Part shown: piece by piece, positions 1 to 64,000 of the stretch
Layout of the letters: each line of letters begins with the position of its first letter
Position numbering within the stretch: the first letter of the stretch is position 1
IMG/VR virus record: IMGVR_UViG_3300042465_004839
Coordinates: 1-64,000 of that record
Source: a virus
Length of the DNA stretch: 64,000 nt
Strand: one strand, 5' to 3'
The notes under the pieces: model-generated
Seen by the model: only the letters and a program-made list of their open reading frames with translations
Databases searched by the model: none
What the model was told of the DNA's origin: nothing
Program-made: the position numbers and the translations under genes

Positions 1-2
1 CT

Positions 3-1817
3 CATTGGATTGGTTATAAATTAGGTTCAGGAACAGGCGCAACAGCAGGACAAGCAGCAGCGAAATTGTATAGTCTTAAAAGTACCGAAAATTTATTACT
101 TCAATCTGAAGTTTTTGATAATGCTTCTTGGACTAAAAATAGTTCTACAATTACTCAAAATGCAACTATTGCACCAAACGGAACTTTAACTGCTGATAAA
201 TTAGTTGATACGGCAACATCTGCTCAACATTGGGTATTTCAATCAAATACAAACACACTTTCTTCTGCAACTATAAGTTGTTATATGAAGAAAGGCGAAA
301 GGAGTTGGGGTATAATTAGAACAAGAACAACAATCAACGATTTATTTGCTTGGTTTAATTTAGATAATGGCACACTTGGAACAGTAGAAAGTGGAATAAC
401 GGCATCAATTACAGATGCAGGAAATGGCTGGTATAGGTGTGTAGTCGTAAACCCAAACCCTACAACATCAGCAAATCCTTCAGTTATCGGTTTATCAAAT
501 GCAAACAATGTTTCAACTTATACAGGAGATGGAACTTCGGGAATATTTATTTGGGGTGCTCAATTTAACACAGGTTCAGTAGCATTACCTTACACACAAA
601 CAACAACTACTGCAGAAACTTTAGCAGACGCAGTACAAGCAACGGCAGCAAGTCAGCCATTGTTATTAGCGCATAATGGAGCAAGTAGTGATAATTATTG
701 GTGGGGAAGTGGTGTAGAACGTAATTTTGTAAGCACACCTGATGCAGCAGCAAATAGAATTACAGGTGATATTGAAATAATAGCTAATTTTAAATTAGAC
801 TCTTTAGCTTCAGACCAAACAATAATTGCAAAAGATAATATTAGTTCAAGATTTTACAATTTACTCTATGCAGGAACTGATAGTGGTAAGATTTATTTTG
901 GTAGAAATATTGGAGGTACTTGGGGGTATTCAGTAAGTAGTGTTACAAGTGGATTTACAACAAGTACTATTTATTGGTTAAAAGTAAATAGAAGTGCAAG
1001 TACAGGCGATGTTAAATTTTTTATTTCAACTGATGGAATTAATTATACACAATTAGGAGCAACAGTTACAAGTACAGCAGGCGCATTAACAACAGGAAAT
1101 TTAAAAGTAAATGTTGGTGTATTATCAAGTGATACTGGTGTTATGTTTCAAGGAAAAATCTATCGTGCAACAATAGCAAACTCAATCGGTGGCACACCTG
1201 TAGTTGATTTCAATCCTGCAACATACAACGCAAGTACAAGTCAAACACAATGGACAAGTGCAACAGGTGAAGTTTGGACAATTAACACAGGAAGTGCAAC
1301 AACAGGTTATAAAGGTGTATTGGTTGATAGAACGATAGTGCAAAGTGATGGAGTGGATGATTATTTGGATAATCCAACATTTTTAAGAAATTCATTGATG
1401 ACGCAATATTTAGGATATAGCGCACAAGCAGTTTCATCAGGAGCACAAGCACAAATTATTGATTCAAGTTTAACTAATTACAATAATTCAATATGTCAAA
1501 CTGCGTCAAATATGTTTTCTTGGTTAAACAGTTCTTTATCAAATGTGTCAGGTTCTGCATCTATAATAAATAGAAGAAATATTTTAGCAGTTAATTACAA
1601 TGCAGGAGTTAATAATAATATAAAAACAAACAATATAATTGGAACAATAAATACATATTCACCAACACCAAGTGGAGTTGGAATTAGGCTATTTTCAAAA
1701 GGTGGAACTGTTAGTAGTCATAATGCTACAATAACAACTTATGTATATTGTGCGAATAACGATACTGCAAATAATACTACTATGTTTAACTTCCTTAAAA
1801 CTTTAAATAATTTATAA
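3..1817 (+). CDS. Tail fibre/spike protein with LamG/concanavalin-like domains (5'-truncated by window edge)
   Basis: The frame is open from position 3 (HWIGYKLGSGTG...) into the tracked ORF. It is Thr/Ser/Gly/Asn-rich beta-type, with the NLLLQSEVFDNASWTK...GNGWYRC...IFIWGAQ segment typical of phage spike domains and a DGVDDYL LamG-type start. Confidence 0.7.
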   Translation, partial: HWIGYKLGSGTGATAGQAAAKLYSLKSTENLLLQSEVFDNASWTKNSSTITQNATIAPNGTLTADKLVDTATSAQHWVFQSNTNTLSSATISCYMKKGERSWGIIRTRTTINDLFAWFNLDNGTLGTVESGITASITDAGNGWYRCVVVNPNPTTSANPSVIGLSNANNVSTYTGDGTSGIFIWGAQFNTGSVALPYTQTTTTAETLADAVQATAASQPLLLAHNGASSDNYWWGSGVERNFVSTPDAAANRITGDIEIIANFKLDSLASDQTIIAKDNISSRFYNLLYAGTDSGKIYFGRNIGGTWGYSVSSVTSGFTTSTIYWLKVNRSASTGDVKFFISTDGINYTQLGATVTSTAGALTTGNLKVNVGVLSSDTGVMFQGKIYRATIANSIGGTPVVDFNPATYNASTSQTQWTSATGEVWTINTGSATTGYKGVLVDRTIVQSDGVDDYLDNPTFLRNSLMTQYLGYSAQAVSSGAQAQIIDSSLTNYNNSICQTASNMFSWLNSSLSNVSGSASIINRRNILAVNYNAGVNNNIKTNNIIGTINTYSPTPSGVGIRLFSKGGTVSSHNATITTYVYCANNDTANNTTMFNFLKTLNNL

Positions 1818-2089
1818 TGGAAGATTCAATTCAATACCCACGATTTTATAAGTGCATTACACTTGCTAAATTCAAAGAATTAGATACAAAATGTTGTGTT
1901 CTTTTAGGCTTACCTAATGATGAAGATACAATTGATTACGCAAATCCAATTGTAGACTCTGATGGTAACAACTGGCTGATAGTAAATCAAGATACGAGTA
2001 GCTTGTTTAGTAAAGAAGAAATAGCTGAAATGATTCAGTATGATGAAATAATACAAAATAAAAATAAAACTAATTTAATATACGCATAA
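1817..2089 (+). CDS. Small tail-associated protein (possible fibre chaperone)
   Basis: 90 aa, acidic, coupled to the fibre gene by a TAATG overlap. Confidence 0.4.
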   Translation: MEDSIQYPRFYKCITLAKFKELDTKCCVLLGLPNDEDTIDYANPIVDSDGNNWLIVNQDTSSLFSKEEIAEMIQYDEIIQNKNKTNLIYA

Positions 2090-2091
2090 AT

Positions 2092-3420
2092 ATGAACATT
2101 TATAATCAAAACGTGGCATTTAATTATCGTGGGATACTTAACCTTGACGCTACTACAATAAATACTCCTTTAGATGCTACACTTCGTGCAGTAACTGACG
2201 GAACAGGAACTTCTTCTGTACTAAATTTGAGTACTACTCAAGTAAATGTGGGAGGGGGTTCTGCATTAGGTAGATTAGTAGTTAGAGGAGATGGAACAAA
2301 TCCTATTGCTAGGTTTGAAAATAGTGGAGGTACAGCTTTAGTTACTATTAATCAAAGTATATTAGGAGCAAATGTAGCATTTACAAATGCTTTTACACTA
2401 TTAGGAAATACAGGAACTACTGTATTTAATAGTACCATAAATGCAAATGTTACTGGAAGTGTTGGGGCATTAGCAGTATTTGATTATACAATGTCTAATG
2501 ATATATCGACATCATCAACATCGAATTATTTTAGAGTTTTTAAAACAATATCTCCTGCTGCTGGTAGTGCAAATTTTAGAAATTTAATAGTTGATTATAC
2601 TATTAATGCAAGTGGCGTTCAAACAGGCAATGCAACAGGTATATTCTTAAATGCTACAGAAACTTTGTTAAATGGGATGACTCATAATTTGATGGATTTG
2701 CAAGTTGGTGGGGTTAGTAAATTTTTAGTTAGTAGGGCGGGAACGTTAACATTGTTAGGTAATATAAATGCTTCGGGGGGGGGGATAAGTGGCAATTTAT
2801 TGTCTTTTAGTGGATTGGGTGAATTTTTAGCGCAATCTGACGGGGTTTTTACTGTTAGGAATAATGCTGGCACAAGTTTTAACCGTTTACAATTAGGCGG
2901 CACAACGTCAAGTTTTCCATCTATAAAACGCAACGGAGCGGCTATTGATTTTAGGTTGGCTGATGATTCGGCTAATTGCAATATAAATACGGGTCATATT
3001 TTTGGTGGTACGGGTGCGACTTTTGACATAGGTTCTGCTTCACAATCATATGCAAATTTATTTGTTAATTTAAGTCAAAAAGTTGGCTCTCCTTTTAAAT
3101 TAATATGGTATTCAAACAATTTAGCAGTTGGCTCACCCGATACAAGTATTAGCCGCTATTCTGCAAATGTTGTAAGAATTGGAAATGAAACAACGGGAGC
3201 GGGGAATTTATTTGTAGGTGGTTCAACGGGTTACGATTCAACCGCAATTTTACAAGCAGATAGCACAACAAAAGGCTTTTTAATGCCACGTCAAACTCAA
3301 GCGCAAATTTTAGCAATAGTAACACCCGCAAACGGTTTGCAAGTATATAACACCGATTTAAACCAGCCTTGTTTTTATGACGGTACGGGCTGGAAAAAAA
3401 TTAATCATTCACCAATGTAA
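2092..3420 (+). CDS. Tail fibre-like protein
   Basis: Gly/Asn/Thr-rich. The C-terminal DSTTKGFLMPR...PANGLQVYNTDLN...YDGTGW motif is common in Bacteroidota fibre and surface proteins. Confidence 0.65.
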   Translation: MNIYNQNVAFNYRGILNLDATTINTPLDATLRAVTDGTGTSSVLNLSTTQVNVGGGSALGRLVVRGDGTNPIARFENSGGTALVTINQSILGANVAFTNAFTLLGNTGTTVFNSTINANVTGSVGALAVFDYTMSNDISTSSTSNYFRVFKTISPAAGSANFRNLIVDYTINASGVQTGNATGIFLNATETLLNGMTHNLMDLQVGGVSKFLVSRAGTLTLLGNINASGGGISGNLLSFSGLGEFLAQSDGVFTVRNNAGTSFNRLQLGGTTSSFPSIKRNGAAIDFRLADDSANCNINTGHIFGGTGATFDIGSASQSYANLFVNLSQKVGSPFKLIWYSNNLAVGSPDTSISRYSANVVRIGNETTGAGNLFVGGSTGYDSTAILQADSTTKGFLMPRQTQAQILAIVTPANGLQVYNTDLNQPCFYDGTGWKKINHSPM

Positions 3421-3452
3421 TTTAATAAATAATAACAAATAAATAATTGTAA

Positions 3453-4013
3453 ATGATAGGCATATATAAATTTACATTTTCTAACGGGCATTATTATATT
3501 GGTCAGGGGATTAATTTAAAAAGACGTGAGTTGCAGCATATTCGTGAAATGAATAAGCAAAGACATACAAATAAAAGAGTGCAAAACTGTTTTAATAAAT
3601 ATGGATTACCTTCATTTGAGGTTCTTGAAGAATGCGATAGAGAAGATTTAAATAGTATAGAAACAAAATATATTTCAGATAATATTTTAAATGATAATTT
3701 TTGTAATATATGTACAGAAGGAAAAAGTAGAAAAGGAGTAAAATCAAGCGAAGAAACAAAATGTTTAATTAAAAACTATCAATATGCTTCAGGTAAAAAT
3801 AAACCTGTTTATATATATAGTAGAGATGAGATGTTTTTGCTTGGTAAATTTAGGTCTATAAGGGAAGCAGAGCAATATATTGGATGTAGTCCAAAAAGTG
3901 TACAAACATCTTGTAAATCTAATGGTCATTATAATGTTGGTAAGTATAAATTTAAGTATGCATCACACGCAGATATATTATTAAATAGCGTAAAACAAAT
4001 AGTAAAACTTTAA
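3453..4013 (+). CDS. GIY-YIG homing endonuclease with NUMOD-like C-terminus
   Basis: GIY...YYIG motif, conserved R (KRRELQH) and E; C-terminal FRSIREAEQYIG DNA-binding module. Confidence 0.85.
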   Translation: MIGIYKFTFSNGHYYIGQGINLKRRELQHIREMNKQRHTNKRVQNCFNKYGLPSFEVLEECDREDLNSIETKYISDNILNDNFCNICTEGKSRKGVKSSEETKCLIKNYQYASGKNKPVYIYSRDEMFLLGKFRSIREAEQYIGCSPKSVQTSCKSNGHYNVGKYKFKYASHADILLNSVKQIVKL

Positions 4014-4032
4014 ATAAATAAATAAAAATAAA

Positions 4033-4332
4033 ATGATAAAATTAAATCAAGCAAGTTTCATAGCTACGAGCGCAGAAACACAAACAAGTACAAAAGTAGG
4101 TTTACTAACAGTAAACTATAACTCTTTTTTAGGAAGTAAATTAGTAGACGGAGAAAATGTTCCTCAAGGTTACATCCAATCTTTTGTTTACAATGAAACA
4201 ATGAATTCTATTATGAATGATGTTCAGGAAGATACATTATTTACTGGAAATATTTTAGCAGAATTAACAGATATGTATATCAGTAAGTTGGAATTGTTAA
4301 ATCCAAGTATTATTTTTACAAGCACATTATAA
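4033..4332 (+). CDS. Hypothetical protein (tail module)
   Basis: 99-aa ORF with an A-rich start context. Confidence 0.55.
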   Translation: MIKLNQASFIATSAETQTSTKVGLLTVNYNSFLGSKLVDGENVPQGYIQSFVYNETMNSIMNDVQEDTLFTGNILAELTDMYISKLELLNPSIIFTSTL

Positions 4333-4348
4333 TAAAAGAAAAAATAAC

Positions 4349-4495
4349 ATGATAACATTAAGCGAAGAAAAACTGAAAGAATTGGATATGTTTATCCAAG
4401 AGATGCCAACTAAATTTGGTTTACCGTTAATTCAATTTATTAACAAGATAATTGAAGAGCAAAAAGAAGTAGAAGAGGCGGAAGTAGTAAACTAA
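4349..4495 (+). CDS. Small acidic protein, 48 aa (not in ORF track)
   Basis: Manual translation MITLSEEKLKELDMFIQEMPTKFGLPLIQFINKIIEEQKEVEEAEVVN; it fills the gap exactly. Confidence 0.6.
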   Translation: MITLSEEKLKELDMFIQEMPTKFGLPLIQFINKIIEEQKEVEEAEVVN

Positions 4496-4518
4496 TTAAT
4501 AATAGATAAATAAAAATA

Positions 4519-4776
4519 ATGGCTGTAGGCTTACCAATCTCTTTTTCTGACTTTTTAAAAGACCCTTTCAAGGCAACAATGTTTCTAATTATTATCTCAG
4601 TAGGTTACCTATATGTAGATAATAAACTAATGTACCAAAAACAGATTGAGAAATCTGATGCAAAGATTGAGATAATGGACTATAAGATAGACCAATTATC
4701 TATTGCATTAAAAAGGTCAGACTCTGCATTAGCAGTAGCAGTTACGAAGTTGGACATTTTAACCCAAATGAAATGA
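4519..4776 (+). CDS. Membrane protein with coiled coil (holin/antiholin-like)
   Basis: One TM helix (ATMFLIIISVGYLYV) then a coiled coil; first gene of the lysis cluster. Confidence 0.5.
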   Translation: MAVGLPISFSDFLKDPFKATMFLIIISVGYLYVDNKLMYQKQIEKSDAKIEIMDYKIDQLSIALKRSDSALAVAVTKLDILTQMK

Positions 4777-5093
4777 TGAAAAGCGTACTATTCATAGCCA
4801 CAACTTTAGTCATTGCGGTATCTACATTAACTCACGAGCCAGAGCCAAAGAATACAACTCCAGACTCTATAGACTCTTTATTAGCTAAAAGTAAGAGTAA
4901 CTTTGTCAAGGCTAACAGCAGTATCAAAGTGGCAGAGAAAGTACAAAAGGAAAGCTTTGAAACCATCAAGACTAAGATTGCAGCACTTGAAGCAGAAAAT
5001 AAATCTTTAACCTTTAAATTAGAACATTATGAGGACACTATCCTTACTGTTGTTGACTCTGTTGAGCCTTTCAACTTATTCCCAAATAATTAA
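4773..5093 (+). CDS. Spanin-like protein A1 (N-terminal anchor + coiled coil)
   Basis: N-terminal hydrophobic helix, coiled coil, 65-nt overlap with the next ORF. Confidence 0.45.
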   Translation: MMKSVLFIATTLVIAVSTLTHEPEPKNTTPDSIDSLLAKSKSNFVKANSSIKVAEKVQKESFETIKTKIAALEAENKSLTFKLEHYEDTILTVVDSVEPFNLFPNN

Positions 5094-5337
5094 AAAAGTA
5101 GACGGAGAAAAAGTAGTAGTGTTTACCCTCGTTCAAGCTAAGCAGGTAAATGATACCTTCGTGTATCAAAGAGCTGAAATTGAGCGACTAAAAAATATAA
5201 AGCCAATAGTAAGGGTAGACACAGTTCAAGTAGTTCAAGTAGTAGAGAAACAAAAAGACCAATTATTTACAATAGAAGGTCTTGTGTTTATAGTAGTACA
5301 AGGAATAATAATGTTCCCACTAATATTTATGAAATAG
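5029..5337 (+). CDS. Spanin-like protein B1 (signal peptide, C-terminal TM)
   Basis: MRTLSLLLLTLLSLSTYS-Q signal peptide; C-terminal GLVFIVVQGIIMFPLIF. Confidence 0.45.
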   Translation: MRTLSLLLLTLLSLSTYSQIIKKVDGEKVVVFTLVQAKQVNDTFVYQRAEIERLKNIKPIVRVDTVQVVQVVEKQKDQLFTIEGLVFIVVQGIIMFPLIFMK

Positions 5338-5338
5338 T

Positions 5339-5563
5339 ATGAAATTCTTAGAAATAATTAAAGACGAAAAAGGGCAATTTTCAAGCAAGAGATTTGCTGG
5401 GATTTTATGCACATTAACATTGTGCATCACTATGTACCACAACTCATTCTCATTAGTAGAGGTTGCGCCATCAACAATTTTAGTTGAGTCAGTAGCCTTA
5501 TTAGCATTTGGTGCTTTAGGACTAAGCTCAGTAGAGAAGTTTAAGAAAACAGTAGCAGAATAA
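5339..5563 (+). CDS. Putative holin (2 TM)
   Basis: DEKGQFSSKRF...two TM helices...GLSSVEKF, upstream of the endolysin. Confidence 0.6.
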   Translation: MKFLEIIKDEKGQFSSKRFAGILCTLTLCITMYHNSFSLVEVAPSTILVESVALLAFGALGLSSVEKFKKTVAE

Positions 5564-5566
5564 CAA

Positions 5567-5671
5567 TTGGAATCGCCTACAACAAATAGGGAAGTAGTCA
5601 AGGTAGTACTAATCCTTACAGCGTTGTGGTCTATCTTTTTTTACATAATATACATATATGAAAGTAAATAA
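5567..5671 (+). CDS. 34-aa single-TM peptide overlapping the endolysin start
   Basis: TTG start; MESPTTNREVVKVVLILTALWSIFFYIIYIYESK. Confidence 0.35.
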   Translation: MESPTTNREVVKVVLILTALWSIFFYIIYIYESK

Positions 5672-6125
5672 AATAAATAAGGCAGGATTAGACTTAATTA
5701 AATCTTTTGAAGGATTTAGTGCAAAGGCTTATGTAGACCCAGCAACAGGTGGACTACCAATAACTATAGGCTACGGTTCAACAAGATACAGCGATGGTAG
5801 TAAGGTAAAGATGACTGACCCTGTTTTGTCAATGGAGGCAGCAGAGAAGTTATTAGCCGATACTATGGGGCAGTACGAGTTAGCAGTTGATGCTATGGCA
5901 GTTGATACACTTAATGCTAATCAATTTTCAGCATTGGTATCTTTCTGTTATAATTGTGGAGCAGGTAACTTAAAGAGTTCTACACTATTAAAGAAGGTGA
6001 ATATTAACCCTAACGACCCTACCATTGCAGCAGAATTTGCTAAATGGAATAAAGGTGCAGGAAAGGTTTTGGCAGGTTTGACAAGACGCAGATTGGCGGA
6101 GAGCGAACTTTATAATAAAAAATAA
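5658..6125 (+). CDS. Endolysin, GH24 (phage lysozyme)
   Basis: FEGF...YVD...TIGYG catalytic E/D/T pattern; NQFSALVSFCYNCG; GLTRRRLAE. Confidence 0.93.
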   Translation: MKVNKINKAGLDLIKSFEGFSAKAYVDPATGGLPITIGYGSTRYSDGSKVKMTDPVLSMEAAEKLLADTMGQYELAVDAMAVDTLNANQFSALVSFCYNCGAGNLKSSTLLKKVNINPNDPTIAAEFAKWNKGAGKVLAGLTRRRLAESELYNKK

Positions 6126-6143
6126 ACAAAAAACAATAAAACT

Positions 6144-6443
6144 ATGATAGTATTCGCAATCTTATTACTACTACAGACCTGCTTAAATGCAATGTCGGAC
6201 TCAATAGTGCATCATGATGCTTACAAGAACTACGGATACTTCTTCTCAAAGGAGGCAGCAGAAGCACCTAAGTTTGATTGGTTTCATAGATACTTTCCAA
6301 TGTTCCATGATTTTTGGCATTTATCAAAAGTAGGTCAAACCTTATGTACCGTAGGAGTGATTTATATTGCTACAGGTTCATTTATATTCGTTATTGCTAT
6401 ACTTGTGGCAAGAGGCTTACTATTTAATATCGTATACAAATGA
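6144..6443 (+). CDS. Membrane protein
   Basis: Three hydrophobic segments; DFWHLSK motif. Confidence 0.55.
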   Translation: MIVFAILLLLQTCLNAMSDSIVHHDAYKNYGYFFSKEAAEAPKFDWFHRYFPMFHDFWHLSKVGQTLCTVGVIYIATGSFIFVIAILVARGLLFNIVYK

Positions 6444-6745
6444 AAATTAAAGAATTTATATTATCAACATTAGTAGTAATTACGTTAGCATTTATTGGAG
6501 GATTTTTTACTTGTAAAAGTTTTCATGAAGAGCCTAAAGAGGTAGTATATGATATTACTCATATAGCAGACAGTATAATATCTGCTAATAAACATTCAGA
6601 CACAGTAATTATAAAATTAGAAGGAAAAATTAAACATGAAAAAGGTAAACTTATTGAAACATTTATTGCTATTGACTCTCTTAGTTTTGACAGCGCATAC
6701 AAGTTATGGACAATTGAGTCAAGACTCTACGAGCCTATCTATTAA
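6440..6745 (+). CDS. Spanin-like protein A2 (possible lipoprotein)
   Basis: Hydrophobic leader ending GFFT-C; overlaps the next ORF by 110 nt. Confidence 0.5.
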   Translation: MKIKEFILSTLVVITLAFIGGFFTCKSFHEEPKEVVYDITHIADSIISANKHSDTVIIKLEGKIKHEKGKLIETFIAIDSLSFDSAYKLWTIESRLYEPIY

Positions 6746-6995
6746 AAACTCTATTAAGTGCTTTGCTGAACAAAAGGCATTAAAGGTAATTATAGGATCA
6801 AAAGATAGTATCAATTCAGAGTTAATATCAAAATTTAATAGAACTATGTTCTTGGCTGATACTTGTATTAAGGCTAATGCTGTACTTAACAAAGAGAATA
6901 AATCCCTTAAAAGCAAGAATACTACACTAAAATCATACATAAAGATTCTGGGTGGAATCATATTAGTTGAGGTAGTGCGTTTACTTATTAGTTAA
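6636..6995 (+). CDS. Spanin-like protein B2 (signal peptide, coiled coil, C-terminal TM)
   Basis: Signal ...TAHTSYG-Q; coiled coil; ILGGIILVEVVRLLIS tail. Confidence 0.5.
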   Translation: MKKVNLLKHLLLLTLLVLTAHTSYGQLSQDSTSLSIKNSIKCFAEQKALKVIIGSKDSINSELISKFNRTMFLADTCIKANAVLNKENKSLKSKNTTLKSYIKILGGIILVEVVRLLIS

Positions 6996-7150
6996 GGTTT
7001 AACTTTAGGCACAAAGCTTTCACACTTATCTTTTAAAGCAAATACTGTATGTGGATAGTGCTTACAGTATTTCGCACATTCAAACCTTTGACCACACAAT
7101 ACTTTTGTGCCAAAATGTTCCCCACTACACTTTTGTTTTATCTGTTCCAT
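6992..7150 (-). CDS. 52-aa Cys-rich protein (not in ORF track)
   Basis: MEQIKQKCSGEHFGTKVLCGQRFECAKYCKHYPHTVFALKDKCESFVPKVKP; own TACTTTTG box at 7167-7160. Confidence 0.55.
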   Translation of the reverse strand: MEQIKQKCSGEHFGTKVLCGQRFECAKYCKHYPHTVFALKDKCESFVPKVKP

Positions 7151-7197
7151 AATTGTCCACAAAAGTAATCGAAAATGCCTTATTTGACAATTAAAAT

Positions 7198-7235
7198 AAT
7201 TTAATTAGGAACTAAATGTGGAAAACATATCTTTG
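7198..7235 (+). promoter_or_regulatory. Bacteroidota-type promoter (AATTTAATTAG-N19-TATCTTTG)
   Basis: TAnnTTTG at 7228-7235, ATG 4 nt downstream. Confidence 0.7.
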
Positions 7236-7239
7236 TGGT

Positions 7240-7344
7240 ATGGAAACAAATGAAATAATATCAACAATTATAGTGGTAACAATATTAGCAGTAGGATGGA
7301 TTATTGTCATAAAAGAAATAATGGAAATAAAATCTGATGACTAA
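7240..7344 (+). CDS. 34-aa TM peptide (probably leaderless)
   Basis: METNEIISTIIVVTILAVGWIIVIKEIMEIKSDD; overlaps the next start. Confidence 0.45.
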   Translation: METNEIISTIIVVTILAVGWIIVIKEIMEIKSDD

Positions 7345-7768
7345 AAAGTGGACAATGGATGACTTAAAAGCTAAAGGTGTTCATGTAGGAGAGGATGGAA
7401 TAGCCAAGAAATTAGTAAAGCCTAAAGCTAACAAGTATGGTGTAAACCCTAAAGAGAAGAGAACCTACAATGGAACTGTTTACGCATCTACTGCCGAAAT
7501 GAAGTATAGGATTAAGTTAGACACAATAGTTAAGTACAACAACGAAGAGAATCCTATAAGTAAGATTGAGGAGCAGATAAAGTATCCGATTGAAATAAAA
7601 GGGTTCAAGTGCTTTACTTACATATTGGACTTTAGAGTTACATACTCAAGTGGTGCTACACAGCATATAGATGTAAAAGGAAGTAAGTTAGGAGCAGCAT
7701 ACGCAATGTTTAGGCTCAAAAAGAAGTGTGTGGAAGCATACTACGGAATAGAAATCTTAGAAAGATAA
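7337..7768 (+). CDS. DUF1064-like PD-(D/E)XK nuclease
   Basis: NKYG...YNGTVYASTAE...YILDF...IDVKG...FRLKKK pattern. Confidence 0.75.
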   Translation: MTKKWTMDDLKAKGVHVGEDGIAKKLVKPKANKYGVNPKEKRTYNGTVYASTAEMKYRIKLDTIVKYNNEENPISKIEEQIKYPIEIKGFKCFTYILDFRVTYSSGATQHIDVKGSKLGAAYAMFRLKKKCVEAYYGIEILER

Positions 7769-7807
7769 ATTAAACAATAAAAACCAAGTAAATTAAATTA
7801 AGTAAAA

Positions 7808-8701
7808 ATGAGTAGAAGTAATCAAGAAGAAACATCGGTAAATCCAGCTAAGCGTTGGTTCAGATGGTCAGGTAAGAATGGTAGTATCACATACTACGAC
7901 AAAGAGAAGAAAGAAAACGTGCCTGTAAAGATGCCGTTCACATTCCTATTGTTAGATGAGTTAACCACAATCTCAGGATACAGCGAGTCCGAAGACAAGG
8001 GTATCTATTCTAATGAAGTAAAGTTTACCAACAGCGAAAAGTTAAATGTTCGTTGCGGTAAGAACACAATTGAAGTTGGCTTGTACAACGACATTAAAGA
8101 TGCTGTAAAAGCTAAAGGTGGTAAGTACTCAAGAAGTTGTTACATAGCCTTTAAAGATGACAATGGAAGTTTAGAAATAGGTAACATCCTTATGACTGGC
8201 TCATCATTAAGTGGCGGTGACCATAAACCTGAAGGTTCAAAAGACAAAATTAAGTTAGATGGTTGGATGGACTTTATGAATGCTAACAAAAAAGCAATTT
8301 ATAATAGTGCTATTAAAATGGAACTTGAACCAAGACTATGTAAGAAAGGTTCTAACCCTTATCGTATTCCTAAATTCTCATTAGTAGAAATTGGTGAAGA
8401 GTCTAACACTTTAGCAACTGCCTTAGACAATGACTTACAAGCATTTTTAACGGTGTACTTGATAGAAAGTTCTAGAAAGATTAATAAGGTAGATACAGTA
8501 TATGATTTTGATTCGGATGAAAGTCAAGAAATTAAAGAAATTAAAGAGCAAATGAAAAAAGAAAGAGAATCTAATAAATTAGCTACAACTGAAGCTGTTT
8601 ATGGTTCACCAAGAACAAGAGAGCAATTTACTGCTGATAAAGATGAAGATTTCATAACAAGCTTTACTGCTGTTAGTGAAGACAATGATCTTCCTTTCTG
8701 A
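7808..8701 (+). CDS. Putative single-stranded DNA-binding protein
   Basis: Aromatic/basic N-terminal domain and acidic C-terminal tail ending EDNDLPF (SSB-Ct-like). Confidence 0.55.
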   Translation: MSRSNQEETSVNPAKRWFRWSGKNGSITYYDKEKKENVPVKMPFTFLLLDELTTISGYSESEDKGIYSNEVKFTNSEKLNVRCGKNTIEVGLYNDIKDAVKAKGGKYSRSCYIAFKDDNGSLEIGNILMTGSSLSGGDHKPEGSKDKIKLDGWMDFMNANKKAIYNSAIKMELEPRLCKKGSNPYRIPKFSLVEIGEESNTLATALDNDLQAFLTVYLIESSRKINKVDTVYDFDSDESQEIKEIKEQMKKERESNKLATTEAVYGSPRTREQFTADKDEDFITSFTAVSEDNDLPF

Positions 8702-8816
8702 TAATTAACTGATTATCAAATGAGTAAACAATTATTTTTTGAGTTAAGAGAGTTAGAAATGGCTCTCTTAACAAGAGAACAAGTCGCACAACAAAAACAA
8801 ATAGAGGAGAAACAAT

Positions 8817-10055
8817 ATGAAAGTTCAGAGAGTAATAATAAACGAGTTCAAGAAGTTAAAGGACATAGACGTAAATTTAGATGGTAAAAACGTATTTGTC
8901 AAAGCAGAAAATGGTGTAGGTAAGTCTACCTTTATGCAGTTCATAGAGATTGCATTAGGAAGTAAAGCTGCTGTGCCACCTGATGCTAAAGGAGAAGGTG
9001 TGGTTTTGGTTGACAAAAACGGTGTTGACTACGAACTTAAAGTTAAGTTTAAGGATGGCAAGAGTGTTGTAACTGTTAGTGGAGAGGGGTTAAAAGACAA
9101 TTCTAAGTCAGCCATTGCCCAGTTAGTAGGTAAGATAGACTTTGATGTGGATGAGTTTGTAAAGATGTCTGACACAAAGAAAGGTCAGAAGGAGCAAGTA
9201 GAGGCATACAGAGATATGTTAGACGAGGAAACTAAAATATTTTTACGCAAGATTGAGAATACTATTAAGGCATCATTTGATGATAGAACTGAACTAACAA
9301 GTAAGGTTAAACAACACAAAGCGTGGATACAAGAAAGCCCATTGTTTGGCAAGGACTTGGATATAGAGCCTTTAGATGCTGCTGAAATTCAGATGGAGTT
9401 AGAGGCGGCTAACAAGAAAAATATTCAAGTAGACAAGGTTTTAGAGAACCTTGAAATAAGGTCTAAAGACATTGCTGTTTGGGACGAGGAAATTAAACAC
9501 TTACAAGCTAAAATATTTGCTGCTAAACAGTCGGATGAGTTGGCTGCTAAGTGGATTCCTGCTAACCCTAAGGTAGATGTAACAACTATTACTGCTAAGT
9601 TTAACACAATAAGTGAACACAACAAGAGGGCTGAACAAGCTGCTGAACAGAAACGTAAAATAGTAAAGTTAGAGAAGTTAGAGGAAGAGGTTGGAGATTT
9701 AACTGTTATAATTGAAACAGGAAGACAGTCACTTCAAGATGCTATTAGAGACATGAACCCAATTGTAGAGGGTCTATACTTTGATGATGACCAACTACTT
9801 TACAATGGTATTCCTGTAAGTACAACAACATTGGCTACATCTGAAATTATTGAGTTAGGGTTTAAACTCAAGATGGCACAGAATCCAGAGTTAGGGTTAG
9901 TATGTTTAGAGCATGGAGAATCGCTTGGAAACGAAAGACTTAAACATATACTTGCCATTGCCAAGAAAAACAATTGGCAGTTGATAATTGAGGAGGTTAA
10001 ACGTGGTCAAGAAAACTTAACCTTTGAGTTTATAGCCGATGCTGAAGATAAGTAA
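8817..10055 (+). CDS. SMC/Rad50-like ABC ATPase
   Basis: Walker A AENGVGKST, long coiled coil, degenerate signature LATSE, Walker B-like VCLEHGESL. Confidence 0.8.
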   Translation: MKVQRVIINEFKKLKDIDVNLDGKNVFVKAENGVGKSTFMQFIEIALGSKAAVPPDAKGEGVVLVDKNGVDYELKVKFKDGKSVVTVSGEGLKDNSKSAIAQLVGKIDFDVDEFVKMSDTKKGQKEQVEAYRDMLDEETKIFLRKIENTIKASFDDRTELTSKVKQHKAWIQESPLFGKDLDIEPLDAAEIQMELEAANKKNIQVDKVLENLEIRSKDIAVWDEEIKHLQAKIFAAKQSDELAAKWIPANPKVDVTTITAKFNTISEHNKRAEQAAEQKRKIVKLEKLEEEVGDLTVIIETGRQSLQDAIRDMNPIVEGLYFDDDQLLYNGIPVSTTTLATSEIIELGFKLKMAQNPELGLVCLEHGESLGNERLKHILAIAKKNNWQLIIEEVKRGQENLTFEFIADAEDK

Positions 10056-10263
10056 TGAAGACTTATTTAATAGTCTAATTGCTTTAACATCAAAAGGGAA
10101 TAGTTTAGAACATAGCTGCGAGATAATTAGTGTTTCTCGTGGCTATGTTTATCAAAAGCTGTCCGTAGAACAGTTGAAAGCAATTAAAGAATCTAAAATT
10201 AAGAAACCTAAAAAACAATACAAACACGTTAATCACAAAAAAGAATTTAATGGATATTACTAA
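10039..10263 (+). CDS. Small HTH-like protein
   Basis: GNSLEHSCEIISVSRGYVYQKL resembles an HTH. Confidence 0.4.
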   Translation: MLKISNEDLFNSLIALTSKGNSLEHSCEIISVSRGYVYQKLSVEQLKAIKESKIKKPKKQYKHVNHKKEFNGYY

Positions 10264-10510
10264 GAAGAAGATGACAACAGAGGAGATATTAGCAGTACTT
10301 CATTACCGTAAAGACAAAGTACACGTTGGGAAGTCAATATACAAGCACGTTAGTATGTTTGAGTATGAAAAGATAGTATACTACAAGGCACAGATTGCCA
10401 AGTTTAAGTGGCATAAATTTTTTACCACAGAGAAACAAGCTGCAAAGGCAGTAGACATTAAACTAATAGAAAAAGGGTTAAGCCCACTAAACATTTTAAA
10501 AGCAAATTAA
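10250..10510 (+). CDS. AP2-like DNA-binding protein
   Basis: SIYKHVS...YKAQI...FTTEKQAAKAVD. Confidence 0.55.
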   Translation: MDITKKKMTTEEILAVLHYRKDKVHVGKSIYKHVSMFEYEKIVYYKAQIAKFKWHKFFTTEKQAAKAVDIKLIEKGLSPLNILKAN

Positions 10511-10512
10511 TA

Positions 10513-11052
10513 ATGAACGCAAAAGAATATTACTGTAAACAATTTACTATAAACAAAGAGAAACAAGAAAAAGATGTTCTTTACACTAAGAACGATATGA
10601 TAAAATTTGCTGCTAATTATCATCTTTACAAAAAGATATCAACAGAAGATTTTGAGGATGAGGAAGATAAAATAGAAACAATAGATCAGGTTATAACGAG
10701 GGCAAAGAATGCTGTTGAATTAATAACAGGAGTAACATTTAATATGATGAATGATAAAACAAGACAAAGAAACATAGTGTACCCAAAGTATATGTTTTAT
10801 GCTCTCTTAAAAAGGTATTCTAATTTAAAACTTACTGGTATAGCTAAATTGTTTTTCAGAAAATCATGGAATCCAGTACTTAAAAAGACAGTACTATGCC
10901 ACCCACACCATTCAAGTATTATAAGTGGTCTTAAAAATATAGAGGACATAGAATATATGGGCAAGATAGATGAGTGGTATCTAACTTGGGATTCAGTACA
11001 TAGAACATTTTTAACAACTAATTTAAAAGAAAAAACTACTCCACAAGGGTAG
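10513..11052 (+). CDS. Protein with DnaA C-terminal (domain IV)-like HTH
   Basis: KTRQRNIVYPKYMFYALL...LTGIAKLF...HHSSIISGLKNI. Confidence 0.65.
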   Translation: MNAKEYYCKQFTINKEKQEKDVLYTKNDMIKFAANYHLYKKISTEDFEDEEDKIETIDQVITRAKNAVELITGVTFNMMNDKTRQRNIVYPKYMFYALLKRYSNLKLTGIAKLFFRKSWNPVLKKTVLCHPHHSSIISGLKNIEDIEYMGKIDEWYLTWDSVHRTFLTTNLKEKTTPQG

Positions 11053-11059
11053 TTTTTTT
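11031..11059 (+). terminator. Intrinsic terminator
   Basis: AAAAACTACTC-CACAA-GGGTAGTTTTTTT. Confidence 0.65.
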
Positions 11060-11067
11060 ATATCTAT

Positions 11068-11541
11068 ATGAAAATAAAAAATTGTAGCAAATGTCAAAAC
11101 GATTTTACACCACATTTAAGCAGTAAAACTTGTGATGTGTGTAAACGTACCGAATATTACCTTAAAACTCAAGAGAGGGCTAAAAACAAGCCAAAAAAGG
11201 CTATTAAAAAAGTAAGTGATAAACAAAAGAGTAGAATAGTGGCTAACAAAGATTATTATGTCCAGCAAATTGCTCGGCATATGGATGAGAATAAAGGTTT
11301 ATGCCCATGTGAAAACTGTGGTGTTGAAATTGTTAATCCATCAGGAAGGAATGTGAGTCATATTATAGCAGGATCAGCTAATAGTGCTTTGTACCATCAT
11401 CCATTGAATAGATTTATTCTTTGCCACGACTGTGAGAGAGTATGGACTAACGAGGACAAGACTAAACTAAAAATCTACCAAACCTCCGAAGAGAGAATGA
11501 TAGACTTAAAGAATTTTTATTATACTACTACTGTGGTATAA
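11068..11541 (+). CDS. Zn-binding HNH-like nuclease (NinG-like)
   Basis: CxxC pairs, SHII...N...LCHDC. Confidence 0.6.
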   Translation: MKIKNCSKCQNDFTPHLSSKTCDVCKRTEYYLKTQERAKNKPKKAIKKVSDKQKSRIVANKDYYVQQIARHMDENKGLCPCENCGVEIVNPSGRNVSHIIAGSANSALYHHPLNRFILCHDCERVWTNEDKTKLKIYQTSEERMIDLKNFYYTTTVV

Positions 11542-12230
11542 TATTTTGTTGTGTTTTTAAATAGTTAATCATTTCTTTAACTGTTTGCTAAAGAATGATT
11601 CTATCTGGTCCTTGTTTACGACAGTAAAGTCTTGTTCGTTGCAATAGTTTACAGCATTTTGTAAGTCTTTGCATAAAGTACTTTCACTTCCATCAGTTCT
11701 CTTTACTTTTACTTTACTTGATCCGATAATTACTTCTATTTTTGCATTCATTTTAGTATTTGTTGTGTCTTTAATCAGCCAATTGATTTATAAACAAGTG
11801 TTCTATTTCTTTTATGTTATCTCTACGTTCCTGCAAATGTATAGGTTTTAGTCTTGGATTCTTACTTTGCTCTAACTTCTTTAGTTGTGCCTTGCAATTG
11901 TTAATGTATTTCAAGCTCATCCCACACAGTAACTGCCTTTGTTTTTCGGTTATGATTAGTTGTTTCATTATTTATCTTTATTAAATCTTTTGTGGAAATA
12001 TCTTTCAGAATTATCTATTAAGTCTATTAAATCGTATAGATTATTATAGTCTAACGTAATATAAGTTAAATTTTCAGTATCTATCTTTACTGACTTGCTG
12101 TAATCAAATGTTAAATCTAATTCATCTAATTCAGCATCTAAAATTTTTGCTGTTACTGACTCCTTTTTCTTAATTAACTTGCCAACTTTTGGGCATAAAA
12201 ATTTCTCTAAATCTTTTTCTTTGTTTTTCA

Positions 12231-12749
12231 TTATGATTTATTTTTTTTAATTATTTGTTTTAGTTTACTGATATATTTCTCATCCTGTGCATAGATACTT
12301 GATAGTAGTTTAAAGTACTCAGCATCGGTTGTAATGAATAGGGCATTTTGTATCTGGAATGCTTTATAGTCAAGGATACAATCTTCTACTGACTCATACT
12401 TTGCATAAGCTCCATAGTCGTGGCTGTTGATAGCAAAGGTAAATCTTTGCGCTGCGACTCGCATACCAAAGCAATTCAAATTGTTTTTAAACACTTGTGA
12501 CTTAAAGTTACTGCTTTCTAATATTGCCTGTGCCATTACAATGTGGCTAAACTTTATTTTGTGCTTTTCAATACTTGACTTAAAACAATCAATGTCTATT
12601 TTGTTTTCAAGGCAGTTGGCAATAGATAATTCCTTTTCAAGTGTAGTCACTTTCTTATTAGGTAGCAGTTGAATTACTGCTACACCTGTTACTGCACCAA
12701 TAATAAATATTATTAGTACTATGGCTATATCTCTTTTAAATTCTTTCAT
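12231..12749 (-). CDS. Membrane-anchored GH73 glucosaminidase
   Basis: N-terminal TM; AQAILESS, NCFGMR, YESVEDCILDY, YAQDEKY. Confidence 0.8.
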   Translation of the reverse strand: MKEFKRDIAIVLIIFIIGAVTGVAVIQLLPNKKVTTLEKELSIANCLENKIDIDCFKSSIEKHKIKFSHIVMAQAILESSNFKSQVFKNNLNCFGMRVAAQRFTFAINSHDYGAYAKYESVEDCILDYKAFQIQNALFITTDAEYFKLLSSIYAQDEKYISKLKQIIKKNKS

Positions 12750-13330
12750 GTGTTTTTATTTATAGTAGCAAAATTATTAAAGTCACTATTGCTGATTACA
12801 TCTCCATAAAAATCAATTTCATTTACTTCCTCATTTACCAAAGCAAAGTCTAATAAAGCTCCGAGTACATGGCTATCTTTATCTAATACAGTAAAGTCAG
12901 ATGTGTCTTCAGCCCATTCTACTGCACTATTAAATCTAAATGATGTAAAGCCATCGTATGAAGTGTATCTTTCTTTTAAATAGGTATCAAAAGCATCGTA
13001 ATTACTTTGTATGTACTTTGCAATGTTACTTACTACAGGAATAACATCTACGTCTACTGCATCATTAGTGTAGTTATAGTACTTAGGGGATACAATTTTT
13101 TGATATTTCATTGACTCAATTAGTCCTAATTCAATTAGTTTAATTTCAATTTCATCAGTTAACAAATCAGCTATTTGTTCATTGTAACCTTTCCAGTCTA
13201 CTTCCACGTCATCTAAATCATCTACTTCATTGTACTCACGATATTCATCTAATTCACTATCTCCATCCCATATTGTATTGTAAAAGCCATTGAATAATGG
13301 TAACCACGTTTCTATTGTTTTATTTTCCAT
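12746..13330 (-). CDS. Highly acidic hypothetical protein
   Basis: 194 aa, D/E-rich; FNGFYNTIW, SPKYYNY, SYDGF motifs. Confidence 0.6.
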   Translation of the reverse strand: MENKTIETWLPLFNGFYNTIWDGDSELDEYREYNEVDDLDDVEVDWKGYNEQIADLLTDEIEIKLIELGLIESMKYQKIVSPKYYNYTNDAVDVDVIPVVSNIAKYIQSNYDAFDTYLKERYTSYDGFTSFRFNSAVEWAEDTSDFTVLDKDSHVLGALLDFALVNEEVNEIDFYGDVISNSDFNNFATINKNT

Positions 13331-16300
13331 AATTTTTATTGTGTTTTTAAATTGTTTGGTATTGTATGTTTAAAGGATTAATTAACTTGCCATCCATCAC
13401 GATTTCAACTACTGTATACGTTTCTTTTGGGGAAATTCGTAGCATCTTGCTGATACTTTCAGCAGCTTTGATCCTTTCATTCTGATGGAATTCTAATATT
13501 TTAATAATTGTTCTTCTTAACTGTGGCGTTAGTTTTGTTACCCTGTTGTTTAGCTCTGTGGCTATTTGTCCATTAGTTAAATTCATAATTTTTGTACTAT
13601 TTTTATGTGATTAATAATTACATCTTGTTTAATTGCTGTCAGTTTACTTAATAGTTTTATTGTTTTAATGGTTGGATCTTCTAAATCTTGTTTTAACTGC
13701 TTATTGTATTTAAAACAATCTACTATGTTTGCCTTTTGATGACTGTTCATATCTTTCTTAAATTAAAAGGTATAGCATCTAATCCCCAGTTAAACTTGTA
13801 ACCTACTGCTAACAGCTCTAATTCCATATTTACAAGTGTAGTAAATTCAGCATCTTCATTGCTGTAAAAGTTTACAATATCTTTTGCTTCTTGTGGTAAT
13901 TGGTCAATGTTTTCAAACAAGTCTACATATTCTACTTTCATATTTATTGTGTATTTAAATTGTTATCAATAAATTCTATGTCTACACATTTGCACATCAA
14001 TTCCTCAGGAAATGCTCCACAATTAAAGTATGCACCAATGAAGTATGCCTTTGCTTCGGATTCAGTTACACTACTACTTATATTCGTAGTGTAATTGTTT
14101 TCAGCATCATCAAATTTTACGTTTACTGTATTTAGTTTGCCCATTTTTATGTGTTTTTTAATTTTTAAATTTGTTTGTGTTTGTATGTTTAAAATCTTTC
14201 GTTAAATTGTTGTAATCGTTTGACAAGCATTCTATCTGATTCAAAAAGTATTTGTCTTTCAATAGGCTGTAAATCTTTGTATACATCAGTTGTTTTACTG
14301 ATTAATGGATGGGGATATTGTGCTTTTAAAATATCACTTGCTAATTTTAATTGTTCGCTGTTCATAATTCTAAATATAATTTTCGTAGTAAAATGATTGT
14401 TCAACAACAGGTAATTGTGTTTTTAAAACAATATGGTTATTGTTAATTGGCGCAATTCCATAACCAAAATGTATTGATAGTCTTTCTATCACTTGCTTTT
14501 TGGATGTTGCTTGTATTTGTATTTTGTGCTTTTTGTTTAAAGCTTTCGTTATTGTTACAATATAATTTTTCATAATTTTATGTGGTTTTACAAAGTTTTT
14601 TTAATTCATTTAAATCTTTAATTCTAACACTATCCCAATTGCCTTTAGTCAAATCTATTAAAGGCATATTGTTAGTTATAGTTGTATACTTATTGTATGT
14701 AACTGGGCTTGTATAGGTTACTTCGTAGTGACCATAGCCATTGAATCTAAATGTAAAATCGTTTAGTCTAATCTTATTTTTCATTGTGTTTTTTATGTGT
14801 TTTTTATGTGTTTTTAAATTGTCATTCGTGTAATTTCTGATATTATTAATTGAAAACTGTTAGATTGTAATTGTAAGTTACCCCTTTTCCACAATTCAAT
14901 ATCTTCAATACTTGCTACATAACCATCAATTTTTTGCAAAAAAGAAGATTCAAAACAATTGTTTTCTAAATTTAATTCTAAATCATAGAAGTTTAATTTT
15001 GTATACAAATGTTTTTCTAAATAAATGTCAATTGCTTCTTCCCAATCAATTGCATAAATGCTTTGAATTGAATCGTAACTGCTAACCTGATCACTTTCTC
15101 CTTTTTCAAAATCATCATCACATACATGATGGAATGATTCTATTTCGTATTTTCTCATAATAGTTTTTATGTGTTTTTAAATTGATATGTAATCTAAACT
15201 TTCGTATGTATAGAATTCTATGTAGTTATTTGGATAGGCATTTTCTAATGCAGTCATTAAATCATCATTGGAATATTCTATACCATTGTTTCTTTCTGAT
15301 AAAACGATAGGCTGTATCACATCCATAATTTCATCTTGTTTTAAATCAGTCAATAGTAAGAAATCTTCCTCCTGAAATGCTGTAGTATTGATGTTTATAA
15401 TGTTTAACTTTTTCATAATTTTTTGTTGTGTTTTTTAATTGTTGATTGTTTTTTAAAATTTTGATAGATAAATATTTAAAGGTATAAGGTCAAATTCTTC
15501 TTCGGTTTCTTCTACAAAATCATCATCATTAATATAATCTATTTTTCTGTTATCGTTATGTTGTTGTAACCATTCTGAAAAATGATTTTTATTTTCAATT
15601 ATCACTTCTAATTTTTGGTTATCCCCATTTCCATAGATATCATTATATCTTACTATGTACATTTCTTTTGCTGATTTTTCTTTACTTGTTTTCATAATTT
15701 TTTGTTGTGTTTTTTAATTTTTAGGTTTATAATATTTGATTTAAATAAATTGGTTTTAAGGTATAATTATTTTTCAATTTGTATGTTTGACCAGTGCAAA
15801 TGAGATCCATGTAATCAGATAACTGTAATGATTCAATACAATGCTGTTTTATAAGTTTTTTAGTGTTTTTATCAGCAGTAGAAACTGCTATAATATTACC
15901 TTTAAAATATATTGCTTTCATGTGTTTTTAAATTGTTAGTCTTTTAAAAGCTCTACTGTTAGGTTATAAAATTTGATGTAAAAATCAATTGGAATTAATG
16001 TGTTATATTTATCAGCTTGTCGCATAATTTCAGCCTTAATAATACTAAATTCGTTTTCGCAATTGTTTTTTTTGCAGTAATTTGTAATGTTTTCAATTCC
16101 AGCGTTTCTTAAATTGAAAGATGTTTGTTGTAATGTTTGCATAATTTTTTATGTGTTTTTAAATTATTAATTTATAAAGTCAGATAGTTTTGTATCTATT
16201 GGAAATTGCATATTACCTATCCAAATATTACCATCCTCAGATATAGACAAATCTTTTGTTTTTACATTATCGTAATCAGTATAGAATTGTCTAAATTCCT

Positions 16301-17483
16301 TTATTGCCTGTTTTTCAAATTTTTTATAATTTGTTTTGAATTGTTTTGAAGTATTCATAATTTTTTTATGTGTTTTTTATATGTTTTGTTTAAGTTGAAA
16401 GCAGTTTTATAACTTGCTTAGGTTAATGTATTATTGAATTACTATAGTTGAATCTAACGGATATATATTTAATTTGAGATCCATAATCATTTTGTTAAAA
16501 TCAAATGACCAAAATTGCCTATCCAATTGAATCAAATTACTTTTTTCATTATAGTAATATGGAATTGAATTGCTTTTTAAATACTTAATAATTTTTTTCA
16601 TAATTGTTTTATGTGTTTTTAAGTTGTTAGTTATTAATTAATTCTTTTAGCATTTTAGAATTGAAACAAATTGTTTCAAATTGACTTAAATATTCATCGT
16701 TATTTTGTATTTCGTGCAATTCGCATCCAATATAATCGCAAACTGATTCATTGAATTCATTTACTGATACAATTTTGGCATAACTACAGGCATTCATAAC
16801 ATCCGTAACCATCAATATTGGATCACAGCCTAAAGTATATTTATAGTATACGTTTAACGATTTTAAGTAAGGCTGTAAGCTCTCATAATTAATACTTGTG
16901 GTTTTATCATTATTTAGTTTAATGATATCGTTTAAATTTAAATTTTTCATAATTGTTTTTTGTGTTTTTAAATTTTTAAAATTTGTTTTATTTGGTCATT
17001 AAATTGATTGTATCTAAAATTTGATTTGCAGTAAAATAATCATTTATGCTATCAGTTAATTTTGTAATTTCTATTTTTTGGTTTAATTCATAATGATAGC
17101 ATTTATCGTAAAAGGCAGTTTTTACCTTTCCTGAAATATGATATCGTTTATTTGAATGCTTTAAATTATAAGGCTGTATTGTAATGATATCAACAAAACA
17201 AGTTTTATTATTAATATCTATAACTTTTTTTTGTAATGATGCGCCAACATTTACCAACTTTCCATTGGAATAATAATTGATAGGAATAAAGCCTAAATTT
17301 TTTAAGGTATCCCAACTTTTTAATTTTGTTATGTTCATAATTTTAAATGTGTTTTTTAATTGTTTTTAGATAAATTCCAGTGTTTAAAGTAATTCTACTA
17401 AAATGATTAGTAGAATTACTGCAATTGCCAAACCGATAATTTCTGATAAAAATAAAATTGTTTTTATAATTGTTTTCATAGTA

Positions 17484-17843
17484 CTAATAATTTAATTCAT
17501 TAAAAAAACTACTAATCTCATTTTCGTAAGAGTAAAATTTATCCCTTTCAACTTGTGATGAAAGTAAACTTGCTAATAATTCGCTATTGATATTTTTTAA
17601 TTCATAGCCATATTCTAACGCTAATTGAATGCTAATATTTAAACTACTATCATAATCTTTTAAATATTGAATAGCAGTAGAATAATAAATTATTTCAACA
17701 TCAAAACCATTGTCGTTTTCTATGGCATCCCTTAATTCATCATAACTTGTGATTTCGTCAGTCATGTAGTATGCCAAATCAATTTGGCTGTCTAAATCTG
17801 ATAAAAATGATTTTGCTTTTTTTGTGTTTTCAGAGTAATTCAT
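17484..17843 (-). CDS. Acidic protein, Ocr-like DNA mimic candidate
   Basis: 119 aa, acidic and helical; EIIYYSTAIQYL recalls the T7 Ocr PHYYADI segment (weak, by eye). Confidence 0.35.
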   Translation of the reverse strand: MNYSENTKKAKSFLSDLDSQIDLAYYMTDEITSYDELRDAIENDNGFDVEIIYYSTAIQYLKDYDSSLNISIQLALEYGYELKNINSELLASLLSSQVERDKFYSYENEISSFFNELNY

Positions 17844-17882
17844 AATTTGTTTTTTGTGTTTTTAAATTGTTAGGAATTTATG

Positions 17883-18416
17883 TTAGTTAATTTTTTGTAT
17901 TTTTGGATTTTCTAAAAACATTTTTTGAATTTCATCTAAAAAATTTGAACATTCTAAAACATTTGAATAATTAATTTTTTTATTATTAAAACTGATATCA
18001 AATTTTACAGTTTTATTAACTTGTTTACTTTTAGAATCAAATTGAGAATTAACATAATATGTACTCATATGTAAATAACCATTATGCCCATAACTTTCTT
18101 CTAATTTAATGCGACAATGTTTACTTCCATCTAATTCAAAATGAAAATTATAATTTTTAAAAATTTCTTTTAAACTATCAATAAACTGCAAAAATGTAGC
18201 ATTACACAAATTATCAAATATTTTATTTTCATTTTCAACATTTGTGTAAAAATCATTTTTTTCAATATTGTATTCATTTGCCTTGCTAAATAATGAATCA
18301 ATAACATTGTTTTGAGATTCATTTTTTTGTTTAATAGAATTCATTTGTTGGAATTCTAACACTAAATTGCTGACCAAATTGTTTTGGCTTTCGGTTAAAT
18401 TTTTAATTGTTTTCAT
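17883..18416 (-). CDS. Hypothetical early protein
   Basis: 177 aa, preceded by the leader repeat. Confidence 0.6.
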   Translation of the reverse strand: MKTIKNLTESQNNLVSNLVLEFQQMNSIKQKNESQNNVIDSLFSKANEYNIEKNDFYTNVENENKIFDNLCNATFLQFIDSLKEIFKNYNFHFELDGSKHCRIKLEESYGHNGYLHMSTYYVNSQFDSKSKQVNKTVKFDISFNNKKINYSNVLECSNFLDEIQKMFLENPKIQKIN

Positions 18417-19035
18417 AATTGTTTTTTGTGTTTTTAAATTATTGATTGTTATAATTGAATTCTAATATTTCGGATAAACTAAAATCAATTTGAATGATTC
18501 TATTTTCAATTTCGCATATACAAGTTACTCTTTTACCTTTCATTTGTGTAACTTGTAACCATCTATCATTTAAATTTTGATAGTTACTTTTGGTGAAAAT
18601 TTTTGCTGATAATAAATTTTTCATAATTGTTTAGTTTTGTTTTTTGAAATTTAAAATAAATAATTTAATTGCTGATGGAATTACTAATAATTCCGATAAA
18701 CCTAACATATATATGTTAGTTGTGATAATTGAAATTAAGGCTAAAATAAAGCCTAAATAAAGAAATGTAAATAATAAGTTTTTCATAATGTGTTTTTTTG
18801 TTTCGTTTTGATATGCAAAGAATCATTTAATCGTTTAAAACTGAAATAAAAATAGAATTAAAACATTTTAATTTGTAAAATGCATCTATAAATCAGACAA
18901 TTAAAATTTAAAATACTTAAAAATAAATATTATTTAGAATGATTCTAAAAGAAATAAGGCTAAAAATAGCAGTTTTTAACAATCAAAAAACTTTAAAGCT
19001 CTTATTTTTTATGCATAAAAAAATTGATACAAAAA

Positions 19036-19073
19036 ACCTTGTGAAGATCAGGAAATACAAGGCTTTACAAGGT
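19036..19073. other. Inverted repeat (hairpin/operator)
   Basis: ACCTTGTGAAG-N16-CTTTACAAGGT. Confidence 0.45.
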
Positions 19074-19221
19074 ATTTTGTCAAAATATGCTTAAACACTG
19101 GTCAAACATATAATTTGAGTAAAATATGTGTTTATTTGAATTATTTTTGATAAAAAATAAGGCAATATAAACCATCAAATAAAAAGAAGTTATAATAATA
19201 TAGTAAGGTAAAAACAAAAAA

Positions 19222-19473
19222 CTATTTTGATTCAAGTTGATTAATATATTTAAGTAAGTCAAAAGTAAAGTTATATTGTTTGCAAATAATGTACAAGGTA
19301 TTTAAAGATACATATTGAATAGAATTATTTTTAAGTTTATTGTAAAAAAAGTATTTACTGATATTTGTATCTTTCGCAAGTCTATAGATAGTTATTCCCT
19401 TATTACTTATTAAGTCAGTTATGAATAACTTAAATATTTCGTTTGTTGTATTCGTTAATTGTATTTTGTCCAA
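19222..19473 (-). CDS. XRE/Cro-type HTH regulator
   Basis: KGITIYRLAKDTNISK...VSLNTLYIICK. Confidence 0.7.
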   Translation of the reverse strand: MDKIQLTNTTNEIFKLFITDLISNKGITIYRLAKDTNISKYFFYNKLKNNSIQYVSLNTLYIICKQYNFTFDLLKYINQLESK

Positions 19474-20152
19474 TGTAATAATGTAAGTTAGTTATTGTCT
19501 TAAATAGGTTTAAAAGCAGTAAATTTGATTTGATATATAATAGCACCACAAAAAATTGAATGTAAAAAGTTTAAGTTATAGATGTGATTCTTTATTTATA
19601 TGTAAATAATGGATCAAAAAACTTATATTTTATACTCAAATTTATTTTTAAATAATTATTTACAATGGTTTATTATTTATAGTGCGAATGGAATCAATTA
19701 AACTTTCTTTATTGAACATATCACATCCTTTAAAATGAATCAGCAAAGTTTTAAATTTTATTTTTAATAATTTTATTTGCTGTTTAATTGTAATCAAATA
19801 ATATAAAAAACTGATAGCCAATGGTTTAACTGGGATGGGGCTGTTTTTTTCTGAACTTTTTTTTACTTTGAATTGAGTAGTTACCTCACTCATTTCCATA
19901 CATACATTAGTAATGGAGGGGGGTGATACTTTGGGGGTGGGCTTTTTTCTTTTCGCCTTAGGTTTATCTTGTAAAGGTTTGTTTTCTTCCATTATGTTTA
20001 TATTTTCTTTAGGCAAAGGTAGTATAAAACCGTATTAAAACAAAACTCTAATAAAATCACTCCTTACTTTGTCTAAACTCGGTAAATACGAAGACAGGCT
20101 AAATAGTATCAAAACACTTGTAAAACTCGAACCGACCGCATATATTTGCAGT

Positions 20153-20563
20153 ATGGAAAAGCAAAAAGAATACCCTAATTTAATCAGATTACCACAGAAA
20201 CCTGAAGTTGCTCATATCGAAAAGAAGCAAGGAATCTATCGAATTATATACAATGATGGCACTTACTATGTAGGTTCATCTAGTAATTTAAACAGCCGAG
20301 CATCAAATTATATGTGCGTTAGGCAATCTAAACACGCTTCTGGAGGATTAAAGAAGTTATTACAAGTTGGTGGTGTATTCGGTGTTATTGAGTACACGCC
20401 TTACCTTAACAAGGTGGATTTACTATTGTTGGAAAGAGAGGAAGTAATTAAAGATGGCAATAAGACTATAAATAGGAGCTGCCCTGCTTGTAGAAGAAAG
20501 ATTGCAACTTGTAATTGTTGTGATAATCATGAAGGGATTACTAAGATGACTGTCTTTTTATAG
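20153..20563 (+). CDS. GIY-YIG domain protein (start revised to 20153)
   Basis: GIYRI...YYVGSSSNLNSR; TATATTTG at 20141-20148 lies 4 nt before ATG 20153. Confidence 0.75.
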   Translation: MEKQKEYPNLIRLPQKPEVAHIEKKQGIYRIIYNDGTYYVGSSSNLNSRASNYMCVRQSKHASGGLKKLLQVGGVFGVIEYTPYLNKVDLLLLEREEVIKDGNKTINRSCPACRRKIATCNCCDNHEGITKMTVFL

Positions 20564-20576
20564 GGTTTGGTTAAGC

Positions 20577-20610
20577 AAAAAAAAGGGGAGTAAGTTGTTA
20601 GCTTCTCCCC
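20577..20610 (-). terminator. Intrinsic terminator of the minus-strand accessory operon
   Basis: Minus strand GGGGAGAAGCT-AAC-AACTTACTCCCC followed by T8. Confidence 0.75.
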
Positions 20611-20669
20611 AGAGTTTGGAATTAGTGTTAGTATTATTTCTTTTAACTTCTAAAAATTCTTTTCATAAT

Positions 20670-22169
20670 TTATTGTATAAAGTTTTCGTTAAAAAAATTC
20701 TCACAGTCCTCTTCTGTGTTTAATCCTCCCTCATCGTAAGTTCCCTGTGCGTATGAGTTTATTAAGCATTGCTTCTCTAATATCAAGAATCTCTGGAACT
20801 CTGTGTTTAAGTCATTACCTATAAAGTATTGATTAGTTTTCATGTAGTCTATTAGCTGTGATACTGCTGTCTTTACCATTACATTTATTATTTATTTAAT
20901 TTCTTAAAATACCTTCTTGCTGATAGTAGGCATAATAATTTTTCAACATTTGGTTTTATTCCTATTTCTGGAAAAACTTCCATTATTACCTTAATTGCTT
21001 TTGTTGTTTCTTTTCTTGTGTATGTTGTCATTTTGTTTCTATGCTCTCTGCTAATTCTAATATATAATTGTTTATTGTTTCTTGCTCAAATGTCAAGCCA
21101 ATAAGCATTGACTTAAATGCTGTAAAAAGTTCTTCAAGTCCTGCAAATTCATTGAGTTCAACTGTGTGCTTAACATATTTGTTGTTTACTGTAAACACTA
21201 TTTTATCTGTCATATCTTTTGATTGTTTTTGTTCTAACATATTTTTATTTGTTATAACTTTAATTTTATTACTTCCTTTATAAACTCTGGTGAGATCCAC
21301 TTGTTAGTTGCTACATAGTACCTGTCTCCATCTTTGTAGGCTTGTACGGTTTCTTCTTTACCCTCAAATTCAGTTCTTACCTCGTACTGATTATCAGGGT
21401 CATATCTTAAGTTGAACTCAATAGCATCCTCGTTATCATGTTCTAAAGCGTGTTGCATAGATGGATTCCTGTTTACCCATTCGTATAGCTTTGCTCTTTC
21501 TTCTGGCGTAAGCTCGTGGTAGTACTCGTTTATCGCCTTATCCCAAAACATTGCTCTTGCTATAGGTCTTGGTGGTATGCAGGCTTCCACGAGGAAGCTA
21601 AACTCAAAGAAGTCAATCTTAAACCTTTGTTTTTCTGCCTTTGCCACTTTAAAATAATTCTTTTAAAACGCATTCATACACAAACTCTGAATTACAATTA
21701 AGTTCATCTAATTCGCCATCAGTTAATTCAACTCCATCTATTTCTGCATAAAAAATATAAGCATCAACGAAGTCGGGGTAATCGCTTGTATCAATATTTG
21801 CCAATTCAATATTTGTTATTTTATCTAATTCCATTACGACATATCTCCCTCAGCTTCTGGGTTAACAGTTATTTTATTTGCTACGTTCTTTTCGTACCAT
21901 ATTTTGTTTGCCTCTACTACGCTATCAAATTCTTTTTGAGGAATAATTCTTTTTAAGGCTTCCTCTCTTGTTGTTATTGGATGCGGAATGTCTTTTTCTA
22001 AAGGTGCTACTGCATTTACTAATTCCTTAGCTAAATTAGTAGCAGCAATGTACTTGTTAATTCCACCTAAACCACTTTGGCTATTTGCTAATAAGCATAC
22101 TGGGCAGTAGTACTGGAACAAATATTCTCTGTACTCTTCTTGTGTGTTAAAGTCTTGTCTTGATTTCAT
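20670..22169 (-). other. Cluster of small hypothetical genes (20670-20879, 21028-21240, 21252-21647, 21649-21834, 21834-22169)
   Basis: Abutting or overlapping ORFs with phage-type composition; 20670-20879 belongs to the KTAV...EKQ family also seen at 32695. Confidence 0.6.
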
Positions 22170-22195
22170 ATGTTTTATAATTTATTTATTTTAAT

Positions 22196-22270
22196 TTGTC
22201 GGGAGCAAGGAATTGAACCTCATTTTCTACCTCTCGTAGGTAGTGTAATTGCCATTATACGACATCCCAA
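22196..22270 (-). tRNA. Degenerate tRNA-like gene (non-canonical anticodon loop TACGAGA)
   Basis: D-arm GTAT-AATGGCAA-TTAC, anticodon stem CTACC/GGTAG, T-arm TGAGG-TTCAATT-CCTTG; imperfect acceptor stem, no U33. Confidence 0.55.
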
Positions 22271-22350
22271 TGTTGATGTCTTTCCATCAGTCAGGTAAGT
22301 TCTCCAGATTAATGGACTGGATGCCATGTAGGAAGATTACCGTTTCTTCG

Positions 22351-22483
22351 TAGTCGAGGGTCAGACTCGAACTGACATGATTTAGTTTCTCTATCTGTAA
22401 TGTGTTAAGAGTACACAAAACATCTTAGCGTCTACCATCAGGAATCAACTTTATCAGTGTTGCCCTTGTTCCGCCACCTGACT
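22351..22483 (-). ncRNA. tRNA-like RNA (Leu/Ser-type D-arm) with large insertions
   Basis: AGTCAGG/CCT(C)GACT acceptor, TGGCGGAA..TGGTAGACGC D-arm, perfect GTCAG-TTCGAGT-CTGAC T-arm. Confidence 0.6.
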
Positions 22484-22491
22484 ATTTTTTA

Positions 22492-22857
22492 TTATCTACT
22501 TACTACTACTCCATTATGCATTAGCGTTACCTGACAAGGTACTTCCACGTTCTCTACTTGCTTGTGCCTCTTTCTTAACCTTTTGCAATACTGTTCGTAA
22601 CTCCACTGGCAATCTTCTTTTTTATTGTAGGACTGCCACTTATAAATTAAACCTTTAGAACAATTATTAGTTAAGTCGTACACTATATCTCTGATATTAA
22701 AGTAGTAATGCTCAAAATATTTAACTATATCGCCTGATTCTTGTGCCATATTATAATCAAAACTAATCTTTTGCTTTTTTATAAATTCGTCAATATATCC
22801 TGTGCAGATACGCTCGTATTCAATGTTTAAAGTAGATACAATTTCTTTTCGTGTCAT
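22492..22857 (-). CDS. Hypothetical protein
   Basis: 121-aa ORF downstream of the promoter at 22886-22879. Confidence 0.6.
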   Translation of the reverse strand: MTRKEIVSTLNIEYERICTGYIDEFIKKQKISFDYNMAQESGDIVKYFEHYYFNIRDIVYDLTNNCSKGLIYKWQSYNKKEDCQWSYEQYCKRLRKRHKQVENVEVPCQVTLMHNGVVVSR

Positions 22858-23115
22858 GATTTTTGATATTTCATTTCACAAAAGTATCAATATAATTTAC
22901 AATTACTAATTAAATTATATTAATCTTTATAATAATATATTTTTATAATCTATACCTCGCCAAATGTACCTAAAAAAACATAGTTTTGGCGAGTTATGTT
23001 CTATATATTAGATGTCAGTTTAAAACTGATACCCTTACTAAAATACCTAAATATACATTTTAAGTACTCATTTTGTGTAATATCATACAAATACGGTACT
23101 TAAAATGTGATTTTT

Positions 23116-23313
23116 TCACATTTGCCTGTCTAAAGATATATTCTTACAGAATCTAATTTCACGATTGCTAAGAGTCCAAATCTGACCGTCATCCATAGCA
23201 CATGTAAATAGTAAATCGTGTTCTTGTGAGTAGTCAATTAAAATAAAAGCATAACCCTCCATATTATCTGATACTCTAAATATCGGTATCATTGGATTTA
23301 ATTGTAGTATCAT
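23116..23313 (-). CDS. Small hypothetical phage protein
   Basis: MILQLNP...LIDYSQEHDL...DGQIW...N...R. Confidence 0.6.
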   Translation of the reverse strand: MILQLNPMIPIFRVSDNMEGYAFILIDYSQEHDLLFTCAMDDGQIWTLSNREIRFCKNISLDRQM

Positions 23314-23441
23314 CTGTTTGTTATTTTGTACAATTTACTTGGTTTTGTCTGACATATCATACACGTTACTACTGTAACTACTAGTTATTGAATGATTTAT
23401 CATACATTTTGGTCACATCTCTATCCCAGATTTGTGACGAA

Positions 23442-23621
23442 CTATCTCAAGAATATTTTAATAGTTCTACCACCATCCTGATACTGAACCTCGACTTCCT
23501 GAAAATCTCCCATTTCTTTATACATGGTTAGTAGTCTACCTATAGGTCTATCATTGCCTGCGTGGTTAATAACCTCAAAACGAGTAACCTCTACTTTATC
23601 TTTTTCTTTATTGTTTTCCAT
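23442..23621 (-). CDS. 59-aa hypothetical protein (not in ORF track)
   Basis: MENNKEKDKVEVTRFEVINH...QDGGRTIKIFLR. Confidence 0.55.
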   Translation of the reverse strand: MENNKEKDKVEVTRFEVINHAGNDRPIGRLLTMYKEMGDFQEVEVQYQDGGRTIKIFLR

Positions 23622-23630
23622 TATTTTTTA

Positions 23631-23936
23631 TTATTTATTTGTTGTTAGGTATTGATGTAATAATCCTGCTATAGACTCCACTAATTGTTCATTCATCCAA
23701 TCTGGGTTTCCACTATGGTAAAGTATGCAATGTGCAAGCTCATGGCAAAAAGTGGATTCAACTATGCTCTGCTTGTACTTTCTCCAGCCTTTCTCTGCCT
23801 TGTACTTGCTTGCTATTATGATTATGTTGTCATAAGATATAAATCTTCCGAAGCATTCGTTTTCAGCACAGTACTTATTATCGTACTTTACTAGTATTGT
23901 TTGCCCAAGCATATTGAAGGAGGATGGTATAATCAT
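23631..23936 (-). CDS. Small zincin-type metallopeptidase domain protein
   Basis: STFCHELAHCIL (HExxH) with downstream NEQLVE. Confidence 0.7.
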   Translation of the reverse strand: MIIPSSFNMLGQTILVKYDNKYCAENECFGRFISYDNIIIIASKYKAEKGWRKYKQSIVESTFCHELAHCILYHSGNPDWMNEQLVESIAGLLHQYLTTNK

Positions 23937-23938
23937 GG

Positions 23939-25096
23939 TTAAAAAATGTGTGAAATTCGTGCAATTTGACCATTTTCCTTACAATGCAAAAATGCTTCAC
24001 AACATTTTGGTGCGTGTTGATATCCGTTTCTGTGATGCCAACTGTCTGTACCTGAAGGACTTCTTAGACTTTCAATAGTTATACCTGCATAATCCTTGCT
24101 TGTCTTATGGTGGACGTGGTGTGTATAGATGTAACGATGTTTTGTTGCAGCCCACTCTCTACTAAACTCTACTGCCATTAATAGAGGCAAATCTTGTTGT
24201 TTCGCACCATCTCCATGAGTTGTGCCTATTAAATTTTTGTAATATTGAAAACCTTTTCTATGCGCTATTGAACAATCGAATGTTATGTTTTTACAGTCTT
24301 TAAAATATGTTTCAATTACCTGAGCAAGAAAAAATCCGTTAGTATAATCGTGATTACTTGGGTTAAATGTAAAGTGTACGTCTGCTATACTAATTAATAT
24401 TTCTAATACTTCAATGTATAATTGTTTTGCAATTAAAAAGTTGCTGTGCCACATTCCATCAGTATCTTGTGGAGTTCCGCTTGTAGTAGTTCTATTCGGA
24501 TTATCTATGTGGAGGATATCGTTACCGCCAATAAATAAAATTTTGTCTATATTAAAACTTGAAACCTTTTGTAATATACCTTTTACTCCATCTAAAACTC
24601 TTTGAACTGCTATTTGATTATTGTATGACTCTCCACTTTCAAAAGATGTACATAGTTTCCCAATATGTATATCTGCAGGATCTAAAACTAATAAGTAAGA
24701 ATCTTTGTTTTCTATTCTTTTTAATTTAGGGAATTTAGGAATATAAGCTTGAATATCTTTTATTAGTTCTGCTCTAAAATCTAATTCTAATAGTTCCTCT
24801 GGGGCTACAAAATTAGGATTCTTAATAAACAAACTTGCGGTTTTGTTTTTAAGCCACAAGTGTTTAACATTTCCAAAGTCTACATCTAACCCTTCAGTTG
24901 CTTCGTAAATTCCTTCGTGTTTATCTAAAATTCTATTACGATTTCTTCTTACATAAGTTCTTAGTAAGTCTACTTGGTATTTATCATCTCCTAAAATCGA
25001 TTTTGCTACCTGTTGGTCTGTAAATGATTCATTTTTTAATAAACACTCCTTAATTTTATTATCGTAAATAGTCCATTGTGATGTTTTGTTTCCCAT
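23939..25096 (-). CDS. Calcineurin-like metallophosphoesterase
   Basis: DIHIG, GNDILH, SNHD, THGD, HHVHH motifs. Confidence 0.85.
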   Translation of the reverse strand: MGNKTSQWTIYDNKIKECLLKNESFTDQQVAKSILGDDKYQVDLLRTYVRRNRNRILDKHEGIYEATEGLDVDFGNVKHLWLKNKTASLFIKNPNFVAPEELLELDFRAELIKDIQAYIPKFPKLKRIENKDSYLLVLDPADIHIGKLCTSFESGESYNNQIAVQRVLDGVKGILQKVSSFNIDKILFIGGNDILHIDNPNRTTTSGTPQDTDGMWHSNFLIAKQLYIEVLEILISIADVHFTFNPSNHDYTNGFFLAQVIETYFKDCKNITFDCSIAHRKGFQYYKNLIGTTHGDGAKQQDLPLLMAVEFSREWAATKHRYIYTHHVHHKTSKDYAGITIESLRSPSGTDSWHHRNGYQHAPKCCEAFLHCKENGQIARISHIF

Positions 25097-25102
25097 ATAT
25101 GT

Positions 25103-25297
25103 TTATTTAAACCCAAATAAATTTTTAATATTGTCTAATACATCATCTTCAAAAATATTAGATTTAGTAATGTCTTCTACACTAATATAGTTTAGTCTGT
25201 CATTTACTTGTTTCTTGGCATCTTCTATATTATAAGCTCTAACCTTAGTACTCATCTTTCTACCGTAGAATTCAAAACGTAGTATGTAATCTTTCAT
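25103..25297 (-). CDS. Small hypothetical protein (probably leaderless)
   Basis: TACTTTTG at 25309-25302, 4 nt before the ATG. Confidence 0.6.
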   Translation of the reverse strand: MKDYILRFEFYGRKMSTKVRAYNIEDAKKQVNDRLNYISVEDITKSNIFEDDVLDNIKNLFGFK

Positions 25298-25471
25298 ATT
25301 GCAAAAGTAGTGATGTTTAGCTAAATAACTAATTAAATTAATTTAATCGAATTATATTCTTGGGTACTATACCTTTGTTAGATAATATTTTAGCTAAAAT
25401 TAATATTAAAAGAGTAAATAGCTAAAATGTTAGATTAAAAAAATATAATTTGTTTTATTGAATGTAGTTAT

Positions 25472-25593
25472 TATATTTGCAGCGTACTAATTGGTATTAT
25501 TGAAGTAGAGAGCAGTAATACCTATTAACTAGGATTAATTAAACAATTAATCAAGCCCTGAACAATTCTCTACTTGTTTGGGGCTTTTATTTT
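25472..25593 (+). promoter_or_regulatory. Promoter + three-hairpin leader with complementary loops and terminator
   Basis: TATATTTG 25472-79; hairpins 25493-25522, 25533-25552, 25553-25586; U-rich tail. Confidence 0.7.
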
Positions 25594-25595
25594 AT

Positions 25596-26057
25596 ATGAA
25601 AAACTTTGATAGTTTTAAAAACGCAATTTCGGTATACCTAAAGTTTAACGATAGATATTGCCTTCAATATTTAGAGCCAATAGGTCATAAAAAAATTTCT
25701 ATTATTTTATCTTTAATTAGAAAAGACAATGAAATTACACAGGAACAATATTATACAGTATGTTCAATGTATAGTCATTTCTATAGTAATTATTTTAAAA
25801 TAAAAAATTTAAATAGTTTAGAACCAAGAAAAATTGCACAGCAGTTTATTAGTAGAAAAAAAATAAGACATTTTATTTTTAAAAGAGATGGTTTTAAGTG
25901 CTTAAAGTGTGGTTCTGAAAATAAATTACAGATTGACCATATATTACCAATAGCAAAAAAAGGAGAAAATAAAATATCAAATTTACAAACACTTTGTATT
26001 TTTTGTAACAGTAAAAAAAGAGATAATTATAAAGACTATAGAAATGGCGGAAAATAA
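25596..26057 (+). CDS. HNH endonuclease (start revised to ATG 25596)
   Basis: RDGFKCLKCG...IDHILP...G.N...NLQTLCIFCNSKK. Confidence 0.85.
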   Translation: MKNFDSFKNAISVYLKFNDRYCLQYLEPIGHKKISIILSLIRKDNEITQEQYYTVCSMYSHFYSNYFKIKNLNSLEPRKIAQQFISRKKIRHFIFKRDGFKCLKCGSENKLQIDHILPIAKKGENKISNLQTLCIFCNSKKRDNYKDYRNGGK

Positions 26058-26679
26058 AAAATCATTTATTGCATATTCTGATTGGCATGGAATGTTCCAC
26101 GCACTTCCAGATGAAGTTGCAGGCAAATTAATTAAACATATATTCTCTTATGTAAATGACGAGAATCCTTCAAGCGAAGATTTTATTATAAATGCTTTAT
26201 TTGAGCAGATAAAAGCAACTCTTAAAAGGGATTTAATTAAATGGGATAAAGAGCGTATTCAAAGAAGTGACGCAGGTAAAAAAAGTGCTGAATTAAGGTC
26301 AATCAAATTCAACGAGCGTTCAACGGAAGTTAACGAGCTTCAACGAAAAGCAACTGTAAGTGTAAGTGATAGTGTAAATGAAAATGAAATAAATAAGGAT
26401 ATAGATTTTAAAAAACCAAGTTTAGAAAATTGCATTGAAATTTTTAAAACTAAAACTGCTTTTAATTGGACAGAAAATTATGCATTAAAATCAGCAAACA
26501 CATTTTATTATTTTTATGAATCTAAAAATTGGATGGTTGGTAAAAATAAAATGAAAAGTTTAAATGGTGCTATTGGTGGTTGGATTTCAAGGGATCAAAA
26601 CCCTGAATTATCTACAACTAAATCTAAAGAACAAATAATTAACGAAAAAAAAGCATATTATAAAAATTTAGGATTCTAA
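26044..26679 (+). CDS. Replication initiator-like protein (DUF6291-like N-terminus)
   Basis: KKSFIAYSDW...LPDEVAGKLIKHIFSY; C-terminal FYYFYESKNWMVGKNKMK; adjacent to the helicase. Confidence 0.7.
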   Translation: MAENKKSFIAYSDWHGMFHALPDEVAGKLIKHIFSYVNDENPSSEDFIINALFEQIKATLKRDLIKWDKERIQRSDAGKKSAELRSIKFNERSTEVNELQRKATVSVSDSVNENEINKDIDFKKPSLENCIEIFKTKTAFNWTENYALKSANTFYYFYESKNWMVGKNKMKSLNGAIGGWISRDQNPELSTTKSKEQIINEKKAYYKNLGF

Positions 26680-26681
26680 TT

Positions 26682-27689
26682 ATGAACGTAAAAATAATTG
26701 ATTATTACAAAAAAAGTGATGAATTTGAAAACTATCATACAACTGGCGGTGCAGGAATGAACTACGCAGGTTTTGAATGTTTAAACGGAGTGTTTCAGTT
26801 TGCTCAAGATGGTATTACAGATATAACAGGAACACCGGGAAGTGGTAAAACTGAATTTGGATTAGAACTTTTGTTTTATCAGTCAGAGGTTTTTGGGTTA
26901 CGACACTTGATTTATGCTCCTGACATCGGTAGTTACAACGAAATAAGAAGAAAACTACTTGTAAAGTACTACAGAAGAAGCTTTAGAGGATATGCGAACT
27001 CAATAACAAAAACAGAGTTAGTCACTTGTATAGCTTTTATTGATACACACTTTCTTATAGCTGCAAAGTCTGACATAAAAAAACCTTTAACACCAATGGA
27101 CTTATGGAACTTTACCGTTGATTACAAGGATAATAGTGGTGGTATTGACACTTGCTTTATTGATAGTTGGAAAAACTTATACCACGACTATACAGGCAGA
27201 GAGGATCAGTACTTAGACTATATTTTATGTTATAGAAACGAGTTAGCAGAAGCAACAAAAAAGCATTTTATGACTATATCCCATCCTAAATCTACTGAGT
27301 TTGACAAAGATACCAAGAAGCCAAGAATACCAACAGCGCACGATATAAGTGGTGGAGCTTCTTGGTTTAGAAATGGTAAAACCATTGTAACTATTGACTG
27401 GGCAGATAGAGAAAATGGAAACATTGATGCATACTTTTGGAAGGTAAAGCCTGACACAATTGGTAGAGCAAAGTTAATATTTCAAGAGCTTGAGTTTGAT
27501 TGGAAGAAGTCAAGGTATAGGGAAACGATTGAGGGGCGAATATGTTACGCAGGACAAGGCAAGGAGTTAAGAGAAAAAGGTGAATTTATCGGATTTGGTA
27601 GCGTAGATAAAAGCATTAGGGCAGGAGAACAGATAGCAACTCAAGCAAGTTTTGATTTACCATCACAAGATAATGATATCCCATTTTAA
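26682..27689 (+). CDS. SF4 (DnaB/T7 gp4-like) helicase domain
   Basis: Walker A GTPGSGKT, Walker B CFIDSW, SHPK, DISGGASW; acidic NDIPF tail. Confidence 0.8.
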   Translation: MNVKIIDYYKKSDEFENYHTTGGAGMNYAGFECLNGVFQFAQDGITDITGTPGSGKTEFGLELLFYQSEVFGLRHLIYAPDIGSYNEIRRKLLVKYYRRSFRGYANSITKTELVTCIAFIDTHFLIAAKSDIKKPLTPMDLWNFTVDYKDNSGGIDTCFIDSWKNLYHDYTGREDQYLDYILCYRNELAEATKKHFMTISHPKSTEFDKDTKKPRIPTAHDISGGASWFRNGKTIVTIDWADRENGNIDAYFWKVKPDTIGRAKLIFQELEFDWKKSRYRETIEGRICYAGQGKELREKGEFIGFGSVDKSIRAGEQIATQASFDLPSQDNDIPF

Positions 27690-27692
27690 ATT

Positions 27693-28094
27693 ATGACAGA
27701 AGAATTAAAACAATTTTTAGATGAGGAGAGGAAGATAAACGAAATTAGAACTGCTGACTATAAAAAATTAAAGGTAATAATGGAGGAATATTGTGGATTT
27801 ACAAATCTTACTACACAGAATGAGCCTTGCTACATTAATCTTTGGGCAATAAATTCGTTTGTAGAGAGTTTTGAGAGTAAAGCCATACTATCGGAGGGTA
27901 AGTCTAAAGATAATGCCTTAAAACATCTTAAAACACTTTATGAAATTCAGCAGCAGTATGGTAAGTTTTACTTTGAGTCAATAATATATCGTGAAAAGGT
28001 AGCCAAACTTGAAAGAAATCAATTTAAATTTATAGATAAAATAAAAGAACTTCAAAAAGAAGTTGCACTTTTGCAAAAACAAATAGAATTTTAA
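27693..28094 (+). CDS. Coiled-coil hypothetical protein
   Basis: 133 aa, in operon with the helicase. Confidence 0.55.
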   Translation: MTEELKQFLDEERKINEIRTADYKKLKVIMEEYCGFTNLTTQNEPCYINLWAINSFVESFESKAILSEGKSKDNALKHLKTLYEIQQQYGKFYFESIIYREKVAKLERNQFKFIDKIKELQKEVALLQKQIEF

Positions 28095-28290
28095 AAACAA
28101 ACAAAAACATGGAAAAAAAAGAATTATTATTAGAAATTGAGTGTAAGTATGGGTTCTATACCTGCGCAAACAAAGTTGAATCATTTTGTGAAACTTGTAA
28201 TGAAGGAGATAATTATGAAGACAATGGGGAATAAAATGAATTTTTTTGATGGTTTATTTTATTATGTGGACAAATTTATTATATTTGCAT

Positions 28291-28746
28291 ATGGAAAAAA
28301 TATTAGAACAATATGATAACAAATATTCAGTTACAACTGAAGGAAAAGTTTTTAGTTTAAAAGGAAACAAAAAAGAATTATTAGGGAAAATATGTAAATC
28401 AGGTTATAGACAAATTCTTATTAACCACAAAGGAATTAGAAAGTATTTTTTAGTTCATAGATTAATATTATCATCTTTTGTTCTTAATCCTTTTAATAAA
28501 AGAACAGTTAATCATAAAGATGGAAATAAATTAAATAATAATGTATCTAATTTAGAATGGAATACAGATTCTGAAAATCAAATTCACGCTATTGAAAAAA
28601 AACTTATTATACATAAAATTGATTACGAAATTGCTGAAAAAATAAGAAATGATGTAGGAAGTCATAGAGAATTAGCAATAAAATACAAATTAGGTAAAAC
28701 ACAAATTGGATATATTAAACAAAATAAAAGATGGAAAATAAAATAA
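28291..28746 (+). CDS. HNH homing endonuclease (start revised to 28291)
   Basis: VHRLI...VNHKDGNKLNNNVSNLEW...EN; TATATTTG at 28280-87. Confidence 0.85.
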   Translation: MEKILEQYDNKYSVTTEGKVFSLKGNKKELLGKICKSGYRQILINHKGIRKYFLVHRLILSSFVLNPFNKRTVNHKDGNKLNNNVSNLEWNTDSENQIHAIEKKLIIHKIDYEIAEKIRNDVGSHRELAIKYKLGKTQIGYIKQNKRWKIK

Positions 28747-30479
28747 ATGTATTGTCTTTGTTCGATGGTTGTTCGTGCGGAAGACAAGCTCTTGAGAGAG
28801 CAGGAATAGAAGTAAATCAGTACTTTGCATCTGAAATTGATAAGTACGCTATTCAAGTTACAATGGCTAACTATCCAGACACAATTCAGTTAGGTAGTGT
28901 AGTAAATGTTGATGGAAAGTCATTACCAAAGATAGAATTGCTACTTGGAGGATCCCCATGCACCAATTTTTCATTTGCAGGTAAACGTAAGGGTATGTCT
29001 ACTAAAGATGAGCAAGAAATATTAACTTTAGAGCATTACTTACAGTTAAAAACTGAAGGATTTGAGTTTGAGGGTCAGTCTTACCTATTTTGGGAGTATA
29101 TGAGGCTACTAAATGAGGTAAAACCTACATACTTTCTTCTTGAAAACGTAGAAATGGGTGAAAAATGGGAAAAAGTACTAAGTAAAGCCATTGGGTACAA
29201 CGGAATTCATATAAATTCTGCATTAGTGTCAGCTCAGAACCGTAAAAGAATCTACTGGACAAATATTGGTATGCAACCTGCTGGATTATTTGGTGATTTA
29301 GAGTCTATTATTCAGCAACCTAAAGATAGGGGTATACTTTTAAAGGATATTTTACAAGATAATCCAAATGCTAAGTACTATATTTCCTCAAAAATGGAGG
29401 AGCATTTAAACTCAAGAGATTCTGTTAAAATAAAAAATGGTGAAGATAAAAGTGGTACAATTACTACAAATGGTGAGGGCAAACAAGGCAATAACTCTAC
29501 ATTTATTTGTCAAGAAGTTGATGAAAAGTATTTTTTAAGTGAAAGTCTAATAAGTAAGCTTCATGTATACAACCAAAGACAGATTGATAACGGCAATGGG
29601 TTTATGGCTAAATTTAGAGATACAAATGTAGTTGAAAAGATGGACTGTATAAAAATTGGTGGTGGGATGAAGGATGACTTAATAGTTCACAACACAATGC
29701 CACGCTCATCAACTACAGGAAAGGGTGGTACTGGTCCGTTAAGTAGAAATGATGGTAAAACATACTGCTTAGACACAAAGAATACCAATGCATTAGAGAT
29801 TGTATGTGGTCAGTTAGGCTACGATAAGCCATTTGAAGAAAACGATAAGGCTCAAGCACTACTACAAAGAGATTACAAGGGTATGAGTAACTACGGAATT
29901 AATGTAGTGGTAAATGCAAATGGGGCTAAAGAACAGGTAGTAGGTAGGAAAGCTCAAGAAGATGGAACTTACAAAAGAGAGTACGAGGTTTCAAATGATG
30001 AAAAGGCTAAAACATTGGAAACAAACAAACAAAAAAACAATGTTGTGATTAGAGAAATAAAACAAATAAGCCAAAACAACAAGTCAAATGGTGGCACTCA
30101 GCCTTACCAACAGGATAGAGTATACGATGTTGATGGCATAAGTCCTGCACTAACAAGTCAACTGCCTAAAGGAAGTTCTATGATTTATTTAAATGAAAAT
30201 CAACAAAAAAAATTTAACCCAAACATAGATTCAGATAAAGCCAATACACTTACACTTGCTATAGGAAGAGCAGGTAGCAGTAGTGAGTATATGGACTCTG
30301 TTTCTAAAATAGCTAATATCACATCAAGAATTAGAAGACTTACCCCAGTAGAGTGTGAAAGATTACAGACAGTTGCAGACAATTATACTGCACACGTTTC
30401 AGATTCTCAGAGGTACAAGATGCTTGGAAATGGTTGGACGATTTCAGTTATAGCCCACATATTTAGTTACATAAAATAA
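28731..30479 (+). CDS. C5 cytosine DNA methyltransferase with expanded variable region
   Basis: LSLFDG (I), GGSPC (IV), ENV (VI), QNRKR (VIII), RRLTPVECERLQ (IX), LGNGW (X). Confidence 0.93.
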   Translation: MENKINVLSLFDGCSCGRQALERAGIEVNQYFASEIDKYAIQVTMANYPDTIQLGSVVNVDGKSLPKIELLLGGSPCTNFSFAGKRKGMSTKDEQEILTLEHYLQLKTEGFEFEGQSYLFWEYMRLLNEVKPTYFLLENVEMGEKWEKVLSKAIGYNGIHINSALVSAQNRKRIYWTNIGMQPAGLFGDLESIIQQPKDRGILLKDILQDNPNAKYYISSKMEEHLNSRDSVKIKNGEDKSGTITTNGEGKQGNNSTFICQEVDEKYFLSESLISKLHVYNQRQIDNGNGFMAKFRDTNVVEKMDCIKIGGGMKDDLIVHNTMPRSSTTGKGGTGPLSRNDGKTYCLDTKNTNALEIVCGQLGYDKPFEENDKAQALLQRDYKGMSNYGINVVVNANGAKEQVVGRKAQEDGTYKREYEVSNDEKAKTLETNKQKNNVVIREIKQISQNNKSNGGTQPYQQDRVYDVDGISPALTSQLPKGSSMIYLNENQQKKFNPNIDSDKANTLTLAIGRAGSSSEYMDSVSKIANITSRIRRLTPVECERLQTVADNYTAHVSDSQRYKMLGNGWTISVIAHIFSYIK

Positions 30480-30487
30480 AAAATACT

Positions 30488-31306
30488 ATGAAAAATAAAG
30501 TAAAGAGAGAAGCTCCAATGACAAAATTGGAAATTAGAAGTTTAAGTGAAGAAGAAAAAGAAAAAATGTTAATGAATGTACGAATAGCCTTAGTAGGCTT
30601 TCACGCAACCTTAAAAGCATCAAAACATTTAGCAGACTTCATTCAGTACCATAAACTTATGCTTAATCATAAAACAGTAAAGCTGATTAAAGATGCATTT
30701 GTAGAGCAAGACTACCTATGCACAATATTAGACAAGGCATTTGACGAAAGTAAGGACTTAGACGCTCAACACATAGCAAATCAGAAAGAAGCAAGCTATG
30801 AAATACTAGAAGCTATTGAAGAAAAGTGTAAGGAGTACCTTGAAACGGAAATGGGATTTAAAATAGTACAAGAAACAATTGGATAAAAATATGAACATTA
30901 GACACGCAGTAATAAAAACCTACGACAATAGGTACGAGTACTTCCTTGAAAAACATGAGGATAACTACGAGTTCAGAGAAGAAACTAACGGAAAAGTAAC
31001 CCATCAAGAGTACAGAAGTAGTAACTCCGATGCAGTAGAACTCTTTGATGAGTACATTCTTGCTGTAAAAGGTGCTTTAGTAAGTATGGAAATAAACTTT
31101 AGACAGACAGATTAATTATGATAGTAACCATACACCAGCAAGGAAACTACGAAACAAGTGATGGCTACGAACTAATTATAAAAGATATTTGGTACGGATC
31201 ATCACCAAGAGTAGAGTTTGTAGTAAAAGGAAAACTATTCTCAAGGACTCGTGAACAGTTTGAACAGGCTATCAGAGAAGGAAAAGTAATAAAACTGATA
31301 AATTAA
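30488..31306 (+). other. Three small hypothetical genes (30488-30886, 30879-31115, 31118-31306)
   Basis: Abutting ORFs continuing the operon. Confidence 0.55.
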
Positions 31307-31369
31307 AAAAATTTAATTAGTTACTGTCCAACCAATTTTTAACTTTGTGAAATCAAAACAAACATAATT

Positions 31370-32041
31370 ATGAATAAATACATCACATACTTCAGAGTAA
31401 GTACAAAAGAGCAAGGACAGAGTGGCTTAGGATTAGCTGCCCAAGAACAAATGGTTCTACCCATCACCAACAACGGAATAGTAGTGGCATCATTTACAGA
31501 AGTAGAGTCAGGAAACAAGTCTAACCGTAAAGAGTTAGAAAAGGCTATCAATACCTGTAAACAACATAACGCCATACTCCTCGTAGCAAAACTTGATAGA
31601 CTATCTCGTAACGTACACTTCATTAGTACACTTATGGAAAGTAAAGTACAGTTCAAGTGTGCCGATGCCCCAGAGATGGACTCATTCACCGTACACATAT
31701 TCTCAGCTCTCGCAGAAAGAGAACGTAAAATGATTTCCGACAGAACCAAAGGCGCACTACAAAGCATCAAAAGAATCATTGACAGAGATGGTGAGTACAC
31801 CACTAAAGCAGGTAGAGTAATATCTACTCTCGGTAACGGTCTACTACAAAACAAAGAAACTGCCAAAAAACAAATGGCGTACGTTGCATCCCACAGAGTA
31901 TACCAAAAAAAGTCTAACATAGGTCTTGCCCTCGTACAGTCACTATCACAAAATGGTGTTCCCAAGAAAGATATTAAACAAAAACTTGCCGATAACGGTA
32001 TTAACGTGTCACTACAAACAATATATAAATATGCAAAATAA
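31370..32041 (+). CDS. Serine recombinase (resolvase/invertase family)
   Basis: YFRVSTKEQ (catalytic Ser), ESG, KLDRLSR, AERERKMISDRTK; C-terminal HTH-like; own promoter at 31310-31347. Confidence 0.93.
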   Translation: MNKYITYFRVSTKEQGQSGLGLAAQEQMVLPITNNGIVVASFTEVESGNKSNRKELEKAINTCKQHNAILLVAKLDRLSRNVHFISTLMESKVQFKCADAPEMDSFTVHIFSALAERERKMISDRTKGALQSIKRIIDRDGEYTTKAGRVISTLGNGLLQNKETAKKQMAYVASHRVYQKKSNIGLALVQSLSQNGVPKKDIKQKLADNGINVSLQTIYKYAK

Positions 32042-32042
32042 A

Positions 32043-32219
32043 ATGAGCAAACAAACAGCAGTTAAATTCTCAATGTACCAATGGTTAATTGGAAACAAAA
32101 GAAAGTATTGCAATTCGTGTAATCAAATACAATATCATTCTTGCGACCAATTAAGAGGCTACACTTGCAAATGTGGCGCTAATAAAATAATGGATTACTT
32201 TTTAGAAAAATATAAATAA
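32043..32219 (+). CDS. Small Zn-ribbon protein (start revised to 32043)
   Basis: MSKQTAV...CNSC...C...CKC. Confidence 0.5.
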   Translation: MSKQTAVKFSMYQWLIGNKRKYCNSCNQIQYHSCDQLRGYTCKCGANKIMDYFLEKYK

Positions 32220-32222
32220 ATT

Positions 32223-32705
32223 ATGAGCAAACAAACAGCAAAATATATAATACCGCACATGACATTATCCATTGATGGTAGTTTATATAACCACAAAACA
32301 AAAAAATTTAAAAAGTGGACAAAAGATACTAATGGTTATATGAAAACACAAATTTGGGTTGGCGGAAAACCAAAAAACGTACATCAACATAGATTACTTG
32401 CTCAAGAATTTATTAATAACTCAAAAAATAAAAAGCAAGTAAATCATATTAATGGTATTAAGCATGATAATAGAATAGAAAATCTTGAATGGGTTACTCA
32501 ATCTGAAAATGGGTTACATTCATTTGCTAATGGATTGCAAAAAGTTACAAAACCTTGTAAAAAAGTAATTGATACTAGTAATAATAAAATTTATGATAGT
32601 GTAACAGAAGCAGCTAAACATAATGGAATATCAAGAAGTCATTTATCTAATATGCTTACAGGTAAATTTAATAATAAAACAACACTTAAATTATATGGAA
32701 AATAA
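32223..32705 (+). CDS. HNH homing endonuclease with NUMOD1-like tail
   Basis: HRLLA...VNHINGIKHDNRIENLEWVT...YDSVTEAAK. Confidence 0.88.
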   Translation: MSKQTAKYIIPHMTLSIDGSLYNHKTKKFKKWTKDTNGYMKTQIWVGGKPKNVHQHRLLAQEFINNSKNKKQVNHINGIKHDNRIENLEWVTQSENGLHSFANGLQKVTKPCKKVIDTSNNKIYDSVTEAAKHNGISRSHLSNMLTGKFNNKTTLKLYGK

Positions 32706-33512
32706 ATCTATGACAGCAGTTGAATGGTTAGAGCAAGAATTTATTGCCCTACAAAATTATGGAGTAAATGAACTTGGATTATTTGCAAAAGCCAAAGAAA
32801 TGGAAAAGCAACAAATTATTGATGCTTGTAATCAAATAGAAGTAATTGGATTAGACTATGAATTGCCTGGAAAAAAATACTATAACCAAAATTTTAACAA
32901 ATAAATTATGACACCAAAAGAAAAAGCAGAAGAGTTAGTCAGAACGTATTATACTTGGGGAATTAATAAGGAAGGACAAACATTAAGTTGGTTAGAGGCT
33001 AAACAATGTGCATTAATTGCAGTAGAGGAGATATCAAAAGTGGTAAATGATATTTGGATGGATTCTTTTACAACAGGAGAATCTGATAATAAGTTTTATA
33101 ATTATTGGCAAGAAGTTAAAAAAGAAATAGAAAAAATATGAAAGTAGAAGTATTCAAAGACATCCTTAGCAGGATAAGAAAGGCAGACGCAGTTGTTAAC
33201 GTGCTGTACCCAATGGTAGATTTAACTAATGTAACGGACGATTATGTTAGCGTCATAGAGATGATGATGAAGTGTTATTACGGAGAAGACGCAGCAGAAT
33301 GGATTTCTTCTTACCTATACGATTTGAGAAACCATGATAATGCGTGGGCTTGGGATAAGGATGGTAAGGCTATATTAAACAATGAGGATGAGTTGTGGGC
33401 TTATTGCGAAGAACTGAAAATGAGCAAAAAGGATTATGAGCCAGCAGCTCCAATGACAGACGAACAGAGGGCAGAACTAATGGAGGAGATGAAGAAAGCA
33501 TTTTTAAATTAA
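32695..33512 (+). other. Three small hypothetical genes (32695-32904, 32908-33141, 33138-33512)
   Basis: TAVEWL...AKEMEKQQIIDA and MTPKEKAEEL...AKQCALIAVEE...YWQEVKKEIEK types, which recur in Bacteroidota phages (recognised from memory). Confidence 0.6.
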
Positions 33513-33545
33513 AAATATTTAATTAGGAAATTAATTTAGAATACC

Positions 33546-33644
33546 TAATTTTGCTCTTGTGTTTAGGAAATAGTTCTCATAATGCTATTCCTGATTAATT
33601 TGTTTTGTAATAAAATCCTTCAATTAATTTTGAGGGATTTTTTT
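33546..33644 (+). ncRNA. Candidate small RNA, about 90 nt
   Basis: TAATTTTG promoter 33546-53, hairpin AGGAAATAG/CTATTCCT, terminator 33612-33644, no ORF. Confidence 0.5.
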
Positions 33645-33660
33645 ATTTGAAATAAAGTAT

Positions 33661-33771
33661 TATATTTGCCCTGTTATAATGCGTGCGGCATAATAAAGAT
33701 ATTGAAAAATTCTCGTACACTTAGAGAAAATTTCAACTAAGCCTGATAGCCGCACGCTGTTGGGTTTTTTT
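33661..33771 (+). promoter_or_regulatory. Promoter + second three-hairpin leader with complementary loops and terminator
   Basis: TATATTTG 33661-68; hairpins 33674-96, 33702-36, 33739-67; T7. Confidence 0.7.
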
Positions 33772-34140
33772 ATGCCCAAAAATTAAGGTAATAATGGTCG
33801 GCACGAAAAAATGACAGCATTATTATTTAAAGCGATACTGTGAGGTATGTATAAATCGCAATCCCAGCTATAAAAGTAAAGGGAATACATTGGAGAATGG
33901 ACACTTCAAAAGTTGTACTTAAATTTGCAAACCCCATTTGTTTGTGATGCACCAAAGAGGGTTGCGGCTCGGGAAAATAGTCGTAATTTGAATAGTGAGT
34001 AGCCAAAGAGTTTAACACCTCTAAGGCTACCGCTATGCACATGGTAAGGATTGCTCTCAAAAAAATAGTTAGTTATAGTATAGTTTAAGTTAAAAAAAAT
34101 TAATTAGAATCCTTTTAAACAATACTTTACCTTTGAACTT

Positions 34141-34323
34141 ATGGAAAACATAGAAGAATTAAAAAGAACAGCATTAGAAGTAGCTTTAAGAAGCAGAGAG
34201 TTTACTCAATTAGCACTGGAAACAAAAGATGCAATAGAAGAAGCAGACTCATTAGAAACTCTAAAAACTTGGTTTAAAGGTACGGTAAACGAATTAGGAT
34301 TAGACAAATATTTTGGATTTTAG
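34141..34323 (+). CDS. Small hypothetical protein (probably leaderless)
   Basis: TACCTTTG at 34128-35, ATG 5 nt later. Confidence 0.55.
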   Translation: MENIEELKRTALEVALRSREFTQLALETKDAIEEADSLETLKTWFKGTVNELGLDKYFGF

Positions 34324-34397
34324 GTTAACTAATTAACTAATATTAATGAATATTGAATCTAATATGTTATATTTGCAAATAAATTATATTTAATATT

Positions 34398-35012
34398 ATG
34401 GCTATACCATTAATTATACCGATAGTAGGAGCAGCAATGCAAGGTTTGGGTATGTTGGACTCTTATCAAAAAGCACAGGCACTTAGAGGCAAGGCTTCAC
34501 AATTAGCAAATCAACCACTTCCAGAGATAACTCCAACAGAGCAAACTAATGAGCAATTTAGAATGGCAACTGCTGGGGTAGCTAATCCACAAGGATATAG
34601 TGGAGCAGAAACTTCTAAATTTCAAAACAGAATGGCACAAATACTTGCTACACAACAATATAATGCTCAAAATATGGGCGGTGGAGGTAGAGCAATTGGG
34701 GCAATTGGTAATGCTAATGCTTTTAATGCAAATGCTGACTTTGCTGCTTCTGATGCAAATTTAAATAGAAGTCAAAAAAATATGGCTCAAAGCAGATTAG
34801 GTAGAGTAGTAGAGGATATTCAAAGAATGAAAAATCAACAAACTGCTTACTTACAAAATAGAAGACAGCAAACTGAACAAGCATTAGGAGCAGGTATAAG
34901 AAGTCAAGAAGATTACTTAAAAGGCACATTAATGAATATGGGTTCAGATATGCTATCGGCAGGATTGTATCCTAAATTAGGAACTACAACTACAACTACA
35001 ACAAAATTATAA
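34398..35012 (+). CDS. Internal virion/ejection protein (small)
   Basis: Hydrophobic Gly/Ala N-terminus, Q/A/N-rich helical body, first of the ejection-protein series. Confidence 0.6.
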   Translation: MAIPLIIPIVGAAMQGLGMLDSYQKAQALRGKASQLANQPLPEITPTEQTNEQFRMATAGVANPQGYSGAETSKFQNRMAQILATQQYNAQNMGGGGRAIGAIGNANAFNANADFAASDANLNRSQKNMAQSRLGRVVEDIQRMKNQQTAYLQNRRQQTEQALGAGIRSQEDYLKGTLMNMGSDMLSAGLYPKLGTTTTTTTKL

Positions 35013-35015
35013 ATT

Positions 35016-36506
35016 ATGGCAGAAGATGTAACTTTAGGGTTAGGAGGTATATTAGGCGAAAGCACTAATTTAAAACCACTAAATGATAGACCTTTTACAA
35101 AGGCAGCACAGGCAGAATTAACTTTAGGGTTAAAAGCAAAAGCTGATGAGGCTAAATTAGCTGCTGAAAAGGCTAAAATGGAAAAAGAATATGCAAATAT
35201 TATTAAACCTCCTGCAAATGTAGATAAAATTGGAGCAGATAGAATTAAGCAATTAACTATTAATGGATTAATGTCAGGAGCATTTAAAACTCAAATGGGT
35301 GCAATGTTAGGGCAACAAGAAATGAATAGAGAGCAAGAATATAGTGACCAATACCGAGAAATAAAAAAAAGTGCTGATGATATACTTTTAACGCCAGATG
35401 AAAGAACTGCTTTAAAAAATGATGATTATACTGCTATGAAGAAATTTTCAGAAAATCCTAATAGTAATATAGGATGGGATAAAGAATCTGGCAGACCATT
35501 TGTTAAAAAAATATTACCAGATGTTGATTTAAATGCCGAATACAAGAAATACTTGACATTTGGAAATGATGTTAAATTAGATGATACAAAAACAAAAATT
35601 GTTTATGATGTAAATGGACACGCAAGTACTGTAAAAAAAATAGCACCAGAAGTTGTTGACATGAAAATTGACGCACTTTTCAGTAATCCAAATTTTGCTC
35701 CGAACTATTTACATAAAAATAGAGAAAAAGTAGCTGTTGAATTACCTGCTGAACTTGCAAAAGTAGATGCAAGTAACCCTGAAGCAGTTGCCAAAGCAAC
35801 AAGCCTTGCAATTAAATCCGCAGTTAGAAAAGAATTAGACCCTATGTTTTATAAACAGGTAGATATTAAGGATAAACCTAAAAAAAGTGGTGGGTTAAAT
35901 TTTAATTTTGGTAGTGGAGGTACAATTGGAAGTAATGGTATTGAAATGAAACCTGACCCTAATGATAGTGGACTTATAAATATTAAAAAAACAGTTCAGC
36001 CGGGAAAAGACCCTGAAGTATTAAGTGCAATATTACTTGATAAAAATGGACAACCACATAATTTTGGTAAGATAGAAGCATACAGAAAAATAGGAAAAGA
36101 TAATTATAGGGTAATAGGATCAACTACAGAAAGTGGTACTGCTATTGCTAAGTCTATTGCAAATATTAGTGGAGAACAATTATCTAAATCAGTTGGAATG
36201 AGTAAAGATGCATTAGAACAATTTCCAGTTTCTTTTGAATATGATAAAGAAGTAGAGGCAAGAAATAAAAAGTTTGAAATATACTTTAAAAAACATCCAA
36301 CAACAAAAGGTAAACCTACTACTCAAGAATCATTATATGGAGATATAGATGTAACAAGATATATAGCATATAGCCCAACTACAGCAGCAAAAGCAACTAC
36401 AACAGCAAAGCCAACAGGTAAAACAATGACAAGTGCTGAATACAGAAAATTAACACCAACAGAAAGATCCGCATTTAAAACAAGCGGAGGTAAAGTAGAA
36501 GGATAA
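35016..36506 (+). CDS. Internal virion/ejection protein (medium)
   Basis: 496 aa, Lys/Ala-rich, between the small and giant ejection genes. Confidence 0.55.
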   Translation: MAEDVTLGLGGILGESTNLKPLNDRPFTKAAQAELTLGLKAKADEAKLAAEKAKMEKEYANIIKPPANVDKIGADRIKQLTINGLMSGAFKTQMGAMLGQQEMNREQEYSDQYREIKKSADDILLTPDERTALKNDDYTAMKKFSENPNSNIGWDKESGRPFVKKILPDVDLNAEYKKYLTFGNDVKLDDTKTKIVYDVNGHASTVKKIAPEVVDMKIDALFSNPNFAPNYLHKNREKVAVELPAELAKVDASNPEAVAKATSLAIKSAVRKELDPMFYKQVDIKDKPKKSGGLNFNFGSGGTIGSNGIEMKPDPNDSGLINIKKTVQPGKDPEVLSAILLDKNGQPHNFGKIEAYRKIGKDNYRVIGSTTESGTAIAKSIANISGEQLSKSVGMSKDALEQFPVSFEYDKEVEARNKKFEIYFKKHPTTKGKPTTQESLYGDIDVTRYIAYSPTTAAKATTTAKPTGKTMTSAEYRKLTPTERSAFKTSGGKVEG

Positions 36507-36510
36507 AAAT

Positions 36511-39500
36511 ATGCCAGATAAAATAAAAGAAGCATTTACTGCTATAAACGACAAAGAATTATTTTTAGACGAACAAGACTTTAGGGATAATGTAATGAAA
36601 GACCCAAAAGGAACATTTGAAGCATTAAATAATTATGGTAAAACTAAAGGATTTTTTTTAGATTATGGAGATTTTGAAAGTGCTTTAGATTTAAAAAAAA
36701 AAGAGCCTACAGCACCATCTATACCAAATTTTTCAACAAGTTTGGGAGGGGATATGCAACCTTTGCCAAGTGGTGCAAAAAATATTTCCCAATCACCATT
36801 ACAATCGAATATAAAAACAGAGTTTCCGACATACATTGACCCTACAAAACCTTTAAAAACAAAAGAGGTTATAGATGTAAATGCGGAGAAGAAACCTTTT
36901 GATAGTGAAGTAATAAGAAAAGAAAGAGAGGTAAGATTAGGTACACATAGAGAAAAGATAATGTCTTCTATTGTTAAAGAACCTGACTTATATACTAAAA
37001 AAGCATCTAAGTCACATTATGGAACTATAGCAGTACCAGAAATGCCTAACATTGATAACATATCAAAGGCAATAGATTACTATGCAACAAAATTAGTTAA
37101 ACAAGGTGAATACCTTAGCCCACTTGATAAACAATATTTAGTAAATAGTGTTGCTCAACAAGTAAAACAAAGGAAAAATATTGCAGATGCAGCAGCAAAT
37201 GCAAGTCTTAGAGCAATAAACAGAAAAGAATTACCTGAATACGCTTACACAGGCGTAACTAATGCTAAAGGAGAAGTGTTAGTAAAAGGACTTTTTCAAG
37301 AAGCAAACGAAAAAATAATCAACGAACAAAATAAGGAAGTTGACAATTACAAAATAAATTCTGAAAATTTAACAAAAACAGTAGCAACAGAAGTTGCCCC
37401 AGAAGTAAATGCTTTAAAACTTGATGTTAAAGCCAAAGCAGAAATATTAAATCAAGAGGTAGAAACTGCTTTTAATAAATCATTTAACGAAAAAGACAAA
37501 GCTATGTATGACCAATACAATCAATTGGTTCAAAGTGGGCAAATGACTCCTGATGTAGCAAATAATGCTTTAAAAATAAAAAGAGAAGAATTACAAAAGC
37601 AGACACAAGCAGAGATAAGTGCTGCCTATGCTCCTAAGTTTGATGCATTAAATAAAGAATCTAACTTAAAATCAAAAGACATACAAAGTACATATAACAG
37701 AAACTACTTAGCAAAAGCAAACTTACTAAAAGAAACTACTAACAAAAAACTTCAAGAAATAGCCCAAAAAAATATGGTAAATATGCCTAAAGGGTATATG
37801 GAAAGATGGGCAAAGGATTTTCAAGAAAGTTTAGCTGAAATAGAAAAGAAAAACGTAAATCAAGCTTATTTAGATGCTAAAAGAATGCCAGCAGAGGCAA
37901 GATTAGCAAAAGCAGTTTCTTTTGGGTTTGGTAATGTATTAGGCTCAATAGGAGGGGCTATGTCATTTGCAGGATTAGATGCAAGTGCAGTAAACGATGT
38001 AGTTATTAAAACTACAATGCAAAATGAACTTACAAGTAGTGCGTATTACCGAATTAAAGATGAAGAAGCAAAAGCAAATGGAACTCCACACGCTAATTTT
38101 GTAGAGAAACTTTCTGATCCTTCTTGGTGGTATGATAATATGGGAAGTACCGCACCATTTATGTTAGTAACTATGCCAGTAGGTATAGCATCAGGTTATG
38201 GGGCAGGCTCTATAGCAAAATTATTAGGAGCGAGTAAAAGAGCAACAGCTATTGCAAGTGCAGTAGGTGGTGGTGCAGTAAGTTGGTATGGAGAAAACAC
38301 ATTAGAGGCAGGAAGTGCATTTAACGATGCTATTAATCAAGGGTACTCAGAAAACGATGCATCAGAAATAGCAGCAAGAACATTTAGAAATAACATAATA
38401 ACATTACCTCTAAGTGTATTCCAGCTAATGCCAGTATTTAGTAAATCATTTAAATTTACTAAAGCATTACCGTTAGAAATAATTTCTGGAGGTGTTGAAG
38501 AAGTGTTTCAAGGTTGGTCACAAGCTGAAGCAAATGCAGCAGCAAATGGGTATGATGTAAGTTTATTTGAGTATGCTAAAACCCCACAAGCATTAGAGGA
38601 GGGAACTATTGGAGGTGCGATGCAAGCAGGTATGGCAATGTTTGCATTAAATGAAACTCCAAATATTGACAAACAAATATCTGCATTAATGAGTTCTATA
38701 AGTGTAGGTGGCGAACAGTATGCAAGAGCAGTATTGGATGTAATGAACAAGAATCAAGCCATTACAGATGCTGAATTTAAAGAAGCTAACCTACAAATAG
38801 ACTACATCTTAAATGGTATTGAAAGTGTTCAAAACTTTAATGTAGACGACAATTTAAAGGCAGGATTAGTAGGTAAATTTGCTAAAATAGGCAGAGCAAA
38901 GGCATTAATTACAGATGATGAGAATGACTTGGCAAGTCAAGCTGCAAAAGAAATGATTGCAGAGCAAGAGAAGGATATAAAAGAAATTTTAAAAGGTAAT
39001 ACACCTTTATATTTAGTATTCCAAAAAGGGAATCCAATACCAACTTTAGCAAGTGAAGAGCAGTTTAACACAATACTAAAAGACCCAAAACTAAGAGAGG
39101 AATTTACATTACAAGCAATAAATGATGATGCATTGCAAAGTAAAATAGATGAAACATATAAAACAGGAGTAGTAACAGAAGAAGAAACAATAAATGCAGA
39201 ACAAGAAATTATACCAGCAACTGAAACCCCTGCTGCACCACCTAGCGGTGTTAGTGGTGAGGTACAGGCATCTGGTGATGTAGAAGCAAATATAGCCAAC
39301 AGAAAAAGAAAAGATTTATTCCCTGACAAATCAAGATTTGCTAATGACGTAGGTCAAAGTGGAGAAAACTCTCAAATATCATCATACAAAGAAGTAAATG
39401 GAATTGGATTATCAGAATATTCTAATCCTAAAAATGGTTTAGTAGATGTTATAATGACAGGAACTTCTGATAATGATTATGTTGGATACATAAGAATATA

Positions 39501-42500
39501 CGAAAACGGCAAGCCAACAAATAGATGGACATCTAAAATGTCAAACAAATCTGGCAATAAAGGCAACTTTAAAACCATGATAACAGAAGCTCAAAAATTA
39601 CTTCCAGAGGGTCACGAATATACTGAAACTACAAATATATCTTTAGATGGTTTAAGGGTTTATGCTAACAGTTTAAGCAGAGATTATGAAATAGCTACTG
39701 ATGAAGATGGAAAACCTATAACAAATAATGTTGAATTAAATAATGCAACATTAGCAGCACTACAAGGCGCAAAAAATCAACAAGAAACTGAAGATTTGTT
39801 TGACACTAAACGAGGAATTACAAGAGATGAATTTAATCAAATAAAAGAGCAAGTAAATAAATTATTGCCAAATACAAGATTATTATTTGACACGGCAAAT
39901 GGAATTGTAACAATACAATTACCTGTACTAAAATCAACTAAAAAACAATTAACAACTAACGAACAACAAAAAGCATCTAAAAAAGTTGCTGAAGTAACTC
40001 CTAAAGAAGGCGACAGCGTTATTATAAAATCACGTTTTGGTCGTGATGAAAAGTTGGTATTTAATAAAGGAGAGTGGAGAGTACAATTTGGTAAAGATGA
40101 ATTTAGTGATATTGGTAAGGCTGCTCAACAAGAAGCTCAAGATGCATTTAATAAAAAGAATGAACCTGTTGCTGAGGTTAAGGAACAAGCACCTGTAGTT
40201 AAGGAACAAGCTCCTAATAGGGCAGAAGGAAATGTTAAAGTAAAATCTTTTAAACAAGGAGATGGCGGAACAAAAGGAGTTTTTGAAGGAGAAGATGGTA
40301 AACTTTATAAATCTATTGAGCCACAAGAATCAGTTCAAGACAAAGAAGGAAACTTTAAGCGTCAAACCATTAAAGATACACTAACAGACGAGCATAAAAT
40401 ATTGTCTGAACTTCAAGATAACCCTCATGTACCTAAAGTAGGTAAAATTGTAGATACTACGGAAGGCAAAGCTTTTGAAATAGAAAAATTAGATGAAGTT
40501 GATACTTTTACTAAAGATGAGTATAGGGAAATTCAAAAAATACTAAATGACTTAAACGACAAAGGTTATCATGTAGGAGATAGAGTTACTGTTATGAAAC
40601 GCCCAAAAACAGGCGAACTTGTTATTATTGATTTTTCTGCTGGGTACAAAGGAAGTAGAATGTCAAGAGATGCCGATGAATATATGGGTGACGTAGCAAA
40701 GAAACTAAGTAAATCTGATGCTATAAATATTAAATTAGAAGACTTGTCAGAAATAAATAGAGAACAAGCAGATGCTTTTTTTGACAAAGAATCAACTACT
40801 GAATACTACTTAACACAAAGACCTCCAAGCATAGGAACACACCCAACAGAAGGATTATTATCGGTTAACGAAGCAGAATATAGAAACAGAAAAAATGTTT
40901 ATATACTTAAATATGATAGAAAACTTACACCAAACGAAATAGCTAACTTTGAACTAACTCCTAAAGTAACAAATAAAGAATTTTTAGGTCAAAAAATATT
41001 AGGTGTATATGGTAAAGTTCCATTTTATGTAACTAAAATAGATTACAAAAATGGAACTGTAAAAATGGCTGCGGAGGTAGTTGGAAAAGAAGTAGAAAAA
41101 GAAATTTCTTTTAGGGAGTTTAGTAAAAATATAGACGAAGGTAAATATAAAGTAGAAACACCCAAAGAAGAAAAACCTGTTAAGGAACAAAAAGAGCCTG
41201 TTAAGGAACAAACTGAAAAAGAAAAGGCTAAAGAAAAGGCTAAGGAAGAATTAAGAGCAAGAGCAGCAAAAGCTAAAGCTGAGGCTATTAGTGCTGCACA
41301 AAAAGTTCAACAAGCATTAGAGGCAACAGGAATAACTGTTGAAGTAGTTGATAGTGAGCAAGAGTTCCAAGATAAATTAGATGCTGAGGGTGTTAATAGA
41401 GCAAGTTCAGCAGGTAAAAGCGGTGTATTTATATCTAAGTCAGGTAAAATATTTATTAACGGTAGCAAGGTTGATGCTAACTGGGGTAGTGTAGATGTAT
41501 GGCACGAAGGAACTCACCCTATTATTAACATAATAAGGAACACAAACCCTAAACTATACAATTCAATAATAGATGGACTAAATAAATTAGTTACAAGTAA
41601 TCCAGAGATTGCTGATGTTTTAAAGTGGGCGCAAAAAAATTATAAAGGCAAAAACACTTTAGAGGATGAAACTATAACTGAAACCATAGCAAGAATAGCA
41701 AATGGCAATATAGATATATCAAAGATACCTACATCATTAAGAGATAAGATAATAGATTTCATTAATGAGATTGCTAAGTCATTAGGAATAAAACCTATGT
41801 TCAAAAGTTCTAATGTTGCAACATTTAAAAAGATAGCAGGCGAAATATCTGCTGCACTTAAAGAAGGTAAAGATATTAGTAGTATAGTAGGTGCAGAAAA
41901 TGTTAAGAATTATGAGTCAAAAATAACAATAGAAGACTCAGAGTCTTATGTTAAAAAAGCAAATGAATCAGAAACATCAGAAGGTATTAATAATGAAAAT
42001 ATATCTATTAGCGATATAAGCGGTAACTCTAGAAAAGGCATTCAGTTTTCAAAAGGCAAGGAAAGAACCGAAGAGAAAGCTAAAGAAACAGTTGAAGATA
42101 AAATCAAGGCAGAAACAATAAAAGCAGTAAAAAAATCTATATTAGACTACAAAAGTTTAAAAGGTAAAATATCAAGAACACTATTTTATGATAACACAAG
42201 GGTTGGTTCTTTAGAAATAAAAAACAGAATTACAGGATACACTCCACCTGTTATGGGTAAGGGTGGCTTCTTTTATTCTTATATGCCTAGTTCTTTAAAA
42301 AATAAAGCAGTATTAGCATTTACAAGTATTAACCAAGCCATACAAACCTTAAAGAGGCAAATGCTATACCCTGATGGGTTACAGGCTATTGCTGCTCAAA
42401 ATTTTCAAACTGCACATCTTGGGAATAAGTCTACCTTAGAAGCATTGTTTGGGAAAAGTGGTTCTGAAAATTTAGGCATATTTCAAGACTCTGTAAAAGA

Positions 42501-45500
42501 TGTAAAAAACAATCCGAATGGGGAAGCTGAGTTGCTAGAAACATTGAAAAAAGCAACAATAGATATTGCCAATCAAAAAGTGCAGTCAGGAGTTAATGAA
42601 GGCAAGCCAACGGCATCAGCAGAAGAGATAAAAAAAATAATAGAAAGAAATGGAGGAAATTTAGATGGTATAAAATCACTTGATGATTATAGGGATAAAG
42701 TTTTGACATTTACAGGAGGTGACTCATTTGGAGCAAGAAATATATTATTTACTGAAGTACTTCAAGAAAAACCAACAAAAATAACTAAATCCACAAGGGA
42801 ATCTCACCAAATAATACATTATAAGTATGGCATTCCTACCTTATCTGAAATAGCCGAAGGTAATAATCAAAGTGAACTAAATAATGCCGAAACAGGAGAT
42901 GTTGTTAAATTTGTAAAGCCATACACAGACCCTGTTGTATACACTACTGACAAAAAAATATATAAACAATACTCTGAAAATCCAACGCCTGAAATGGTTG
43001 AGAATGGCATTAAAATAAAGTTATTGCCTAAAGATGCTGCACACGAATCTTATGCTTTTGTTTTAAAAGGTGAAAACGTAGGTTTGTTAGACAACTACAT
43101 TTCAGCCACTCAGTTATATGAAAAAAATGAAAAAATAGCCAACACCCCTAAAAAGCAAAGTTTTTATAAAGTGGGAAGGATGCCTGCAAATGCAGAGGCT
43201 GGAGTGTATCCAGAAAACCCCATTGCTCAGGGAAAGGCTCAATACTCACAAGGGAACAGAGATGCTGTTGCAAATAAGAATACAGAAAAAAATAATATTA
43301 TAATAAAAGATAATAACATAGAGGGCAAACTTCTTAACAATCAAGAGTCACAAAAATTACAAAAAGAAATTGAATCTAAATATAATGACTCAGGAATACA
43401 AAAATTTGGACAAGAAAATGAAGATATACGTCAGAATTTATATAACTATGATAACCCATTAGCAGAAAAAGATGTAAATGGGATTAATATAAGAATTGCA
43501 GAGGGATTATTAGAGGGAGATAAATATTCTGGAAACAGGAAAAAAACTTATTTGTTATATGCAGATGGTAAGATAGCAGGTAAATTCTATTCTGTAGCAG
43601 ATGCAAAAAAAGTTGTAAGTTTTATTGAGCAAAACTTAATAAAACCAAAATCATTAGCACCAAGTAATCCTCAATACTCTCAAGGTAACAGAGATGCTGT
43701 TGCTAATGAAAACTTAATAAATGGATTCTATTCACCATTAGAGAAAACAATTAACGATTCTAAGCAAGATAAGATGCCTGCTAAACAATGGATAGAAAAG
43801 TTTGCTAAAGGTGAAGAAGCTAAATGGACAGGACTAACTGATTGGTTAAGCTCTCAAACAGGCTCGGTATCTAAAGCAGATATTCAGCAATACTTAAAGG
43901 ACAATAGAATAGAAATTGAGGAAAAAGTTAAAGGAAGTTCTGATTGGATTAAAGAAGGTAAATCATATTTTTCACAAAATAAAAAATATGAAATAAGAGA
44001 TTTAGGTGATAATGAATATACAGTAATTAAAGATGGCAGATATAATTTAGGTAGTCGTGATGGTCTTGAAAGGGCTAAAGAACTTGCATTTGAAGATGGA
44101 TATTCAAATGAAGAAGATATAAATAATGACACTAACTTTGGCAACCGACCTGATTTACAATTAGAAGGAGAGAAAGAAAATTACAAAGAGATATTGGTGA
44201 CGTTGCCAAATAAAGAAGCAATAAAAGAATCTGAAATTGAAGAAAAAAGACGAAAAGCTGGAATTATGGATAATTTTAACTTTGAAACAATGGGTTATAA
44301 TGATACTCGAAATGTTCCAAAGTTTGTATCATCTCACTTTGATGAACCCAACATACTCGTTCATTTAAGGATGAATACTCGTATAGATTCAAATGGTAAT
44401 AAAGTATTGTTAATTGAAGAAGCACAAAGCGATTGGGGTCAAACAGGGAAAAAGAAAGGGTTTAAACCAACTTTTGAAATTAGAAACGAAAAAGGTATGT
44501 TCAATGTTTATTCTTCTGTAAACAATATGAAAGAACCTGCATTTTCTTTTGATACAAAGGAAGATGCAAATAAAATGCTTGAAACTTTAAATAAAACAAA
44601 TGAAAGTAAAGTTCCAACTGCACCATTTGTAATGGACACAAATGCATGGGCTAAACTTGGTTTAAAGGTAGCATTAAAAGAAGCAGTTGCACAAGGAGTT
44701 GATAAGATTGCTTGGACTACTGGAGAGCAACAAAATGATAGGTATGATTTAAGCAAACAAGTTGATGAAATCAATTACAGTAAAAATTCAGATGGAACTT
44801 ATGATGTATCCGCCAACAAAAATGACAACCAAGTATTTGACAAGTCTTACATAAAAGAAAATGAATTAGAGGGAATAGTAGGCAAAGAAGTTGCTCAAAG
44901 AATAATAAACAATGAGGGTAAAGAACCGGTAAGGGGTAGTGGTAATTATAAAAAATCATTAAGTGGTGATGGATTAAAAGTTGGCGGTAAAGGAATGAAA
45001 GGCTTTTACGGATCACCAACAGAAGGTAAATTAGGTATAGTAGGTGAGGTTGCTAAGAGTTTGTTTAAGCAAGAACCGAAAACGGTAAGTATAGAAGGAA
45101 TATTAAGTTTTAATGTTTACGATAATAAAGATGGGAATTTGCAAGGTAATTTTGCCGACTTTAATTCTGCAAAAGAATTTGCAAAAAAAATAGATGGTAG
45201 TGTTCAAAAAACAAATATTTCAACTCAAAATTCAATAGACATAACACCAGAGTTAAAAGCACAAGTTGAAGAAGGTCTGCCTCAATTCTCGCAAGGGAGT
45301 AGAGATATACAATCTCTTGTAGATATAATTACAGAAACTCAAGAAAAAGGACAATTAGATGATAATGAAATAGCAGAAACTTTAGAAGCTTCTTACTCTA
45401 AAGAAGAAATTCAAGAAGCATTTGATTATATCAATAACCCACCTATAAATGAGCCTACTGCAACAGAAACTGTAGAACCATCTAAAGTTGAATCTGAAAA

Positions 45501-45750
45501 AGTAGTTAATTCATTAAACACAGCAGAAGTAGAGGCGGTAGCAAAAGCTTTAGCAAAGGAAGAAAAGAAAGGATTTGATAAAACCAATAATACCGAAAGG
45601 AATAATGCAAGGAATAAAGAAGCAGAAAAGGAATTAAAGGATTTGGAAAATGCTGCTACCGTACTTGCTATAACTCAAAATATAAATGAGATTAGAGCAA
45701 AATTACTCGAAAATGGTAACATAAAAACTATTGACTGTAAATGGGGATAA
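36511..45750 (+). CDS. Giant polyvalent ejection protein
   Basis: Coiled coil + Gly/Ala hydrophobic region, followed by GNAT-like, kinase-like, DarA_C-like, zincin HEGTH and EEAQSDW domains. Confidence 0.75.
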   Translation: MPDKIKEAFTAINDKELFLDEQDFRDNVMKDPKGTFEALNNYGKTKGFFLDYGDFESALDLKKKEPTAPSIPNFSTSLGGDMQPLPSGAKNISQSPLQSNIKTEFPTYIDPTKPLKTKEVIDVNAEKKPFDSEVIRKEREVRLGTHREKIMSSIVKEPDLYTKKASKSHYGTIAVPEMPNIDNISKAIDYYATKLVKQGEYLSPLDKQYLVNSVAQQVKQRKNIADAAANASLRAINRKELPEYAYTGVTNAKGEVLVKGLFQEANEKIINEQNKEVDNYKINSENLTKTVATEVAPEVNALKLDVKAKAEILNQEVETAFNKSFNEKDKAMYDQYNQLVQSGQMTPDVANNALKIKREELQKQTQAEISAAYAPKFDALNKESNLKSKDIQSTYNRNYLAKANLLKETTNKKLQEIAQKNMVNMPKGYMERWAKDFQESLAEIEKKNVNQAYLDAKRMPAEARLAKAVSFGFGNVLGSIGGAMSFAGLDASAVNDVVIKTTMQNELTSSAYYRIKDEEAKANGTPHANFVEKLSDPSWWYDNMGSTAPFMLVTMPVGIASGYGAGSIAKLLGASKRATAIASAVGGGAVSWYGENTLEAGSAFNDAINQGYSENDASEIAARTFRNNIITLPLSVFQLMPVFSKSFKFTKALPLEIISGGVEEVFQGWSQAEANAAANGYDVSLFEYAKTPQALEEGTIGGAMQAGMAMFALNETPNIDKQISALMSSISVGGEQYARAVLDVMNKNQAITDAEFKEANLQIDYILNGIESVQNFNVDDNLKAGLVGKFAKIGRAKALITDDENDLASQAAKEMIAEQEKDIKEILKGNTPLYLVFQKGNPIPTLASEEQFNTILKDPKLREEFTLQAINDDALQSKIDETYKTGVVTEEETINAEQEIIPATETPAAPPSGVSGEVQASGDVEANIANRKRKDLFPDKSRFANDVGQSGENSQISSYKEVNGIGLSEYSNPKNGLVDVIMTGTSDNDYVGYIRIYENGKPTNRWTSKMSNKSGNKGNFKTMITEAQKLLPEGHEYTETTNISLDGLRVYANSLSRDYEIATDEDGKPITNNVELNNATLAALQGAKNQQETEDLFDTKRGITRDEFNQIKEQVNKLLPNTRLLFDTANGIVTIQLPVLKSTKKQLTTNEQQKASKKVAEVTPKEGDSVIIKSRFGRDEKLVFNKGEWRVQFGKDEFSDIGKAAQQEAQDAFNKKNEPVAEVKEQAPVVKEQAPNRAEGNVKVKSFKQGDGGTKGVFEGEDGKLYKSIEPQESVQDKEGNFKRQTIKDTLTDEHKILSELQDNPHVPKVGKIVDTTEGKAFEIEKLDEVDTFTKDEYREIQKILNDLNDKGYHVGDRVTVMKRPKTGELVIIDFSAGYKGSRMSRDADEYMGDVAKKLSKSDAINIKLEDLSEINREQADAFFDKESTTEYYLTQRPPSIGTHPTEGLLSVNEAEYRNRKNVYILKYDRKLTPNEIANFELTPKVTNKEFLGQKILGVYGKVPFYVTKIDYKNGTVKMAAEVVGKEVEKEISFREFSKNIDEGKYKVETPKEEKPVKEQKEPVKEQTEKEKAKEKAKEELRARAAKAKAEAISAAQKVQQALEATGITVEVVDSEQEFQDKLDAEGVNRASSAGKSGVFISKSGKIFINGSKVDANWGSVDVWHEGTHPIINIIRNTNPKLYNSIIDGLNKLVTSNPEIADVLKWAQKNYKGKNTLEDETITETIARIANGNIDISKIPTSLRDKIIDFINEIAKSLGIKPMFKSSNVATFKKIAGEISAALKEGKDISSIVGAENVKNYESKITIEDSESYVKKANESETSEGINNENISISDISGNSRKGIQFSKGKERTEEKAKETVEDKIKAETIKAVKKSILDYKSLKGKISRTLFYDNTRVGSLEIKNRITGYTPPVMGKGGFFYSYMPSSLKNKAVLAFTSINQAIQTLKRQMLYPDGLQAIAAQNFQTAHLGNKSTLEALFGKSGSENLGIFQDSVKDVKNNPNGEAELLETLKKATIDIANQKVQSGVNEGKPTASAEEIKKIIERNGGNLDGIKSLDDYRDKVLTFTGGDSFGARNILFTEVLQEKPTKITKSTRESHQIIHYKYGIPTLSEIAEGNNQSELNNAETGDVVKFVKPYTDPVVYTTDKKIYKQYSENPTPEMVENGIKIKLLPKDAAHESYAFVLKGENVGLLDNYISATQLYEKNEKIANTPKKQSFYKVGRMPANAEAGVYPENPIAQGKAQYSQGNRDAVANKNTEKNNIIIKDNNIEGKLLNNQESQKLQKEIESKYNDSGIQKFGQENEDIRQNLYNYDNPLAEKDVNGINIRIAEGLLEGDKYSGNRKKTYLLYADGKIAGKFYSVADAKKVVSFIEQNLIKPKSLAPSNPQYSQGNRDAVANENLINGFYSPLEKTINDSKQDKMPAKQWIEKFAKGEEAKWTGLTDWLSSQTGSVSKADIQQYLKDNRIEIEEKVKGSSDWIKEGKSYFSQNKKYEIRDLGDNEYTVIKDGRYNLGSRDGLERAKELAFEDGYSNEEDINNDTNFGNRPDLQLEGEKENYKEILVTLPNKEAIKESEIEEKRRKAGIMDNFNFETMGYNDTRNVPKFVSSHFDEPNILVHLRMNTRIDSNGNKVLLIEEAQSDWGQTGKKKGFKPTFEIRNEKGMFNVYSSVNNMKEPAFSFDTKEDANKMLETLNKTNESKVPTAPFVMDTNAWAKLGLKVALKEAVAQGVDKIAWTTGEQQNDRYDLSKQVDEINYSKNSDGTYDVSANKNDNQVFDKSYIKENELEGIVGKEVAQRIINNEGKEPVRGSGNYKKSLSGDGLKVGGKGMKGFYGSPTEGKLGIVGEVAKSLFKQEPKTVSIEGILSFNVYDNKDGNLQGNFADFNSAKEFAKKIDGSVQKTNISTQNSIDITPELKAQVEEGLPQFSQGSRDIQSLVDIITETQEKGQLDDNEIAETLEASYSKEEIQEAFDYINNPPINEPTATETVEPSKVESEKVVNSLNTAEVEAVAKALAKEEKKGFDKTNNTERNNARNKEAEKELKDLENAATVLAITQNINEIRAKLLENGNIKTIDCKWG
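43238..43707 (+). repeat. 38-bp in-frame direct repeat pair (QYSQGNRDAVAN)
   Basis: 43238-43275 vs 43670-43707, 35/38 identical; third partial copy at 45281-45306. Confidence 0.9.
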
Positions 45751-45796
45751 AAATGAAAATTAGGAATTTATTGTTAAAAATAGGTATATTTGCAAT

Positions 45797-46285
45797 ATGA
45801 AATACGAAATACCAAAGAAGGCAATGGCAATTGTAGATAGTTTAGCAAAATTAGAGTTAGGGCAAACCTCTTTCTATAAAAGACTTGCTCAACAAGCTAA
45901 CAAAACAGGCTTTCTGTTAGCAGAAAAATACTTTGTAGCAGAAAGTATAGAAGAGAATGAACACTTTTTAGGATGGCAAAACTATGTTAATGGTAGAGGA
46001 AATGACTTTTCCATACCAAGTATTGAAGAGTATGATATAGAGGCTAAAGACTTAACTGAACTAATAAACCTAAGTTTAGAGAAAGAGATAGATGTTAGTA
46101 TGGCTTACAACGAAGCGTACAGCGAACTGTTATCATTAGATGTACCAACTGCTATAAAAGTAACAAAATACATTAAAATTCAAACATTAGCAGTAGCAAT
46201 ATACAAAGACTACGCAGCAACATTTAGTGGATTAGACAAAAGTGGACAGTTAGTAGCTGAACACACTATTTTTGAGGAAAACTAA
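45797..46285 (+). CDS. Non-haem ferritin-like protein
   Basis: E..Y..EENEH..E..Q ferroxidase pattern; YVNGRG. Confidence 0.8.
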   Translation: MKYEIPKKAMAIVDSLAKLELGQTSFYKRLAQQANKTGFLLAEKYFVAESIEENEHFLGWQNYVNGRGNDFSIPSIEEYDIEAKDLTELINLSLEKEIDVSMAYNEAYSELLSLDVPTAIKVTKYIKIQTLAVAIYKDYAATFSGLDKSGQLVAEHTIFEEN

Positions 46286-46309
46286 TAACACATTACAATT
46301 TTTAATAAT

Positions 46310-46356
46310 GCTCACCATGCCTCTCAACGATGCACACTTTGGTGGGCTTTTTTTTT
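46310..46356 (+). terminator. Intrinsic terminator after ferritin
   Basis: GCTCACCA/TGGTGGGC stem with a large structured loop, T9. Confidence 0.75.
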
Positions 46357-46403
46357 GTTATAAAAAAGACTAAATTTGTTACTTTAAATAAACATAATAA
46401 TCA

Positions 46404-49400
46404 ATGGCTTGTAATATAAATTATACCCCTATTGGGAAGACAGAACCTATAAAACTTACTGAAGCAGAGTTTATTGTATACCTTGCAACGCCAGATGAGA
46501 ATGGAGAAACAGAGTATCAACGACTACTTGATGCAGGAATAGATTTACCTAAAATAACCCAACCAAAAGCAACTAAAAAAGAAGCTGAACCTGTTCAAGA
46601 AGGCGAGAAGAGAGAAAAGTCTGTACTAAATAAATTTATGAATAGTACAGCAGGATCTAAGTTTAAGAAAGACATAGAAACTTTAGGTTTAGAGTATGTA
46701 ATAAAAGACCAAGCAGCAGCAAACGAGTACGCCCAGTACCTTTATAATAACTTAGGTTTTGCAGAAGCATTAAGAGAGGCTACTTACAATGATGTTAAAA
46801 CATTAGTATTTGGGGCAGCAATAGATGACTTATCAAAGAAAATAGAAACAGCAACAGGAAAAGAGTTAGCAGACTTAGAGGCAGAACGCAAGAAGGTAGT
46901 AAATGAGTTTGATGAGTTTGCAAGAGATTTAGGTAGAGGAGTAGCAGCAATAGGCTACTGGTATCTAAACAATGCATCGGCAATTGAGTTTATGCTAAAA
47001 AGACAGATAGAGAATCAAGCTAAAGAAATACTATCACCAAAAGGACAAAAAGCAAACGAAACATTACAACACAAGTTAGACCAAGTAAGTAAAGAGTTAG
47101 CAGATTTAAAAGCAAGTGCAAGTAGTGAGGCAGCAGCAAGGGCAGCAGCAAAAGCAGAGAAAGAGGCAGGTATAAGTATAGAGAAAGAGTTAGCTAAAAA
47201 GGATGGTATTGGTAAAAATGCTACTGAGGCTAAGAAAAAGCAAGTAAGAGATTTTATGAGTAAGTTTTTGGTTGATGAATCAAAACCTTTAAGTAATAAA
47301 ACCTTTTCAACAATACTTCCTGTCAATGTTATAATTGACCCTAAAAAGTATAATAAGTTTATAGAGTTTCTTACAAAGCGACTTGAGGATGGAGTTGATA
47401 TTCAAATGGCAATATCACAAGCATCAACAGATATGTTACTCTTTGCAAAAAGTAAGGAAATAAAAGATATTGTAAATCTTTTTAATAAAAAAAGAAAAGA
47501 GTCAACTAACGAAAAACCTAAATCAGAACTACAGGAACAAAGAGAAGCTGCTAAAAAAGCATTTTACGATATAGCTAATATGGGCAAGAAAGCTATGCGT
47601 GGAGAGATGACTCCTAAAGAATACAAACAATTTATAGAGGAGTTACTACTATCATCTGATGAGATACAGGCAAAAAGCAAGCAAGACTTTATAGATAAAC
47701 TAACAGCAAAATTAAAGGAGTACGGAATAGAAAATGCAAGTGAGTATGTAAAAATATTTGTTGCTGAAAGAGAGGCTATTATTAATCAGAAAGCACAACA
47801 AATATTAGACAGAACTTTTAAGGGAATAAAAGATAAGTTAAGTGGAACATTTTTCCCAAGCAGAAAGAAAATAGAAACTCAAAGAATAATGGAGGCTATT
47901 ATGTATGGCGCATTACAAAATGAGGACTATGCTAAATTATTCTACGAAAAGTACGGTATAGTAGATGCAAACGACCCACAAGTAGCAGAAAAATTAAAGG
48001 AACTTACAGAAATGTATAAAAATGCTACTACACCATTCTACAAAGAAATGGTATTAGCAAGGGCTGCTGGATACATTGGGTACATAAAAGCTAAAAATAA
48101 AACTTTAGGAGCTTGGTTAAACTATTTCTACAATAATATTTTACTTCATTACGATACTATTTTCAAAATGATAAAGTTTAACGTAACTGCAAAGTTAGGA
48201 GGTACAGCGATGTTAATGGCAAAGAATCCTTACAATGCTATGTATTTTGCAAAAAAGATGTTTACAAGGAGTGGACTAAACTTTAGTAGGTCTTTGGCAA
48301 TGGCAGAAGCAGCTTTTAGAGATAAGGTAAACATGAAGTTTGACTTAAAGGATAACGATGCAATATTAAACTTAAAAGACTATATAGGTAATAAGTTTAA
48401 AAGATTTGTTCAATCTTTTAATAGAATGGCATCAAGAAGTTTAGGAGGCGGTGATGCTTTGTTTAGTTCAGTTGCAGCAGAAGCAAAATTAACTGAACTG
48501 TTATTTAACGAGTTTAGTAAAGAATTAAAGGCTAAAGGTATAAAGTTAAGCAAAAAAGAAACACAGGCTCTTATAAACGATATAATGGGTCACGATGCAG
48601 TAATTATAGATGCTATAAACGAGCAGTCAATAAAAGATGCATTAGCATATTATAATAAGAATAGTTATGAGGAATTAACTGCTGATGAAAAGCATGATGT
48701 AAAATTAAATACATTGTACACCTTGAATAAAAGAATGATTACAAGGGGTGCTGAGTTAGCAACAGAATTTGATTTAGCAAATATTAATGCACAAAGCATA
48801 ATGATGGATAAGGAAAGAGCTGACAAGTGGGCTAAGACATCAGTAATGTACGGTAGACCAGAAGGAACAGTTGGACTTATTGCCGATGTAATAGGAACAG
48901 TAGGGGAAGGATTACAATGGTCAAAACCATTCTTTGCAACTATTATAAATGCACCATTGAATATGCTAAACTTATATATTAACGGATCACCTTTAGGTAT
49001 TGCAAGGTTAGCACTTAACTTATCAAGAAGTAAGAGAGGATTATTCTTGAGTGATGCATACATTAAAAAGCATGGGTTAGAGGCAGGAGTAAACATTACA
49101 CCTGACCAAAAGAAGGAAATGATTATAAGAGTTGCTGCTGCACAGTTGTTAACAATTGGTATTTGTGCTTTACAGGGAGCTTTTGATGATGATGATGATT
49201 TAGAAGAAGAATGGAAAAAAGGTACATGGAGAGATAGAAAATTATATATAACAGCCGACTTGACAGGTGACTACAAAAAGAATGAAACATTAAAGAAGAC
49301 AGCAGGCGGTGCAGGATTAGAGGAGTACTCTGTGTATGCATATGGTCGAAAGGTTTGGGATTATAAAGATGATTTTAGTGGAATATTCTTTTTACAGTCA

Positions 49401-50525
49401 GGTATTTATATGGATGCAAGAAGAAGTGGCAGAATAAATAAAGATAGAACTTGGGCTGATAAGTTACTTGCAGCACAAATGTTAGAAATAGAAGCACTAA
49501 AGGATATATCTTCATTAAAATCTGTAGCAGAAACTATAGATGTAGTTTTAGGTGGTGGAAAGTATAAAGGGGAAGAGTTAAATATTACACAAAGAATGAA
49601 AGACCATTGGGAAACATCAATGGCTAAAACTATAACAGCAGGAGGATTCCCAGCAGGTAGGATGTGGCAATCAGCAATTGAAGACTACAGAGGTTTAACA
49701 TCTCAAGATAAAAAAGAACCTTACGGAGTTTTAGATAAATTAAAAGGAATGGTAGCCTTACAAGAAGATTTAAGAACTAAAACAGACTTCTTTGGTAGAC
49801 CAATAAAAGAAAGATTTAAAGTAGCATCACCTTTAGCAACTAACTTTGTAAGGCAAACTCCTACAAACGAATGGTTGATATTATGGCAAAAGGCAAAACT
49901 GTCAGACCCTTTATTTACGTTATTGGCTGAACATGATTTTAATGAAATAAAACATAAGCTTAGAACAAATCAAGCTATGACAGACTTAGGTAAGTACGGA
50001 ATAGGTAAGATAGACCTTACACAAAGACAGATAGATGAGATAAATGAGGCAAGGGGTAAAGCACTTTTAACATTCCTATCAGACCCAACTAATTTTGAGG
50101 CAATGGATATGCTTGACGACAAAGAATTTGCAACAGTAGCAACACTTGTACTAAATACTGCAAATAGAAATGCATTCCAAAAAGTAGTAGAAGGCAAAAC
50201 AACAAACACGCTATCAACAGGATACATAGAGGCACAAGAGCAGGCGGACTTGAAAGAAATTGATGCTAAAATGAAGAAGGCTAAGGAAGAAGTTATTGCT
50301 GAAGAAAAACGTATACAAAGAAATCGTATCACTCAAGAAGAGTTAGACTTTAGTAAAAAAGTAGGAAAGGGTGACTGGGATAGAAGAAAAGATTATTTCA
50401 TACTTGACTTACAAAACAGCAATTCTCCAGAAAGCCAAATAAGAAGGTGGACAAAAGGATTTGGCGGTACAGATGATATTACAGTAACCGAAGCAGAAGA
50501 TTTAAGAAAACAATTAAAAAAATAA
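46404..50525 (+). CDS. Large helical ejection protein (internal virion protein D-like)
   Basis: 1373 aa, helical, hydrophobic mid-C region, DFFGRP motif; promoter TAAATTTG at 46371-78. Confidence 0.6.
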   Translation: MACNINYTPIGKTEPIKLTEAEFIVYLATPDENGETEYQRLLDAGIDLPKITQPKATKKEAEPVQEGEKREKSVLNKFMNSTAGSKFKKDIETLGLEYVIKDQAAANEYAQYLYNNLGFAEALREATYNDVKTLVFGAAIDDLSKKIETATGKELADLEAERKKVVNEFDEFARDLGRGVAAIGYWYLNNASAIEFMLKRQIENQAKEILSPKGQKANETLQHKLDQVSKELADLKASASSEAAARAAAKAEKEAGISIEKELAKKDGIGKNATEAKKKQVRDFMSKFLVDESKPLSNKTFSTILPVNVIIDPKKYNKFIEFLTKRLEDGVDIQMAISQASTDMLLFAKSKEIKDIVNLFNKKRKESTNEKPKSELQEQREAAKKAFYDIANMGKKAMRGEMTPKEYKQFIEELLLSSDEIQAKSKQDFIDKLTAKLKEYGIENASEYVKIFVAEREAIINQKAQQILDRTFKGIKDKLSGTFFPSRKKIETQRIMEAIMYGALQNEDYAKLFYEKYGIVDANDPQVAEKLKELTEMYKNATTPFYKEMVLARAAGYIGYIKAKNKTLGAWLNYFYNNILLHYDTIFKMIKFNVTAKLGGTAMLMAKNPYNAMYFAKKMFTRSGLNFSRSLAMAEAAFRDKVNMKFDLKDNDAILNLKDYIGNKFKRFVQSFNRMASRSLGGGDALFSSVAAEAKLTELLFNEFSKELKAKGIKLSKKETQALINDIMGHDAVIIDAINEQSIKDALAYYNKNSYEELTADEKHDVKLNTLYTLNKRMITRGAELATEFDLANINAQSIMMDKERADKWAKTSVMYGRPEGTVGLIADVIGTVGEGLQWSKPFFATIINAPLNMLNLYINGSPLGIARLALNLSRSKRGLFLSDAYIKKHGLEAGVNITPDQKKEMIIRVAAAQLLTIGICALQGAFDDDDDLEEEWKKGTWRDRKLYITADLTGDYKKNETLKKTAGGAGLEEYSVYAYGRKVWDYKDDFSGIFFLQSGIYMDARRSGRINKDRTWADKLLAAQMLEIEALKDISSLKSVAETIDVVLGGGKYKGEELNITQRMKDHWETSMAKTITAGGFPAGRMWQSAIEDYRGLTSQDKKEPYGVLDKLKGMVALQEDLRTKTDFFGRPIKERFKVASPLATNFVRQTPTNEWLILWQKAKLSDPLFTLLAEHDFNEIKHKLRTNQAMTDLGKYGIGKIDLTQRQIDEINEARGKALLTFLSDPTNFEAMDMLDDKEFATVATLVLNTANRNAFQKVVEGKTTNTLSTGYIEAQEQADLKEIDAKMKKAKEEVIAEEKRIQRNRITQEELDFSKKVGKGDWDRRKDYFILDLQNSNSPESQIRRWTKGFGGTDDITVTEAEDLRKQLKK

Positions 50526-50538
50526 CTATCTTTGTAAC

Positions 50539-51162
50539 ATGACAGGAGCAGAAATATACGGAATATTAGGAGCATTATATGACTTTCCTATGAACGGGAT
50601 TATACCAAAGGCAAAGGTAAATCAACAGTTAGTAATGATTCAAGCAGAGTACTTTAAACCTATGTTTAAATTATTTGGTGAGAATGGTGAAATAAATGGT
50701 GAGTTAGAGCCACTAATGAAAACATTTTCTGTTGCAACACCTACTAATAATAAGGTATCTAAAACAGCAAGTATGGTAGACTACTTTGCTTTAATAGGTA
50801 TTGATGCAACATTTGCTGTAAACGGTAACAACTACACAAATACTGCTGCTCCTTTACCACCAAACTCAATGACCAATAGTTTCAGCAATGGAACATTTTT
50901 GTACCCTAAGTACTATATAGTAAATGATGACATAATAATATACCCTAAAAACATTCAATGCACATTAGCAGAGGGCAACTATTTTAGAACACCATTTACC
51001 ATAGATGTAACAAATAGTGGTACACAGATACTTTATAACATTAACACAGTAACAGGAATAGTAAGACAGTTACTTTCAAGTTACGGATTAAGTTTATCAG
51101 ACCCACGTTATCAACAATGGGAACGTGAAATTATGCAAACAAATAACACCGTAATTAAATAA
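50539..51162 (+). CDS. Head-tail connector/ring protein
   Basis: About 210 aa, YPKY..VNDDIIIYP...YFRTP pattern, in the morphogenesis block. Confidence 0.5.
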   Translation: MTGAEIYGILGALYDFPMNGIIPKAKVNQQLVMIQAEYFKPMFKLFGENGEINGELEPLMKTFSVATPTNNKVSKTASMVDYFALIGIDATFAVNGNNYTNTAAPLPPNSMTNSFSNGTFLYPKYYIVNDDIIIYPKNIQCTLAEGNYFRTPFTIDVTNSGTQILYNINTVTGIVRQLLSSYGLSLSDPRYQQWEREIMQTNNTVIK

Positions 51163-52037
51163 TGGCACTACTACCAAAAATAAACCTATACCAAAACAGC
51201 GAAGATAATTCAGTTGTAGAAATACTTGATACAACAGGTCTATACGCAACAAATAATATTGGAGGATACAATTCACCTAATTTATCTATATCAAGTGCTT
51301 ACGGAGTATTAAGAGTAGGAAACTACCTAAGCTTACAGAACCTTAATATTTTAAGTAGTGGTAACTTAACTCAATACAAAGAGTACATTAAAACAGCAGG
51401 CACTAATAAAACATACGATAACAAAGTATTAGTAGTAGGAAGTGTGTTCACACCATTTATAAGTGTAGCAGTACAAAGTGGCGATACATTTGAAGAAACT
51501 GGGTATTACTACTCACCACTTGGAACATGGCTACCAAGTGTAACTACTCCAATATACTTGACAAGTCAGAATTTAGGTTTAGGTGCAAGTGATGTAATAA
51601 CCGATACGATATTCCCAATAGAATATAAGGTGTACGGTGCAATACTAACTAACCCTACAACAACAGTAGGAACAGAGTACTTAGTACAAAGTAACTCAAC
51701 AACGTGGGGTGGAAACACATACCGCAAAGGAGAACTATTTATAGCAAGTGCAGCAAGTGCAGTTGTAGGAACAGTAAGTCCTTACGCAGGAGGTTACTAC
51801 AATACTTTCCAGACATCGTTCAATATTAGTCAGCAATTGAAGGATTTAATTGTGAGTAATATTAACAATCCTAAACCCAAAAACGAACAGTTCCAAATGG
51901 AGATAGCAAGACTATACTCAAGAATAGAGGCAATGAACTGGAACAACGGATTAGGTAATGTAAGTCAAACAAATGCTTACGATAACATACAAGACATAGC
52001 AAACACTTGTACAGCATTAGCAACTAATAATTACTAA
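51162..52037 (+). CDS. Structural protein, tail hub/collar-like (paralog of 60752-61618)
   Basis: DTTGLY..NIGGY, EY...G, TGYY, helical C-terminus. Confidence 0.5.
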   Translation: MALLPKINLYQNSEDNSVVEILDTTGLYATNNIGGYNSPNLSISSAYGVLRVGNYLSLQNLNILSSGNLTQYKEYIKTAGTNKTYDNKVLVVGSVFTPFISVAVQSGDTFEETGYYYSPLGTWLPSVTTPIYLTSQNLGLGASDVITDTIFPIEYKVYGAILTNPTTTVGTEYLVQSNSTTWGGNTYRKGELFIASAASAVVGTVSPYAGGYYNTFQTSFNISQQLKDLIVSNINNPKPKNEQFQMEIARLYSRIEAMNWNNGLGNVSQTNAYDNIQDIANTCTALATNNY

Positions 52038-52038
52038 A

Positions 52039-52293
52039 GTGAACGAACATAAACTATACGAAATAATGCTATCACAGATAACCTTAGAACAACAAGGGTT
52101 ACCAAACAATAGTTATTTGAATAAAATAATAATGGAAACTACAAACTTACTACAAGCATTAAAATTTGTAGGATGTACTGCAACTGATACGTTACAGATA
52201 GAGAATAGATTAGATGCAATGTTAGGATTTTGGAGGGCAACAACACGCTACACACAAAATATATTTAACGGATATTTCCAAACAATAGCTTAA
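52039..52293 (+). CDS. Small structural-module protein (paralog of 60529-60759)
   Basis: PNN...TDT...N.LD..L..W shared. Confidence 0.5.
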   Translation: MNEHKLYEIMLSQITLEQQGLPNNSYLNKIIMETTNLLQALKFVGCTATDTLQIENRLDAMLGFWRATTRYTQNIFNGYFQTIA

Positions 52294-52302
52294 ATTTGTA
52301 GT

Positions 52303-52989
52303 ATGAATACCTTAAAAATAGTAGATGAATTAGTAAGAGCCGTAAATAGCGGTTATAATAGTAGTGACAAGAAAGTTGATGACAATTATATATTTGAAAT
52401 GCTACCACAATGGAGAGCGCAGATGATGATACTTGCCTACAACGGAGGTAAAGTACCAAACAGCAATACTATTATAAAAGGGAATAGATTAATTCCAAGT
52501 GATTGGAAGCAAGAAATAACCTATACTATAAACCCATCACAACAAGACCCAACAGCAGAATATTTAACAGTAACAGGAACACAGTTAGTGAGCTTAAATG
52601 AATTCAATGATGGTATGCAATATTTCGGAACTAAAAGCATTGCTAACAGTTTCTTTTATGCAAGGAGTCTAAATGAAATACAACAGTTAAGAGATTTAAA
52701 ATTATTAACTAAAAAACCTGCTGTACTAATAGTAGGAAACGAAAGAAGAATTTACGGTAATAAACTATTAAAAGAAATATTAGAGGTAGGTATATATCAA
52801 GATCCATACGCTGCTAATACAGTATTTAATTACAATACAGATAAGTTCCCAATAGCAGAGGATAATATTTACCTAATGAAAGAAATAGCAATTGCTGCAT
52901 TAAGGACAGAGTTCAAGGCAATAAAAGATGTAACTGCCGATGGCGGTCAGATTGAACAAGCAACTTTGAAAAACAATATTTTAGGATAG
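52303..52989 (+). CDS. Ring/connector protein (crAss-like)
   Basis: SSDKKVDDNYI...QWRA..., EVGIYQDP...FPI...D motif layout. Confidence 0.55.
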   Translation: MNTLKIVDELVRAVNSGYNSSDKKVDDNYIFEMLPQWRAQMMILAYNGGKVPNSNTIIKGNRLIPSDWKQEITYTINPSQQDPTAEYLTVTGTQLVSLNEFNDGMQYFGTKSIANSFFYARSLNEIQQLRDLKLLTKKPAVLIVGNERRIYGNKLLKEILEVGIYQDPYAANTVFNYNTDKFPIAEDNIYLMKEIAIAALRTEFKAIKDVTADGGQIEQATLKNNILG

Positions 52990-52993
52990 AAAT

Positions 52994-53029
52994 AAAAAAG
53001 CCCTAACTAAAAATTAGGGCTTTTCTTTT
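52994..53029. terminator. Bidirectional terminator between convergent late operons
   Basis: AAAAAAGCCCTAA-CTAAAAA-TTAGGGCTTTT. Confidence 0.85.
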
Positions 53030-53693
53030 AGTAAGTCTTGAATGCAAATTTGTTGTTAATATCAGCCACTCGTTTGGTATCCTGTGAGTCATTCTCCGCA
53101 GCAAGACCTCTGATGTATCTTTTCTCTACCTTGTACTCGTGAACATAAGTAGCGTACTTAGCCATTTGAGATGGGTCACCACGTTCTAAACAGAAGTCAG
53201 CGCATACTCCGAAGGTCAAACATAAATCAGCTACACGAGGTAAAACTAAATCTCCGTTCTCATCGGTATTAATTCCTATGTAAGAAATTTCACACCACAA
53301 GTCCTCTATGGCACTTCCGAACCAAATGTAATTATCCTTAACTCTTGCTGAAGTATTGTTATTAAAGTCACCCTTATAGAATCCAGTTGTAGGTGCATAA
53401 GGTGCAGTAGAGTTAATGTCATTTAAGGCTTTAAAAGTTCTAATAGGATTATGACCCTCAAGAATAATAAAACCTTTCGGCAACGGTGCTGTAAACGTAG
53501 TCAAATCAATTGGTATTTGAGCAATTTGAGTAGGAAACACAAAGAAATTCCTTAACTTCCTTACGTTATCGTTTATACTGTTATAAAGATAAGCATCGTG
53601 CAGGGGAGTATCACTAATCCCAAGTTTTAACTTAACCCTTTGTAGAATCTCATTTTCAGAAACTACATCAAAAATACCATTGTCGTTAGTCAT
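53028..53693 (-). CDS. Ring/connector protein
   Basis: APLPKGF...ISYIGINTDENGDLVLP pattern. Confidence 0.55.
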   Translation of the reverse strand: MTNDNGIFDVVSENEILQRVKLKLGISDTPLHDAYLYNSINDNVRKLRNFFVFPTQIAQIPIDLTTFTAPLPKGFIILEGHNPIRTFKALNDINSTAPYAPTTGFYKGDFNNNTSARVKDNYIWFGSAIEDLWCEISYIGINTDENGDLVLPRVADLCLTFGVCADFCLERGDPSQMAKYATYVHEYKVEKRYIRGLAAENDSQDTKRVADINNKFAFKTY

Positions 53694-53695
53694 TA

Positions 53696-54922
53696 TTATT
53701 TAGTTTTAATTATATAAGGAGTTTTTTCAACTCTTACTCTTTCTATTTCAGATGAATACCATTCTTGCAACTCAACACTTGAAATTCTAGGGTCTTGTGC
53801 TAATTCAGATATACACTTAGCTTCACTTTTACCTGTATCGGCTAAGAACTGGTATCTATTTTTAACCATATCGGCAGTCACATCTTGACCTTTAAATATG
53901 ATTTGCATCAACTTATTACTTATTTTAAGTTTACTGCTTTCAGTTTCCTTGAAATCTCTATCCTTTTCCATACGTTCAAATACAGCAGGTTTAGTTTTTA
54001 ATCCATCACCAACAGGCTCAACAGTAGTTTCTGCTAATTGGATGTCAGCACTTGGCTCAGAAATTCCTAACTCAAACTTCAATAAGTTATATTGTTGCTT
54101 GTTCTTTTTAAAGTATGCTACAGCCTCGTTTACATCAGTACCTACATTCTCTTCGTTAAACATAAAGTATGCACCAACCTTTTCAATAATGAATTTATCA
54201 TTCTTAATTAGAACAGTACCTTTAGTAATAGCAACTTGCATTGAGTCCTCTAATTTCTTAGATACAATAGTATACTTTTCAATATCAGAATTAACTAATG
54301 AAACACAATGATTGAATAGACTTCTTTCTTCGTACCCACTAATATTTTTAACACCCCAGATGTAAGCAAAATCAATCAACTTTTGTTTATCATTCTCAAA
54401 CCAAGACTTTAATTGAGATGTAGCATCAATAACTAAGAAATTAGTTTCAGTTGCTTTTTCAATTTTAGCCACGTTGTCAATGTAGTCAAATTTAACCAAG
54501 TTAAAGTTTACGTTAGGGTTTAACTCTGCACCTGCTTCGTTTTTAACAGACACTTCGTTATGAAGTTTAAGGAACGCTAACAATACTTTAATATTGTCGT
54601 TATCTTCTGGTGACAAACCATTTTCTACTGCTTCTGAATTTGTATCAAAATAAGTAAAGGAAGTAAAGAATATTTTCTTTTCTCCTTCTGTCATAAACCC
54701 ATTCAATTCAATTGAGTGAATCTTATTTCTTTCGGCAGCTTGTGTCGAATGCTCATCTAACCCACTTGGTAGATAATCTAACTTACGCAATACATTACCT
54801 TCAGAAATAAGGCAAGCCCAATCTCCTTTGTTTACGTTGGTGGTTCTCGCTTTCGTTTCAAACCTAATCTTTGGAGCAGCACTTAGGGCTTGCTTCGTTT
54901 TAATTGTTACTTCTCTTTTCAT
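53696..54922 (-). CDS. Morphogenesis protein of unknown function
   Basis: 408 aa directly after the portal; FLKLH and GTDVNEAVAYFK motifs. Confidence 0.5.
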   Translation of the reverse strand: MKREVTIKTKQALSAAPKIRFETKARTTNVNKGDWACLISEGNVLRKLDYLPSGLDEHSTQAAERNKIHSIELNGFMTEGEKKIFFTSFTYFDTNSEAVENGLSPEDNDNIKVLLAFLKLHNEVSVKNEAGAELNPNVNFNLVKFDYIDNVAKIEKATETNFLVIDATSQLKSWFENDKQKLIDFAYIWGVKNISGYEERSLFNHCVSLVNSDIEKYTIVSKKLEDSMQVAITKGTVLIKNDKFIIEKVGAYFMFNEENVGTDVNEAVAYFKKNKQQYNLLKFELGISEPSADIQLAETTVEPVGDGLKTKPAVFERMEKDRDFKETESSKLKISNKLMQIIFKGQDVTADMVKNRYQFLADTGKSEAKCISELAQDPRISSVELQEWYSSEIERVRVEKTPYIIKTK

Positions 54923-54939
54923 TGTTTGTTTGTTTTCTT

Positions 54940-57084
54940 TTATTGTATATTATTTTGATTTTCTTGTTCAAGCATTTGTTGCATTAATTTACTGTCAAGT
55001 TCTGCATCTTTATTTTCCATACTTGCAGCAGCACCTGTAGCAGCTATATTTTGTTGTGCTTGTGCCTGCATTGCTGAATTAGCAGCAGCAGCATCTTGTT
55101 GTTGTTTAACAGCAGCCTGTTCAGCTTGCATACGAAGTAGTGCCATATTATCAAGTATTTCCTCTACTGCATCAAGAGTTTCTGCTCTCATTATCTTAAT
55201 AAACTCACGTTTAGCGTCAGGATTAACACCTGCCTCTTGAACAGTAATTTGAGATAATGTAGCCTTAACTTGTTCTGTTAACTGACTATCAAAATCAAAT
55301 CTAATTTCAAAGTCATCATTAAGCATTTCTTGTACTGAATCCATTTTAAGTAATGTAGCAGCAGTATCACCTATTTGTAAACTGAATGCTCCCTCATCTT
55401 GGTCAGCAAGTACTAACCTTGTCTTGTCAACCCCTAAAGATATTACATCTTGAAAGAAGGTAGTTAATCCACCGTATAGCCATTGTGTACCTGTTTCGGC
55501 ACTAAGTATATTATTCTGTAATTGAGCCTCACCAACGTAAGTAGAAGAACCTAATCTTGACTGTACAGGCATATTAAGTACATCAGCAAGTACATTATCC
55601 CAATACTGTAGTTGTCCTAAGTATAATTGAACATTAGGGTCAACAGTCATATCAAGAATTTCAATCATCTTGTTAGTCTTTTCTTGTCCTGCCTCTACCT
55701 CTGTTCTGTTACCTACTAGTATACCTTGCTGTTTCATCATAGCAAGCATATCGGGAGTTTTCATAAAGTCAGGCAACTGAGATGTATCTACGAAAGGAAT
55801 CTTACCCATTGCCCTTGCAAGCATACCTTGCATAGTAGTAGTTAAGGCATCTTTCATATCTTGAATCTTGTGTACAAGCATTACAACGCCCATATTACTA
55901 CCAAGTAACGTGAAAGGAGTAAAGGCACAAAAATCTAATCTACGTCTTGACTTATCTCTCTTATCAGAAACACTATTAGCTTTAATACCACAGTTTCTTA
56001 AATATTTATTTCCAATTAATTGTCCTTGTCTAATACACTCTACAGGTACACCATCAATATAAGTAAGAGAACGCCACTCAACATCTGCTACCCATACTTT
56101 AGGCACAGTAGTCATGTTAGAGTACCAATTAATAAAATTCCATCCTTGAACGTAAGGAGCTTGTGCATTACCAGTATTCATAGCAATTGCCTCTAAGTCC
56201 TTTACTTCTTCTGATGTAAAATCAAATCTTGCAACAATATCAGCAACTGAGTAAGGTTTAAACTCACCTGCTAAAGCATCATTAATGTGATGGTCTTCGT
56301 TACGAGTCATATCAATAATAGCGTATTCAGGTTCTACAACCCTCATATAAACTCTACCTTTACTTTCGTAAATTCTAATTAAAGAACGACCTCCGATAAA
56401 ACAATACTGAGCAGCTTTCAAGAATAAATCAAAGTAACGATTACGATACAAGAAGTCTTTACCTAAGTTTCTATAAGCAAACTCCATTTCATCCATAAAA
56501 GTTTTAAAGTACTTTTGGATACTCATCTCATCGTTAATGTTTAAACCTTGAGGTATTTCTAACTCAATATTACCTAACTCTTTTTCGTATAATAAAAACT
56601 CTTTAGCATCTACAACTGACTTTAATACATTTAATTTTAAAGCTTTCCTACTTAATATTCCTTCGCTAATACCATTAGCTTGAAGTATTTTAGGTAGTGG
56701 CTTAAATTGTTGGCGGCACTTACCATCAAAGTAACGGAACATAGCAGATATTTCAAGTCCACGCCACATTGGTATTTGAGTGGCAGCATTTGTCGCATCC
56801 TTAGAAGCCCATTCGTATTCAGTATTGTACTGCAATCCGTAAATGTAACGAGCAGCAAATACATATTGGTCTATAAATCTTGTGTTTATTCTATCGTAAG
56901 GGTCACCAATAGCACCTCTCATTTGAGTAGAAACAATTGGCTGATTGTAAGAAGTACCTACAATCCATCTAATATTTTTAGCATAATCAGAGCCTTCCCA
57001 CTCTCTTCCATCGTTAGATTGATTGGGCTGTATTGAAGGAGAAGCCCCTCCTGATATAACTGAATTTATTAGTTTCATTTTCAT
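54940..57084 (-). CDS. Portal protein
   Basis: 714 aa after TerL; IQDMKD, AMGKIPFVDTSQLP, SRLG, Q/A-rich C-terminal barrel. Confidence 0.8.
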   Translation of the reverse strand: MKMKLINSVISGGASPSIQPNQSNDGREWEGSDYAKNIRWIVGTSYNQPIVSTQMRGAIGDPYDRINTRFIDQYVFAARYIYGLQYNTEYEWASKDATNAATQIPMWRGLEISAMFRYFDGKCRQQFKPLPKILQANGISEGILSRKALKLNVLKSVVDAKEFLLYEKELGNIELEIPQGLNINDEMSIQKYFKTFMDEMEFAYRNLGKDFLYRNRYFDLFLKAAQYCFIGGRSLIRIYESKGRVYMRVVEPEYAIIDMTRNEDHHINDALAGEFKPYSVADIVARFDFTSEEVKDLEAIAMNTGNAQAPYVQGWNFINWYSNMTTVPKVWVADVEWRSLTYIDGVPVECIRQGQLIGNKYLRNCGIKANSVSDKRDKSRRRLDFCAFTPFTLLGSNMGVVMLVHKIQDMKDALTTTMQGMLARAMGKIPFVDTSQLPDFMKTPDMLAMMKQQGILVGNRTEVEAGQEKTNKMIEILDMTVDPNVQLYLGQLQYWDNVLADVLNMPVQSRLGSSTYVGEAQLQNNILSAETGTQWLYGGLTTFFQDVISLGVDKTRLVLADQDEGAFSLQIGDTAATLLKMDSVQEMLNDDFEIRFDFDSQLTEQVKATLSQITVQEAGVNPDAKREFIKIMRAETLDAVEEILDNMALLRMQAEQAAVKQQQDAAAANSAMQAQAQQNIAATGAAASMENKDAELDSKLMQQMLEQENQNNIQ

Positions 57085-57123
57085 TTGAATGCAAATTTAC
57101 GTTAAAACATTATAATTACAAAA

Positions 57124-59124
57124 TTATCCTTCCTTTAGTTCCCATTTAAACTCACCATTCACATATTTGCTTGTCCACATCTGTGATTTTACTTTTTCTT
57201 TAGCAGAACTTTGAGTTTCTGGATCAAAGTTTCCACAAGCCATACAGCCTACACCATAAGCATCGGACAAATCGGAGTTCTCACTACCATATATTAATAA
57301 ATCTTGTACAATTCGTAAAGAATTTATTTGATGTCCATACAATCGTAAATATTTATTCATAACAGAGGTCCGGTAATCTTTGTTGTTTGCATCTAAATAT
57401 ATTCCGTACGCATTACCACTCTTCTCAAGTAACTTATCTGTATTATGTTTAGTTAACTGTCTTATTAGTAACTTCTGTTGACCTTCTGCCTCAAATAAAT
57501 CGGTAATAGTACTTCCTGCACTTGCATTCCTCTCAGGGTAAGTTCTTAGCCCACCAAACTTATTGTAGTACATACATAGCCATAAAGCAGCCTTTTCTAC
57601 CATAGTTCTTTTATCTGGTCTAATACATATATTAGCCACATCAACATATTGGTTATCTCCTGTTATTCTATGAACTACTAATGCATACTTAGATTTAGTT
57701 TTACCTTTTTCAGAACCATCAGCATTTTTATTTGTACTGCTAATATCCGTACTTGTAGCATCTAAACCTACACGATACAAATGATGTTCTTGTGGTTGTT
57801 CAAATACTTCACACGAAAATTCATTAGCCTCCTCACCTTTAGCCATAGGGTTTAAAGATATTTCTTTAGTAGTTGGGTTCTTATGAATTTTATACATAGG
57901 TGAGGGTGTACCCCTTAATTGTTTTTCTCTTAACCTTAAAGTTTCAATCACGTCAACTTCTAATCCTCCACTTCTATTTATATCAAAAATATCTTCTACT
58001 CTTTCAGGGAACTGTCTTTTAAGTAAAGCTCTTTTAGAGTCAGTAAGACCTTCGCACATATTAGCAAAGTAAGCTTTTGCTTCTTCAACTTTTGGGTTGC
58101 CATACTCATCAATAAACGAAGGGTCTGATAGGTAGTAAGGTATAAGCATACGATACAAACCACTTTGAGTTCTACCATTAGCATTTCTTTTATTAATATC
58201 ACTAGCATACCAAAGTTCTTTACTAAAAGGAACTGCTTTAGCCTTACCATTCTCAACAGTAGATACCATCCATAGTTTACCTATAATATCTTTTGTCCCT
58301 TCTGTACACTGGGCAATTAAAGTTTGAAACAATTGCTCCATATCCATAAGTTCTTGACTCGCAAACTCATCTAAAAAATATTCGGTTACTCTTTCCCCTT
58401 GAATAGAGGTTATTTTACTTGGCAATGCTTCAATACGAGTATAGTTGCCATCTTTAAAAGTTACCTTATCCGAACTTCTCTTAATAGTTTGATTCTGACG
58501 AAAGAATATACTATCATTTTTGTATGTATGTTGATAAATATAAGGTAATGAATTGTTCAAAGAAAGGAATGCATTTAATGTTCTTTGGAATAAAGCTTGA
58601 GCCTTATCATCTTTTGTAGCTTGCAAGAAATAACTTGCTTTAGGTTTCAATAAACTATCAAAAAGCATACGAGATGGTATCATTTCTGACTTACCCCAAC
58701 GCTTTTGTGTATAGGCTACTAAACCATAACAGTTTGAATCCTTTTTACAAATGTCTTGTAAGTAAGCTAACTGAGCATGACTCCATCTATATTTAGGATA
58801 AACACCACCTCCTAAGTCCCAGTGTTTTAAAAATCCATAGTGTGCGCCTGTAAGATAAACTAACTCACCATTGTTATAAAAATGAAATCCATTCTCTAAT
58901 CTAAATAGTTCCTTTAGCTGATAGTTTTGTTTTTCCTCAACAGTCATGTGACTAAAGTTAGGGTCTTTAGGTCTTTCCCACTTTTGTTGCTTCTTTGGTA
59001 AGTCTTTATTATATACGGGTTCAAAAGGCTCTGGGCATTCGTAGAACATATTTTTAGGTTCTACATCACTTTCACCTTTTTCTCCTTGCGTTCCAAATAA
59101 TTCTACACTATGCTTTTTCGCCAT
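57124..59124 (-). CDS. terL: Terminase large subunit
   Basis: YNNGELVYLTGAHY, KRWGKS (Walker A), YFLDEF (Walker B), MVST, C-terminal GLDA/ERN/DLSDA nuclease. Confidence 0.88.
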   Translation of the reverse strand: MAKKHSVELFGTQGEKGESDVEPKNMFYECPEPFEPVYNKDLPKKQQKWERPKDPNFSHMTVEEKQNYQLKELFRLENGFHFYNNGELVYLTGAHYGFLKHWDLGGGVYPKYRWSHAQLAYLQDICKKDSNCYGLVAYTQKRWGKSEMIPSRMLFDSLLKPKASYFLQATKDDKAQALFQRTLNAFLSLNNSLPYIYQHTYKNDSIFFRQNQTIKRSSDKVTFKDGNYTRIEALPSKITSIQGERVTEYFLDEFASQELMDMEQLFQTLIAQCTEGTKDIIGKLWMVSTVENGKAKAVPFSKELWYASDINKRNANGRTQSGLYRMLIPYYLSDPSFIDEYGNPKVEEAKAYFANMCEGLTDSKRALLKRQFPERVEDIFDINRSGGLEVDVIETLRLREKQLRGTPSPMYKIHKNPTTKEISLNPMAKGEEANEFSCEVFEQPQEHHLYRVGLDATSTDISSTNKNADGSEKGKTKSKYALVVHRITGDNQYVDVANICIRPDKRTMVEKAALWLCMYYNKFGGLRTYPERNASAGSTITDLFEAEGQQKLLIRQLTKHNTDKLLEKSGNAYGIYLDANNKDYRTSVMNKYLRLYGHQINSLRIVQDLLIYGSENSDLSDAYGVGCMACGNFDPETQSSAKEKVKSQMWTSKYVNGEFKWELKEG

Positions 59125-59497
59125 TTGCTTTTAAATGTAATGCTAAAATGTTTTCTGCTTCTCCTGCCTTTACTCTTTCTACTTCTGACTTCTCATCAGT
59201 AGTCATCTTAATATAAAGCTTTTCTAAATCAGTATCAAGATCAGGCAGTAGTTTGATTATTTTTAAACTTGTTTCAGATTGCGCTCTTGCATCTTCGTCT
59301 TCGTGCTGACTACGAATAGTAAAAGGAGATTTATCTATCTCATCTTGCCAAGATTTTTTCTGTTTATAAATAGTCATATAAGTAGAAAGAGAATGACTTT
59401 TTTTGACAATTGAAAATAATCTGCTCCACTCTTTAATTTTAATTTGAAAGTCTAAATTTAATTTAACTAATTCTTTCTTTTCTATTTCTGTAAGCAT
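59108..59497 (-). CDS. Possible terminase small subunit
   Basis: 129-aa helical protein overlapping the terL start. Confidence 0.4.
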   Translation of the reverse strand: MLTEIEKKELVKLNLDFQIKIKEWSRLFSIVKKSHSLSTYMTIYKQKKSWQDEIDKSPFTIRSQHEDEDARAQSETSLKIIKLLPDLDTDLEKLYIKMTTDEKSEVERVKAGEAENILALHLKANGEKA

Positions 59498-59498
59498 A

Positions 59499-59993
59499 TT
59501 ATAATACGTTTAAATTAACAAATTCTTGACGATTTATTATAGCAGCAACATCGTAAGCAACTGCTGCATCTAATTCTTTTGCAAAAAATCCCAAATGCTT
59601 TACATTTCCATTTATTCTTATTTGAGAATGCCATTTATTACCTGCTCTATACCAAGAAACTCCCAAATATTTGCTACTACTATTTTTAGCACTTGTTGCG
59701 TTCCAATTATTTTGAAGTGATGTGCATACTCTTAAATTTGATTTTTGATTATCTAATCCATTGTGGTTTATGTGGTCAACAACTAATTTATTGCCTTCTT
59801 TCAGCTTCATTATAAATCGGTGCATTTTAACTGATGTTCTTTTGTTGCCAATCCACACCATTCGTTTTACATAAAAAGTATTTTTTTCTTTTTGTACGCC
59901 CCACTTGAATTGATTCAATTCCTCAAAATCTTCATCATCTACTAGTACTTTAAAAGTCCCGTATTTCGGTGACTCAATTATTATTTTTTCCAT
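59499..59993 (-). CDS. HNH-AP2 homing endonuclease
   Basis: LVDDEDF, MHRFIM, VDHINHNGLDNQKSNLR, SSKYLGVSW...AAVAYD. Confidence 0.9.
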   Translation of the reverse strand: MEKIIIESPKYGTFKVLVDDEDFEELNQFKWGVQKEKNTFYVKRMVWIGNKRTSVKMHRFIMKLKEGNKLVVDHINHNGLDNQKSNLRVCTSLQNNWNATSAKNSSSKYLGVSWYRAGNKWHSQIRINGNVKHLGFFAKELDAAVAYDVAAIINRQEFVNLNVL

Positions 59994-60008
59994 AATGTTT
60001 GTTTTTTA

Positions 60009-60040
60009 AGCAAGTACTAACTTCCAAATTAGTACTTGCT
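60009..60040. repeat. Perfect 12-bp inverted repeat
   Basis: AGCAAGTACTAA-CTTCCAAA-TTAGTACTTGCT. Confidence 0.8.
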
Positions 60041-60059
60041 GTTATTGTAATGTTTATTA

Positions 60060-60527
60060 TTATACGCAAATATAAGTTCCTGAAACATACCAATCATCAG
60101 CTACTGAAAGTGGATTTACAGGAGTGTTATATTTAAATGCTAAATCATTAGTAGTTCCACCGTACCATAATAGCATATTAGTACTTGAAGGAATGCCTTC
60201 CCCAAGTATTCTATAATGCTGAACAGCAGAATCGTCATAAACTTGTCCATCTCTAAACACATACTGAACAGATGGGGCAAAAGGTAATGTTACCGAGTAT
60301 TGACCAGTTCCAAAGTTAGTAACAGTAGCACAATTGATATTTATAGTAAAATGTACAAGCCTTCCTATTTTAATATAAGAACCCGTAGCAGGGTTAGAAG
60401 AATAAGTAAGCCCTGTTCCAGACCAAATTGGTGTATATGATACAACATCAGAGTTTGCTCTGTTATCTATATAATCATTTAAAGAATCCATTACGGATTG
60501 AGGTATTGGTGTTTTTAGTATTGTCAT
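60060..60527 (-). CDS. Short fibre-tip/receptor-binding-like protein
   Basis: SYTPIW...TGSYIKIGRLVHF...VTLPF...SGTY beta-sandwich pattern. Confidence 0.55.
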   Translation of the reverse strand: MTILKTPIPQSVMDSLNDYIDNRANSDVVSYTPIWSGTGLTYSSNPATGSYIKIGRLVHFTININCATVTNFGTGQYSVTLPFAPSVQYVFRDGQVYDDSAVQHYRILGEGIPSSTNMLLWYGGTTNDLAFKYNTPVNPLSVADDWYVSGTYICV

Positions 60528-60528
60528 A

Positions 60529-60759
60529 TTAGTATTGCCATTGAGTTAGTAAAAAGTCTAAATTATTATTCATTGAAACTGTGTCGGTATCGTTTGACTG
60601 TAAAGAATCTACAATAGACAAGCTTATAAAAGGATAAAAAGAAATAAGATTGTTAGGATAGTTACTTCCTTTTGTGTACTCATTTGTTACCAATCCTTCA
60701 CTTAAAAGTATTTTATTAATAGCAGTCTTAAAAGTAGTTGCGTATCTTGGTCTAAGCAT
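60529..60759 (-). CDS. Small structural-module protein
   Basis: Paralog of 52039-52293. Confidence 0.5.
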   Translation of the reverse strand: MLRPRYATTFKTAINKILLSEGLVTNEYTKGSNYPNNLISFYPFISLSIVDSLQSNDTDTVSMNNNLDFLLTQWQY

Positions 60760-61618
60760 TTCTTACATTTTTATTAGTGTCAAACAGTACTGAATTTATG
60801 TAGTCAAGATTATTTTGAATGTCACTTGCGCTATAAGTAGCATCTGTAAAAGATTGTATGTAAGGCATAGACAAACAAGTAACTGCTTTAATATAATTTG
60901 CTCTAAAATCTTCGCTCACATTATAAGTTCCATTAGCTAATGAATCGTTATATCCTTTAATGACATCGGTAGCATTAGCGTCTGTCCAAAATGCAGAAGT
61001 AGAAGTATCTAAAAATGCTACTACATAAGCAGTACCACTTACTGTAAAATCATCGTTTGCAACTCCTGTAAAAGTTTGCCCAACATAATAGGTAGAAACA
61101 GAATTAACTACTATAGAACTTCCTAAAGTACCTTGAACTAAATAAACACCATCTGAAAGTAAATCACCGCTATTATATCTTGTATTAAAAATATCGTAAC
61201 GGACATACCTAAAGTTATCTTGAAAGTAAGTATCAGCCTCACCAATTGTACTTGGGGTATAAACACTTGTAATTTTAGAGCTTGGAATAGTTAAGTTAGG
61301 CAAACAGTAGTATCCTGTAGTTTTAACTACAACACCACTTGTAGGTAATATAAAGTCATCGTGTGCTACAAATACATTATTAGCAACATAAGTATGCCCA
61401 TTAAGAGCAAAAGAACCACTAACAACAGTATACTCAGTATTGGCTAATAAAGAAGAAACCGTTGTAGCATTGAGAATGCTATTGTAAGTAGCAAATAAGT
61501 ACCTAATACCATTAATAGAGGAAATACTAACACCAAGTGTAGTATAGTCTGTACTATCAGCCACACTAATTGTTTCATTTGTATTCTTGTCATAAGAAAT
61601 TATTATATCTGTTGCCAT
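60752..61618 (-). CDS. Structural protein, tail hub/collar-like
   Basis: Paralog of 51162-52037. Confidence 0.5.
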   Translation of the reverse strand: MATDIIISYDKNTNETISVADSTDYTTLGVSISSINGIRYLFATYNSILNATTVSSLLANTEYTVVSGSFALNGHTYVANNVFVAHDDFILPTSGVVVKTTGYYCLPNLTIPSSKITSVYTPSTIGEADTYFQDNFRYVRYDIFNTRYNSGDLLSDGVYLVQGTLGSSIVVNSVSTYYVGQTFTGVANDDFTVSGTAYVVAFLDTSTSAFWTDANATDVIKGYNDSLANGTYNVSEDFRANYIKAVTCLSMPYIQSFTDATYSASDIQNNLDYINSVLFDTNKNVRNA

Positions 61619-62922
61619 TATGGAGTACCTGCTATTTGTGAAACTATGTAGAAATTGTCTAATTTATTATAAACTATTTCTATTGAACTGTTGTTATATA
61701 AAAGTGATATATCCGAACTTGAACCATCAATAAGTTTAGGAGAAACTTGAATTTTTACTGTATTAGCACCTCCTGCTATTCTTTTGTAGAAAAATCTTTC
61801 CCCACCAACAAATGATGTTACATCTGGAGGAGTAAGTACTACTATATTGGTAGATGTAGGGTCTAAAAATAAATTCCTATCTGTAACAGCAGTAGTATAA
61901 GAAGCAGTTGTAATAGTTTTTATGGCAGTATTGTTAATAGTAGAAACTAAAACCTTTTTTAAGTTTCCGCTATCACTATTATCAGAAACAAGTATTGAAT
62001 CATTTTGAGCAGCACTTACAATTGTTTTTCCTGTAATTGCTGTTTTATCTATAGTTAAAGCACCGCTGCCTAGAACATCACCTGTATGAGTAGCGTTAGT
62101 AACCTTTGCTGTGTTAGCAGCCATCTCTGCTATTTCAGTTGCAGTGTACCACTTATTAGTAGCTCCTGCTACAATATTATCAGCACCAAGTGTTACTGTA
62201 GCTCCTGTTAGTCCGTTTAATGTTACAATTCCAACTGAAGGTGATGCCCAAACCGCATTATCAGAACCGTCTACTGTTAAAACTTTAGTCCTGTTTGTCA
62301 CAGTTCCTACTGCTGCTAAAGCATTTATTGCTGTTTGTGCTGTTGATGCACCTGTTCCTCCTTTAGCAATACTTAATTTAGTAGTTGCTGCAAGAGTATC
62401 TATCTCTATTTTAGTCGGATCAACATCTATTGTAAGTTTATTTGGTGTGCCACTACTTGGAGTTAAAGTAATTTTATCTCCACTTGCAGCAACCATTGTG
62501 AACCATTCATTTGCATTACCTGCACTATTTACTCTAAGCATTTGATATGCTCCTCCTATTGTAGTAAGTCCATTACCACCTTTACCGTAAGGTACTGTTG
62601 GTAAGTCTGCTGCTACCATTGCTCTCATTGTAGGTTTAGCAGAACCCACAGATACTGCACTTGCATAAATAAGATTAGCAGCAGTAGCTACTTTAGTAAA
62701 AGTAATTACAGGAGCTGTAGTAGGATTAGTTATATTAACATTAAGAAAATCAGCGTTAGTATCGGAGTCGACTTCAGCAACAGAAGTTACACTTCCGCTA
62801 CTTGGAGAAGCATCTTGTAAGGCTCTGATTGCTGCTTGTATTTGTGCTTGGCTTGTGGCAAAGTCTATAATTGTTAGTTCCTTCCCTGCTTCTGGTGTAG
62901 GGAGTGTAAATGTGCTTGGCAT
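61618..62922 (-). CDS. Tail fibre protein
   Basis: T/A/S/G-rich; GSVTSV, AKGGTGASTA, NATHTGDV fibre repeats. Confidence 0.7.
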   Translation of the reverse strand: MPSTFTLPTPEAGKELTIIDFATSQAQIQAAIRALQDASPSSGSVTSVAEVDSDTNADFLNVNITNPTTAPVITFTKVATAANLIYASAVSVGSAKPTMRAMVAADLPTVPYGKGGNGLTTIGGAYQMLRVNSAGNANEWFTMVAASGDKITLTPSSGTPNKLTIDVDPTKIEIDTLAATTKLSIAKGGTGASTAQTAINALAAVGTVTNRTKVLTVDGSDNAVWASPSVGIVTLNGLTGATVTLGADNIVAGATNKWYTATEIAEMAANTAKVTNATHTGDVLGSGALTIDKTAITGKTIVSAAQNDSILVSDNSDSGNLKKVLVSTINNTAIKTITTASYTTAVTDRNLFLDPTSTNIVVLTPPDVTSFVGGERFFYKRIAGGANTVKIQVSPKLIDGSSSDISLLYNNSSIEIVYNKLDNFYIVSQIAGTP

Positions 62923-62937
62923 GGTACAAATATAATA

Positions 62938-63180
62938 TTATTTTGATAAACTCTTATGTTTTTTAATATATTCTGTTAGCGCAGCACAAATAATTGCACT
63001 TTCACCTTTTAGACCATTTTGGTCTATAATCTCATACATATCAATAAGCTGATTAACACTAACCCTTGTTTGAATAATAGAACTAACGTACATTCCTATG
63101 CCTATTTTCTTAACACATTTAAGCCTAATATCCTCTGGCAATGCATCAATTCTCATCTTTTGATTATTACTTAATTCCAT
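62938..63180 (-). CDS. Small protein, possible ribbon-helix-helix regulator
   Basis: IIQTRVS...GLKGESAIICAALTEYI. Confidence 0.35.
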   Translation of the reverse strand: MELSNNQKMRIDALPEDIRLKCVKKIGIGMYVSSIIQTRVSVNQLIDMYEIIDQNGLKGESAIICAALTEYIKKHKSLSK

Positions 63181-63268
63181 ATATGTATGACAATAACATA
63201 CGCAAAGGTATGAAAATAGTATTAATAAACAATATTAATATGACATTTGTAGCGAAAACAACCATATA

Positions 63269-64000
63269 ATGAGTACAGAAGCAGAAAGACTTGCAGCAGA
63301 GTACATGGAGGAAAACTCCAAAAATGCTGACCCAATTGTAGTAGAAACGCCAGTTGAGGTAGAAAAACCAGTAGCAGTAGAACCTACAACAGTAGTAGCA
63401 GATGAGGTGGTAACACTAAAAACTGAAACAGAAGAAGTAGAAAAAATATCGCTCTTTGACAACATTGATAACATAGACAAAACTGAAACTGCAACGAAAG
63501 AAGTAACATCAGAATTGCCTGAAAGTATTAAAGCACAGTTAGCCGAATACGAAGCCTTAAAGGCTGAACGTGAAGCAGAAGCTAATTCAGATATGTACAA
63601 ACTACTTAAAAGTGGTTTAACATTAGAACAAATAGCTAATGGAATTACCAAAGTAGACTACTCAAGCTTTACTACATCTGACTTAATTAAGTTAGAGTTA
63701 GAGAAGGCAGGCTTAACAGGTGAAGAGTTAGAAGAAGCGTTAGAGGAAGAGGTAAGTGGATTTAATTCCCTAACACCTTTAGCTAAAGCAAAGTACGAAA
63801 ACGAATTAAAGTCTAACTATAAGACAGAGATTAAGTACGATGAGGCTACTAAACTTTTAGAAGATGCTTTAAAGGCAAATGCTAAGAACCCTGTAAGTCA
63901 AGAAGAGTATATTAAACAGCAAGAGGAACAGACTGCTGCTAATATTAAGGCTGACACAGAAAGCATAGATAAGTACTTAGGTATTTTGAAAGGCAAAGGA
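63269..64000 (+). CDS. Capsid scaffolding-like acidic protein (3'-truncated)
   Basis: Open to the window end; MSTEAERLAAEYMEE... E/V/T-rich N-terminus, VDYSSF..SDLIK, coiled coils. Confidence 0.6.
   Translation, partial: MSTEAERLAAEYMEENSKNADPIVVETPVEVEKPVAVEPTTVVADEVVTLKTETEEVEKISLFDNIDNIDKTETATKEVTSELPESIKAQLAEYEALKAEREAEANSDMYKLLKSGLTLEQIANGITKVDYSSFTTSDLIKLELEKAGLTGEELEEALEEEVSGFNSLTPLAKAKYENELKSNYKTEIKYDEATKLLEDALKANAKNPVSQEEYIKQQEEQTAANIKADTESIDKYLGILKGKG

Follow-up and report, generated by a model that had tools for sequence, protein, structure and literature searches.

Repeats located a few base pairs before start codons are known from Cluster K mycobacteriophages, where the start-associated sequences (SAS) occur in 11-19 copies per genome, in one orientation and in the non-structural part only (PMC3203893). 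The SAS consensus, GGGATAGGAGCCC, contains a Shine-Dalgarno (SD) core and lies 3-7 bp from start codons (PMC3203893). In the available portions of the two descriptions, SAS are virtually absent from host genomes and their function, an open question since 2011, was still unverified in 2025 (PMC3203893; PMC12699233). Another kind of repeated junction is the promoter-early stem-loop (PeSL) of T4-type phages, an element of about 100 bp made of a sigma-70 promoter and a terminator hairpin, according to the excerpted text of its description (PMC2839356). Short, AT-rich repeats also precede many genes of the halovirus HF2, which has an archaeal host; going by the title of that report, these intergenic repeats carry promoters, and they were tested with a reporter gene (PMC8707807). 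In Bacteroidia, SD-less initiation regions favour A at positions -3, -6, -12 and -13 (PMC6847099, in the part available; SD-less initiation in this class is also covered in PMC13000457, likewise available in part).

The array described here is carried by a lake-water phage of the Flavobacteria type. Like SAS, its leader is a short asymmetric repeat: the 9-nt core AAAAACACA occurs exactly 20 times in the window (the whole 64-kb stretch of DNA that was analysed), with all 20 copies on the minus strand between positions 11550 and 18797. Both elements are found right before the start codons of unrelated genes and sometimes contain the stop codon of the previous gene, and both include the initiation signal of the host yet extend past it. 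Rarity in host-type genomes may be shared as well, this leader being rare in five proxy genomes. The sequences are nevertheless unrelated, as the signal included here is A-rich and an SD-like word is found at none of the 25 starts, which makes the leader an analogue of SAS and not a member. ESAS-like inverted repeats are absent here, and the spacing to the ATG is looser than 3-7 bp. Moreover, SAS are conserved across subclusters, whereas this leader differs between fairly close relatives. In our view, the array adds an independent second example of start-associated sequences. On balance, we think it probable that the motif serves translation as a start-associated leader in a polycistronic unit of accessory genes, and that it is at the same time a seam for recombination.

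The small-ORF array and its leader sites

According to the ORF maps, the array consists of 26 small ORFs (31-194 aa) tightly packed at 11569..18786 on the minus strand. These accessory genes, spanning about 7.3 kb, probably form one polycistronic unit, and the layout of the array, the sole basis for its timing, suggests early-type expression. A terminator-like hairpin with a T-run closes the array at 11471..11507 on the minus strand (the fold of 11470-11560 reaches -20.4 kcal/mol, z = -5.2). At the other end, a weak hairpin with a U-run (19033..19066, minus strand, z = -2.4) likely terminates the preceding leftward unit, and a Cro/C1-type HTH gene of 83 aa with a TTG start lies just upstream of the array (19222..19473, minus strand; Pfam HTH_26, E 8.9e-9, 35.9 bits vs a cut-off of 22).

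The 26 array proteins show no paralogy (best E 0.039), so the identity of the leaders is not a remnant of gene duplication. The original prediction took the genes for anti-defence cassettes, for which we found no evidence: 23 of the 26 proteins are without a match in PHROGs and 25 of the 26 in Pfam, and the family matches are limited to a 172-aa glucosaminidase, a 194-aa phrog_37559 protein and one weak match. A profile search of the 194-aa family against PDB sequences gave nothing significant, an IMG/VR search with the 177-aa and 114-aa cassette proteins gave no relative, and Rfam, ribozymes included, had no match in the array. DNA searches of the phage collection returned no match to this phage, and the terminase relatives, from Flavobacterium and Cellulophaga phages, are only 29% identical. 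Among the runs listed, lake metagenomes (X2-X7) contain 32-78% of the words sampled from the array, and no RNA run contains the stretch.

The core is expected 3.42 ± 1.92 times in the window, and none of 100 shuffles reached 20 copies. On the whole 73,169-nt contig, the pattern AAAAACAC has 22 minus-strand copies (21 within the array) and a single plus-strand copy. An exact core lies at most 30 nt from the start of 16 of the 26 small ORFs, and close variants (1-2 nt) precede 4 further ORF starts (18624, 14573, 13941 and 11751); the six leaderless ORFs overlap or almost adjoin the preceding gene. The remaining cores are two extra tandem units, one intragenic copy and one orphan past the last gene. 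It had been proposed that about 20 ORFs are preceded by the motif, which is valid only for the 9-nt core with its close variants, because the full 22-nt pattern as first written (AAAAACACAWAAAAMAATTATG, no indels) matches far fewer sites: 4 exactly and 7 with up to three mismatches, for an expectation of 0.08. The restriction of the motif to this gene class was borne out, ACAC being found within positions -25 to -1 of 18/25 array genes vs 3/77 other genes (Fisher p = 1e-11).

The leader consensus is aACAATTTAAAAACACA(t/a)AAAAA(c)AATT-ATG, in which four parts may be distinguished: TTTAA, which provides the stop codon of the previous gene at some junctions; the TTTAAAAAC module, which also appears in putative 5' UTRs of related phages; ACACA, which is lineage-specific; and an A-run into ATT-ATG, which places A at both -3 and -6. 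The spacing between AAACAC and the ATG ranges from 6 to 18 nt across leaders, which is loose for a positional determinant.

All sites that follow are on the minus strand and are listed in the direction of reading. The core at 18789..18797, before ORF 18631-18786, belongs to a truncated leader that is devoid of TTTAA and has AAACAC 9 nt from the ATG. The cores at 18427..18435 (before ORF 17883-18416) and 16961..16969 (before ORF 16627-16950) lie within identical 31-nt stretches, 18410-18440 and 16944-16974. A second pair of identical 31-nt leaders is formed by 15689..15719, before ORF 15453-15695, and 15410..15440, before ORF 15177-15416; both pairs had been noticed beforehand and are real, although longer than the 27 nt claimed. 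Between these, cores precede ORFs 17484-17843 (17855..17863), 16988-17338 (17348..17356), 16431-16601 (16612..16620), 16167-16358 (16369..16377) and 15936-16142 (16152..16160). Another core adjoins the ATG of ORF 15727-15921 as ACACATG (15921..15929), and this ORF holds a second, decayed copy near 15868.

Further along, in the leader with its core at 15170..15178, before ORF 14814-15158, the TAA within TTTAAAAAC is the stop codon of the upstream gene. The three tandem units expected before ORF 14578-14784 are present at 14785..14815 with an 11-nt period (AAAAACACATA). The core at 14416..14424 is inside ORF 14370-14573, away from any start, and that at 14150..14158 is followed after 12 nt by the ATG of ORF 13944-14144. 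The conserved 194-aa gene (12746-13330) has its core at 13340..13348. The last core used, at 12749..12757, adjoins the ATG of the glucosaminidase gene (12231-12749) and falls within the final codons of the 194-aa ORF, the two genes sharing an ATGA overlap; at 19 nt before this ATG there is a -7-type box, TAATTTTG. Past the last gene, an orphan leader (11537..11558, core 11550-11558), in which ATTATA replaces ATTATG, is not followed by any ORF.

Whether a junction has the core depends on its length. Among the 25 junctions, those with a gap of at least 14 nt contain an exact core in 14 of 15 cases and a variant in the 15th, vs 1 of 10 for those with a gap of at most 6 nt (Fisher p = 4.6e-5). The leader is thus the entire spacer, and genes able to couple by overlap do without it.

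Initiation context, possible promoters and possible trans-acting factors

It is only partly understood how, in Bacteroidia, ribosomes locate internal start codons when no SD sequence is present. Among the 25 array starts, A is found at -3 in 22, at -6 in 22, at -12 in 15 and at -13 in 16, and the upstream G content is 2%. The leaders fit the SD-less initiation region of Bacteroidia, with which they share A-richness, scarcity of G, A at -3 and -6, and the lack of both an SD and an extra AUG; they differ from it by the ACACA core and by near-identity over 22-31 nt, which are absent as host features. The Bacteroidia initiation rules leave ACACA unexplained, and in some registers its C's fall at the A-favoured positions -12 and -13. 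An identity of 31 nt also exceeds the needs of a ribosome landing pad.

According to the original prediction, the ACACA core goes beyond a generic A-rich context, and our counts agree. We compared the array with five Flavobacteriia-type genomes (19.1 Mb) chosen by pattern hits as proxies for the host. The arrangement AAAAACACA-N4-12-ATG is found 13 times in the 7.3-kb array and 177 times in the 19.1 Mb of proxies (109 in the reversed control), i.e. about 190 times less densely in the proxies. By comparison, TTTAAAAAC-N6-16-ATG is 2.3-fold enriched in the same five genomes (406 vs 173 in the reversed control). The ACACA part is phage-specific and not a common start context of the five proxy genomes.

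If the motif is a translation leader, it would act on the mRNA and would provide each cistron that is not overlap-coupled with an unstructured, G-free, SD-independent ribosome loading site of uniform strength. Since about 20 natural, compact and near-identical leaders precede unrelated genes, the array is a ready test set for SD-less starts. Engineering of Flavobacteria and Bacteroides could likewise draw on these leaders as short, portable initiation regions.

Several scans bear on transcription from the leaders. A TAnnTTTG box ending 3-12 nt upstream is found at 0/25 array starts vs 11/77 other genes, and these 11 look like leaderless operon heads. The coding strand of 12800-18800 has a single TAnnTTTG box, which is intragenic, and no terminator-like site; junction hairpins are absent from the array, whose leader is nearly G-free. 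A sigma-70 scan gave no excess (106 vs 101.9). The leader is not a host-type promoter. It could instead be a phage-specific promoter, used by a phage-modified host polymerase or by an unrecognised phage polymerase to make short-leader or leaderless transcripts from the A after CAC. The conserved stretch of about 17 nt (AACAATTTAAAAACACA) is as long as a single-subunit polymerase promoter, the motif is confined to one gene class, and no canonical promoter for the array unit was found in 18787-19060, where only four one-mismatch boxes occur. The variable ACACA-ATG spacing (0-11 nt) would be harmless to such a promoter, leaderless starts are tolerated elsewhere in this phage, and the promoter-bearing repeats of HF2 offer a precedent.

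We nevertheless consider this quite unlikely. The motif is without a TAnnTTTG box, and neither an RNA polymerase nor a sigma factor was detected by Pfam and PHROGs scans, which jointly covered all mapped ORFs but 11 very short ones of 35-62 aa (78 ORFs in the case of PHROGs) and which very divergent enzymes could escape. This also sets the leader apart from the promoter repeats of T7-, N4- and crAss-type polymerases. In addition, canonical TAnnTTTG boxes of related phages are followed, 2-16 nt downstream, by the TTTAAAAAC-type module, which precedes real ORFs and is therefore transcribed. We counted 40 such box-plus-module sites in related phages, 21 of them before ORFs of at least 50 aa, vs 9-27 sites, with 2-9 before such ORFs, in four scrambled-box controls. 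In contrast to the HF2 repeats, for which the available part of the report describes promoter tests, the evidence here favours a transcribed element.

A crAss-type virion polymerase was rejected: the DxDxD catalytic motif is absent from the 12 largest proteins, save for DFDVD in a 412-aa protein, and the 3079-aa virion protein has a DarA_C domain and nothing else. The DFDVD was judged a chance occurrence, and the AAA-domain matches of the 412-aa protein are weak and below the cut-off.

The location of a class-restricted motif at the initiation region would also suit a handle for a trans-acting factor that controls this gene class. T4 RegA and RegB are models for such a translational repressor or endoribonuclease. 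The other candidate is a putative sRNA at 33556..33650 on the plus strand; its promoter box lies at 33546, its 5' CUUGUGU is free, and it contains two hairpins as well as a U-run. It is well folded (-24.5 kcal/mol, z = -5.1), and its free 5' UGUGUUU complements AAACACA. A possible binding site was considered for the analogous SAS as well, in the available parts of their descriptions (PMC3203893, PMC12699233). Against this, the seed is just 7-8 nt, and the pairing put forward by the original prediction was not borne out, as the duplexes with the 25 leaders (mean -9.4 kcal/mol) match those of shuffled sRNAs (-9.05 ± 1.2, z = -0.29; 49 of 150 were equally good). No sRNA homologue on which covariation could be tested was found in the records of four relatives, two of which are also missing a structural protein, and the Pfam and PHROGs scans revealed no RNA-binding family, RegA-like or other. 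Control through such a handle appears very unlikely to us.

A broader version is that a phage-encoded factor, protein or RNA, reads the ACACA leader as a private label and switches some 20 accessory cistrons via translation or mRNA cleavage, while the label is also where cassettes are captured in an integron-like system that needs no integrase, so that each lineage keeps its own. We hold this to be unlikely; if true, it would mean block control in a host type that has no SD sequence to exploit, and the repeated leaders of the phages L344, L343, L373 and L065 would be further labels of this kind.

Proposed cassette exchange and the leaders of related phages

Coming back to the translation leader, its second proposed role is that of homology patches, as genes with no relationship to one another share the same 25-31 nt at their flanks: cassettes would be inserted, lost and exchanged via the general recombination of the phage, and this exchange would keep the leaders alike within a genome while letting them diverge between genomes. 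A case in point is the 80-aa gene at 15453..15695 on the minus strand, which only one relative (L328/L003) has, with 85% nucleotide identity. Its homology with L328/L003 runs from 8 nt before the ATG to 14 nt past the stop codon, with a dS of 0.33 and a dN/dS of 0.39; two other shared genes nearby have dS values of 1.19 and 1.62. The gene is part of a 279-bp cassette bracketed by the perfect 31-nt direct repeat 15410-15440 = 15689-15719, and the cassette appears, from these sequence comparisons, to have been exchanged recently between leaders. Of 165 homology breakpoints in the sister clade, 85 fall no more than 30 nt from a start codon (14% expected). Both results lend indirect support to the predicted shuffling of cassettes through their leaders. 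Selection for intact genes would also leave breakpoints at gene borders.

Such exchange recalls PeSL, whose copies are likewise repeated regulatory junctions before ORFans, in a hyperplastic region where unrelated genes are swapped between copies. Crossovers between flanking copies, including near the ATG, are reported in the accessible text for PeSL and are proposed here, and a cassette between two like junctions is what mini-circle insertion, as described there, is expected to give. The junction here differs in being 25-31 nt long, with neither a host-type promoter box nor a hairpin. The array also resembles integron cassettes, i.e. promoterless small genes in arrays with a recurring junction, but without attC-type hairpins or an adjacent integrase; the only recombinase found, a serine resolvase (31370-32041), is about 12 kb from the array.

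If cassettes come and go by recombination within leaders, one founder leader could have spread, and ACACA could be its passenger mark, with no role in expression and only the A-rich part mattering for translation. Leader sequences go with the genome and not with the gene, the 279-bp cassette lies between perfect repeats, the triple tandem and the orphan leader resemble scars of recombination or slippage, and relatives in IMG/VR with an 83-87% identical exonuclease have no ACACA arrays, all of which would be expected of a passenger. On the other hand, the exact 9-mer is kept in 16 used copies while the copy within 15727-15921 has decayed, which suggests selection on the copies at starts; the intragenic copy at 14416-14424 is, however, intact. 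Moreover, the similarity between leaders is unrelated to how far apart they lie in the array (Spearman -0.08, permutation p = 0.70), and there is therefore no sign of local leader spread. Overall, a mere passenger seems improbable.

In the relatives found by their exonuclease (L005-L084), the motif is absent, and the frequent AAACACG words are in-frame coding sequence and not leaders. A TTTAAAAACACAWAAAA scan of IMG/VR and genome contigs gave, among the matches listed, 1-2 per stretch and no second ACACA array. Our limited check of the literature on Bacteroidota phages found no report of such leaders, and a preprint on phi14:2 describes, in its available part, early transcripts without a common upstream motif.

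Several related lake and marine phages each have their own leader. Repeated leaders occur in 18 copies in L344, 6 in L343, 6 in L373 and 5 in L065 (4 under a stricter 17-nt pattern). In L003/L328, the 80-aa gene at 15453-15695 has an AGGAG-type leader, so that, as judged from the sequences compared, the leader belongs to the genome and not to the gene. The possession of an own leader by each phage, together with one cassette that apparently moved between leaders, suggests that environmental phages may trade small accessory genes by a general, recombinase-free route.

Repeated leader of the minus-strand array

The window, the first 64 kb of a phage contig of 73,169 nt, is present in lake-water metagenome runs and contains an array of 26 minus-strand ORFs (31-194 aa) running from 18786 to 11569. 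Ahead of most of their starts lies an A-rich leader with an ACACA core. The window contains 20 copies of AAAAACACA, only on the minus strand and always within 11550-18797, against 3.4 ± 1.9 expected from dinucleotide shuffles, none of 100 of which reached 20; across the entire contig, AAAAACAC has 22 copies on the minus strand (21 inside the array stretch) and one on the plus strand. Alignment of the copies yields the consensus aACAATTTAAAAACACA(t/a)AAAAA(c)AATT-ATG. The original prediction of about 20 leader copies holds for AAAAACACA, whereas its full 22-nt string occurs only four times exactly and seven times with ≤3 mismatches (0.08 expected), the remaining copies deviating by single-base indels or a shorter spacing to the ATG. 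Two predicted pairs of identical leaders are real and span 31 nt each (15410-15440 with 15689-15719; 16944-16974 with 18410-18440), and the predicted triple tandem was found at 14785-14815 in 11-nt units. As had also been noted, the motif is essentially missing from start regions beyond the array: of the 25 array genes, 18 have ACAC at -25 to -1, compared with 3 of the 77 other genes (p = 1e-11).

All-against-all comparison of the 26 array proteins revealed no paralogues (best E 0.039), and only three have family matches (glucosaminidase, phrog_37559, and one weak match). Upstream of the array are a Cro/C1-type HTH gene (19222-19473) and a weak hairpin plus U-run (19033-19066). The far end of the array is marked by an orphan leader together with a terminator-like hairpin, which is strong (11471-11507, z = -5.2). 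Inside the array, no terminator-like site was found on the coding strand and an Rfam search returned no ribozyme or other family; the single TAnnTTTG box of that strand within 12800-18800 is intragenic.

Spacer and start context

The leader is the intergenic spacer itself, more than merely a start-proximal element. Among the 15 of 25 junctions with a gap of 14-72 nt, 14 contain the exact core and the fifteenth a variant, compared with one of the 10 junctions with a gap of ≤6 nt (p = 4.6e-5). Six ORFs have no leader, and each overlaps the preceding gene or sits ≤4 nt from its end, a layout in which translational coupling could make an initiation site of their own unnecessary. A makes up 64% of the leader and G 2%; A stands at -3 in 22 and at -6 in 22 of the 25 array starts, and none of these 25 starts is preceded by an SD-like word; the A at -3/-6 and the absence of SD match the positive initiation determinants of Flavobacterium johnsoniae given in PMC6847099. 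Read off the sequence, the consensus also shuts all three reading frames (TAA, TAA, and the TGA of ATGA).

Five Flavobacteriia-type genomes (19.1 Mb), reached via pattern hits, served as proxies for the phage's own host. AAAAACACA-N4-12-ATG occurs 177 times in these genomes (109 in the reversed control) and 13 times in the 7.3-kb array, a density about 190-fold higher. TTTAAAAAC-N6-16-ATG is 2.3-fold enriched in the proxies (406 versus 173 in the control) and also precedes four non-array phage genes, so the TTTAAAAAC part belongs to a wider start-context repertoire. The ACACA part and the near-identity of the copies appear array-specific as far as the proxies tell; to the same extent, the leader would not be a plain host start context, in agreement with the prediction that ACACA goes beyond it.

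mRNA element, promoter, or RNA target

Outside the array, TAnnTTTG, the Bacteroidetes -7 box, ends 3-12 nt before the ATG of 11 of 77 genes. Because transcription begins 4-5 nt past this box, according to PMC6847099, these genes would be leaderless operon heads, and the boxes point to a host of Bacteroidota type whose ordinary promoters are used outside the array. TAnnTTTG lies 4-7 nt before operon-head ATGs at window positions 20141, 25309, 34128, 45785, 50527, 52291, 57099, and 62934 and contig positions 67040 and 67249, a spacing at which about 10 phage genes would be transcribed as leaderless mRNAs. In related phage loci, TAnnTTTG followed 2-16 nt on by TAAAAA(A/C) and then ATG forms 40 distinct sites, 21 of them preceding ORFs of at least 50 aa; four scrambled-box controls gave 9-27 sites and 2-9 such ORFs. 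Being inside the 5' UTR, downstream of the box, the module would be transcribed at those sites. Pfam and PHROGs scans, together covering every mapped ORF bar 11 very short ones, detected no RNA polymerase or sigma factor, and the crAss-type DxDxD motif is absent from the 12 largest proteins, bar DFDVD in a 412-aa protein with weak AAA-domain matches. With the module in relatives' 5' UTRs, no -7 box in the leader, and no phage polymerase detected, an mRNA-level role is favoured. These observations make it unlikely that the leaders are repeated promoters in this genome; in favour of that reading, no canonical promoter for the array was found in 18787-19060, only four one-mismatch boxes.

A second repeated signal consists of TTTAATTAG (or TTTAATTGT), a spacer of ~19 nt, and TAnnTTTG, at 7160-7194(-), 7201-7235(+), 22879-22913(-), 25302-25336(-), 31313-31347(+), 33519-33553(+), and 34100-34135(+). 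A looser pattern has 8 matches against 1.3 expected, a number reached by none of 100 shuffles. The signal resembles a promoter class specific to the phage, with an upstream element of its own; upstream of the array, at 18870-18905, is a degenerate look-alike of it (TTTAATTGT, 19 nt, TACAAATT).

The 3079-aa ORF at 36511-45750 (+) has DarA_C (defence against restriction) as its sole domain and so looks like a polyvalent virion protein, and a 1530-aa protein beyond the window (contig 67261-71853, +) contains a muzzle domain of crAss type (E 4e-19). Together, they hint that this 73-kb phage, in which no virion RNA polymerase was detected, has a distant crAss-like tail.

An sRNA at 33546 had been proposed as a possible partner of the leader. 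This candidate, placed here at 33556-33650 (+) with its promoter box at 33546, is well folded (z = -5.1) with a free 5' UGUGU. The proposal gained no support: shuffled sRNAs gave predicted duplexes with the 25 leaders that were just as strong (z = -0.29; 49 of 150 shuffles did as well). No homologue for covariation testing turned up in the records of four relatives. We consider it unlikely that the leader is a handle for a trans-acting factor. Next to the candidate, 33661-33775 (+) may be a second small RNA, with a promoter box TATATTTG at 33661 and then, read by eye, a stretch in which GCGTGCGGC would pair with the distant GCCGCACGC, and a T-run. The window's only Rfam match above gathering score is an abiF RNA (RF03085; 39.9 bits, gathering 37) at 46311-46347 (+), between a ferritin-like gene and a 1373-aa gene.

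Relatives, possible cassette exchange, and known systems

The exonuclease gene upstream of the array (23939-25096) has >600 relatives in IMG/VR, and none of 80 loci among them contains an ACACA array. Through the 194-aa gene at the array end, we found a sister clade of four related phage loci (L326, which is the L001 contig; L328, the L003 contig; L329; L330) with 65-70% protein identity, whose arrays have a related yet different leader, CAATTTAAAAAAACAAAAAACAATCAyy-ATG, at times with AGGAG. In other phages found via the 194-aa protein, unrelated genes are preceded by a repeated leader that differs from phage to phage. Locus L344 has 18 copies of TAAAAAACTAGAATACAATC, five ahead of one paralogue family; L373 has CAATTTAAAAACTATCAA; and L065 has five copies of TTTAAAAACAAATAAGAT-ATG, four with a stricter 17-nt pattern. 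The leader of L343, a hairpin-bearing counterpart of the window's, is 35 nt long with a CCTAGAAATAGG inverted repeat and has six copies before unrelated genes (L343:5783-9804). Repeated leaders thus recur among these phages, each genome having its own sequence. In two further loci, L083 and L079, one strand has 21-23 copies of AAACACG(G/A)A per ~20-21 kb; the word was rejected as a leader, being mostly in-frame Lys-His-Gly/Glu in coding sequence.

Only 3-5 of the 26 array genes are common to the window and the sister clade, in a different order. Gene 15453-15695 is present within that clade in L328 alone, at 85% nucleotide identity (dS 0.33, dN/dS 0.39); dS is 1.19 for 12746-13330 and 1.62 for 14189-14365, also common genes. 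Its homology spans 8 nt before the ATG to 14 nt past the stop, and in the window it sits between the perfect 31-nt leaders 15410-15440 and 15689-15719. This is the trace that insertion via crossover within the leader would leave, and PMC2839356 proposes the same outcome for mini-circles of promoter-early stem-loop (PeSL) cassettes of T4-type phages. Of 165 distinct sister-clade homology breakpoints, which are not mutually independent, 85 lie ≤30 nt from a start codon (14% expected). The predicted shuffling through leader micro-homology draws indirect support from both the low-dS gene and this clustering, but similar breakpoints would arise if selection kept genes intact. Leader similarity was unrelated to how far apart the copies lie in the array (p = 0.70). 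That the leader is a passenger mark of recombination appears fairly unlikely.

On balance, we lean towards a start-associated translation leader: it would provide translation initiation for the accessory cistrons of one polycistronic unit and would double as a seam for recombination of cassettes. By analogy, the closest known kind would be the start-associated sequence (SAS) of Cluster K mycobacteriophages. As described in PMC3203893, SAS resembles the leader in orientation, copy number, position at starts, and confinement to non-structural genes; both overlap and exceed the host initiation signal. SAS is rare in host genomes, and the leader is rare in the five proxies. In contrast, the sequences are unrelated and the leader's setting is without Shine-Dalgarno use. 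According to PMC12699233, SAS has no verified function as yet. PeSL cassettes (PMC2839356) would share the cassette-seam aspect, but the leader has neither their promoter nor their hairpin.

Two leader copies within ORFs are decayed or unused, at 15855-15880 (-) in ORF 15727-15921, reading AAAAACACTAAAAAACTTATA with ATA in place of ATG, and at 14416-14424 (-) in ORF 14370-14573; they may be relics of earlier junctions. Genes for homing-type endonucleases are unusually numerous in the genome, five being HNH and two GIY-YIG (3453-4013, 11068-11541, 20153-20563, 25596-26057, 28249-28746, 32223-32705, and 59499-59993), and that at 11068-11541 is convergent with the array end. The genome also encodes a serine recombinase (resolvase; 31370-32041, +) and a tRNA-Ser(CGA) (22198-22270, -).

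Follow-up and report, generated by a model that had tools for sequence, protein, structure and literature searches.

A leader RNA with complementary hairpin loops and a terminator precedes the replication genes of Flavobacterium-type phages

The window analysed here, the whole 64,000-nt stretch taken from the 73,169-nt IMG/VR record IMGVR_UViG_3300042465_004839, contains an uncatalogued RNA element directly in front of a phage replication operon. Comparison with relatives supports the view that this stretch is a transcribed leader and not a chance set of hairpins, and establishes that the design recurs before the replication modules of many Flavobacterium-type phages. On balance, we think that the 5' leader RNA of the operon acts as an attenuator, gating the operon through a terminator with kissing loops. 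How Bacteroidota phages regulate their genes is almost unexplored, and essentially none of their regulatory RNAs has been catalogued; here a compact element of ~100 nt, strongly supported by comparison, occupies the point at which expression of the replication genes is decided.

The leader (25449-25598, + strand) is arranged in the order promoter, hairpin H1, spacer hairpin H2, terminator hairpin H3, U tail and ATG. The promoter consists of TTTG (25449-25452) and TATATTTG (25472-25479) with 19 nt between them, which matches the Bacteroidota -33/-7 type, and the RNA would start at about 25484-25488. Folding and an inverted-repeat scan identified both H1 and H2. The core stem of H1 (25493-25502 / 25513-25522) has 10 pairs including one G-U and encloses loop 1, AAGTAGAGAG (25503-25512); its arms can be extended to 25488-25502 / 25513-25527, the four extra pairs being 25488-25491 / 25524-25527. 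H2, GATTAATT-AAAC-AATTAATC (25533-25540 / 25545-25552), has eight perfect pairs and directly adjoins H3, with 0 nt between. The stem of H3 (25553-25565 / 25574-25586; fold and scans) lies 74 nt downstream of the -7 box and has 13 pairs, five of them G-C and two G-U, with a hairpin energy of -16.5 kcal/mol and an 8-nt loop 3, TTCTCTAC (25566-25573). The U-rich tail is TTATTTTAT (25587-25595; TTATTTTATA as a terminator tail), and the first ATG of the operon (25596-25598) comes 10 nt after H3. A G+C-rich stem, a short loop and a U run right after the stem indicate that H3 is probably an intrinsic terminator. The promoter, three hairpins, U tail and ATG had been proposed in an earlier sequence-only reading of this DNA; all of these elements are present, and its stem coordinates were right to within 1 nt.

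H3 has the longest stem among the terminator-like sites between 20000 and 36000, although the number of such sites in the scan (7) was not above that in shuffled sequences (6.1), and the TATATTTG word was not enriched in the window (11 observed versus 9.2 expected). These scans prove nothing alone; the weight rests on comparison with relatives. RNAfold predicted exactly three hairpins for the leader, with an MFE of -33.4 kcal/mol (z = -4.78), and none of 200 shuffles was as stable. Reading the sequence by eye, we found no ATG within 25480-25595, and the TTG frames terminate immediately; attenuation by a leader peptide was rejected for this reason. The only one of four DNA runs to cover the leader, X2, carries an identical copy with no variant, and no public RNA run was found to contain the stretch.

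A complementarity scan of the + strand revealed that AAGTAGAGA in loop 1 (25503-25511) and TCTCTACTT (25567-25575) are 100% complementary over 9 nt, such that 25503-25511 can pair with 25575-25567 in a loop-loop (kissing) contact. G25512-U25566 adds a G-U, giving a total kissing helix of nine Watson-Crick pairs and one G-U. The pairing of GTAGAGAG with TTCTCTAC over 8 nt, as originally read, is real but comprises seven Watson-Crick pairs and a G-U, and a suggested invasion of the terminator stem extends to only 2 nt of its 3' arm. The paired words are exposed, with a mean unpaired probability of 0.77 for loop 1 and 0.90 for loop 3 versus 0.43 overall (19 leaders). In 18 of 20 leaders the hairpin state was more stable, by 1.2-15.2 kcal/mol, than a nested long-range helix; the exceptions that prefer the nested helix are L035 and a second leader in the window (33660-33775), and only in these two was a mutually exclusive antiterminator fold found. 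This suggests that the contact is a loop-loop tertiary pair and not a classical antiterminator, and also that a single mechanism may not cover all leaders. The one long-range pairing that is conserved is that of loop 1 with loop 3. Members of the window's subfamily have short linkers (4-6 nt, H2 and another 0-4 nt), which may put strain on an intramolecular coaxial kissing complex; such steric remarks are estimates.

Most related leaders were found by position and design rather than by sequence. Searches of the first 112 loci with blastn and nhmmer matched L021 alone, and the sole match of the leader DNA among GenBank phages was an unrelated 44-nt AT-rich stretch in Clostridium phages. The homologous leader of L021 carries GTAGTGAG in loop 1 and CTCACTAC in loop 3, an A-to-T change relative to the window that is mirrored by a T-to-A change. 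Approximately 20 different matched loop words occur across the related leaders; those in the replication-operon leaders of relatives recognised at the protein level, which have the same layout, include GTCAGAGC/GCTCTGAC, GTGAGAGC/GCTCTCAC, GTGGTGG/CCACCAC compared with GTAGCGG/CCGCTAC, GCGCAT/ATGCGC compared with GTGCAT/ATGCAC, GGTTGTAGC/GCTACAACC, GAGAGAG/CTCTCTC and CATCCTAC/GTAGGATG. Covariation between the loops of homologues, on which the sequence-only reading had made its proposal depend, is thus present, and complementary loop bases appear to be kept via compensatory changes, as in a kissing contact.

This matching was assessed with controls. When hairpin loops alone were compared, nine of 21 representatives had a cognate complement of 7 nt or longer, versus 2 of 420 non-cognate pairs, and 12 had one of 6 nt or longer, versus 9 of 420. 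The complement lies outside the apical loops in four of the 21, namely in an internal loop in L022 and L044 and behind the U tract in L010 and L040. A pattern search that left the word unconstrained returned 62 matches (59 IMG/VR stretches, the window, L021 and L114), 28 of which (11 distinct) combined a T-rich tail with a complement of 8 nt or longer. Among the matches listed for the same pattern in bacterial genomes (at least 120 stretches), none had a complement of at least 8 nt and one had 7 nt, and those listed were ordinary terminators only. These position-anchored and cognate versus non-cognate tests replaced cruder descriptor scans, which in a relaxed version also hit the wrong strand with 7-nt matches in the L068 group and L111. 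A scan of the whole window for further units was noisy, with 7-10-nt AT-rich words equally frequent in the downstream control, and only 25553-25586 and 33740-33766 stood out.

An alignment of 13 sequences from the window's subfamily, A4, gave a covariation score of 0.380 versus 0.154 +/- 0.018 for shuffled alignments (0 of 500 reached it) and at most 0.125 with slid partners. In A4, 97.1% of the kissing helix is paired, and at two of its positions both partners have changed (AU in 8 and CG in 5; AU in 7 and UA in 6); in H1 this holds for eight of the 10 pairs, with 93.8% of cells paired. RNAalifold independently recovered the H1 helix, and a hand tally of all RNAalifold pairs in A4 gave 26 G-U versus 3 A-C cells, which fits an RNA of the + strand. 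On this comparative evidence, the loop 1 / loop 3 pairing is under selection, as are H1 and H3. Outside the stems, invariance is found chiefly in loop 1 with its flanks (TGAAGT..GCA), at the base of H3 and in the U tail, and A4 does not appear to contain a conserved unpaired ligand-binding core as expected of a riboswitch.

The layout is conserved beyond the subfamily, although more distant leaders have no sequence in common with it. Of 57 related leaders, 34 have a terminator-like hairpin and T tract immediately 5' of the operon's first ATG, and the other 23 have no terminator at the corresponding place. In 26 of the 34, TAnnTTTG occurs in the 100 nt upstream of the terminator, where the background rate of these loci would predict 8%, and the order promoter, terminator, ATG across relatives leaves no room for a second promoter. 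The terminator would thus be promoter-proximal and lie between the only promoter and the first gene, as in a transcription attenuator; this part of the attenuator proposal is upheld, whereas the antiterminator fold that would go with it is disfavoured in the 18 leaders above. A motif test of the opposite strand found TAnnTTTG in 4 of 34 leaders, where ~14% would be expected by chance for 173 nt, and reading of the window's own leader found none. The same design is present in the cultured Flavobacterium phages FL-1, V156 (FCL-2-like), FCOV-S1 and snusmum9-1, and it also precedes DnaB-like, primase, Prim-Pol/DUF3987 and VirE modules. Terminator strength varies from ~-27 kcal/mol with U7 in L054 to a weak hairpin of 7 pairs with an 18-nt loop in L029, a range that fits cleanly neither with kissing that helps termination nor with kissing that hinders it. 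A hairpin of 5-8 pairs at the position of H2 is in the MFE fold of all 13 subfamily members, but is not universal, as the ~19-nt spacers of more distant leaders have no hairpin.

A covariance model of the subfamily, R1, reached only a few of the other leaders, L019 and L020 at an E-value of 1e-4 and L030, L029 and L024 weakly, so that common descent of all variants is not evident from it. Three further R1 matches were rejected: weak ones at 52966-53058 and 46261-46364 are an ordinary bidirectional terminator and the terminator of an abiF motif, and the match in L037 bears none of the leader features. No Rfam family fitted the leader; C4 was absent at the gathering score and among the 16 matches to 25430-25640 at E-values up to 10. 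The 13 related loci had no Rfam match at the gathering score, and our literature searches found no description of this leader RNA. The best match, the trpB motif (RF04312; 27.1 bits, E = 0.047), is far below its gathering score of 59. That motif occurs in Firmicutes and Fusobacteria before amino-acid genes and has its antiterminator in the right shoulder of P1 (PMC11109978). The two are alike only in having a hairpin and an intrinsic terminator, a generic resemblance.

The first gene behind the leader (25596..26057, + strand) encodes an HNH endonuclease of 153 aa (PF01844, E = 3.5e-10). It is followed on the same strand by a DUF6291 protein (26044-26679) and a primase/helicase-like P-loop protein (26682-27689), for which the profile evidence applies jointly to 26044..27689 (PF19808, E = 7.7e-20; phrog_5482, E = 2.2e-45; phrog_239, E = 1.2e-6). 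Other first genes are found in relatives with the same or a similar leader. In L260 the same loop word occurs in a leader that is followed by a 68-aa ORF, a 209-aa ORF and a homologous helicase without an HNH gene, which makes it probable that the HNH gene was inserted behind the leader, ahead of the replication genes. The operon had been described as HNH-initiator-helicase; replication genes do follow the leader, but the HNH gene is probably not an original part. The first small ORFs behind ten leaders have no common family or similarity, so there is no conserved linked protein among them.

The second leader (33660-33775) is of the same design but has a different word, GCGTGCGGC, at 33681-33689 and 33749-33757. 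Downstream of it are ~365 nt without a + strand ORF of at least 50 aa, which makes this unit look like a stand-alone RNA gene; on the minus strand past it there is a 77-aa ORF with a TTG start.

From this arrangement we infer where transcription starts and stops, the effect of the contact on termination and its sign, and what might modulate it. A host-type RNA polymerase would start a few bases 5' of H1 and make H1, the spacer (H2 in this case) and then H3, whose U tract stops 1 nt before the ATG. With a canonical terminator in this place, most transcripts should terminate early, as an RNA of ~100-110 nt, and the operon would be expressed by read-through alone. The H1 loop is predicted to dock on the loop of the terminator hairpin through 7-10 bp with both stems intact, and this kissing contact would set how well or how fast H3 forms, and so gate the entry of polymerase into the replication genes. 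The more likely sign, by analogy, is that kissing favours the terminator (OFF), since the kissing loop of the corrinoid riboswitch stabilises the hairpin that it kisses; occupying either loop would then relieve OFF.

A possible alternative, which we hold tentatively, casts the terminated leader RNA as the regulator: its two loops are mutually complementary, so free leader could pair with nascent leaders from its own or sister genomes in the manner of a same-strand 'antisense' RNA. Its accumulation would alter termination or translation, resulting in a time- or copy-number-dependent shut-off (as for P4 CI RNA) or switch-on (as for IsrK); head-to-tail dimers with two kissing contacts might also form, and differing words would prevent cross-talk among co-infecting phages and among the operons of one phage. 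Against it, a partner in cis has a large local-concentration advantage. In its favour, the short linkers of the subfamily may disfavour docking in cis, and promoter, hairpins and terminator together have the layout of an sRNA gene, as does the stand-alone-like second unit with its different word in the same genome. The word GTAGTGAG is kept on diverged scaffolds (L021, L251 and L121 types). Loop words evolve no faster than stems and so give no sign of diversifying selection. The window holds no extra target site for either word, an exact AGTAGAGAG on the minus strand at 24155-24163 being within chance, and Rfam gave no C4/CI match. The short and long isoforms of IsrK and P4 CI RNA with seqA and seqC provide precedents (PMC4825925). 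A more specific form, in which the terminated leader is a self-addressed RNA timer or copy counter for the replication genes, we regard as a speculative but realistic prospect. In that form a terminated leader and a nascent one would pair head-to-tail, each through its loop 1 with the loop 3 of the other, so that the fate of polymerase at the terminator would depend on the accumulated leader RNA, an RNA-only early-to-late or dosage switch, and evolvable loop addresses would keep the operons (AAGTAGAGA in the first leader, GCGTGCGGC in the second) and co-infecting phages orthogonal.

The remaining explanations seem less probable than attenuation by the leader. A promoter, short leader, strong terminator and operon form the classical antitermination layout, and Rom recognises kissing complexes. 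The leader matches this layout, and it is conceivable, though unlikely, that it is a unit of the lambda PR'-6S-tR' type, in which the operon stays silent until polymerase is rendered terminator-resistant by a factor of the phage or host and kissing merely shapes or stabilises the leader RNA or forms a structure recognised by the factor. Recognition of shape would let the words drift freely, and the genome has two copies of the design, one ahead of the replication genes and the other at 33660-33775. There is no conservation of the first gene behind the leaders, however, so no linked factor is visible, and the 73,169-nt record has no NusG-like, Q or Antiterm family (PF06530, PF03589, PF02357), a weak negative because most phage proteins have no family. 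A translational operator, in which H3, stabilised by kissing and ending 7-10 nt before the AUG of the read-through mRNA, limits ribosome access in a host that initiates without a Shine-Dalgarno sequence and the U tract is simply the landing site, is improbable as the sole function, since it leaves unexplained the full intrinsic-terminator features of H3 in nearly all leaders. Translational occlusion may well act in addition to attenuation. In its favour, the ATG directly follows the U tract in many leaders (e.g., TTTTTTTATG in L046 and L054), the type-B leaders L010 and L040 have a hairpin loop complementary to words past the U tract, beside the ATG, and a kissing loop controls an RBS hairpin in the corrinoid riboswitch (PMC10327014). 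Finally, the words could act as DNA, either as inverted half-sites for a dimeric protein at an operator or origin or as single-stranded DNA hairpins. Inverted repeats likewise co-vary when protein specificity changes, and the site adjoins replication genes, but each word occupies a separate hairpin loop, 26 G-U versus 3 A-C cells favour the + strand, the element is flanked by an upstream promoter motif and a downstream T tract, and unrelated replication proteins follow it, all of which makes this reading very improbable indeed.

Among the closest known systems are the immunity systems of satellite phage P4 and of P1/P7 (c4), in which a segment of a replication-operon leader pairs with a same-strand complement. 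In P4, CI RNA (seqB) pairs with seqA and seqC, and pairing in the leader leads to premature termination before the replication genes, preventing their expression (PMC4825925). Here, in contrast, the partners are two hairpin loops ~41-70 nt apart, one of them the terminator's own, there is no evident processing step and no Rfam C4 match, and the host belongs to the Bacteroidota. P1/P7 heteroimmunity works via matched changes in antisense and target. The closest cultured carriers of our leader are Ficleduovirus phages, which are presumably lytic, and no tyrosine integrase was found in the window's record. A short terminated form and a read-through form from one promoter, as predicted here, are also made by IsrK of the Gifsy-1 prophage, where the short RNA acts on the long mRNA (PMC4825925). 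IsrK opens a translationally inactive mRNA by strand pairing, and no docking on a terminator loop is described for it (PMC4825925). In the corrinoid riboswitch, as in our leader, an upstream loop is complementary to the loop of an expression-controlling hairpin; its L5-L13 kissing loop stabilises the expression-platform hairpin and thereby decides the fate of a terminator or RBS hairpin through an aptamer-dependent contact of 4-5 pairs with a conserved UCCCG (PMC10327014). Our leaders instead have 6-10 pairs of free sequence and no conserved pocket-like core, and the kissed hairpin is the terminator itself.

An analogy with plasmid copy-number pseudoknots, drawn at first reading, proves loose. 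Loop-loop RNA contacts in the leader gate replication genes in pT181/pIP501 attenuation and in the IncB/IncI-alpha repZ pseudoknot; this kissing-RNA control works partly by an attenuator just 5' of the rep gene and uses a counter-transcript from the opposite strand. In our leaders, a motif test put the opposite-strand promoter motif at about chance level (4 of 34), and no preemptor helix or leader-peptide ORF was seen. The zipper-type attenuator of the pLS20 conjugation operons likewise lies in the leader of a mobile-element operon, with an upstream sequence complementary to the terminator that decides termination, but its pairing extends a long stem, and an antiterminator conformer takes the terminator's place (PMC13401043), whereas in our set the nested helix is unfavourable for 18 of 20 leaders. 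A mode of action nearer to the zipper type may apply to L035 and to the second leader of the window.

The leader occurs in many freshwater Flavobacterium-type phages, and since its carriers include cultured ones (FL-1, V156/FCL-2-like F. columnare phages and snusmum9-1), its action is directly testable. Action in trans, if real, would make it an RNA-only device that times phage replication or senses dosage for it, and the timer form would be a natural counterpart, widespread in Bacteroidota phages, of engineered orthogonal kissing-loop attenuators. The leader merits an Rfam family, with several subfamilies that are not joined by one covariance model. A terminator loop and an upstream loop that share a freely variable word of 6-10 nt amount to a natural library of orthogonal kissing pairs on terminators, which is of interest for synthetic RNA regulators; its natural alleles include GTAGAGAG/CTCTCTAC, GTAGTGAG/CTCACTAC, GTCGAGAG/CTCTCGAC and GTGGAACG/CGTTCCAC.

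The leader (25472-25596, + strand) sits in a 298-nt gap separating two divergent gene sets of a virus record that is 73,169 nt long, is rated 100% complete and has no tyrosine integrase. The leftward set includes a 64-aa ORF (25103-25297) and a phrog_704 exonuclease (23939-25096). The rightward set has an HNH endonuclease (25596-26057) as the first gene behind the leader, with a DUF6291 protein (26044-26679), a primase/helicase-like protein (26682-27689), a second HNH (28246-28746) and a C5 methyltransferase (28731-30479) beyond it. All the elements listed in the sequence-only reading are present in the window sequence: a promoter, read from the sequence as TTTG (25449-25452) and a TATATTTG box (25472-25479), three hairpins, H1 (25493-25522, loop AAGTAGAGAG), H2 (25533-25552) and the terminator hairpin H3 (25553-25586, loop TTCTCTAC), and a TTATTTTAT tail after H3, followed by the ATG at 25596. 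RNAfold placed H1, H2 and H3 in both the MFE and centroid structures (-33.4 kcal/mol, z = -4.78), with a stability matched by 0 of 200 shuffles, and the hairpin arms were also recovered by a repeat finder. The proposed complementarity between the loops of H1 and H3 (loop 1 and loop 3) was recovered by the repeat finder as a perfect 9-nt match, AAGTAGAGA (25503-25511) with TCTCTACTT (25567-25575), and G25512 and T25566 can form a further G-U pair. No ATG occurs within the leader, which rules out leader-peptide attenuation. Upstream of the promoter, the divergent intergenic region (25316-25435) contains repeated palindromic words, TTTAGCTAAA (at 25316 and 25389), TAGCTAAAAT (at 25391 and 25419) and TGTTAGAT (at 25376 and 25428), possible operators through which a protein could act on the two divergent promoters.

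Scans of the single sequence were weak, as terminator-like sites were no commoner than in shuffles (7 versus 6.1) and the promoter word was not enriched in this AT-rich genome (11 versus 9.2), so the case for the leader rests on its relatives. Our sample comprised 112 IMG/VR loci encoding relatives of the helicase-like or DUF6291 protein. A sequence search of these loci with the window leader returned L021 as the sole match; its scaffold is recognisably that of the window, and its loops (GTAGTGAG and CTCACTAC) differ from those of the window by one change each, with pairing retained. For comparison across the sample, the region upstream of the first replication-operon gene was taken from each locus regardless of sequence. 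Where 175 nt or more could be examined (57 loci), a terminator-like hairpin with a T tract lies directly 5' of the first ATG in 34 and is absent from that place in the remaining 23, which are mostly distant relatives or loci whose gene chain had run into other genes. The 34 leaders form 20 sequence clusters, and in nearly all of them a word in an upstream hairpin loop has an exact complement among the unpaired nucleotides inside the terminator hairpin. The matched words vary from cluster to cluster: GTCAGAGC/GCTCTGAC (L001), GTGAGAGC/GCTCTCAC (L019), TTCGCGG/CCGCGAA (L027), GTGGTGG/CCACCAC (L029), GTAGCGG/CCGCTAC (L030), GCGCAT/ATGCGC (L009), GTGCAT/ATGCAC (L012), GGTTGTAGC/GCTACAACC (L035), GTCAGAT/ATCTGAC (L041), GTAAGAG/CTCTTAC (L046), GAGAGAG/CTCTCTC (L054), GAGTCTC/GAGACTC (L055), GTCGCAT/ATGCGAC (L058) and CATCCTAC/GTAGGATG (L105). 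The terminator hairpins of L029 and L030 have just two differences, both within the word and both matched in loop 1, and those of L009 and L012 have a single difference, again within the word and matched in its partner. In 26 of the 34 leaders (8% expected), a TAnnTTTG -7 box lies no more than 100 nt 5' of the terminator; on the opposite strand the box occurs in 4 of 34, about chance.

As a control, we measured the longest exact complement between each terminator hairpin and the 95 nt upstream of it. The mean was 7.25 in 20 cognate representatives, compared with 5.55 in 380 non-cognate pairs and 5.48 in 4000 shuffles, and complements of at least 7 nt were present in 15/20 cognate and 56/380 non-cognate pairs. 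When RNAfold-defined hairpin loops alone were considered (21 representatives), complements of at least 7 nt were found in 9/21 cognate versus 2/420 non-cognate pairs, and of at least 6 nt in 12/21 versus 9/420. High non-cognate values arise in part from related leaders that share one word (e.g., L012 and L024). Cognate values were lowest in four instructive exceptions: L022 and L044, where a TTCGCA/TGCGAA complement is retained in an internal loop on the 3' side of the terminator hairpin, and L010 and L040, which are of a kind termed type B whose complement is not in the terminator hairpin. A word-free pattern built from the conserved flanks (TGAAGT-N5-GCA, gap, AAGCCC, gap, GGGCTT) gave 62 matches, namely 59 IMG/VR stretches, the window, L021 and L114. 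In 28 of these (11 distinct loop/terminator combinations), the tail is T-rich and the complement reaches 8 nt or more. Of the 34 others, L277 has an 8-nt complement and no T tail and was left out; the rest have complements of 3-7 nt and are clearly unrelated. The same pattern matched at least 120 stretches in bacterial genomes, and among those listed no complement reaches 8 nt, the longest being 7 nt in one and 6 nt in six.

We scored covariation in an alignment of 13 distinct members of the window's leader subfamily, using the window structure written with its pseudoknot. Eight of the ten H1 pairs are changed on both sides (93.8% of cells paired). The loop-loop helix has eight pairs with 97.1% of cells paired, and at two of its positions both partners have changed while every cell stays paired (AU in 8 and CG in 5; AU in 7 and UA in 6). 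The covariation score of the whole structure was 0.380, compared with 0.154 +/- 0.018 in shuffles (reached by 0 of 500) and at most 0.125 when partners were slid. The score of H3 was depressed (71% paired) by misplacement of its arms in the MAFFT alignment. RNAalifold, not supplied with the structure, predicted 21 pairs that make up H1 and the base of H3, 14 of them with compensatory changes, and the excess of G-U over A-C cells in these pairs (26 versus 3) points to a + strand RNA. With longer-stemmed homologues added, one alignable scaffold carries four alleles: GTAGAGAG/CTCTCTAC (window, L260 and phage V156), GTAGTGAG/CTCACTAC, GTCGAGAG/CTCTCGAC, and GTGGAACG/CGTTCCAC (L240 and phage snusmum9-1). 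Among these, 4 of the 8 word positions change in both loops, and pairing is kept every time. The loop-loop covariation on which the sequence-only reading depended is thus present in its homologues, both in the alignment statistics and in the matched words, and this comparison indicates that the leader is a real RNA with real loop-loop pairing.

The layout runs from a promoter, through a hairpin with a loop complementary to the exposed interior of the terminator, to a start codon 1-50 nt from the U tract. As this leaves no space for a further promoter, the operon would be transcribed by read-through alone, and by its architecture the leader is a putative attenuator. Ensemble predictions leave the words exposed (mean probability of being unpaired 0.77 for loop 1 words and 0.90 for loop 3 words versus 0.43 overall), with duplex energies of -6.2 to -15.0 kcal/mol. 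In 18 of 20 leaders the hairpin state is favoured, by 1.2-15.2 kcal/mol, over the nested long-range helix that would form at the expense of H1 and H3, suggesting that the contact is a loop-loop (kissing) pair atop intact hairpins. Several distant leaders have two 7-nt loops that are complementary throughout, which is the classical kissing geometry, as in ColE1 RNA I/II. In corrinoid riboswitches, as outlined in the relevant part of PMC10327014, the L5-L13 kissing loop stabilises P13 and so decides whether a terminator or RBS hairpin forms. By analogy, kissing in the leader would stabilise or nucleate the terminator (OFF), with relief once a loop is occupied; we favour this direction, the opposite sign being possible. 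The attenuator proposed in the sequence-only reading is therefore upheld for the RNA, the loop-loop pairing and the layout, and stays an analogy for the effect of kissing.

A separate docking hairpin is conserved, though a change in the terminator itself would be a simpler constitutive route, which argues for a conditional input. One candidate is the leader RNA itself, acting in trans, and another is a protein recognising the kissing complex; Mg2+ or temperature and transcription speed are further candidates. Occlusion of the start region in the read-through mRNA may add to the effect, since H3 ends 7-10 nt 5' of the AUG and the host group initiates without Shine-Dalgarno pairing.

A search for known families found none at the Rfam gathering score in the window leader or in 13 related loci. 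The best match at E values up to 10 was the trpB motif (27.1 bits versus a gathering score of 59), presented as a riboswitch candidate of Firmicutes/Fusobacteria in the relevant part of PMC11109978, and the likeness is generic, consisting of a hairpin and a terminator. The C4/CI family was absent among matches at E values up to 10. Within the main texts covered by a literature search, such a leader is undescribed for Bacteroidota phages. The closest systems by working principle, as far as the relevant parts of the sources describe them, are the P4 CI RNA with seqA and seqC, where same-strand pairing causes termination before the replication genes (PMC4825925), IsrK, in which the read-through RNA is the target of the short terminated one (PMC4825925), the corrinoid kissing loop and the pLS20 zipper attenuator (PMC13401043). 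By the features tested, the leader belongs to none of these. It is an uncatalogued leader RNA class, kin to attenuators and kissing-loop expression platforms.

Cultured Flavobacterium phages allow direct testing of the leader. Among the closest GenBank relatives of the helicase-like protein, 79 of 80 records are Flavobacterium phages (34-37% identity among the matches listed), and the design was found in four kinds of cultured phage: FL-1 (CGTCTCAC/GTGAGACG, downstream of a TATATTTG box), V156 and its kin (leader identity of 99% or more in 67 of 70 phage records), FCOV-S1 (7 pairs) and Muminvirus snusmum9-1. The genes behind the leader vary, including DUF6291 with helicase, DnaB-like, BT4734-like/PriCT primase, Prim-Pol with DUF3987, helicase-methylase, Lin1244_N, and an annotated helicase with a VirE protein (snusmum9-1), and the first small ORFs have nothing in common. 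In L260, which carries the window's own word, the leader is followed by a 68-aa ORF, a 209-aa ORF and a helicase (28% identity to that of the window, E = 1e-27), with no HNH gene, suggesting that the leader belongs to the replication module. The earlier assignment to an HNH-initiator-helicase operon thus holds for the replication module and not for the HNH gene, which is best read as an insertion behind the leader, where relatives have other genes. The window carries HNH endonuclease genes at 25596-26057, 28246-28746 and 32223-32705, three in all and of two types, located within the replication operon or behind it, and a small serine recombinase/DNA-invertase-like gene (31370-32041, + strand; phrog_125, E = 2.4e-29).

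A second leader of like design lies at 33660-33775 (+ strand), with a word unrelated to that of the first. It consists of a TATATTTG box (33661-33668), a weak hairpin whose loop holds the word GCGTGCGGC (33681-33689), then a spacer hairpin and finally a terminator followed by T7 (33739-33767), inside which lies the complementary word GCCGCACGC (33749-33757). Here the 9-bp G+C-rich long-range (nested) helix is the MFE structure and competes with the upper terminator stem, so this leader, as modelled, may act as a true antiterminator switch. No + strand ORF of at least 50 aa follows within about 365 nt; the minus strand has a 77-aa ORF with a TTG start. That a single genome carries two such units whose words are unrelated is consistent with a role of the words as addresses.

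Type-B leaders (L010, L017 and L018, ~3290-3370; L040, ~2830-2915) have a two-hairpin domain closed by GGG/CCC, then a T run. Their loop word, GCACGTT or TTCACGTT, has its complement 3' of the T run, adjoining the ATG, and the words co-vary between L010 and L040, which suggests a translational variant of the leader. The stretch at 46311-46347 (+ strand) matches the Rfam abiF RNA motif (RF03085; 39.9 bits versus a gathering score of 37); it is a terminator-like hairpin, followed by T9, at a gene end and is not a kissing leader. A tRNA-Ser(CGA) gene is located at 22198-22270 (- strand) of the window. Beyond the first gene downstream of the FL-1 leader, the intergenic stretch (2478-2702) contains a sequence that ends in a tRNA-like GGTTCGAACCCC T-arm and may be a tRNA gene unannotated in the record.

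Follow-up and report, generated by a model that had tools for sequence, protein, structure and literature searches.

Results

A promoter-to-terminator unit between two phage genes

The DNA analysed here, referred to as the window, comprises the first 64 kb (64,000 nucleotides) of a 73,169-bp virus record in IMG/VR (IMGVR_UViG_3300042465_004839). It has a G+C content of ~32% and encodes phage proteins, including a portal protein, an exonuclease, a methyltransferase, an HNH endonuclease and a protein of 3079 amino acids. DNA sequencing runs that contain the phage sequence carry the label lake water, none of the runs listed for the phage is of RNA, and the GenBank phage collection held zero relatives of the window, either by DNA or by two proteins. 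Shine-Dalgarno-like sequences are absent from the start regions and TAnnTTTG-type −7 elements are in use, which points to a member of the Bacteroidota as the probable host. This phylum is not known to have Hfq or to make use of Shine-Dalgarno sequences.

The sole tRNA that ARAGORN found in the window is a tRNA-Ser with the anticodon CGA (22198-22270, minus strand). The 3079-aa protein (36511-45750, plus strand) has a single family match, a DarA_C domain (residues 1431-1484), and no PHROG match; the gap separating its gene from a 1373-aa gene contains an abiF RNA motif (46311-46347, plus strand; Rfam, 39.9 bits vs a gathering score of 37).

From the stop codon of a 124-aa gene (33512) to the plus-strand gene at 34141 there is no plus-strand open reading frame of at least 30 aa. 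Within this stretch, the sequence-only reading had described a promoter-to-terminator unit free of open reading frames. Indeed, such a unit is present at 33519-33648 on the plus strand, and no open reading frame of at least 30 aa was found on either strand over 33513-33659 or on the minus strand beneath 33546-33648. The unit lies 34 bp past the stop codon of the 124-aa gene, which is on the same strand. The features considered in this study are:

33508..33526, plus strand: upstream promoter element, an inverted repeat ATTAAA-N4-TTTAAT overlapping the box TTAATTAG (33519-33526)
33546..33553, plus strand: −7 element TAATTTTG (TAnnTTTG) of the Bacteroidota type, recognised by its motif and conserved in relatives
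33558..33648, plus strand: predicted sRNA transcript of ~90 nt with no open reading frame, based on fold, conservation and a covariance model
33558..33564, plus strand: 5′ tail UGUGUUU, with six invariant bases at its start; it complements AAACACA, the core of the leader
33566..33592, plus strand: hairpin 1, with a 9-bp consensus stem and an invariant loop UCUCAUAAU (33575-33583) containing CAU
33593..33611, plus strand: single-stranded linker, G/U-rich, containing the invariant AAUUUGUUUUGUAA (33597-33610)
33612..33648, plus strand: intrinsic terminator with a 12-bp stem, a 6-nt loop and a U-run
34100..34135, plus strand: promoter of the class that also serves the sRNA, heading the structural operon, with the ATG of a 60-aa gene 5 nt past its −7 element (predicted leaderless mRNA)
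12231..18810, minus strand: array of small genes, the proposed targets, with the repeated C/A-rich leader AATTTAAAAACACA..AAAATT-ATG

In F. johnsoniae, transcription start sites are described as lying 4-5 nt downstream of the −7 element (PMC6847099). With this spacing, the predicted RNA should start at 33558 or 33559. The octamer TTGTGTTT, previously taken as the 5′ end, is present at 33557-64, but promoter geometry makes a start at 33558 or 33559 more probable, so that the free 5′ tail would be UGUGU(UU) and thus shorter than the 8-mer proposed before.

The segment 33557-33650 folds with −24.5 kcal/mol, compared with −12.2 ± 2.5 kcal/mol for shuffled sequences (z = −4.9; 0/200 shuffles did as well). 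The predicted fold consists of a short free 5′ tail, hairpin 1, a free linker of 17-19 nt and the terminator, whose hairpin and T-run were found at 33612-41. The three stretches that had been singled out as antisense coincide exactly with the unpaired, invariant parts of the predicted RNA. A short ATG-led frame of five codons in the loop is missing from one relative (G001, see below) and is not conserved. Rfam gave no family at gathering score for 33400-34250 (best E-value 1.4), and ARAGORN found no tRNA at the unit.

Directly after the sRNA, at 33661-33775 on the plus strand, lies a second promoter-to-terminator-like unit with TATATTTG, a 9-bp long-range G+C-rich stem, a terminator at 33739-67 and a fold z of −4.2; blastn found no match to it in the two relatives, G001 and G002. 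The following ~300 nt (33779-34090, plus strand) are relatively G+C-rich and non-coding (fold z −2.7, no Rfam match) and carry a 77-aa TTG frame on the minus strand that matched no family. In the relatives, this slot holds ORFs of 183-259 aa.

The promoter belongs to a class shared with other phage operons

TAnnTTTG alone is not enriched (128 occurrences in the window vs 115 expected) and TAATTTTG by itself therefore means little. In combination, however, TTAATTAG-N19/20-TAnnTTTG occurs at six sites in the window vs 0.13 expected, a number reached by 0/100 shuffles:

7201-7235, plus strand: exact motif match
22879-22913, minus strand: exact motif match
25302-25336, minus strand: exact motif match
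31313-31347, plus strand: exact motif match
33519-33553, plus strand: exact motif match, the sRNA promoter
34100-34135, plus strand: exact motif match

At the sRNA, TTAATTAG precedes TAATTTTG by a fixed 19 bp and occupies the −33 region instead of the TTTG of Bacteroidota sigma-A promoters. The inverted repeat ATTAAA-N4-TTTAAT is common to all six sites, which extends the consensus to ATTAAA-N4-TTTAATTAG, 19-20 bp, TAnnTTTG. There are eight exact sites in G001 and five in G002, with the sRNA site included in both; its −7 element reads TATATTTG and TAGATTTG in the relatives, where TA and TTTG are retained and nn varies. A further site with one mismatch lies beyond the window (genome 67014-67047, plus strand).

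Four of the six sites have an ATG 4-5 nt past the −7 element, which opens a gene in three cases (7240, 25297 and 34141) and a six-codon frame in one. Given the start site spacing of F. johnsoniae, these sites should give leaderless mRNAs. The recombinase gene at 31370 has a class promoter followed by a 22-nt leader. Judged from these sequences, the class appears to be phage-specific and to drive mostly leaderless mRNAs. Not a single site of the TTAATTAG class is found inside the array at 12.2-18.8 kb, and the RNA is thus in a different transcription class from the array genes. Gene content and layout suggest that the array is early and the TTAATTAG class post-early.

Two further arrangements were seen at class promoters. 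On the minus strand, 22857-22879 holds a frame of 5-6 codons in the leaderless position that ends just before, or overlaps, the real gene start; it recurs in G001 (30131-30160, analysis orientation) and in the record L029 (490-520, minus strand) and is hence conserved in three records. It may be a leaderless upstream mini-ORF. In G001 (9235-9269) and G002 (5771-5805; minus strand in both, analysis orientation), a non-AUG leader ~100-130 nt long comes after a class promoter; these leaders share short blocks, have different genes downstream and are without counterpart in the window.

The unit is conserved in two related phages

Homologues of the 496-aa downstream protein led to two related lake phages, G001 (77,878 bp, in two records) and G002 (68,109 bp). 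Both hold the unit in the same slot, between the 124-aa and the 60-aa gene, and their sRNAs are 77-87% identical to the window copy. A covariance model matched only the window's phage (G000), G001 and G002 among the 44 sources searched, and had no match in five further records (G003-G007). Exact-pattern scans of viral contigs returned G001, G002 and one chance match beside tRNAs (L007); among metagenome contigs, 11 stretches were hit, two of them equivalents of G001 and G002 and nine without flanking similarity, and among genome contigs seven, none with flanking similarity. A 28-base exact scan, a single-protein scan and an alignment-based metagenome scan gave no match.

In the three-way alignment, 69/93 columns of the sRNA and 35/45 of the promoter are identical, compared with 14/38 in the flank downstream of the terminator and 177/372 in the upstream 124-aa gene, of whose third codon positions 37/124 are identical. 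The linker keeps 15/17 columns. Invariant in all three genomes are 6 nt of the tail, 10 nt of the loop and 14 nt of the linker, while the stems vary. The consensus retains both hairpins; among its 20 pairs, three changed on both sides (one in the stem of hairpin 1, two in that of the terminator) and three on one side (two and one, respectively), all counted over three sequences. Invariant unpaired segments together with co-varying stems argue for a constraint on an RNA rather than for a plain terminator.

The extent of this conservation has to be read with its neighbourhood in mind. Between G001 and G002, the sRNA and the 124-aa gene are both 77% identical, and the sRNA is no better conserved; likewise, 79-87% of third positions are identical in the adjacent 60-aa gene, a level equal to that of the sRNA. 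A homologue of the 124-aa gene was found at 42 viral loci, and in the best 10 of the 42 the gene runs directly into another coding region. The window's own copy (33138-33512, plus strand) has 70-91% protein identity to L039-L047 and L054, but 41-51% to its counterparts in G001 and G002. This pattern points to a mosaic junction near the 3′ end of the gene, and part of the apparent conservation of the sRNA could therefore reflect recent exchange. Where closer homologues of the 124-aa protein occur in other phages, neither the sRNA nor the promoter class nor the leader array accompanies them. Neither promoter class nor dense leader array was found in G003-G005, which are also without the RNA, so that the co-occurrence of the three elements is inseparable from kinship. 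AlphaFold gave a poor, all-helical model of the 124-aa neighbour (pLDDT 64).

A serine recombinase of the resolvase/invertase family (31370-32041, plus strand) is encoded upstream, with its own class promoter and a conserved 22-nt leader. In G001 (21369-22076) and G002 (13529-14203; minus strand in both, analysis orientation) it is encoded on the opposite strand and its distance to the sRNA is greater by ~10 kb, which indicates that the segment was moved or inverted.

The unpaired segments of the predicted RNA match the leaders of a putative early-gene array

The repeated leader on which the antisense proposal had been built is real: ~16-20 small minus-strand genes at 12.2-18.8 kb are preceded by the near-identical leader AATTTAAAAACACA-N-AAAAAATT-ATG. 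AAACACAA occurs 20 times in the window vs 8.3 expected, with ten occurrences within the array. The array lies 15-21 kb from the sRNA, and similar arrays, on the strand opposite to the sRNA, are present in G001 and G002. It is headed by a long A+T-rich non-coding stretch (18790-19480, minus strand); an 83-aa frame at 19222-19473 resembles, by eye, a helix-turn-helix regulator.

The individual matches reported from the sequence were reproduced. TTCTCATAAT is located at 33574-83 and its exact complement spans the ATG of the gene starting at 15158; AATTTGTTTT is located at 33597-606 and its complement at 17844-53, immediately upstream of the ATG at 17843. Neither 10-mer is significant alone (9/100 and 8/100 shuffles). 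Taken together, the three unpaired segments behave differently: each of them has a 6-mer complementary to 67-89% of the 18 array starts, compared with 0-21% of the 87 others, and this level of joint complementarity was reached by 0/2000 within-segment shuffles and 1/2000 pooled shuffles. When the three-segment mask was slid along the genomes, 3 of 130,275 windows were as good in G000, 2 of 135,509 in G001 and 4 of 126,407 in G002; a separate run gave 2 of 127,993.

Whether pairing favoured the array leaders, as foreseen by the sequence-only reading, varied with the test. With the whole RNA body, that is, with the best duplex for every start region and the hairpin stem allowed to pair, there was no preference (array −10.9 vs others −11.7 kcal/mol; 90/300 dinucleotide shuffles as good). 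With the stem arms excluded, the accessible segments preferred the array leaders over other start regions in the three phages:

G000: array −8.54, other −6.58 kcal/mol (difference −1.97); difference reached by 0/120 shuffles
G002: array −7.76, other −6.32 kcal/mol; difference reached by 0/60 shuffles
G001: array −8.11, other −6.91 kcal/mol; difference reached by 4/40 shuffles

Natural windows of the same genome with the same mask reached the difference in 0/150 cases, as did T-rich-matched windows (0/150), of which 5/150 reached the array mean. These accessible-segment tests were designed after the data were seen. Moreover, the array leaders are repeats of one motif and have to be counted as one target rather than 18 independent ones. 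On the other hand, the unit was defined independently, by promoter class, terminator and conservation, which makes it unlikely that its coincidence with the leader is due to chance. Leader core and RNA segments are both invariant across the three genomes.

The predicted duplexes are short and A-U rich, with −6.6 to −13.9 kcal/mol and typically ~−8 kcal/mol. They take three forms: the tail with AAACACA (7 bp, −6.6 to −6.8 kcal/mol, at many array leaders), the loop together with the linker on ACAA..AAUUAUGA, and the linker together with the tail around the core of the leader. The linker is the most used segment. Loop and linker, or linker and tail, are colinear on one leader, tail and loop are not, and the core of the leader is contested by tail and linker. 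Compared with known sRNA-mRNA pairs, the modelled pairing is weak, and a helper protein might be needed. A comparison of 51 three-way orthologue groups put the leader of the recombinase gene (mean −8.3 kcal/mol) first among the conserved predicted targets, but without significance (14/200 shuffles). The idea that the sRNA arose from an array gene start by inverted duplication was rejected; it has only the 10-mer in common with the gene at 15158.

Discussion

Altogether, the unit at 33519-33648 looks like a real, separately promoted and conserved non-coding RNA gene, and we are fairly confident that an independent, conserved RNA exists at this position. Its promoter class, its fold, its conservation and its preferential complementarity to the array leaders were computed directly.

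The function of this RNA is a matter of greater doubt. It is tempting to speculate that a post-early phage sRNA masks the C/A-rich leader and the AUG of early mRNAs and spares leaderless mRNAs of its own promoter class; we put this forward tentatively, at somewhat below an even chance. According to this model, 33558-33648 would encode a stand-alone small RNA whose transcription is stopped by the intrinsic terminator after ~90 nt. Its promoter (inverted repeat plus TTAATTAG, 19 bp, TAnnTTTG) would also drive the replication and structural operons, but not the early array. The tail UGUGUU and the linker AAUUUGUUUUGUAA would pair with the leader core (AAAAACACA, AAAACAA) of ~16-20 small early genes, and the loop UCUCAUAAU with their start context AUUAUGA. 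A C/A-rich, translation-enhancing leader and the start codon would thereby be masked, as by GcvB on ACA-rich targets, and the synthesis of early proteins would be shut off once post-early transcription begins. Leaderless mRNAs of the same promoter class would escape because they lack the target sites; such an escape had been suggested from the sequence and fits the observation that the promoter class of the RNA mostly drives leaderless mRNAs without target sites. The ends of the transcript, its timing, the pairing in vivo and the repression are what we infer from the computed properties. In its strongest form, the model makes the RNA a global 'anti-leader' riboregulator, a 90-nt RNA that clamps the repeated leader and AUG of every early mRNA in an early-to-late translational switch to which leaderless post-early mRNAs are immune. 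This we regard as conceivable and hold yet more loosely.

The same RNA could be a genuine phage sRNA whose main partners are elsewhere, be it host mRNAs, another phage transcript or a protein that binds the invariant loop and linker. The match to the leaders would then come about simply from the encounter of a G/U-rich seed with an A/C-rich motif. The evidence from promoter, fold and conservation applies to such partners as well, and the weak leader energies and the negative result of the whole-body pairing test speak for them; furthermore, known phage sRNAs are described as often acting on host genes (bioRxiv 10.1101/2024.10.31.621285). What speaks against this explanation is that neither composition-preserving shuffles nor T-rich natural windows reproduce the array preference, that the leader is matched by all three unpaired segments and not by one alone, and that no better conserved phage target emerged. 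We consider it somewhat unlikely.

It is less probable, indeed unlikely, that there is no independent RNA at all and that the operon upstream (31370-33512) simply ends here, with its 3′ untranslated region and terminator. On this view, the DNA conserved upstream of the stretch would be a site for regulation or recombination, and the conserved 'promoter' would have another purpose. The distance of 34 bp to the end of the 124-aa gene, encoded on the same strand, is in line with this, as the terminator would also end that operon; so are the mosaic junction near the 3′ end of that gene and the lack of enrichment of TAnnTTTG alone. However, the full 47-bp promoter architecture is common to five other sites immediately before gene starts, and unpaired segments that are invariant between co-varying stems point to an RNA under constraint rather than to a plain terminator.

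Still more improbable is a promoter-proximal leader with an attenuator in the style of lambda PR′-tR′, in which regulated read-through would express the downstream genes. In its favour, the structural operon begins shortly after the unit and is encoded on the same strand, and in G001 and G002 the terminator is succeeded by ORFs of 242-259 aa. But a separate class promoter at 34100 serves the structural operon, G002 has a further promoter-like site beyond its terminator, the DNA past the terminator is not conserved (14/38 columns) and differs in gene content among the three phages, and no antiterminator-like protein was recognised among the neighbours. That hairpin 1 mimics a tRNA anticodon arm (CAU) and acts as a decoy for a host factor reading tRNA-Met-like loops is very improbable: the invariant loop does contain CUCAUAA, which we take to be the anticodon loop of methionine tRNAs, but a 9-10-nt loop on a 9-bp stem is unlike the 7-nt loop on a 5-bp stem of a tRNA, ARAGORN and Rfam had no match at the locus, and the conserved tail and linker are left unexplained.

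If the RNA does act on the early leaders, its closest functional parallel would be the enterobacterial sRNA GcvB, which silences translation-enhancing ACA motifs (PMC3879156). In both cases, C/A-rich (ACA) elements that shortly precede many start codons are faced by a G/U-rich stretch that is single-stranded, one RNA serves many targets with a common motif, and loss of a translation-enhancing leader is the expected outcome (PMC3879156). The resemblance is functional only: there is no homology in sequence or structure and no Rfam match, the gene belongs to a phage and is proposed to target early genes of that same phage, whose probable host phylum is not known to have Hfq or to use Shine-Dalgarno sequences, and the RNA has an anti-AUG loop in addition. 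The c4 antisense RNA of phages P1 and P7 would be similar in that it is a phage-encoded, trans-acting RNA directed at an mRNA of the same phage; short complementary stretches, exposed in its loops and single-stranded parts, cover a ribosome-binding region. It has one target operon (ant/icd) and functions in the immunity of a temperate phage, whereas here ~16-20 repeated leaders are the proposed targets in a seemingly lytic programme; the window's RNA matched no Rfam phage RNA. The lambda OOP, P22 Sar and PR′-tR′ transcripts, such as StxS, are likewise short phage RNAs that run from a promoter to an intrinsic terminator. Since no gene is present on the strand opposite the unit, it is not cis-antisense like OOP and Sar; PR′-tR′ type transcripts sit before late genes, but the late operon here has its own promoter and the unit is therefore not obviously a read-through leader of that type.

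Phage-encoded trans-acting sRNAs as such are already known (bioRxiv 10.1101/2024.10.31.621285). In a listing-level search of the literature, we found no sRNA described for phages of Bacteroidota and none proposed to silence the repeated leader of a phage's own early genes. The sRNA biology of Bacteroidota is little known. If the proposed function is correct, the RNA would be a counterpart of RegA and RegB of T4, a repressor and a nuclease that bring about the post-early shut-off of many early mRNAs at their initiation regions; those are proteins, whereas here an RNA is proposed to act by base pairing. Among phages of Bacteroidota, where initiation proceeds without Shine-Dalgarno pairing, it would have no precedent. 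It would also bring together three traits of one lineage, namely the leader repeated before early genes, a promoter class reserved for post-early transcription and late mRNAs that are leaderless, and would provide a compact and testable model for the discrimination of leadered from leaderless mRNAs.

Follow-up and report, generated by a model that had tools for sequence, protein, structure and literature searches.

A predicted family of uncatalogued phage RNA leaders in which a 5' hairpin loop is complementary to the apex of an intrinsic terminator

The DNA analysed here, referred to as the window, comprises the first 64 kb (64,000 nt) of a single-contig virus record of 73,169 bp with a G+C content of 32%; the phage DNA is matched in lake-water metagenomes, and the host is uncultured. 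A gap of 628 nt (33513-34140), flanked by + strand ORFs of 124 aa on its 5' side and 60 aa on its 3' side, holds what looks like an RNA leader with its own promoter and terminator. The locus raises the question of whether such a leader belongs to a real and recurrent family, how it might act on transcription, and what it could control at a site where no gene follows it.

The elements that the original prediction listed at 33661-33786 are all present in the sequence. This leader, termed leader 2 or copy 2, opens on the + strand with the putative -7 box TATATTTG (33661-33668), which presumably corresponds to the Bacteroidota -7 box (consensus TAnnTTTG) and places the predicted transcript start at about 33674-33676; a scan for sigma-70 promoters at leader 2 gave nothing convincing. 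The 5' hairpin (HP1, 33674-33696, +) reads TTATAATGC-GTGCG-GCATAATAA. The hairpin with the GTGCG loop is found, but it is weaker than it had been described, with 4+4 bp around an A.A mismatch, a prefix-fold energy of -5.0 kcal/mol, and an alternative register that has a 12-nt loop. The spacer motif AAAGATATT (33695-33703, +) is common to the loci L092, L093, L088, L241, and L261, and L110 carries the variant AAGATATT. It leads into the middle hairpin (HP2, 33702-33736, +), formed by TTGAAA..TTCTC and GAGAA..TTTCAA. The third structure (33739-33771, +) qualifies as an intrinsic terminator: its hairpin (33739-33767) has 12 pairs, four of them G-C, a 5-nt loop, and a predicted energy of -13.4 kcal/mol, and it runs into seven T (33765-33771). 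Leader 2 therefore consists of three tandem hairpins ending in an intrinsic terminator, with HP1 being weak, and its U-tract begins at 33765, 105 nt on from the box, within the 97-114 nt found across most of the family described below. Directly after the U-tract lies a mini-ORF, ATG CCC AAA AAT TAA (33772-33786, +), of 4 codons, whose ATG at 33772 occupies the position of the true gene start in other leaders.

The 9-nt complementarity that had been proposed between the first loop and the terminator is exact, and exceeds the 7 nt used as the lower limit for loop/apex complementarity in the family. Its 5' strand, GCGTGCGGC, lies at 33681-33689 and its 3' strand, GCCGCACGC, at 33749-33757, both on the + strand, the latter comprising the terminator loop and 2 nt of each arm. 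Both sequences occur once each in the 73,169-bp genome, and a complement of such length to the terminator apex was reached in 3 of 20,000 dinucleotide shuffles of the upstream part of leader 2. The nested minimum-energy fold of copy 2 is the long-range helix and not the two local hairpins, the two alternatives being nearly equal in energy (-27.7 kcal/mol for the long-range fold and -26.9 kcal/mol for the three-hairpin terminator fold). When growing prefixes are folded, the switch to the long-range helix occurs once 33755-33757 have been made, before the terminator 3' arm. Because the paired 9-nt loop could not be closed by its own stem, the two structures would compete at the top of the terminator. 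Elsewhere in the genome, no trans targets of the copy 2 loops were found.

That the same layout occurs twice in the window with unrelated loops was borne out by a scan for hairpin pairs with complementary loops 5' of a T-run, which located copy 1 at 25472-25595 on the + strand. It has the TATATTTG box, HP1 at 25493-25522, HP2 at 25533-25552, and a terminator at 25553-25586. The HP1 loop is AAGTAGAGAG and the terminator loop TTCTCTAC, with a 9-nt pairing AAGTAGAGA/TCTCTACTT that 148 of 20,000 shuffles reached; the fold has a z-score of -5.16, and the search for trans targets of the loops elsewhere in the genome returned chance-level short matches only. An HNH nuclease gene starts at ATG 25596 (+). 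Copy 1 lies in a divergent intergenic region and heads an 8-kb + strand block, a replication operon containing the HNH nuclease, a DUF6291/phrog_19415 protein with a weak primosomal-protein match, a protein with a weak primase/helicase match, two further HNH genes, a C5 methylase, and a resolvase. Because of this divergent position ahead of the block, read-through of the copy 1 terminator would be required for its expression.

Near copy 2, a direct repeat at 33503-33526 recurs at 34084-34107 with 88% identity, and its second copy opens the next promoter region (34084-34140, +), which precedes the 60-aa ORF at 34141 and is conserved in locus L011. On the other side is an upstream unit (33546-33645, +) made up of a TAATTTTG box, a hairpin, and a terminator (33612-33645), which is not a kissing-loop leader and is about 84% conserved in relatives. 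Related loci (L001-L012) were reached via the neighboring proteins. In L011, L001, and L002, the flanks of the gap (upstream terminator, promoter region, and next promoter) are about 84% conserved, with no such conservation of the interior. In L011, this site is occupied by an HNH gene behind a leader of the same layout and other sequence, with the pairing GTGAGAG/CTCTCAC, and in L001 by two ORFs behind another such leader, with the pairing AATAGAGTCT/AGACTCTATT; lake metagenome contigs hold yet other sequence there. Contigs of other lake strains depart from the window at 33611-33648, 33668, 33739-33776, and 34060-34100, and other-strain DNA contigs diverge immediately 3' of 33668, the end of the promoter box. 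Given the differing cargo in relatives, the contig breakpoints, and the flanking direct repeat, this site is, as judged by comparison of sequences, a cassette hot spot of which the leader forms a part. Promoter-stem-loop (PeSL) cassettes provide boundaries for shuffling in the plastic regions of phages. The stretch 33503-34107 resembles PeSL units and morons in being bounded by a repeated promoter-like sequence and a terminator and in having a cargo that differs among relatives; the PeSL concept, unlike the present case, concerns shuffling boundaries and not a folded leader with loop-loop pairing. Neither a blastn search with the intergenic region nor a tblastn search with the 496-aa neighbor protein gave a match in the phage collection. 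A serine recombinase gene is located at 31370-32041, 1.6 kb 5' of leader 2.

The next issue is whether the layout recurs beyond these loci more often than chance allows. The first five examples, namely, copy 1 (W1), copy 2 (W2), L001/L002, L010, and L011, share the promoter box, the three hairpins, the loop complementarity, and a start codon 0-12 nt past the U-tract, and the box ahead of copy 1 and of the leaders of L001, L010, and L011 is again TATATTTG. A generic pattern (the box, 60-80 nt, and an AAGCC...GGCTTTTT terminator) was found in at least 80 loci of viral contigs. A perfect loop complement of at least 7 nt was present in 19 of the 80 viral matches listed, compared with 1.9 expected from shuffles, counts that measure enrichment and not prevalence because the viral loci were chosen by promoter-box and terminator patterns. 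One of the 19 (L079) looks spurious by eye, and the direct-repeat control gave 3 of the 80 viral matches listed. With a weighted score of at least 18, the figures were 20 of the 80 listed and 1.6 expected. In cellular genomes (one genome per prokaryote species), the same pattern yielded 3 of 81, as many as chance would give, and none of the three resembled the three-hairpin layout (Fisher p = 1.8e-4 for viral versus cellular matches). The original prediction had named an equal frequency in shuffled DNA as grounds for abandoning it; the 19 of 80 listed versus 1.9 expected speak against such an equality and for the claimed family, in which one architecture carries many unrelated, mutually complementary loop pairs.

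A looser scan of the loci, requiring the promoter box and at least three G/C in the pairing, gave 35 leaders in viral loci, some of them duplicates of one contig, and one leader in cellular loci, in an Ignavibacteriae MAG. When the promoter filter was omitted, the hairpin-pair scan returned 82 of 960 viral and 29 of 648 cellular terminator-like sites, a result left out as evidence because the background is high. A pattern based on AAGATATT had 78 matches that could be parsed in the 80 loci listed; 12 were followed by a terminator, and 7 of these 12 had a complement of at least 7 nt. Other routes were less productive. A pattern derived from HP1 with a free loop found three matches in viral contigs, all unrelated by eye. 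A search with the L010/L011 HNH protein led to 21 loci, of which the closest two, L016 and L017, duplicate the contigs of L011 and L010, and no leader was seen by eye in the 16 upstream stretches examined. The related genomes G001, G002, G005, and G004, scanned whole, held no further convincing leader besides the one at the cassette site. Neither copy, nor any of 14 further leader loci, matched Rfam 15, with the gathering score applied over the window and E values up to 10 accepted over 33400-34250, and the literature searched gave no description of such a leader. Its sequence places leader 2 in a phage leader family that is real and uncatalogued, and the family appears to comprise promoter-proximal RNA leaders of uncultured phages with Bacteroidota-type promoter boxes.

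The anatomy of this family is rather uniform. In the 23 leaders with clear kissing hairpins, the medians are 12 bp and an 8-nt loop for HP1, 11 bp and an 8-nt loop for the terminator, and 23 nt for the linker, which is mostly occupied by HP2; the middle hairpin is present in nearly all members. The pairing ranges from 7 to 12 Watson-Crick pairs of freely varying sequence, and several terminators have large loops of 13-21 nt. In the main class, with two 8-nt loops, both hairpins are stable alone and the nested minimum-energy fold omits the long-range pairing, so that competition with the terminator is, for this class, a rough steric argument. Copy 2 falls into another class together with L092, L093, L110, L241, and L261, in which HP1 is weak or absent, the pairing is G+C-rich and 9-12 bp long, and the spacer contains the motif AA(A)GATATT. 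In L092, L093, and L110, an extra helix extends into the terminator 3' arm, and the nested fold is for this reason an antiterminator-like long hairpin.

Further support for the pairing was provided by homologous members. The original prediction read the same layout with unrelated loops as natural covariation, and compensatory changes are indeed found in an alignment of 12 homologous leaders, in which HP1 and the kissing helix were scored as a pseudoknot. Of the cells in this alignment, 95% are paired, and two-sided changes affect 8 of the 12 pairs in HP1 and 3 of the 8 in the kissing helix; the other five kissing pairs are invariant in the aligned subgroup, and pairs are unrelated across the family. 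The covariation score is 0.470 versus 0.167 in shuffles, none of 500 shuffles reached the observed value, and slid-partner controls scored at most 0.127. Matched changes are exemplified by GTGAGAGT/ACTCTCAC versus GTAGGAGT/ACTCCTAC in L148, and by L010, homologous to L011, which has GTAAGAGC/GCTCTTAC and thus differs on both strands of the pairing. The G-U cells of the alignment are consistent with an RNA of the + (leader) strand. GTGAGAG/CTCTCAC is common to many different contigs. That the loop diversity amounts to orthogonality, rather than to drift with compensation, is unproven, as is the status of the leaders as switches.

These data also bear on the idea that the locus is a DNA-level element, such as the inverted repeats of a recombinase or an origin, or simply a coincidence in AT-rich sequence. 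The serine recombinase gene 1.6 kb upstream and the setting of a cassette hot spot with flanking direct repeats would suit such an element, which is nevertheless disfavored and can be granted hardly any weight: the loop match arose in 3 of 20,000 shuffles, the family is enriched relative to two controls and not above chance in cellular genomes, and the covariation table contains G-U cells and a one-strand asymmetry. In addition, the complementarity is confined to the loops and does not include the stems, so that it is not an inverted duplication, and no iterons were found around the leader 2 locus.

What these leaders precede was assessed by comparing the first ORFs behind them with PHROGs. 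Replication-type families account for 11 of 15 and include replisome organizer, DnaD-like loader, replication initiation protein, helicase, primase/helicase, and primosomal protein; the second leader of L092, behind which one of these 11 ORFs lies, is doubtful as a leader. Two of the remaining ORFs are HNH/endonuclease VII (copy 1 and L163), and two have no PHROGs match; Pfam agreed for the ORFs tested (HTH_36, Lin1244_N, and HNH). Where an ORF follows, it begins 0-17 nt past the U-tract (30 nt in L073). A gap of 0-17 nt leaves no space for another promoter, and since the genes begin directly past the U-tract, their expression would require read-through.

Copy 2 departs from this arrangement, as no gene starts within 17 nt of its U-tract and the 4-codon ORF is all that opens there. 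The claim that it precedes a non-coding region holds: the stretch that follows (33772-34083, +, about 310 nt), here called the cargo, has no + strand ORF, and all three + frames of 33768-34140 contain TAA, TAG, and TGA, so that recoding is not the answer. The same is true of at least five other subgroup members (L092, L110, L093, L241, and L088), which likewise lack a nearby gene start and have no ORF past the terminator; about 180-480 nt of non-coding sequence follows, ending at the next promoter box or ORF. No minus-strand ORF is consistent across the subgroup cargoes, and the only cargoes with similar sequence are those of L092 and L110 (over 165 nt) and of L093 and L241 (over 27 nt). Rfam gave no match to the copy 2 cargo at E values up to 10, nor to four relatives' loci at E values up to 1. 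The fold of the cargo has a z-score of -2.98 on the + strand (0 of 100 shuffles) and of -1.45 on the - strand.

A 413-nt contig from a freshwater RNA library, from one study, spans 33762-34077 with about 91% identity. It has 87 unlike bases 5' of this segment, which extend to about 33675, where the transcript is predicted to start, and 6 on the 3' side; a 94-nt block of the cargo is without listed difference, and the leader part is less than 80% identical. The flanking ORFs are without cover by RNA contigs, a lack that is itself not informative. As a weak hint, this contig may represent a read-through RNA of about 410 nt in a relative, true RNA ends being beyond what contigs can show and DNA being a possible component of the library.

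The opposite interpretation is that copy 2 is a relic, in which a small gene was lost, the 310-nt cargo is decaying, and the leader is inactive at this site. The ATG at 33772 stands exactly where a gene would usually start and yet opens only 4 codons, the cargo has no homologue in the phage collection, and two 20-mers from its conserved block found no match in metagenome contigs. When the relative's substitutions were placed on the minimum-energy fold, 5 of 19 kept a predicted pair, 8 broke one, and 6 fell at unpaired positions. We consider a relic quite improbable, in view of the at least five subgroup leaders (L092, L110, L093, L241, and L088) that also precede non-coding stretches, of the roughly 91% conservation of the cargo, with its unchanged 94-nt block, beside the lower identity of the leader part in the same contig, of the + strand fold that none of 100 shuffles equaled, and of the intact and GC-rich pairing. 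The cargo looks like an expressed non-coding stretch, a decayed gene being possible.

As to the mode of action, we tentatively favor, at a little short of an even chance, a cis attenuator in which the loop pairing pre-empts the terminator and so acts as a built-in antiterminator. Transcription would begin a few bases past TATATTTG, and the transcript would fold the 5' hairpin and then the middle hairpin before it meets the intrinsic terminator, whose apex is complementary to the 5' hairpin loop. The kissing pairing would arise once the terminator loop exits the polymerase, ahead of the terminator 3' arm, and, given the short linker, is proposed to impede full closure of the terminator stem. 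Occupancy of the pairing would then set the ratio between a terminated leader RNA of about 100 nt and the read-through transcript. In most members, read-through would express the first gene of a replication module or a free-standing HNH nuclease; at copy 2, it would enter the non-coding cargo of about 310 nt, and the resulting RNA would be about 410 nt long. Three components of this scheme are inferred, namely, where transcription starts, in which direction the effect goes (read-through versus reinforcement of the terminator), and what modulates the pairing.

One of the closest precedents is the guanidine-IV riboswitch (mepA motif), in which the loop of a 5' hairpin kisses the loop of a hairpin that grows into the terminator (PMC11611296). 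The kissing loop hinders the complete terminator stem and thereby causes read-through, and, the linker being short, the loop contact and the full-length stem exclude each other sterically (PMC11611296). By analogy, the short, HP2-filled linkers of the phage leaders would fit this steric logic. The riboswitch differs in that its kiss is weak, guanidine-dependent, and built on conserved loop nucleotides, whereas the leaders have 7-12 Watson-Crick pairs, and in that it is found in the context of exporters, whereas the leaders precede phage replication or HNH genes. Since the pairing sequence varies freely, the leaders have no conserved ligand pocket, and the guanidine-IV model of Rfam had no match in the window, in 33400-34250 at E values up to 10, or in the 14 other leader loci.

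An unlikely reading, but one that deserves to be entertained, inverts the sign of the effect: the pairing would lock the terminator into a tight default stop, and expression of the genes behind it would depend on an antitermination factor, from phage or host, or on a small leak. In general accounts of cobalamin riboswitches, the regulatory hairpin is stabilized by its kissing-loop contact, and for this reason a reinforced terminator is possible. These riboswitches resemble the leaders in the intramolecular kiss (L5-L13) of an upstream loop with the loop of a regulatory hairpin; they differ in their large conserved aptamer and ligand dependence, neither of which is seen in the leaders, and no Rfam match to a cobalamin riboswitch or B12 aptamer was obtained in the window or, at E values up to 10, in 33400-34250. 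A lock would also suit most members, whose two hairpins, being independently stable with 8-nt loops, could coexist with the kiss, and the several terminators with 13-21-nt loops, which are poor folders without a partner. It is hard to reconcile with the overlap of the pairing with the upper terminator stem or the 3' arm of the terminator (copy 2; L092, L093, and L110), or with the nested folds of copy 2 and its subgroup, in which the pairing out-competes the terminator. Moreover, no antiterminator gene was recognized near either copy, and the RNA contig spans the terminator of a variant leader, which is a weak point against the lock.

The cis attenuator can also be set beside systems in which a second RNA makes the decision. 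The relatives of the phage P4 immunity RNA are P1/P7 c4, with heteroimmune variants that have different pairing sequences, N15 CA, and IsrK. The CI RNA of P4 is cut from a leader transcript and pairs with the complementary seqA and seqC, and complementarity within that leader decides on premature termination ahead of replication genes (PMC4825925). It differs from the leaders in that CI is released by processing and has two targets in trans, whereas both copies 1 and 2 have one complementary pair; the partners in the leader are about 60 nt apart, both within a unit of about 100 nt that ends in its own terminator, and the host phylum is different. Rfam gave no match to C4 or IsrK, either at the gathering score in the window or at E values up to 10 around copy 2. 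In the countertranscript-driven attenuators of plasmid rep genes (pT181 and pIP501/pAMbeta1), which are leaders of replication initiators, an intrinsic terminator lies directly 5' of the start codon and a loop-loop kiss decides on its formation. The partner there is an antisense RNA from a promoter on the opposite strand, whereas the phage leaders carry both loops on their sense RNA; an opposite-strand TAnnTTTG box was found in 9 of 35 leaders at inconsistent positions, and in neither copy 1 (W1) nor copy 2 (W2).

We hold to be distinctly unlikely an alternative in which the terminated leader of about 100 nt, with both loops freed once its terminator is complete, is itself a trans regulator that kisses nascent like leaders, blocks their cis pairing, and forces termination, resulting in a dosage- or time-dependent shut-off of replication genes that is specific for each loop pair. 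Such a role would agree with the position of leaders ahead of replication initiators, helicase loaders, helicases, and primases, with the unrelated loops of the two leaders of one genome, and with the many unrelated loop pairs in the family. It could also draw on the short linkers, which would disfavor cis pairing once both stems have their full length, a steric point made in PMC11611296, and on the P4 CI RNA, which halts transcription ahead of replication genes (PMC4825925). Against it stand the sharing of GTGAGAG/CTCTCAC by many contigs, which argues against strong pressure for private specificities, the fact that a purely cis pairing accounts equally for the covariation, and the scattered opposite-strand boxes (9 of 35 leaders), which form no consistent antisense promoter.

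A decidedly doubtful elaboration makes the leaders a timer, built from sense RNA, that acts on the replication genes of the phage. In the early phase of infection, the kiss in cis would pre-empt the terminator and the replication module would be read; each termination would free a leader of about 100 nt with both loops available, and this free RNA would kiss the first hairpin of any nascent leader that shares its specificity and cause that leader to terminate. Expression would thus drop as genome copies and leader RNA accumulate. Unrelated loop pairs would then represent private specificities, like plasmid incompatibility groups, and copy 2, together with the non-coding cargo behind it, would count as an RNA gene with a timing of its own.

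Should the cis attenuator reading prove true, the leaders would constitute a widespread, uncatalogued RNA control element in phages of Bacteroidota-like hosts, placed at the entry to replication modules and also preceding selfish nuclease genes. The cis attenuator would be a ligand-free and sequence-programmable form of the competition between kissing loop and terminator that is so far known from guanidine-IV and cobalamin riboswitches, and the family would offer a natural set of mutually non-cross-reacting loop pairs as candidate transcription parts. In phage genomes whose proteins are mostly unannotated, the leader would also mark the start of early or replication transcription units.

The long-range pairing between the loop of the first hairpin and the apex of the terminator recurs, with different sequences, in the uncatalogued phage leaders of this family. 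One viral contig (L172) carries two leaders whose loop pairs differ (CCGCCAAG and AGTGGTAG), as is the case in the present phage genome. Among cellular loci the full layout was matched once, in an Ignavibacteriae metagenome-assembled genome (L285, pairing TCCAACGGA), and this leader may belong to a prophage. Family-wide, purines usually predominate in the 5' strand of this pairing, which is often similar to a Shine-Dalgarno sequence (GGAG, AGGAG, GGGAGG), and pyrimidines in the strand supplied by the terminator loop (CTCC, CCTCC); the second leader of the window (33661-33786) is an exception to this rule. One subgroup of leaders shares a single-stranded spacer motif, AA(A)GATATT, which is conserved and separates the first hairpin from the middle one; the subgroup comprises this second leader (33695-33703) and those of loci L092, L093, L088, L241, L261, L250 and L234.

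Within the second leader, the 3' arm of the first hairpin and the A's that follow it (GGCATAATAAA, 33687-33697) show 91% complementarity with the U-tract and the ATGCC behind it (33766-33776). In a read-through RNA, this pairing could cover the start of the four-codon mini-ORF.

Elsewhere in the window, the 8-kb replication/early block contains three HNH endonuclease genes (25596-26057, 28246-28746 and 32223-32705), the first of which is wedged between the first leader (25472-25595) and the DUF6291 gene, together with genes for a C5 cytosine methylase of 582 aa (28731-30479) and a serine recombinase (31370-32041; Resolvase N-terminal domain, 1.4e-23). Further along, an ORF of 3079 aa (36511-45750) has as its sole Pfam match DarA_C, a domain of defence against restriction (residues 1431-1484), and it may encode a giant protein that is either part of the virion or injected. 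A match to the Rfam abiF RNA (RF03085; 39.9 bits, gathering score 37) at 46311-46347 on the plus strand corresponds to a terminator-like hairpin with T9 behind it, and a similar hairpin in a related phage genome (G001, near 33140, minus strand) has an identical inner loop and a covarying stem. A short distance downstream of the match is an ORF of 1373 aa (46404-50525) with no Pfam or PHROG match. The only tRNA gene of the window is a tRNA-Ser (anticodon CGA; 22198-22270, minus strand).

In a second small unit (33546-33645, plus strand), a TAATTTTG box precedes a hairpin (33563-33590), and a strong terminator (33612-33645) closes the unit. Conservation of this unit in the related phage loci L011, L001 and L002 is about 84%, no loop covariation was seen for it, and it looks like either an RNA gene of about 90 nt or the end signal of the operon. 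The entire insert, made up of this unit, the second leader and its non-coding cargo (33772-34083), is bracketed by promoter-like direct repeats of 24 nt (33503-33526 and 34084-34107; 88% identity), and metagenome contigs of other strains have breakpoints at 33611-33648, 33668, 33739-33776 and 34060-34100. These features mark the site as a hot spot of cassette exchange.
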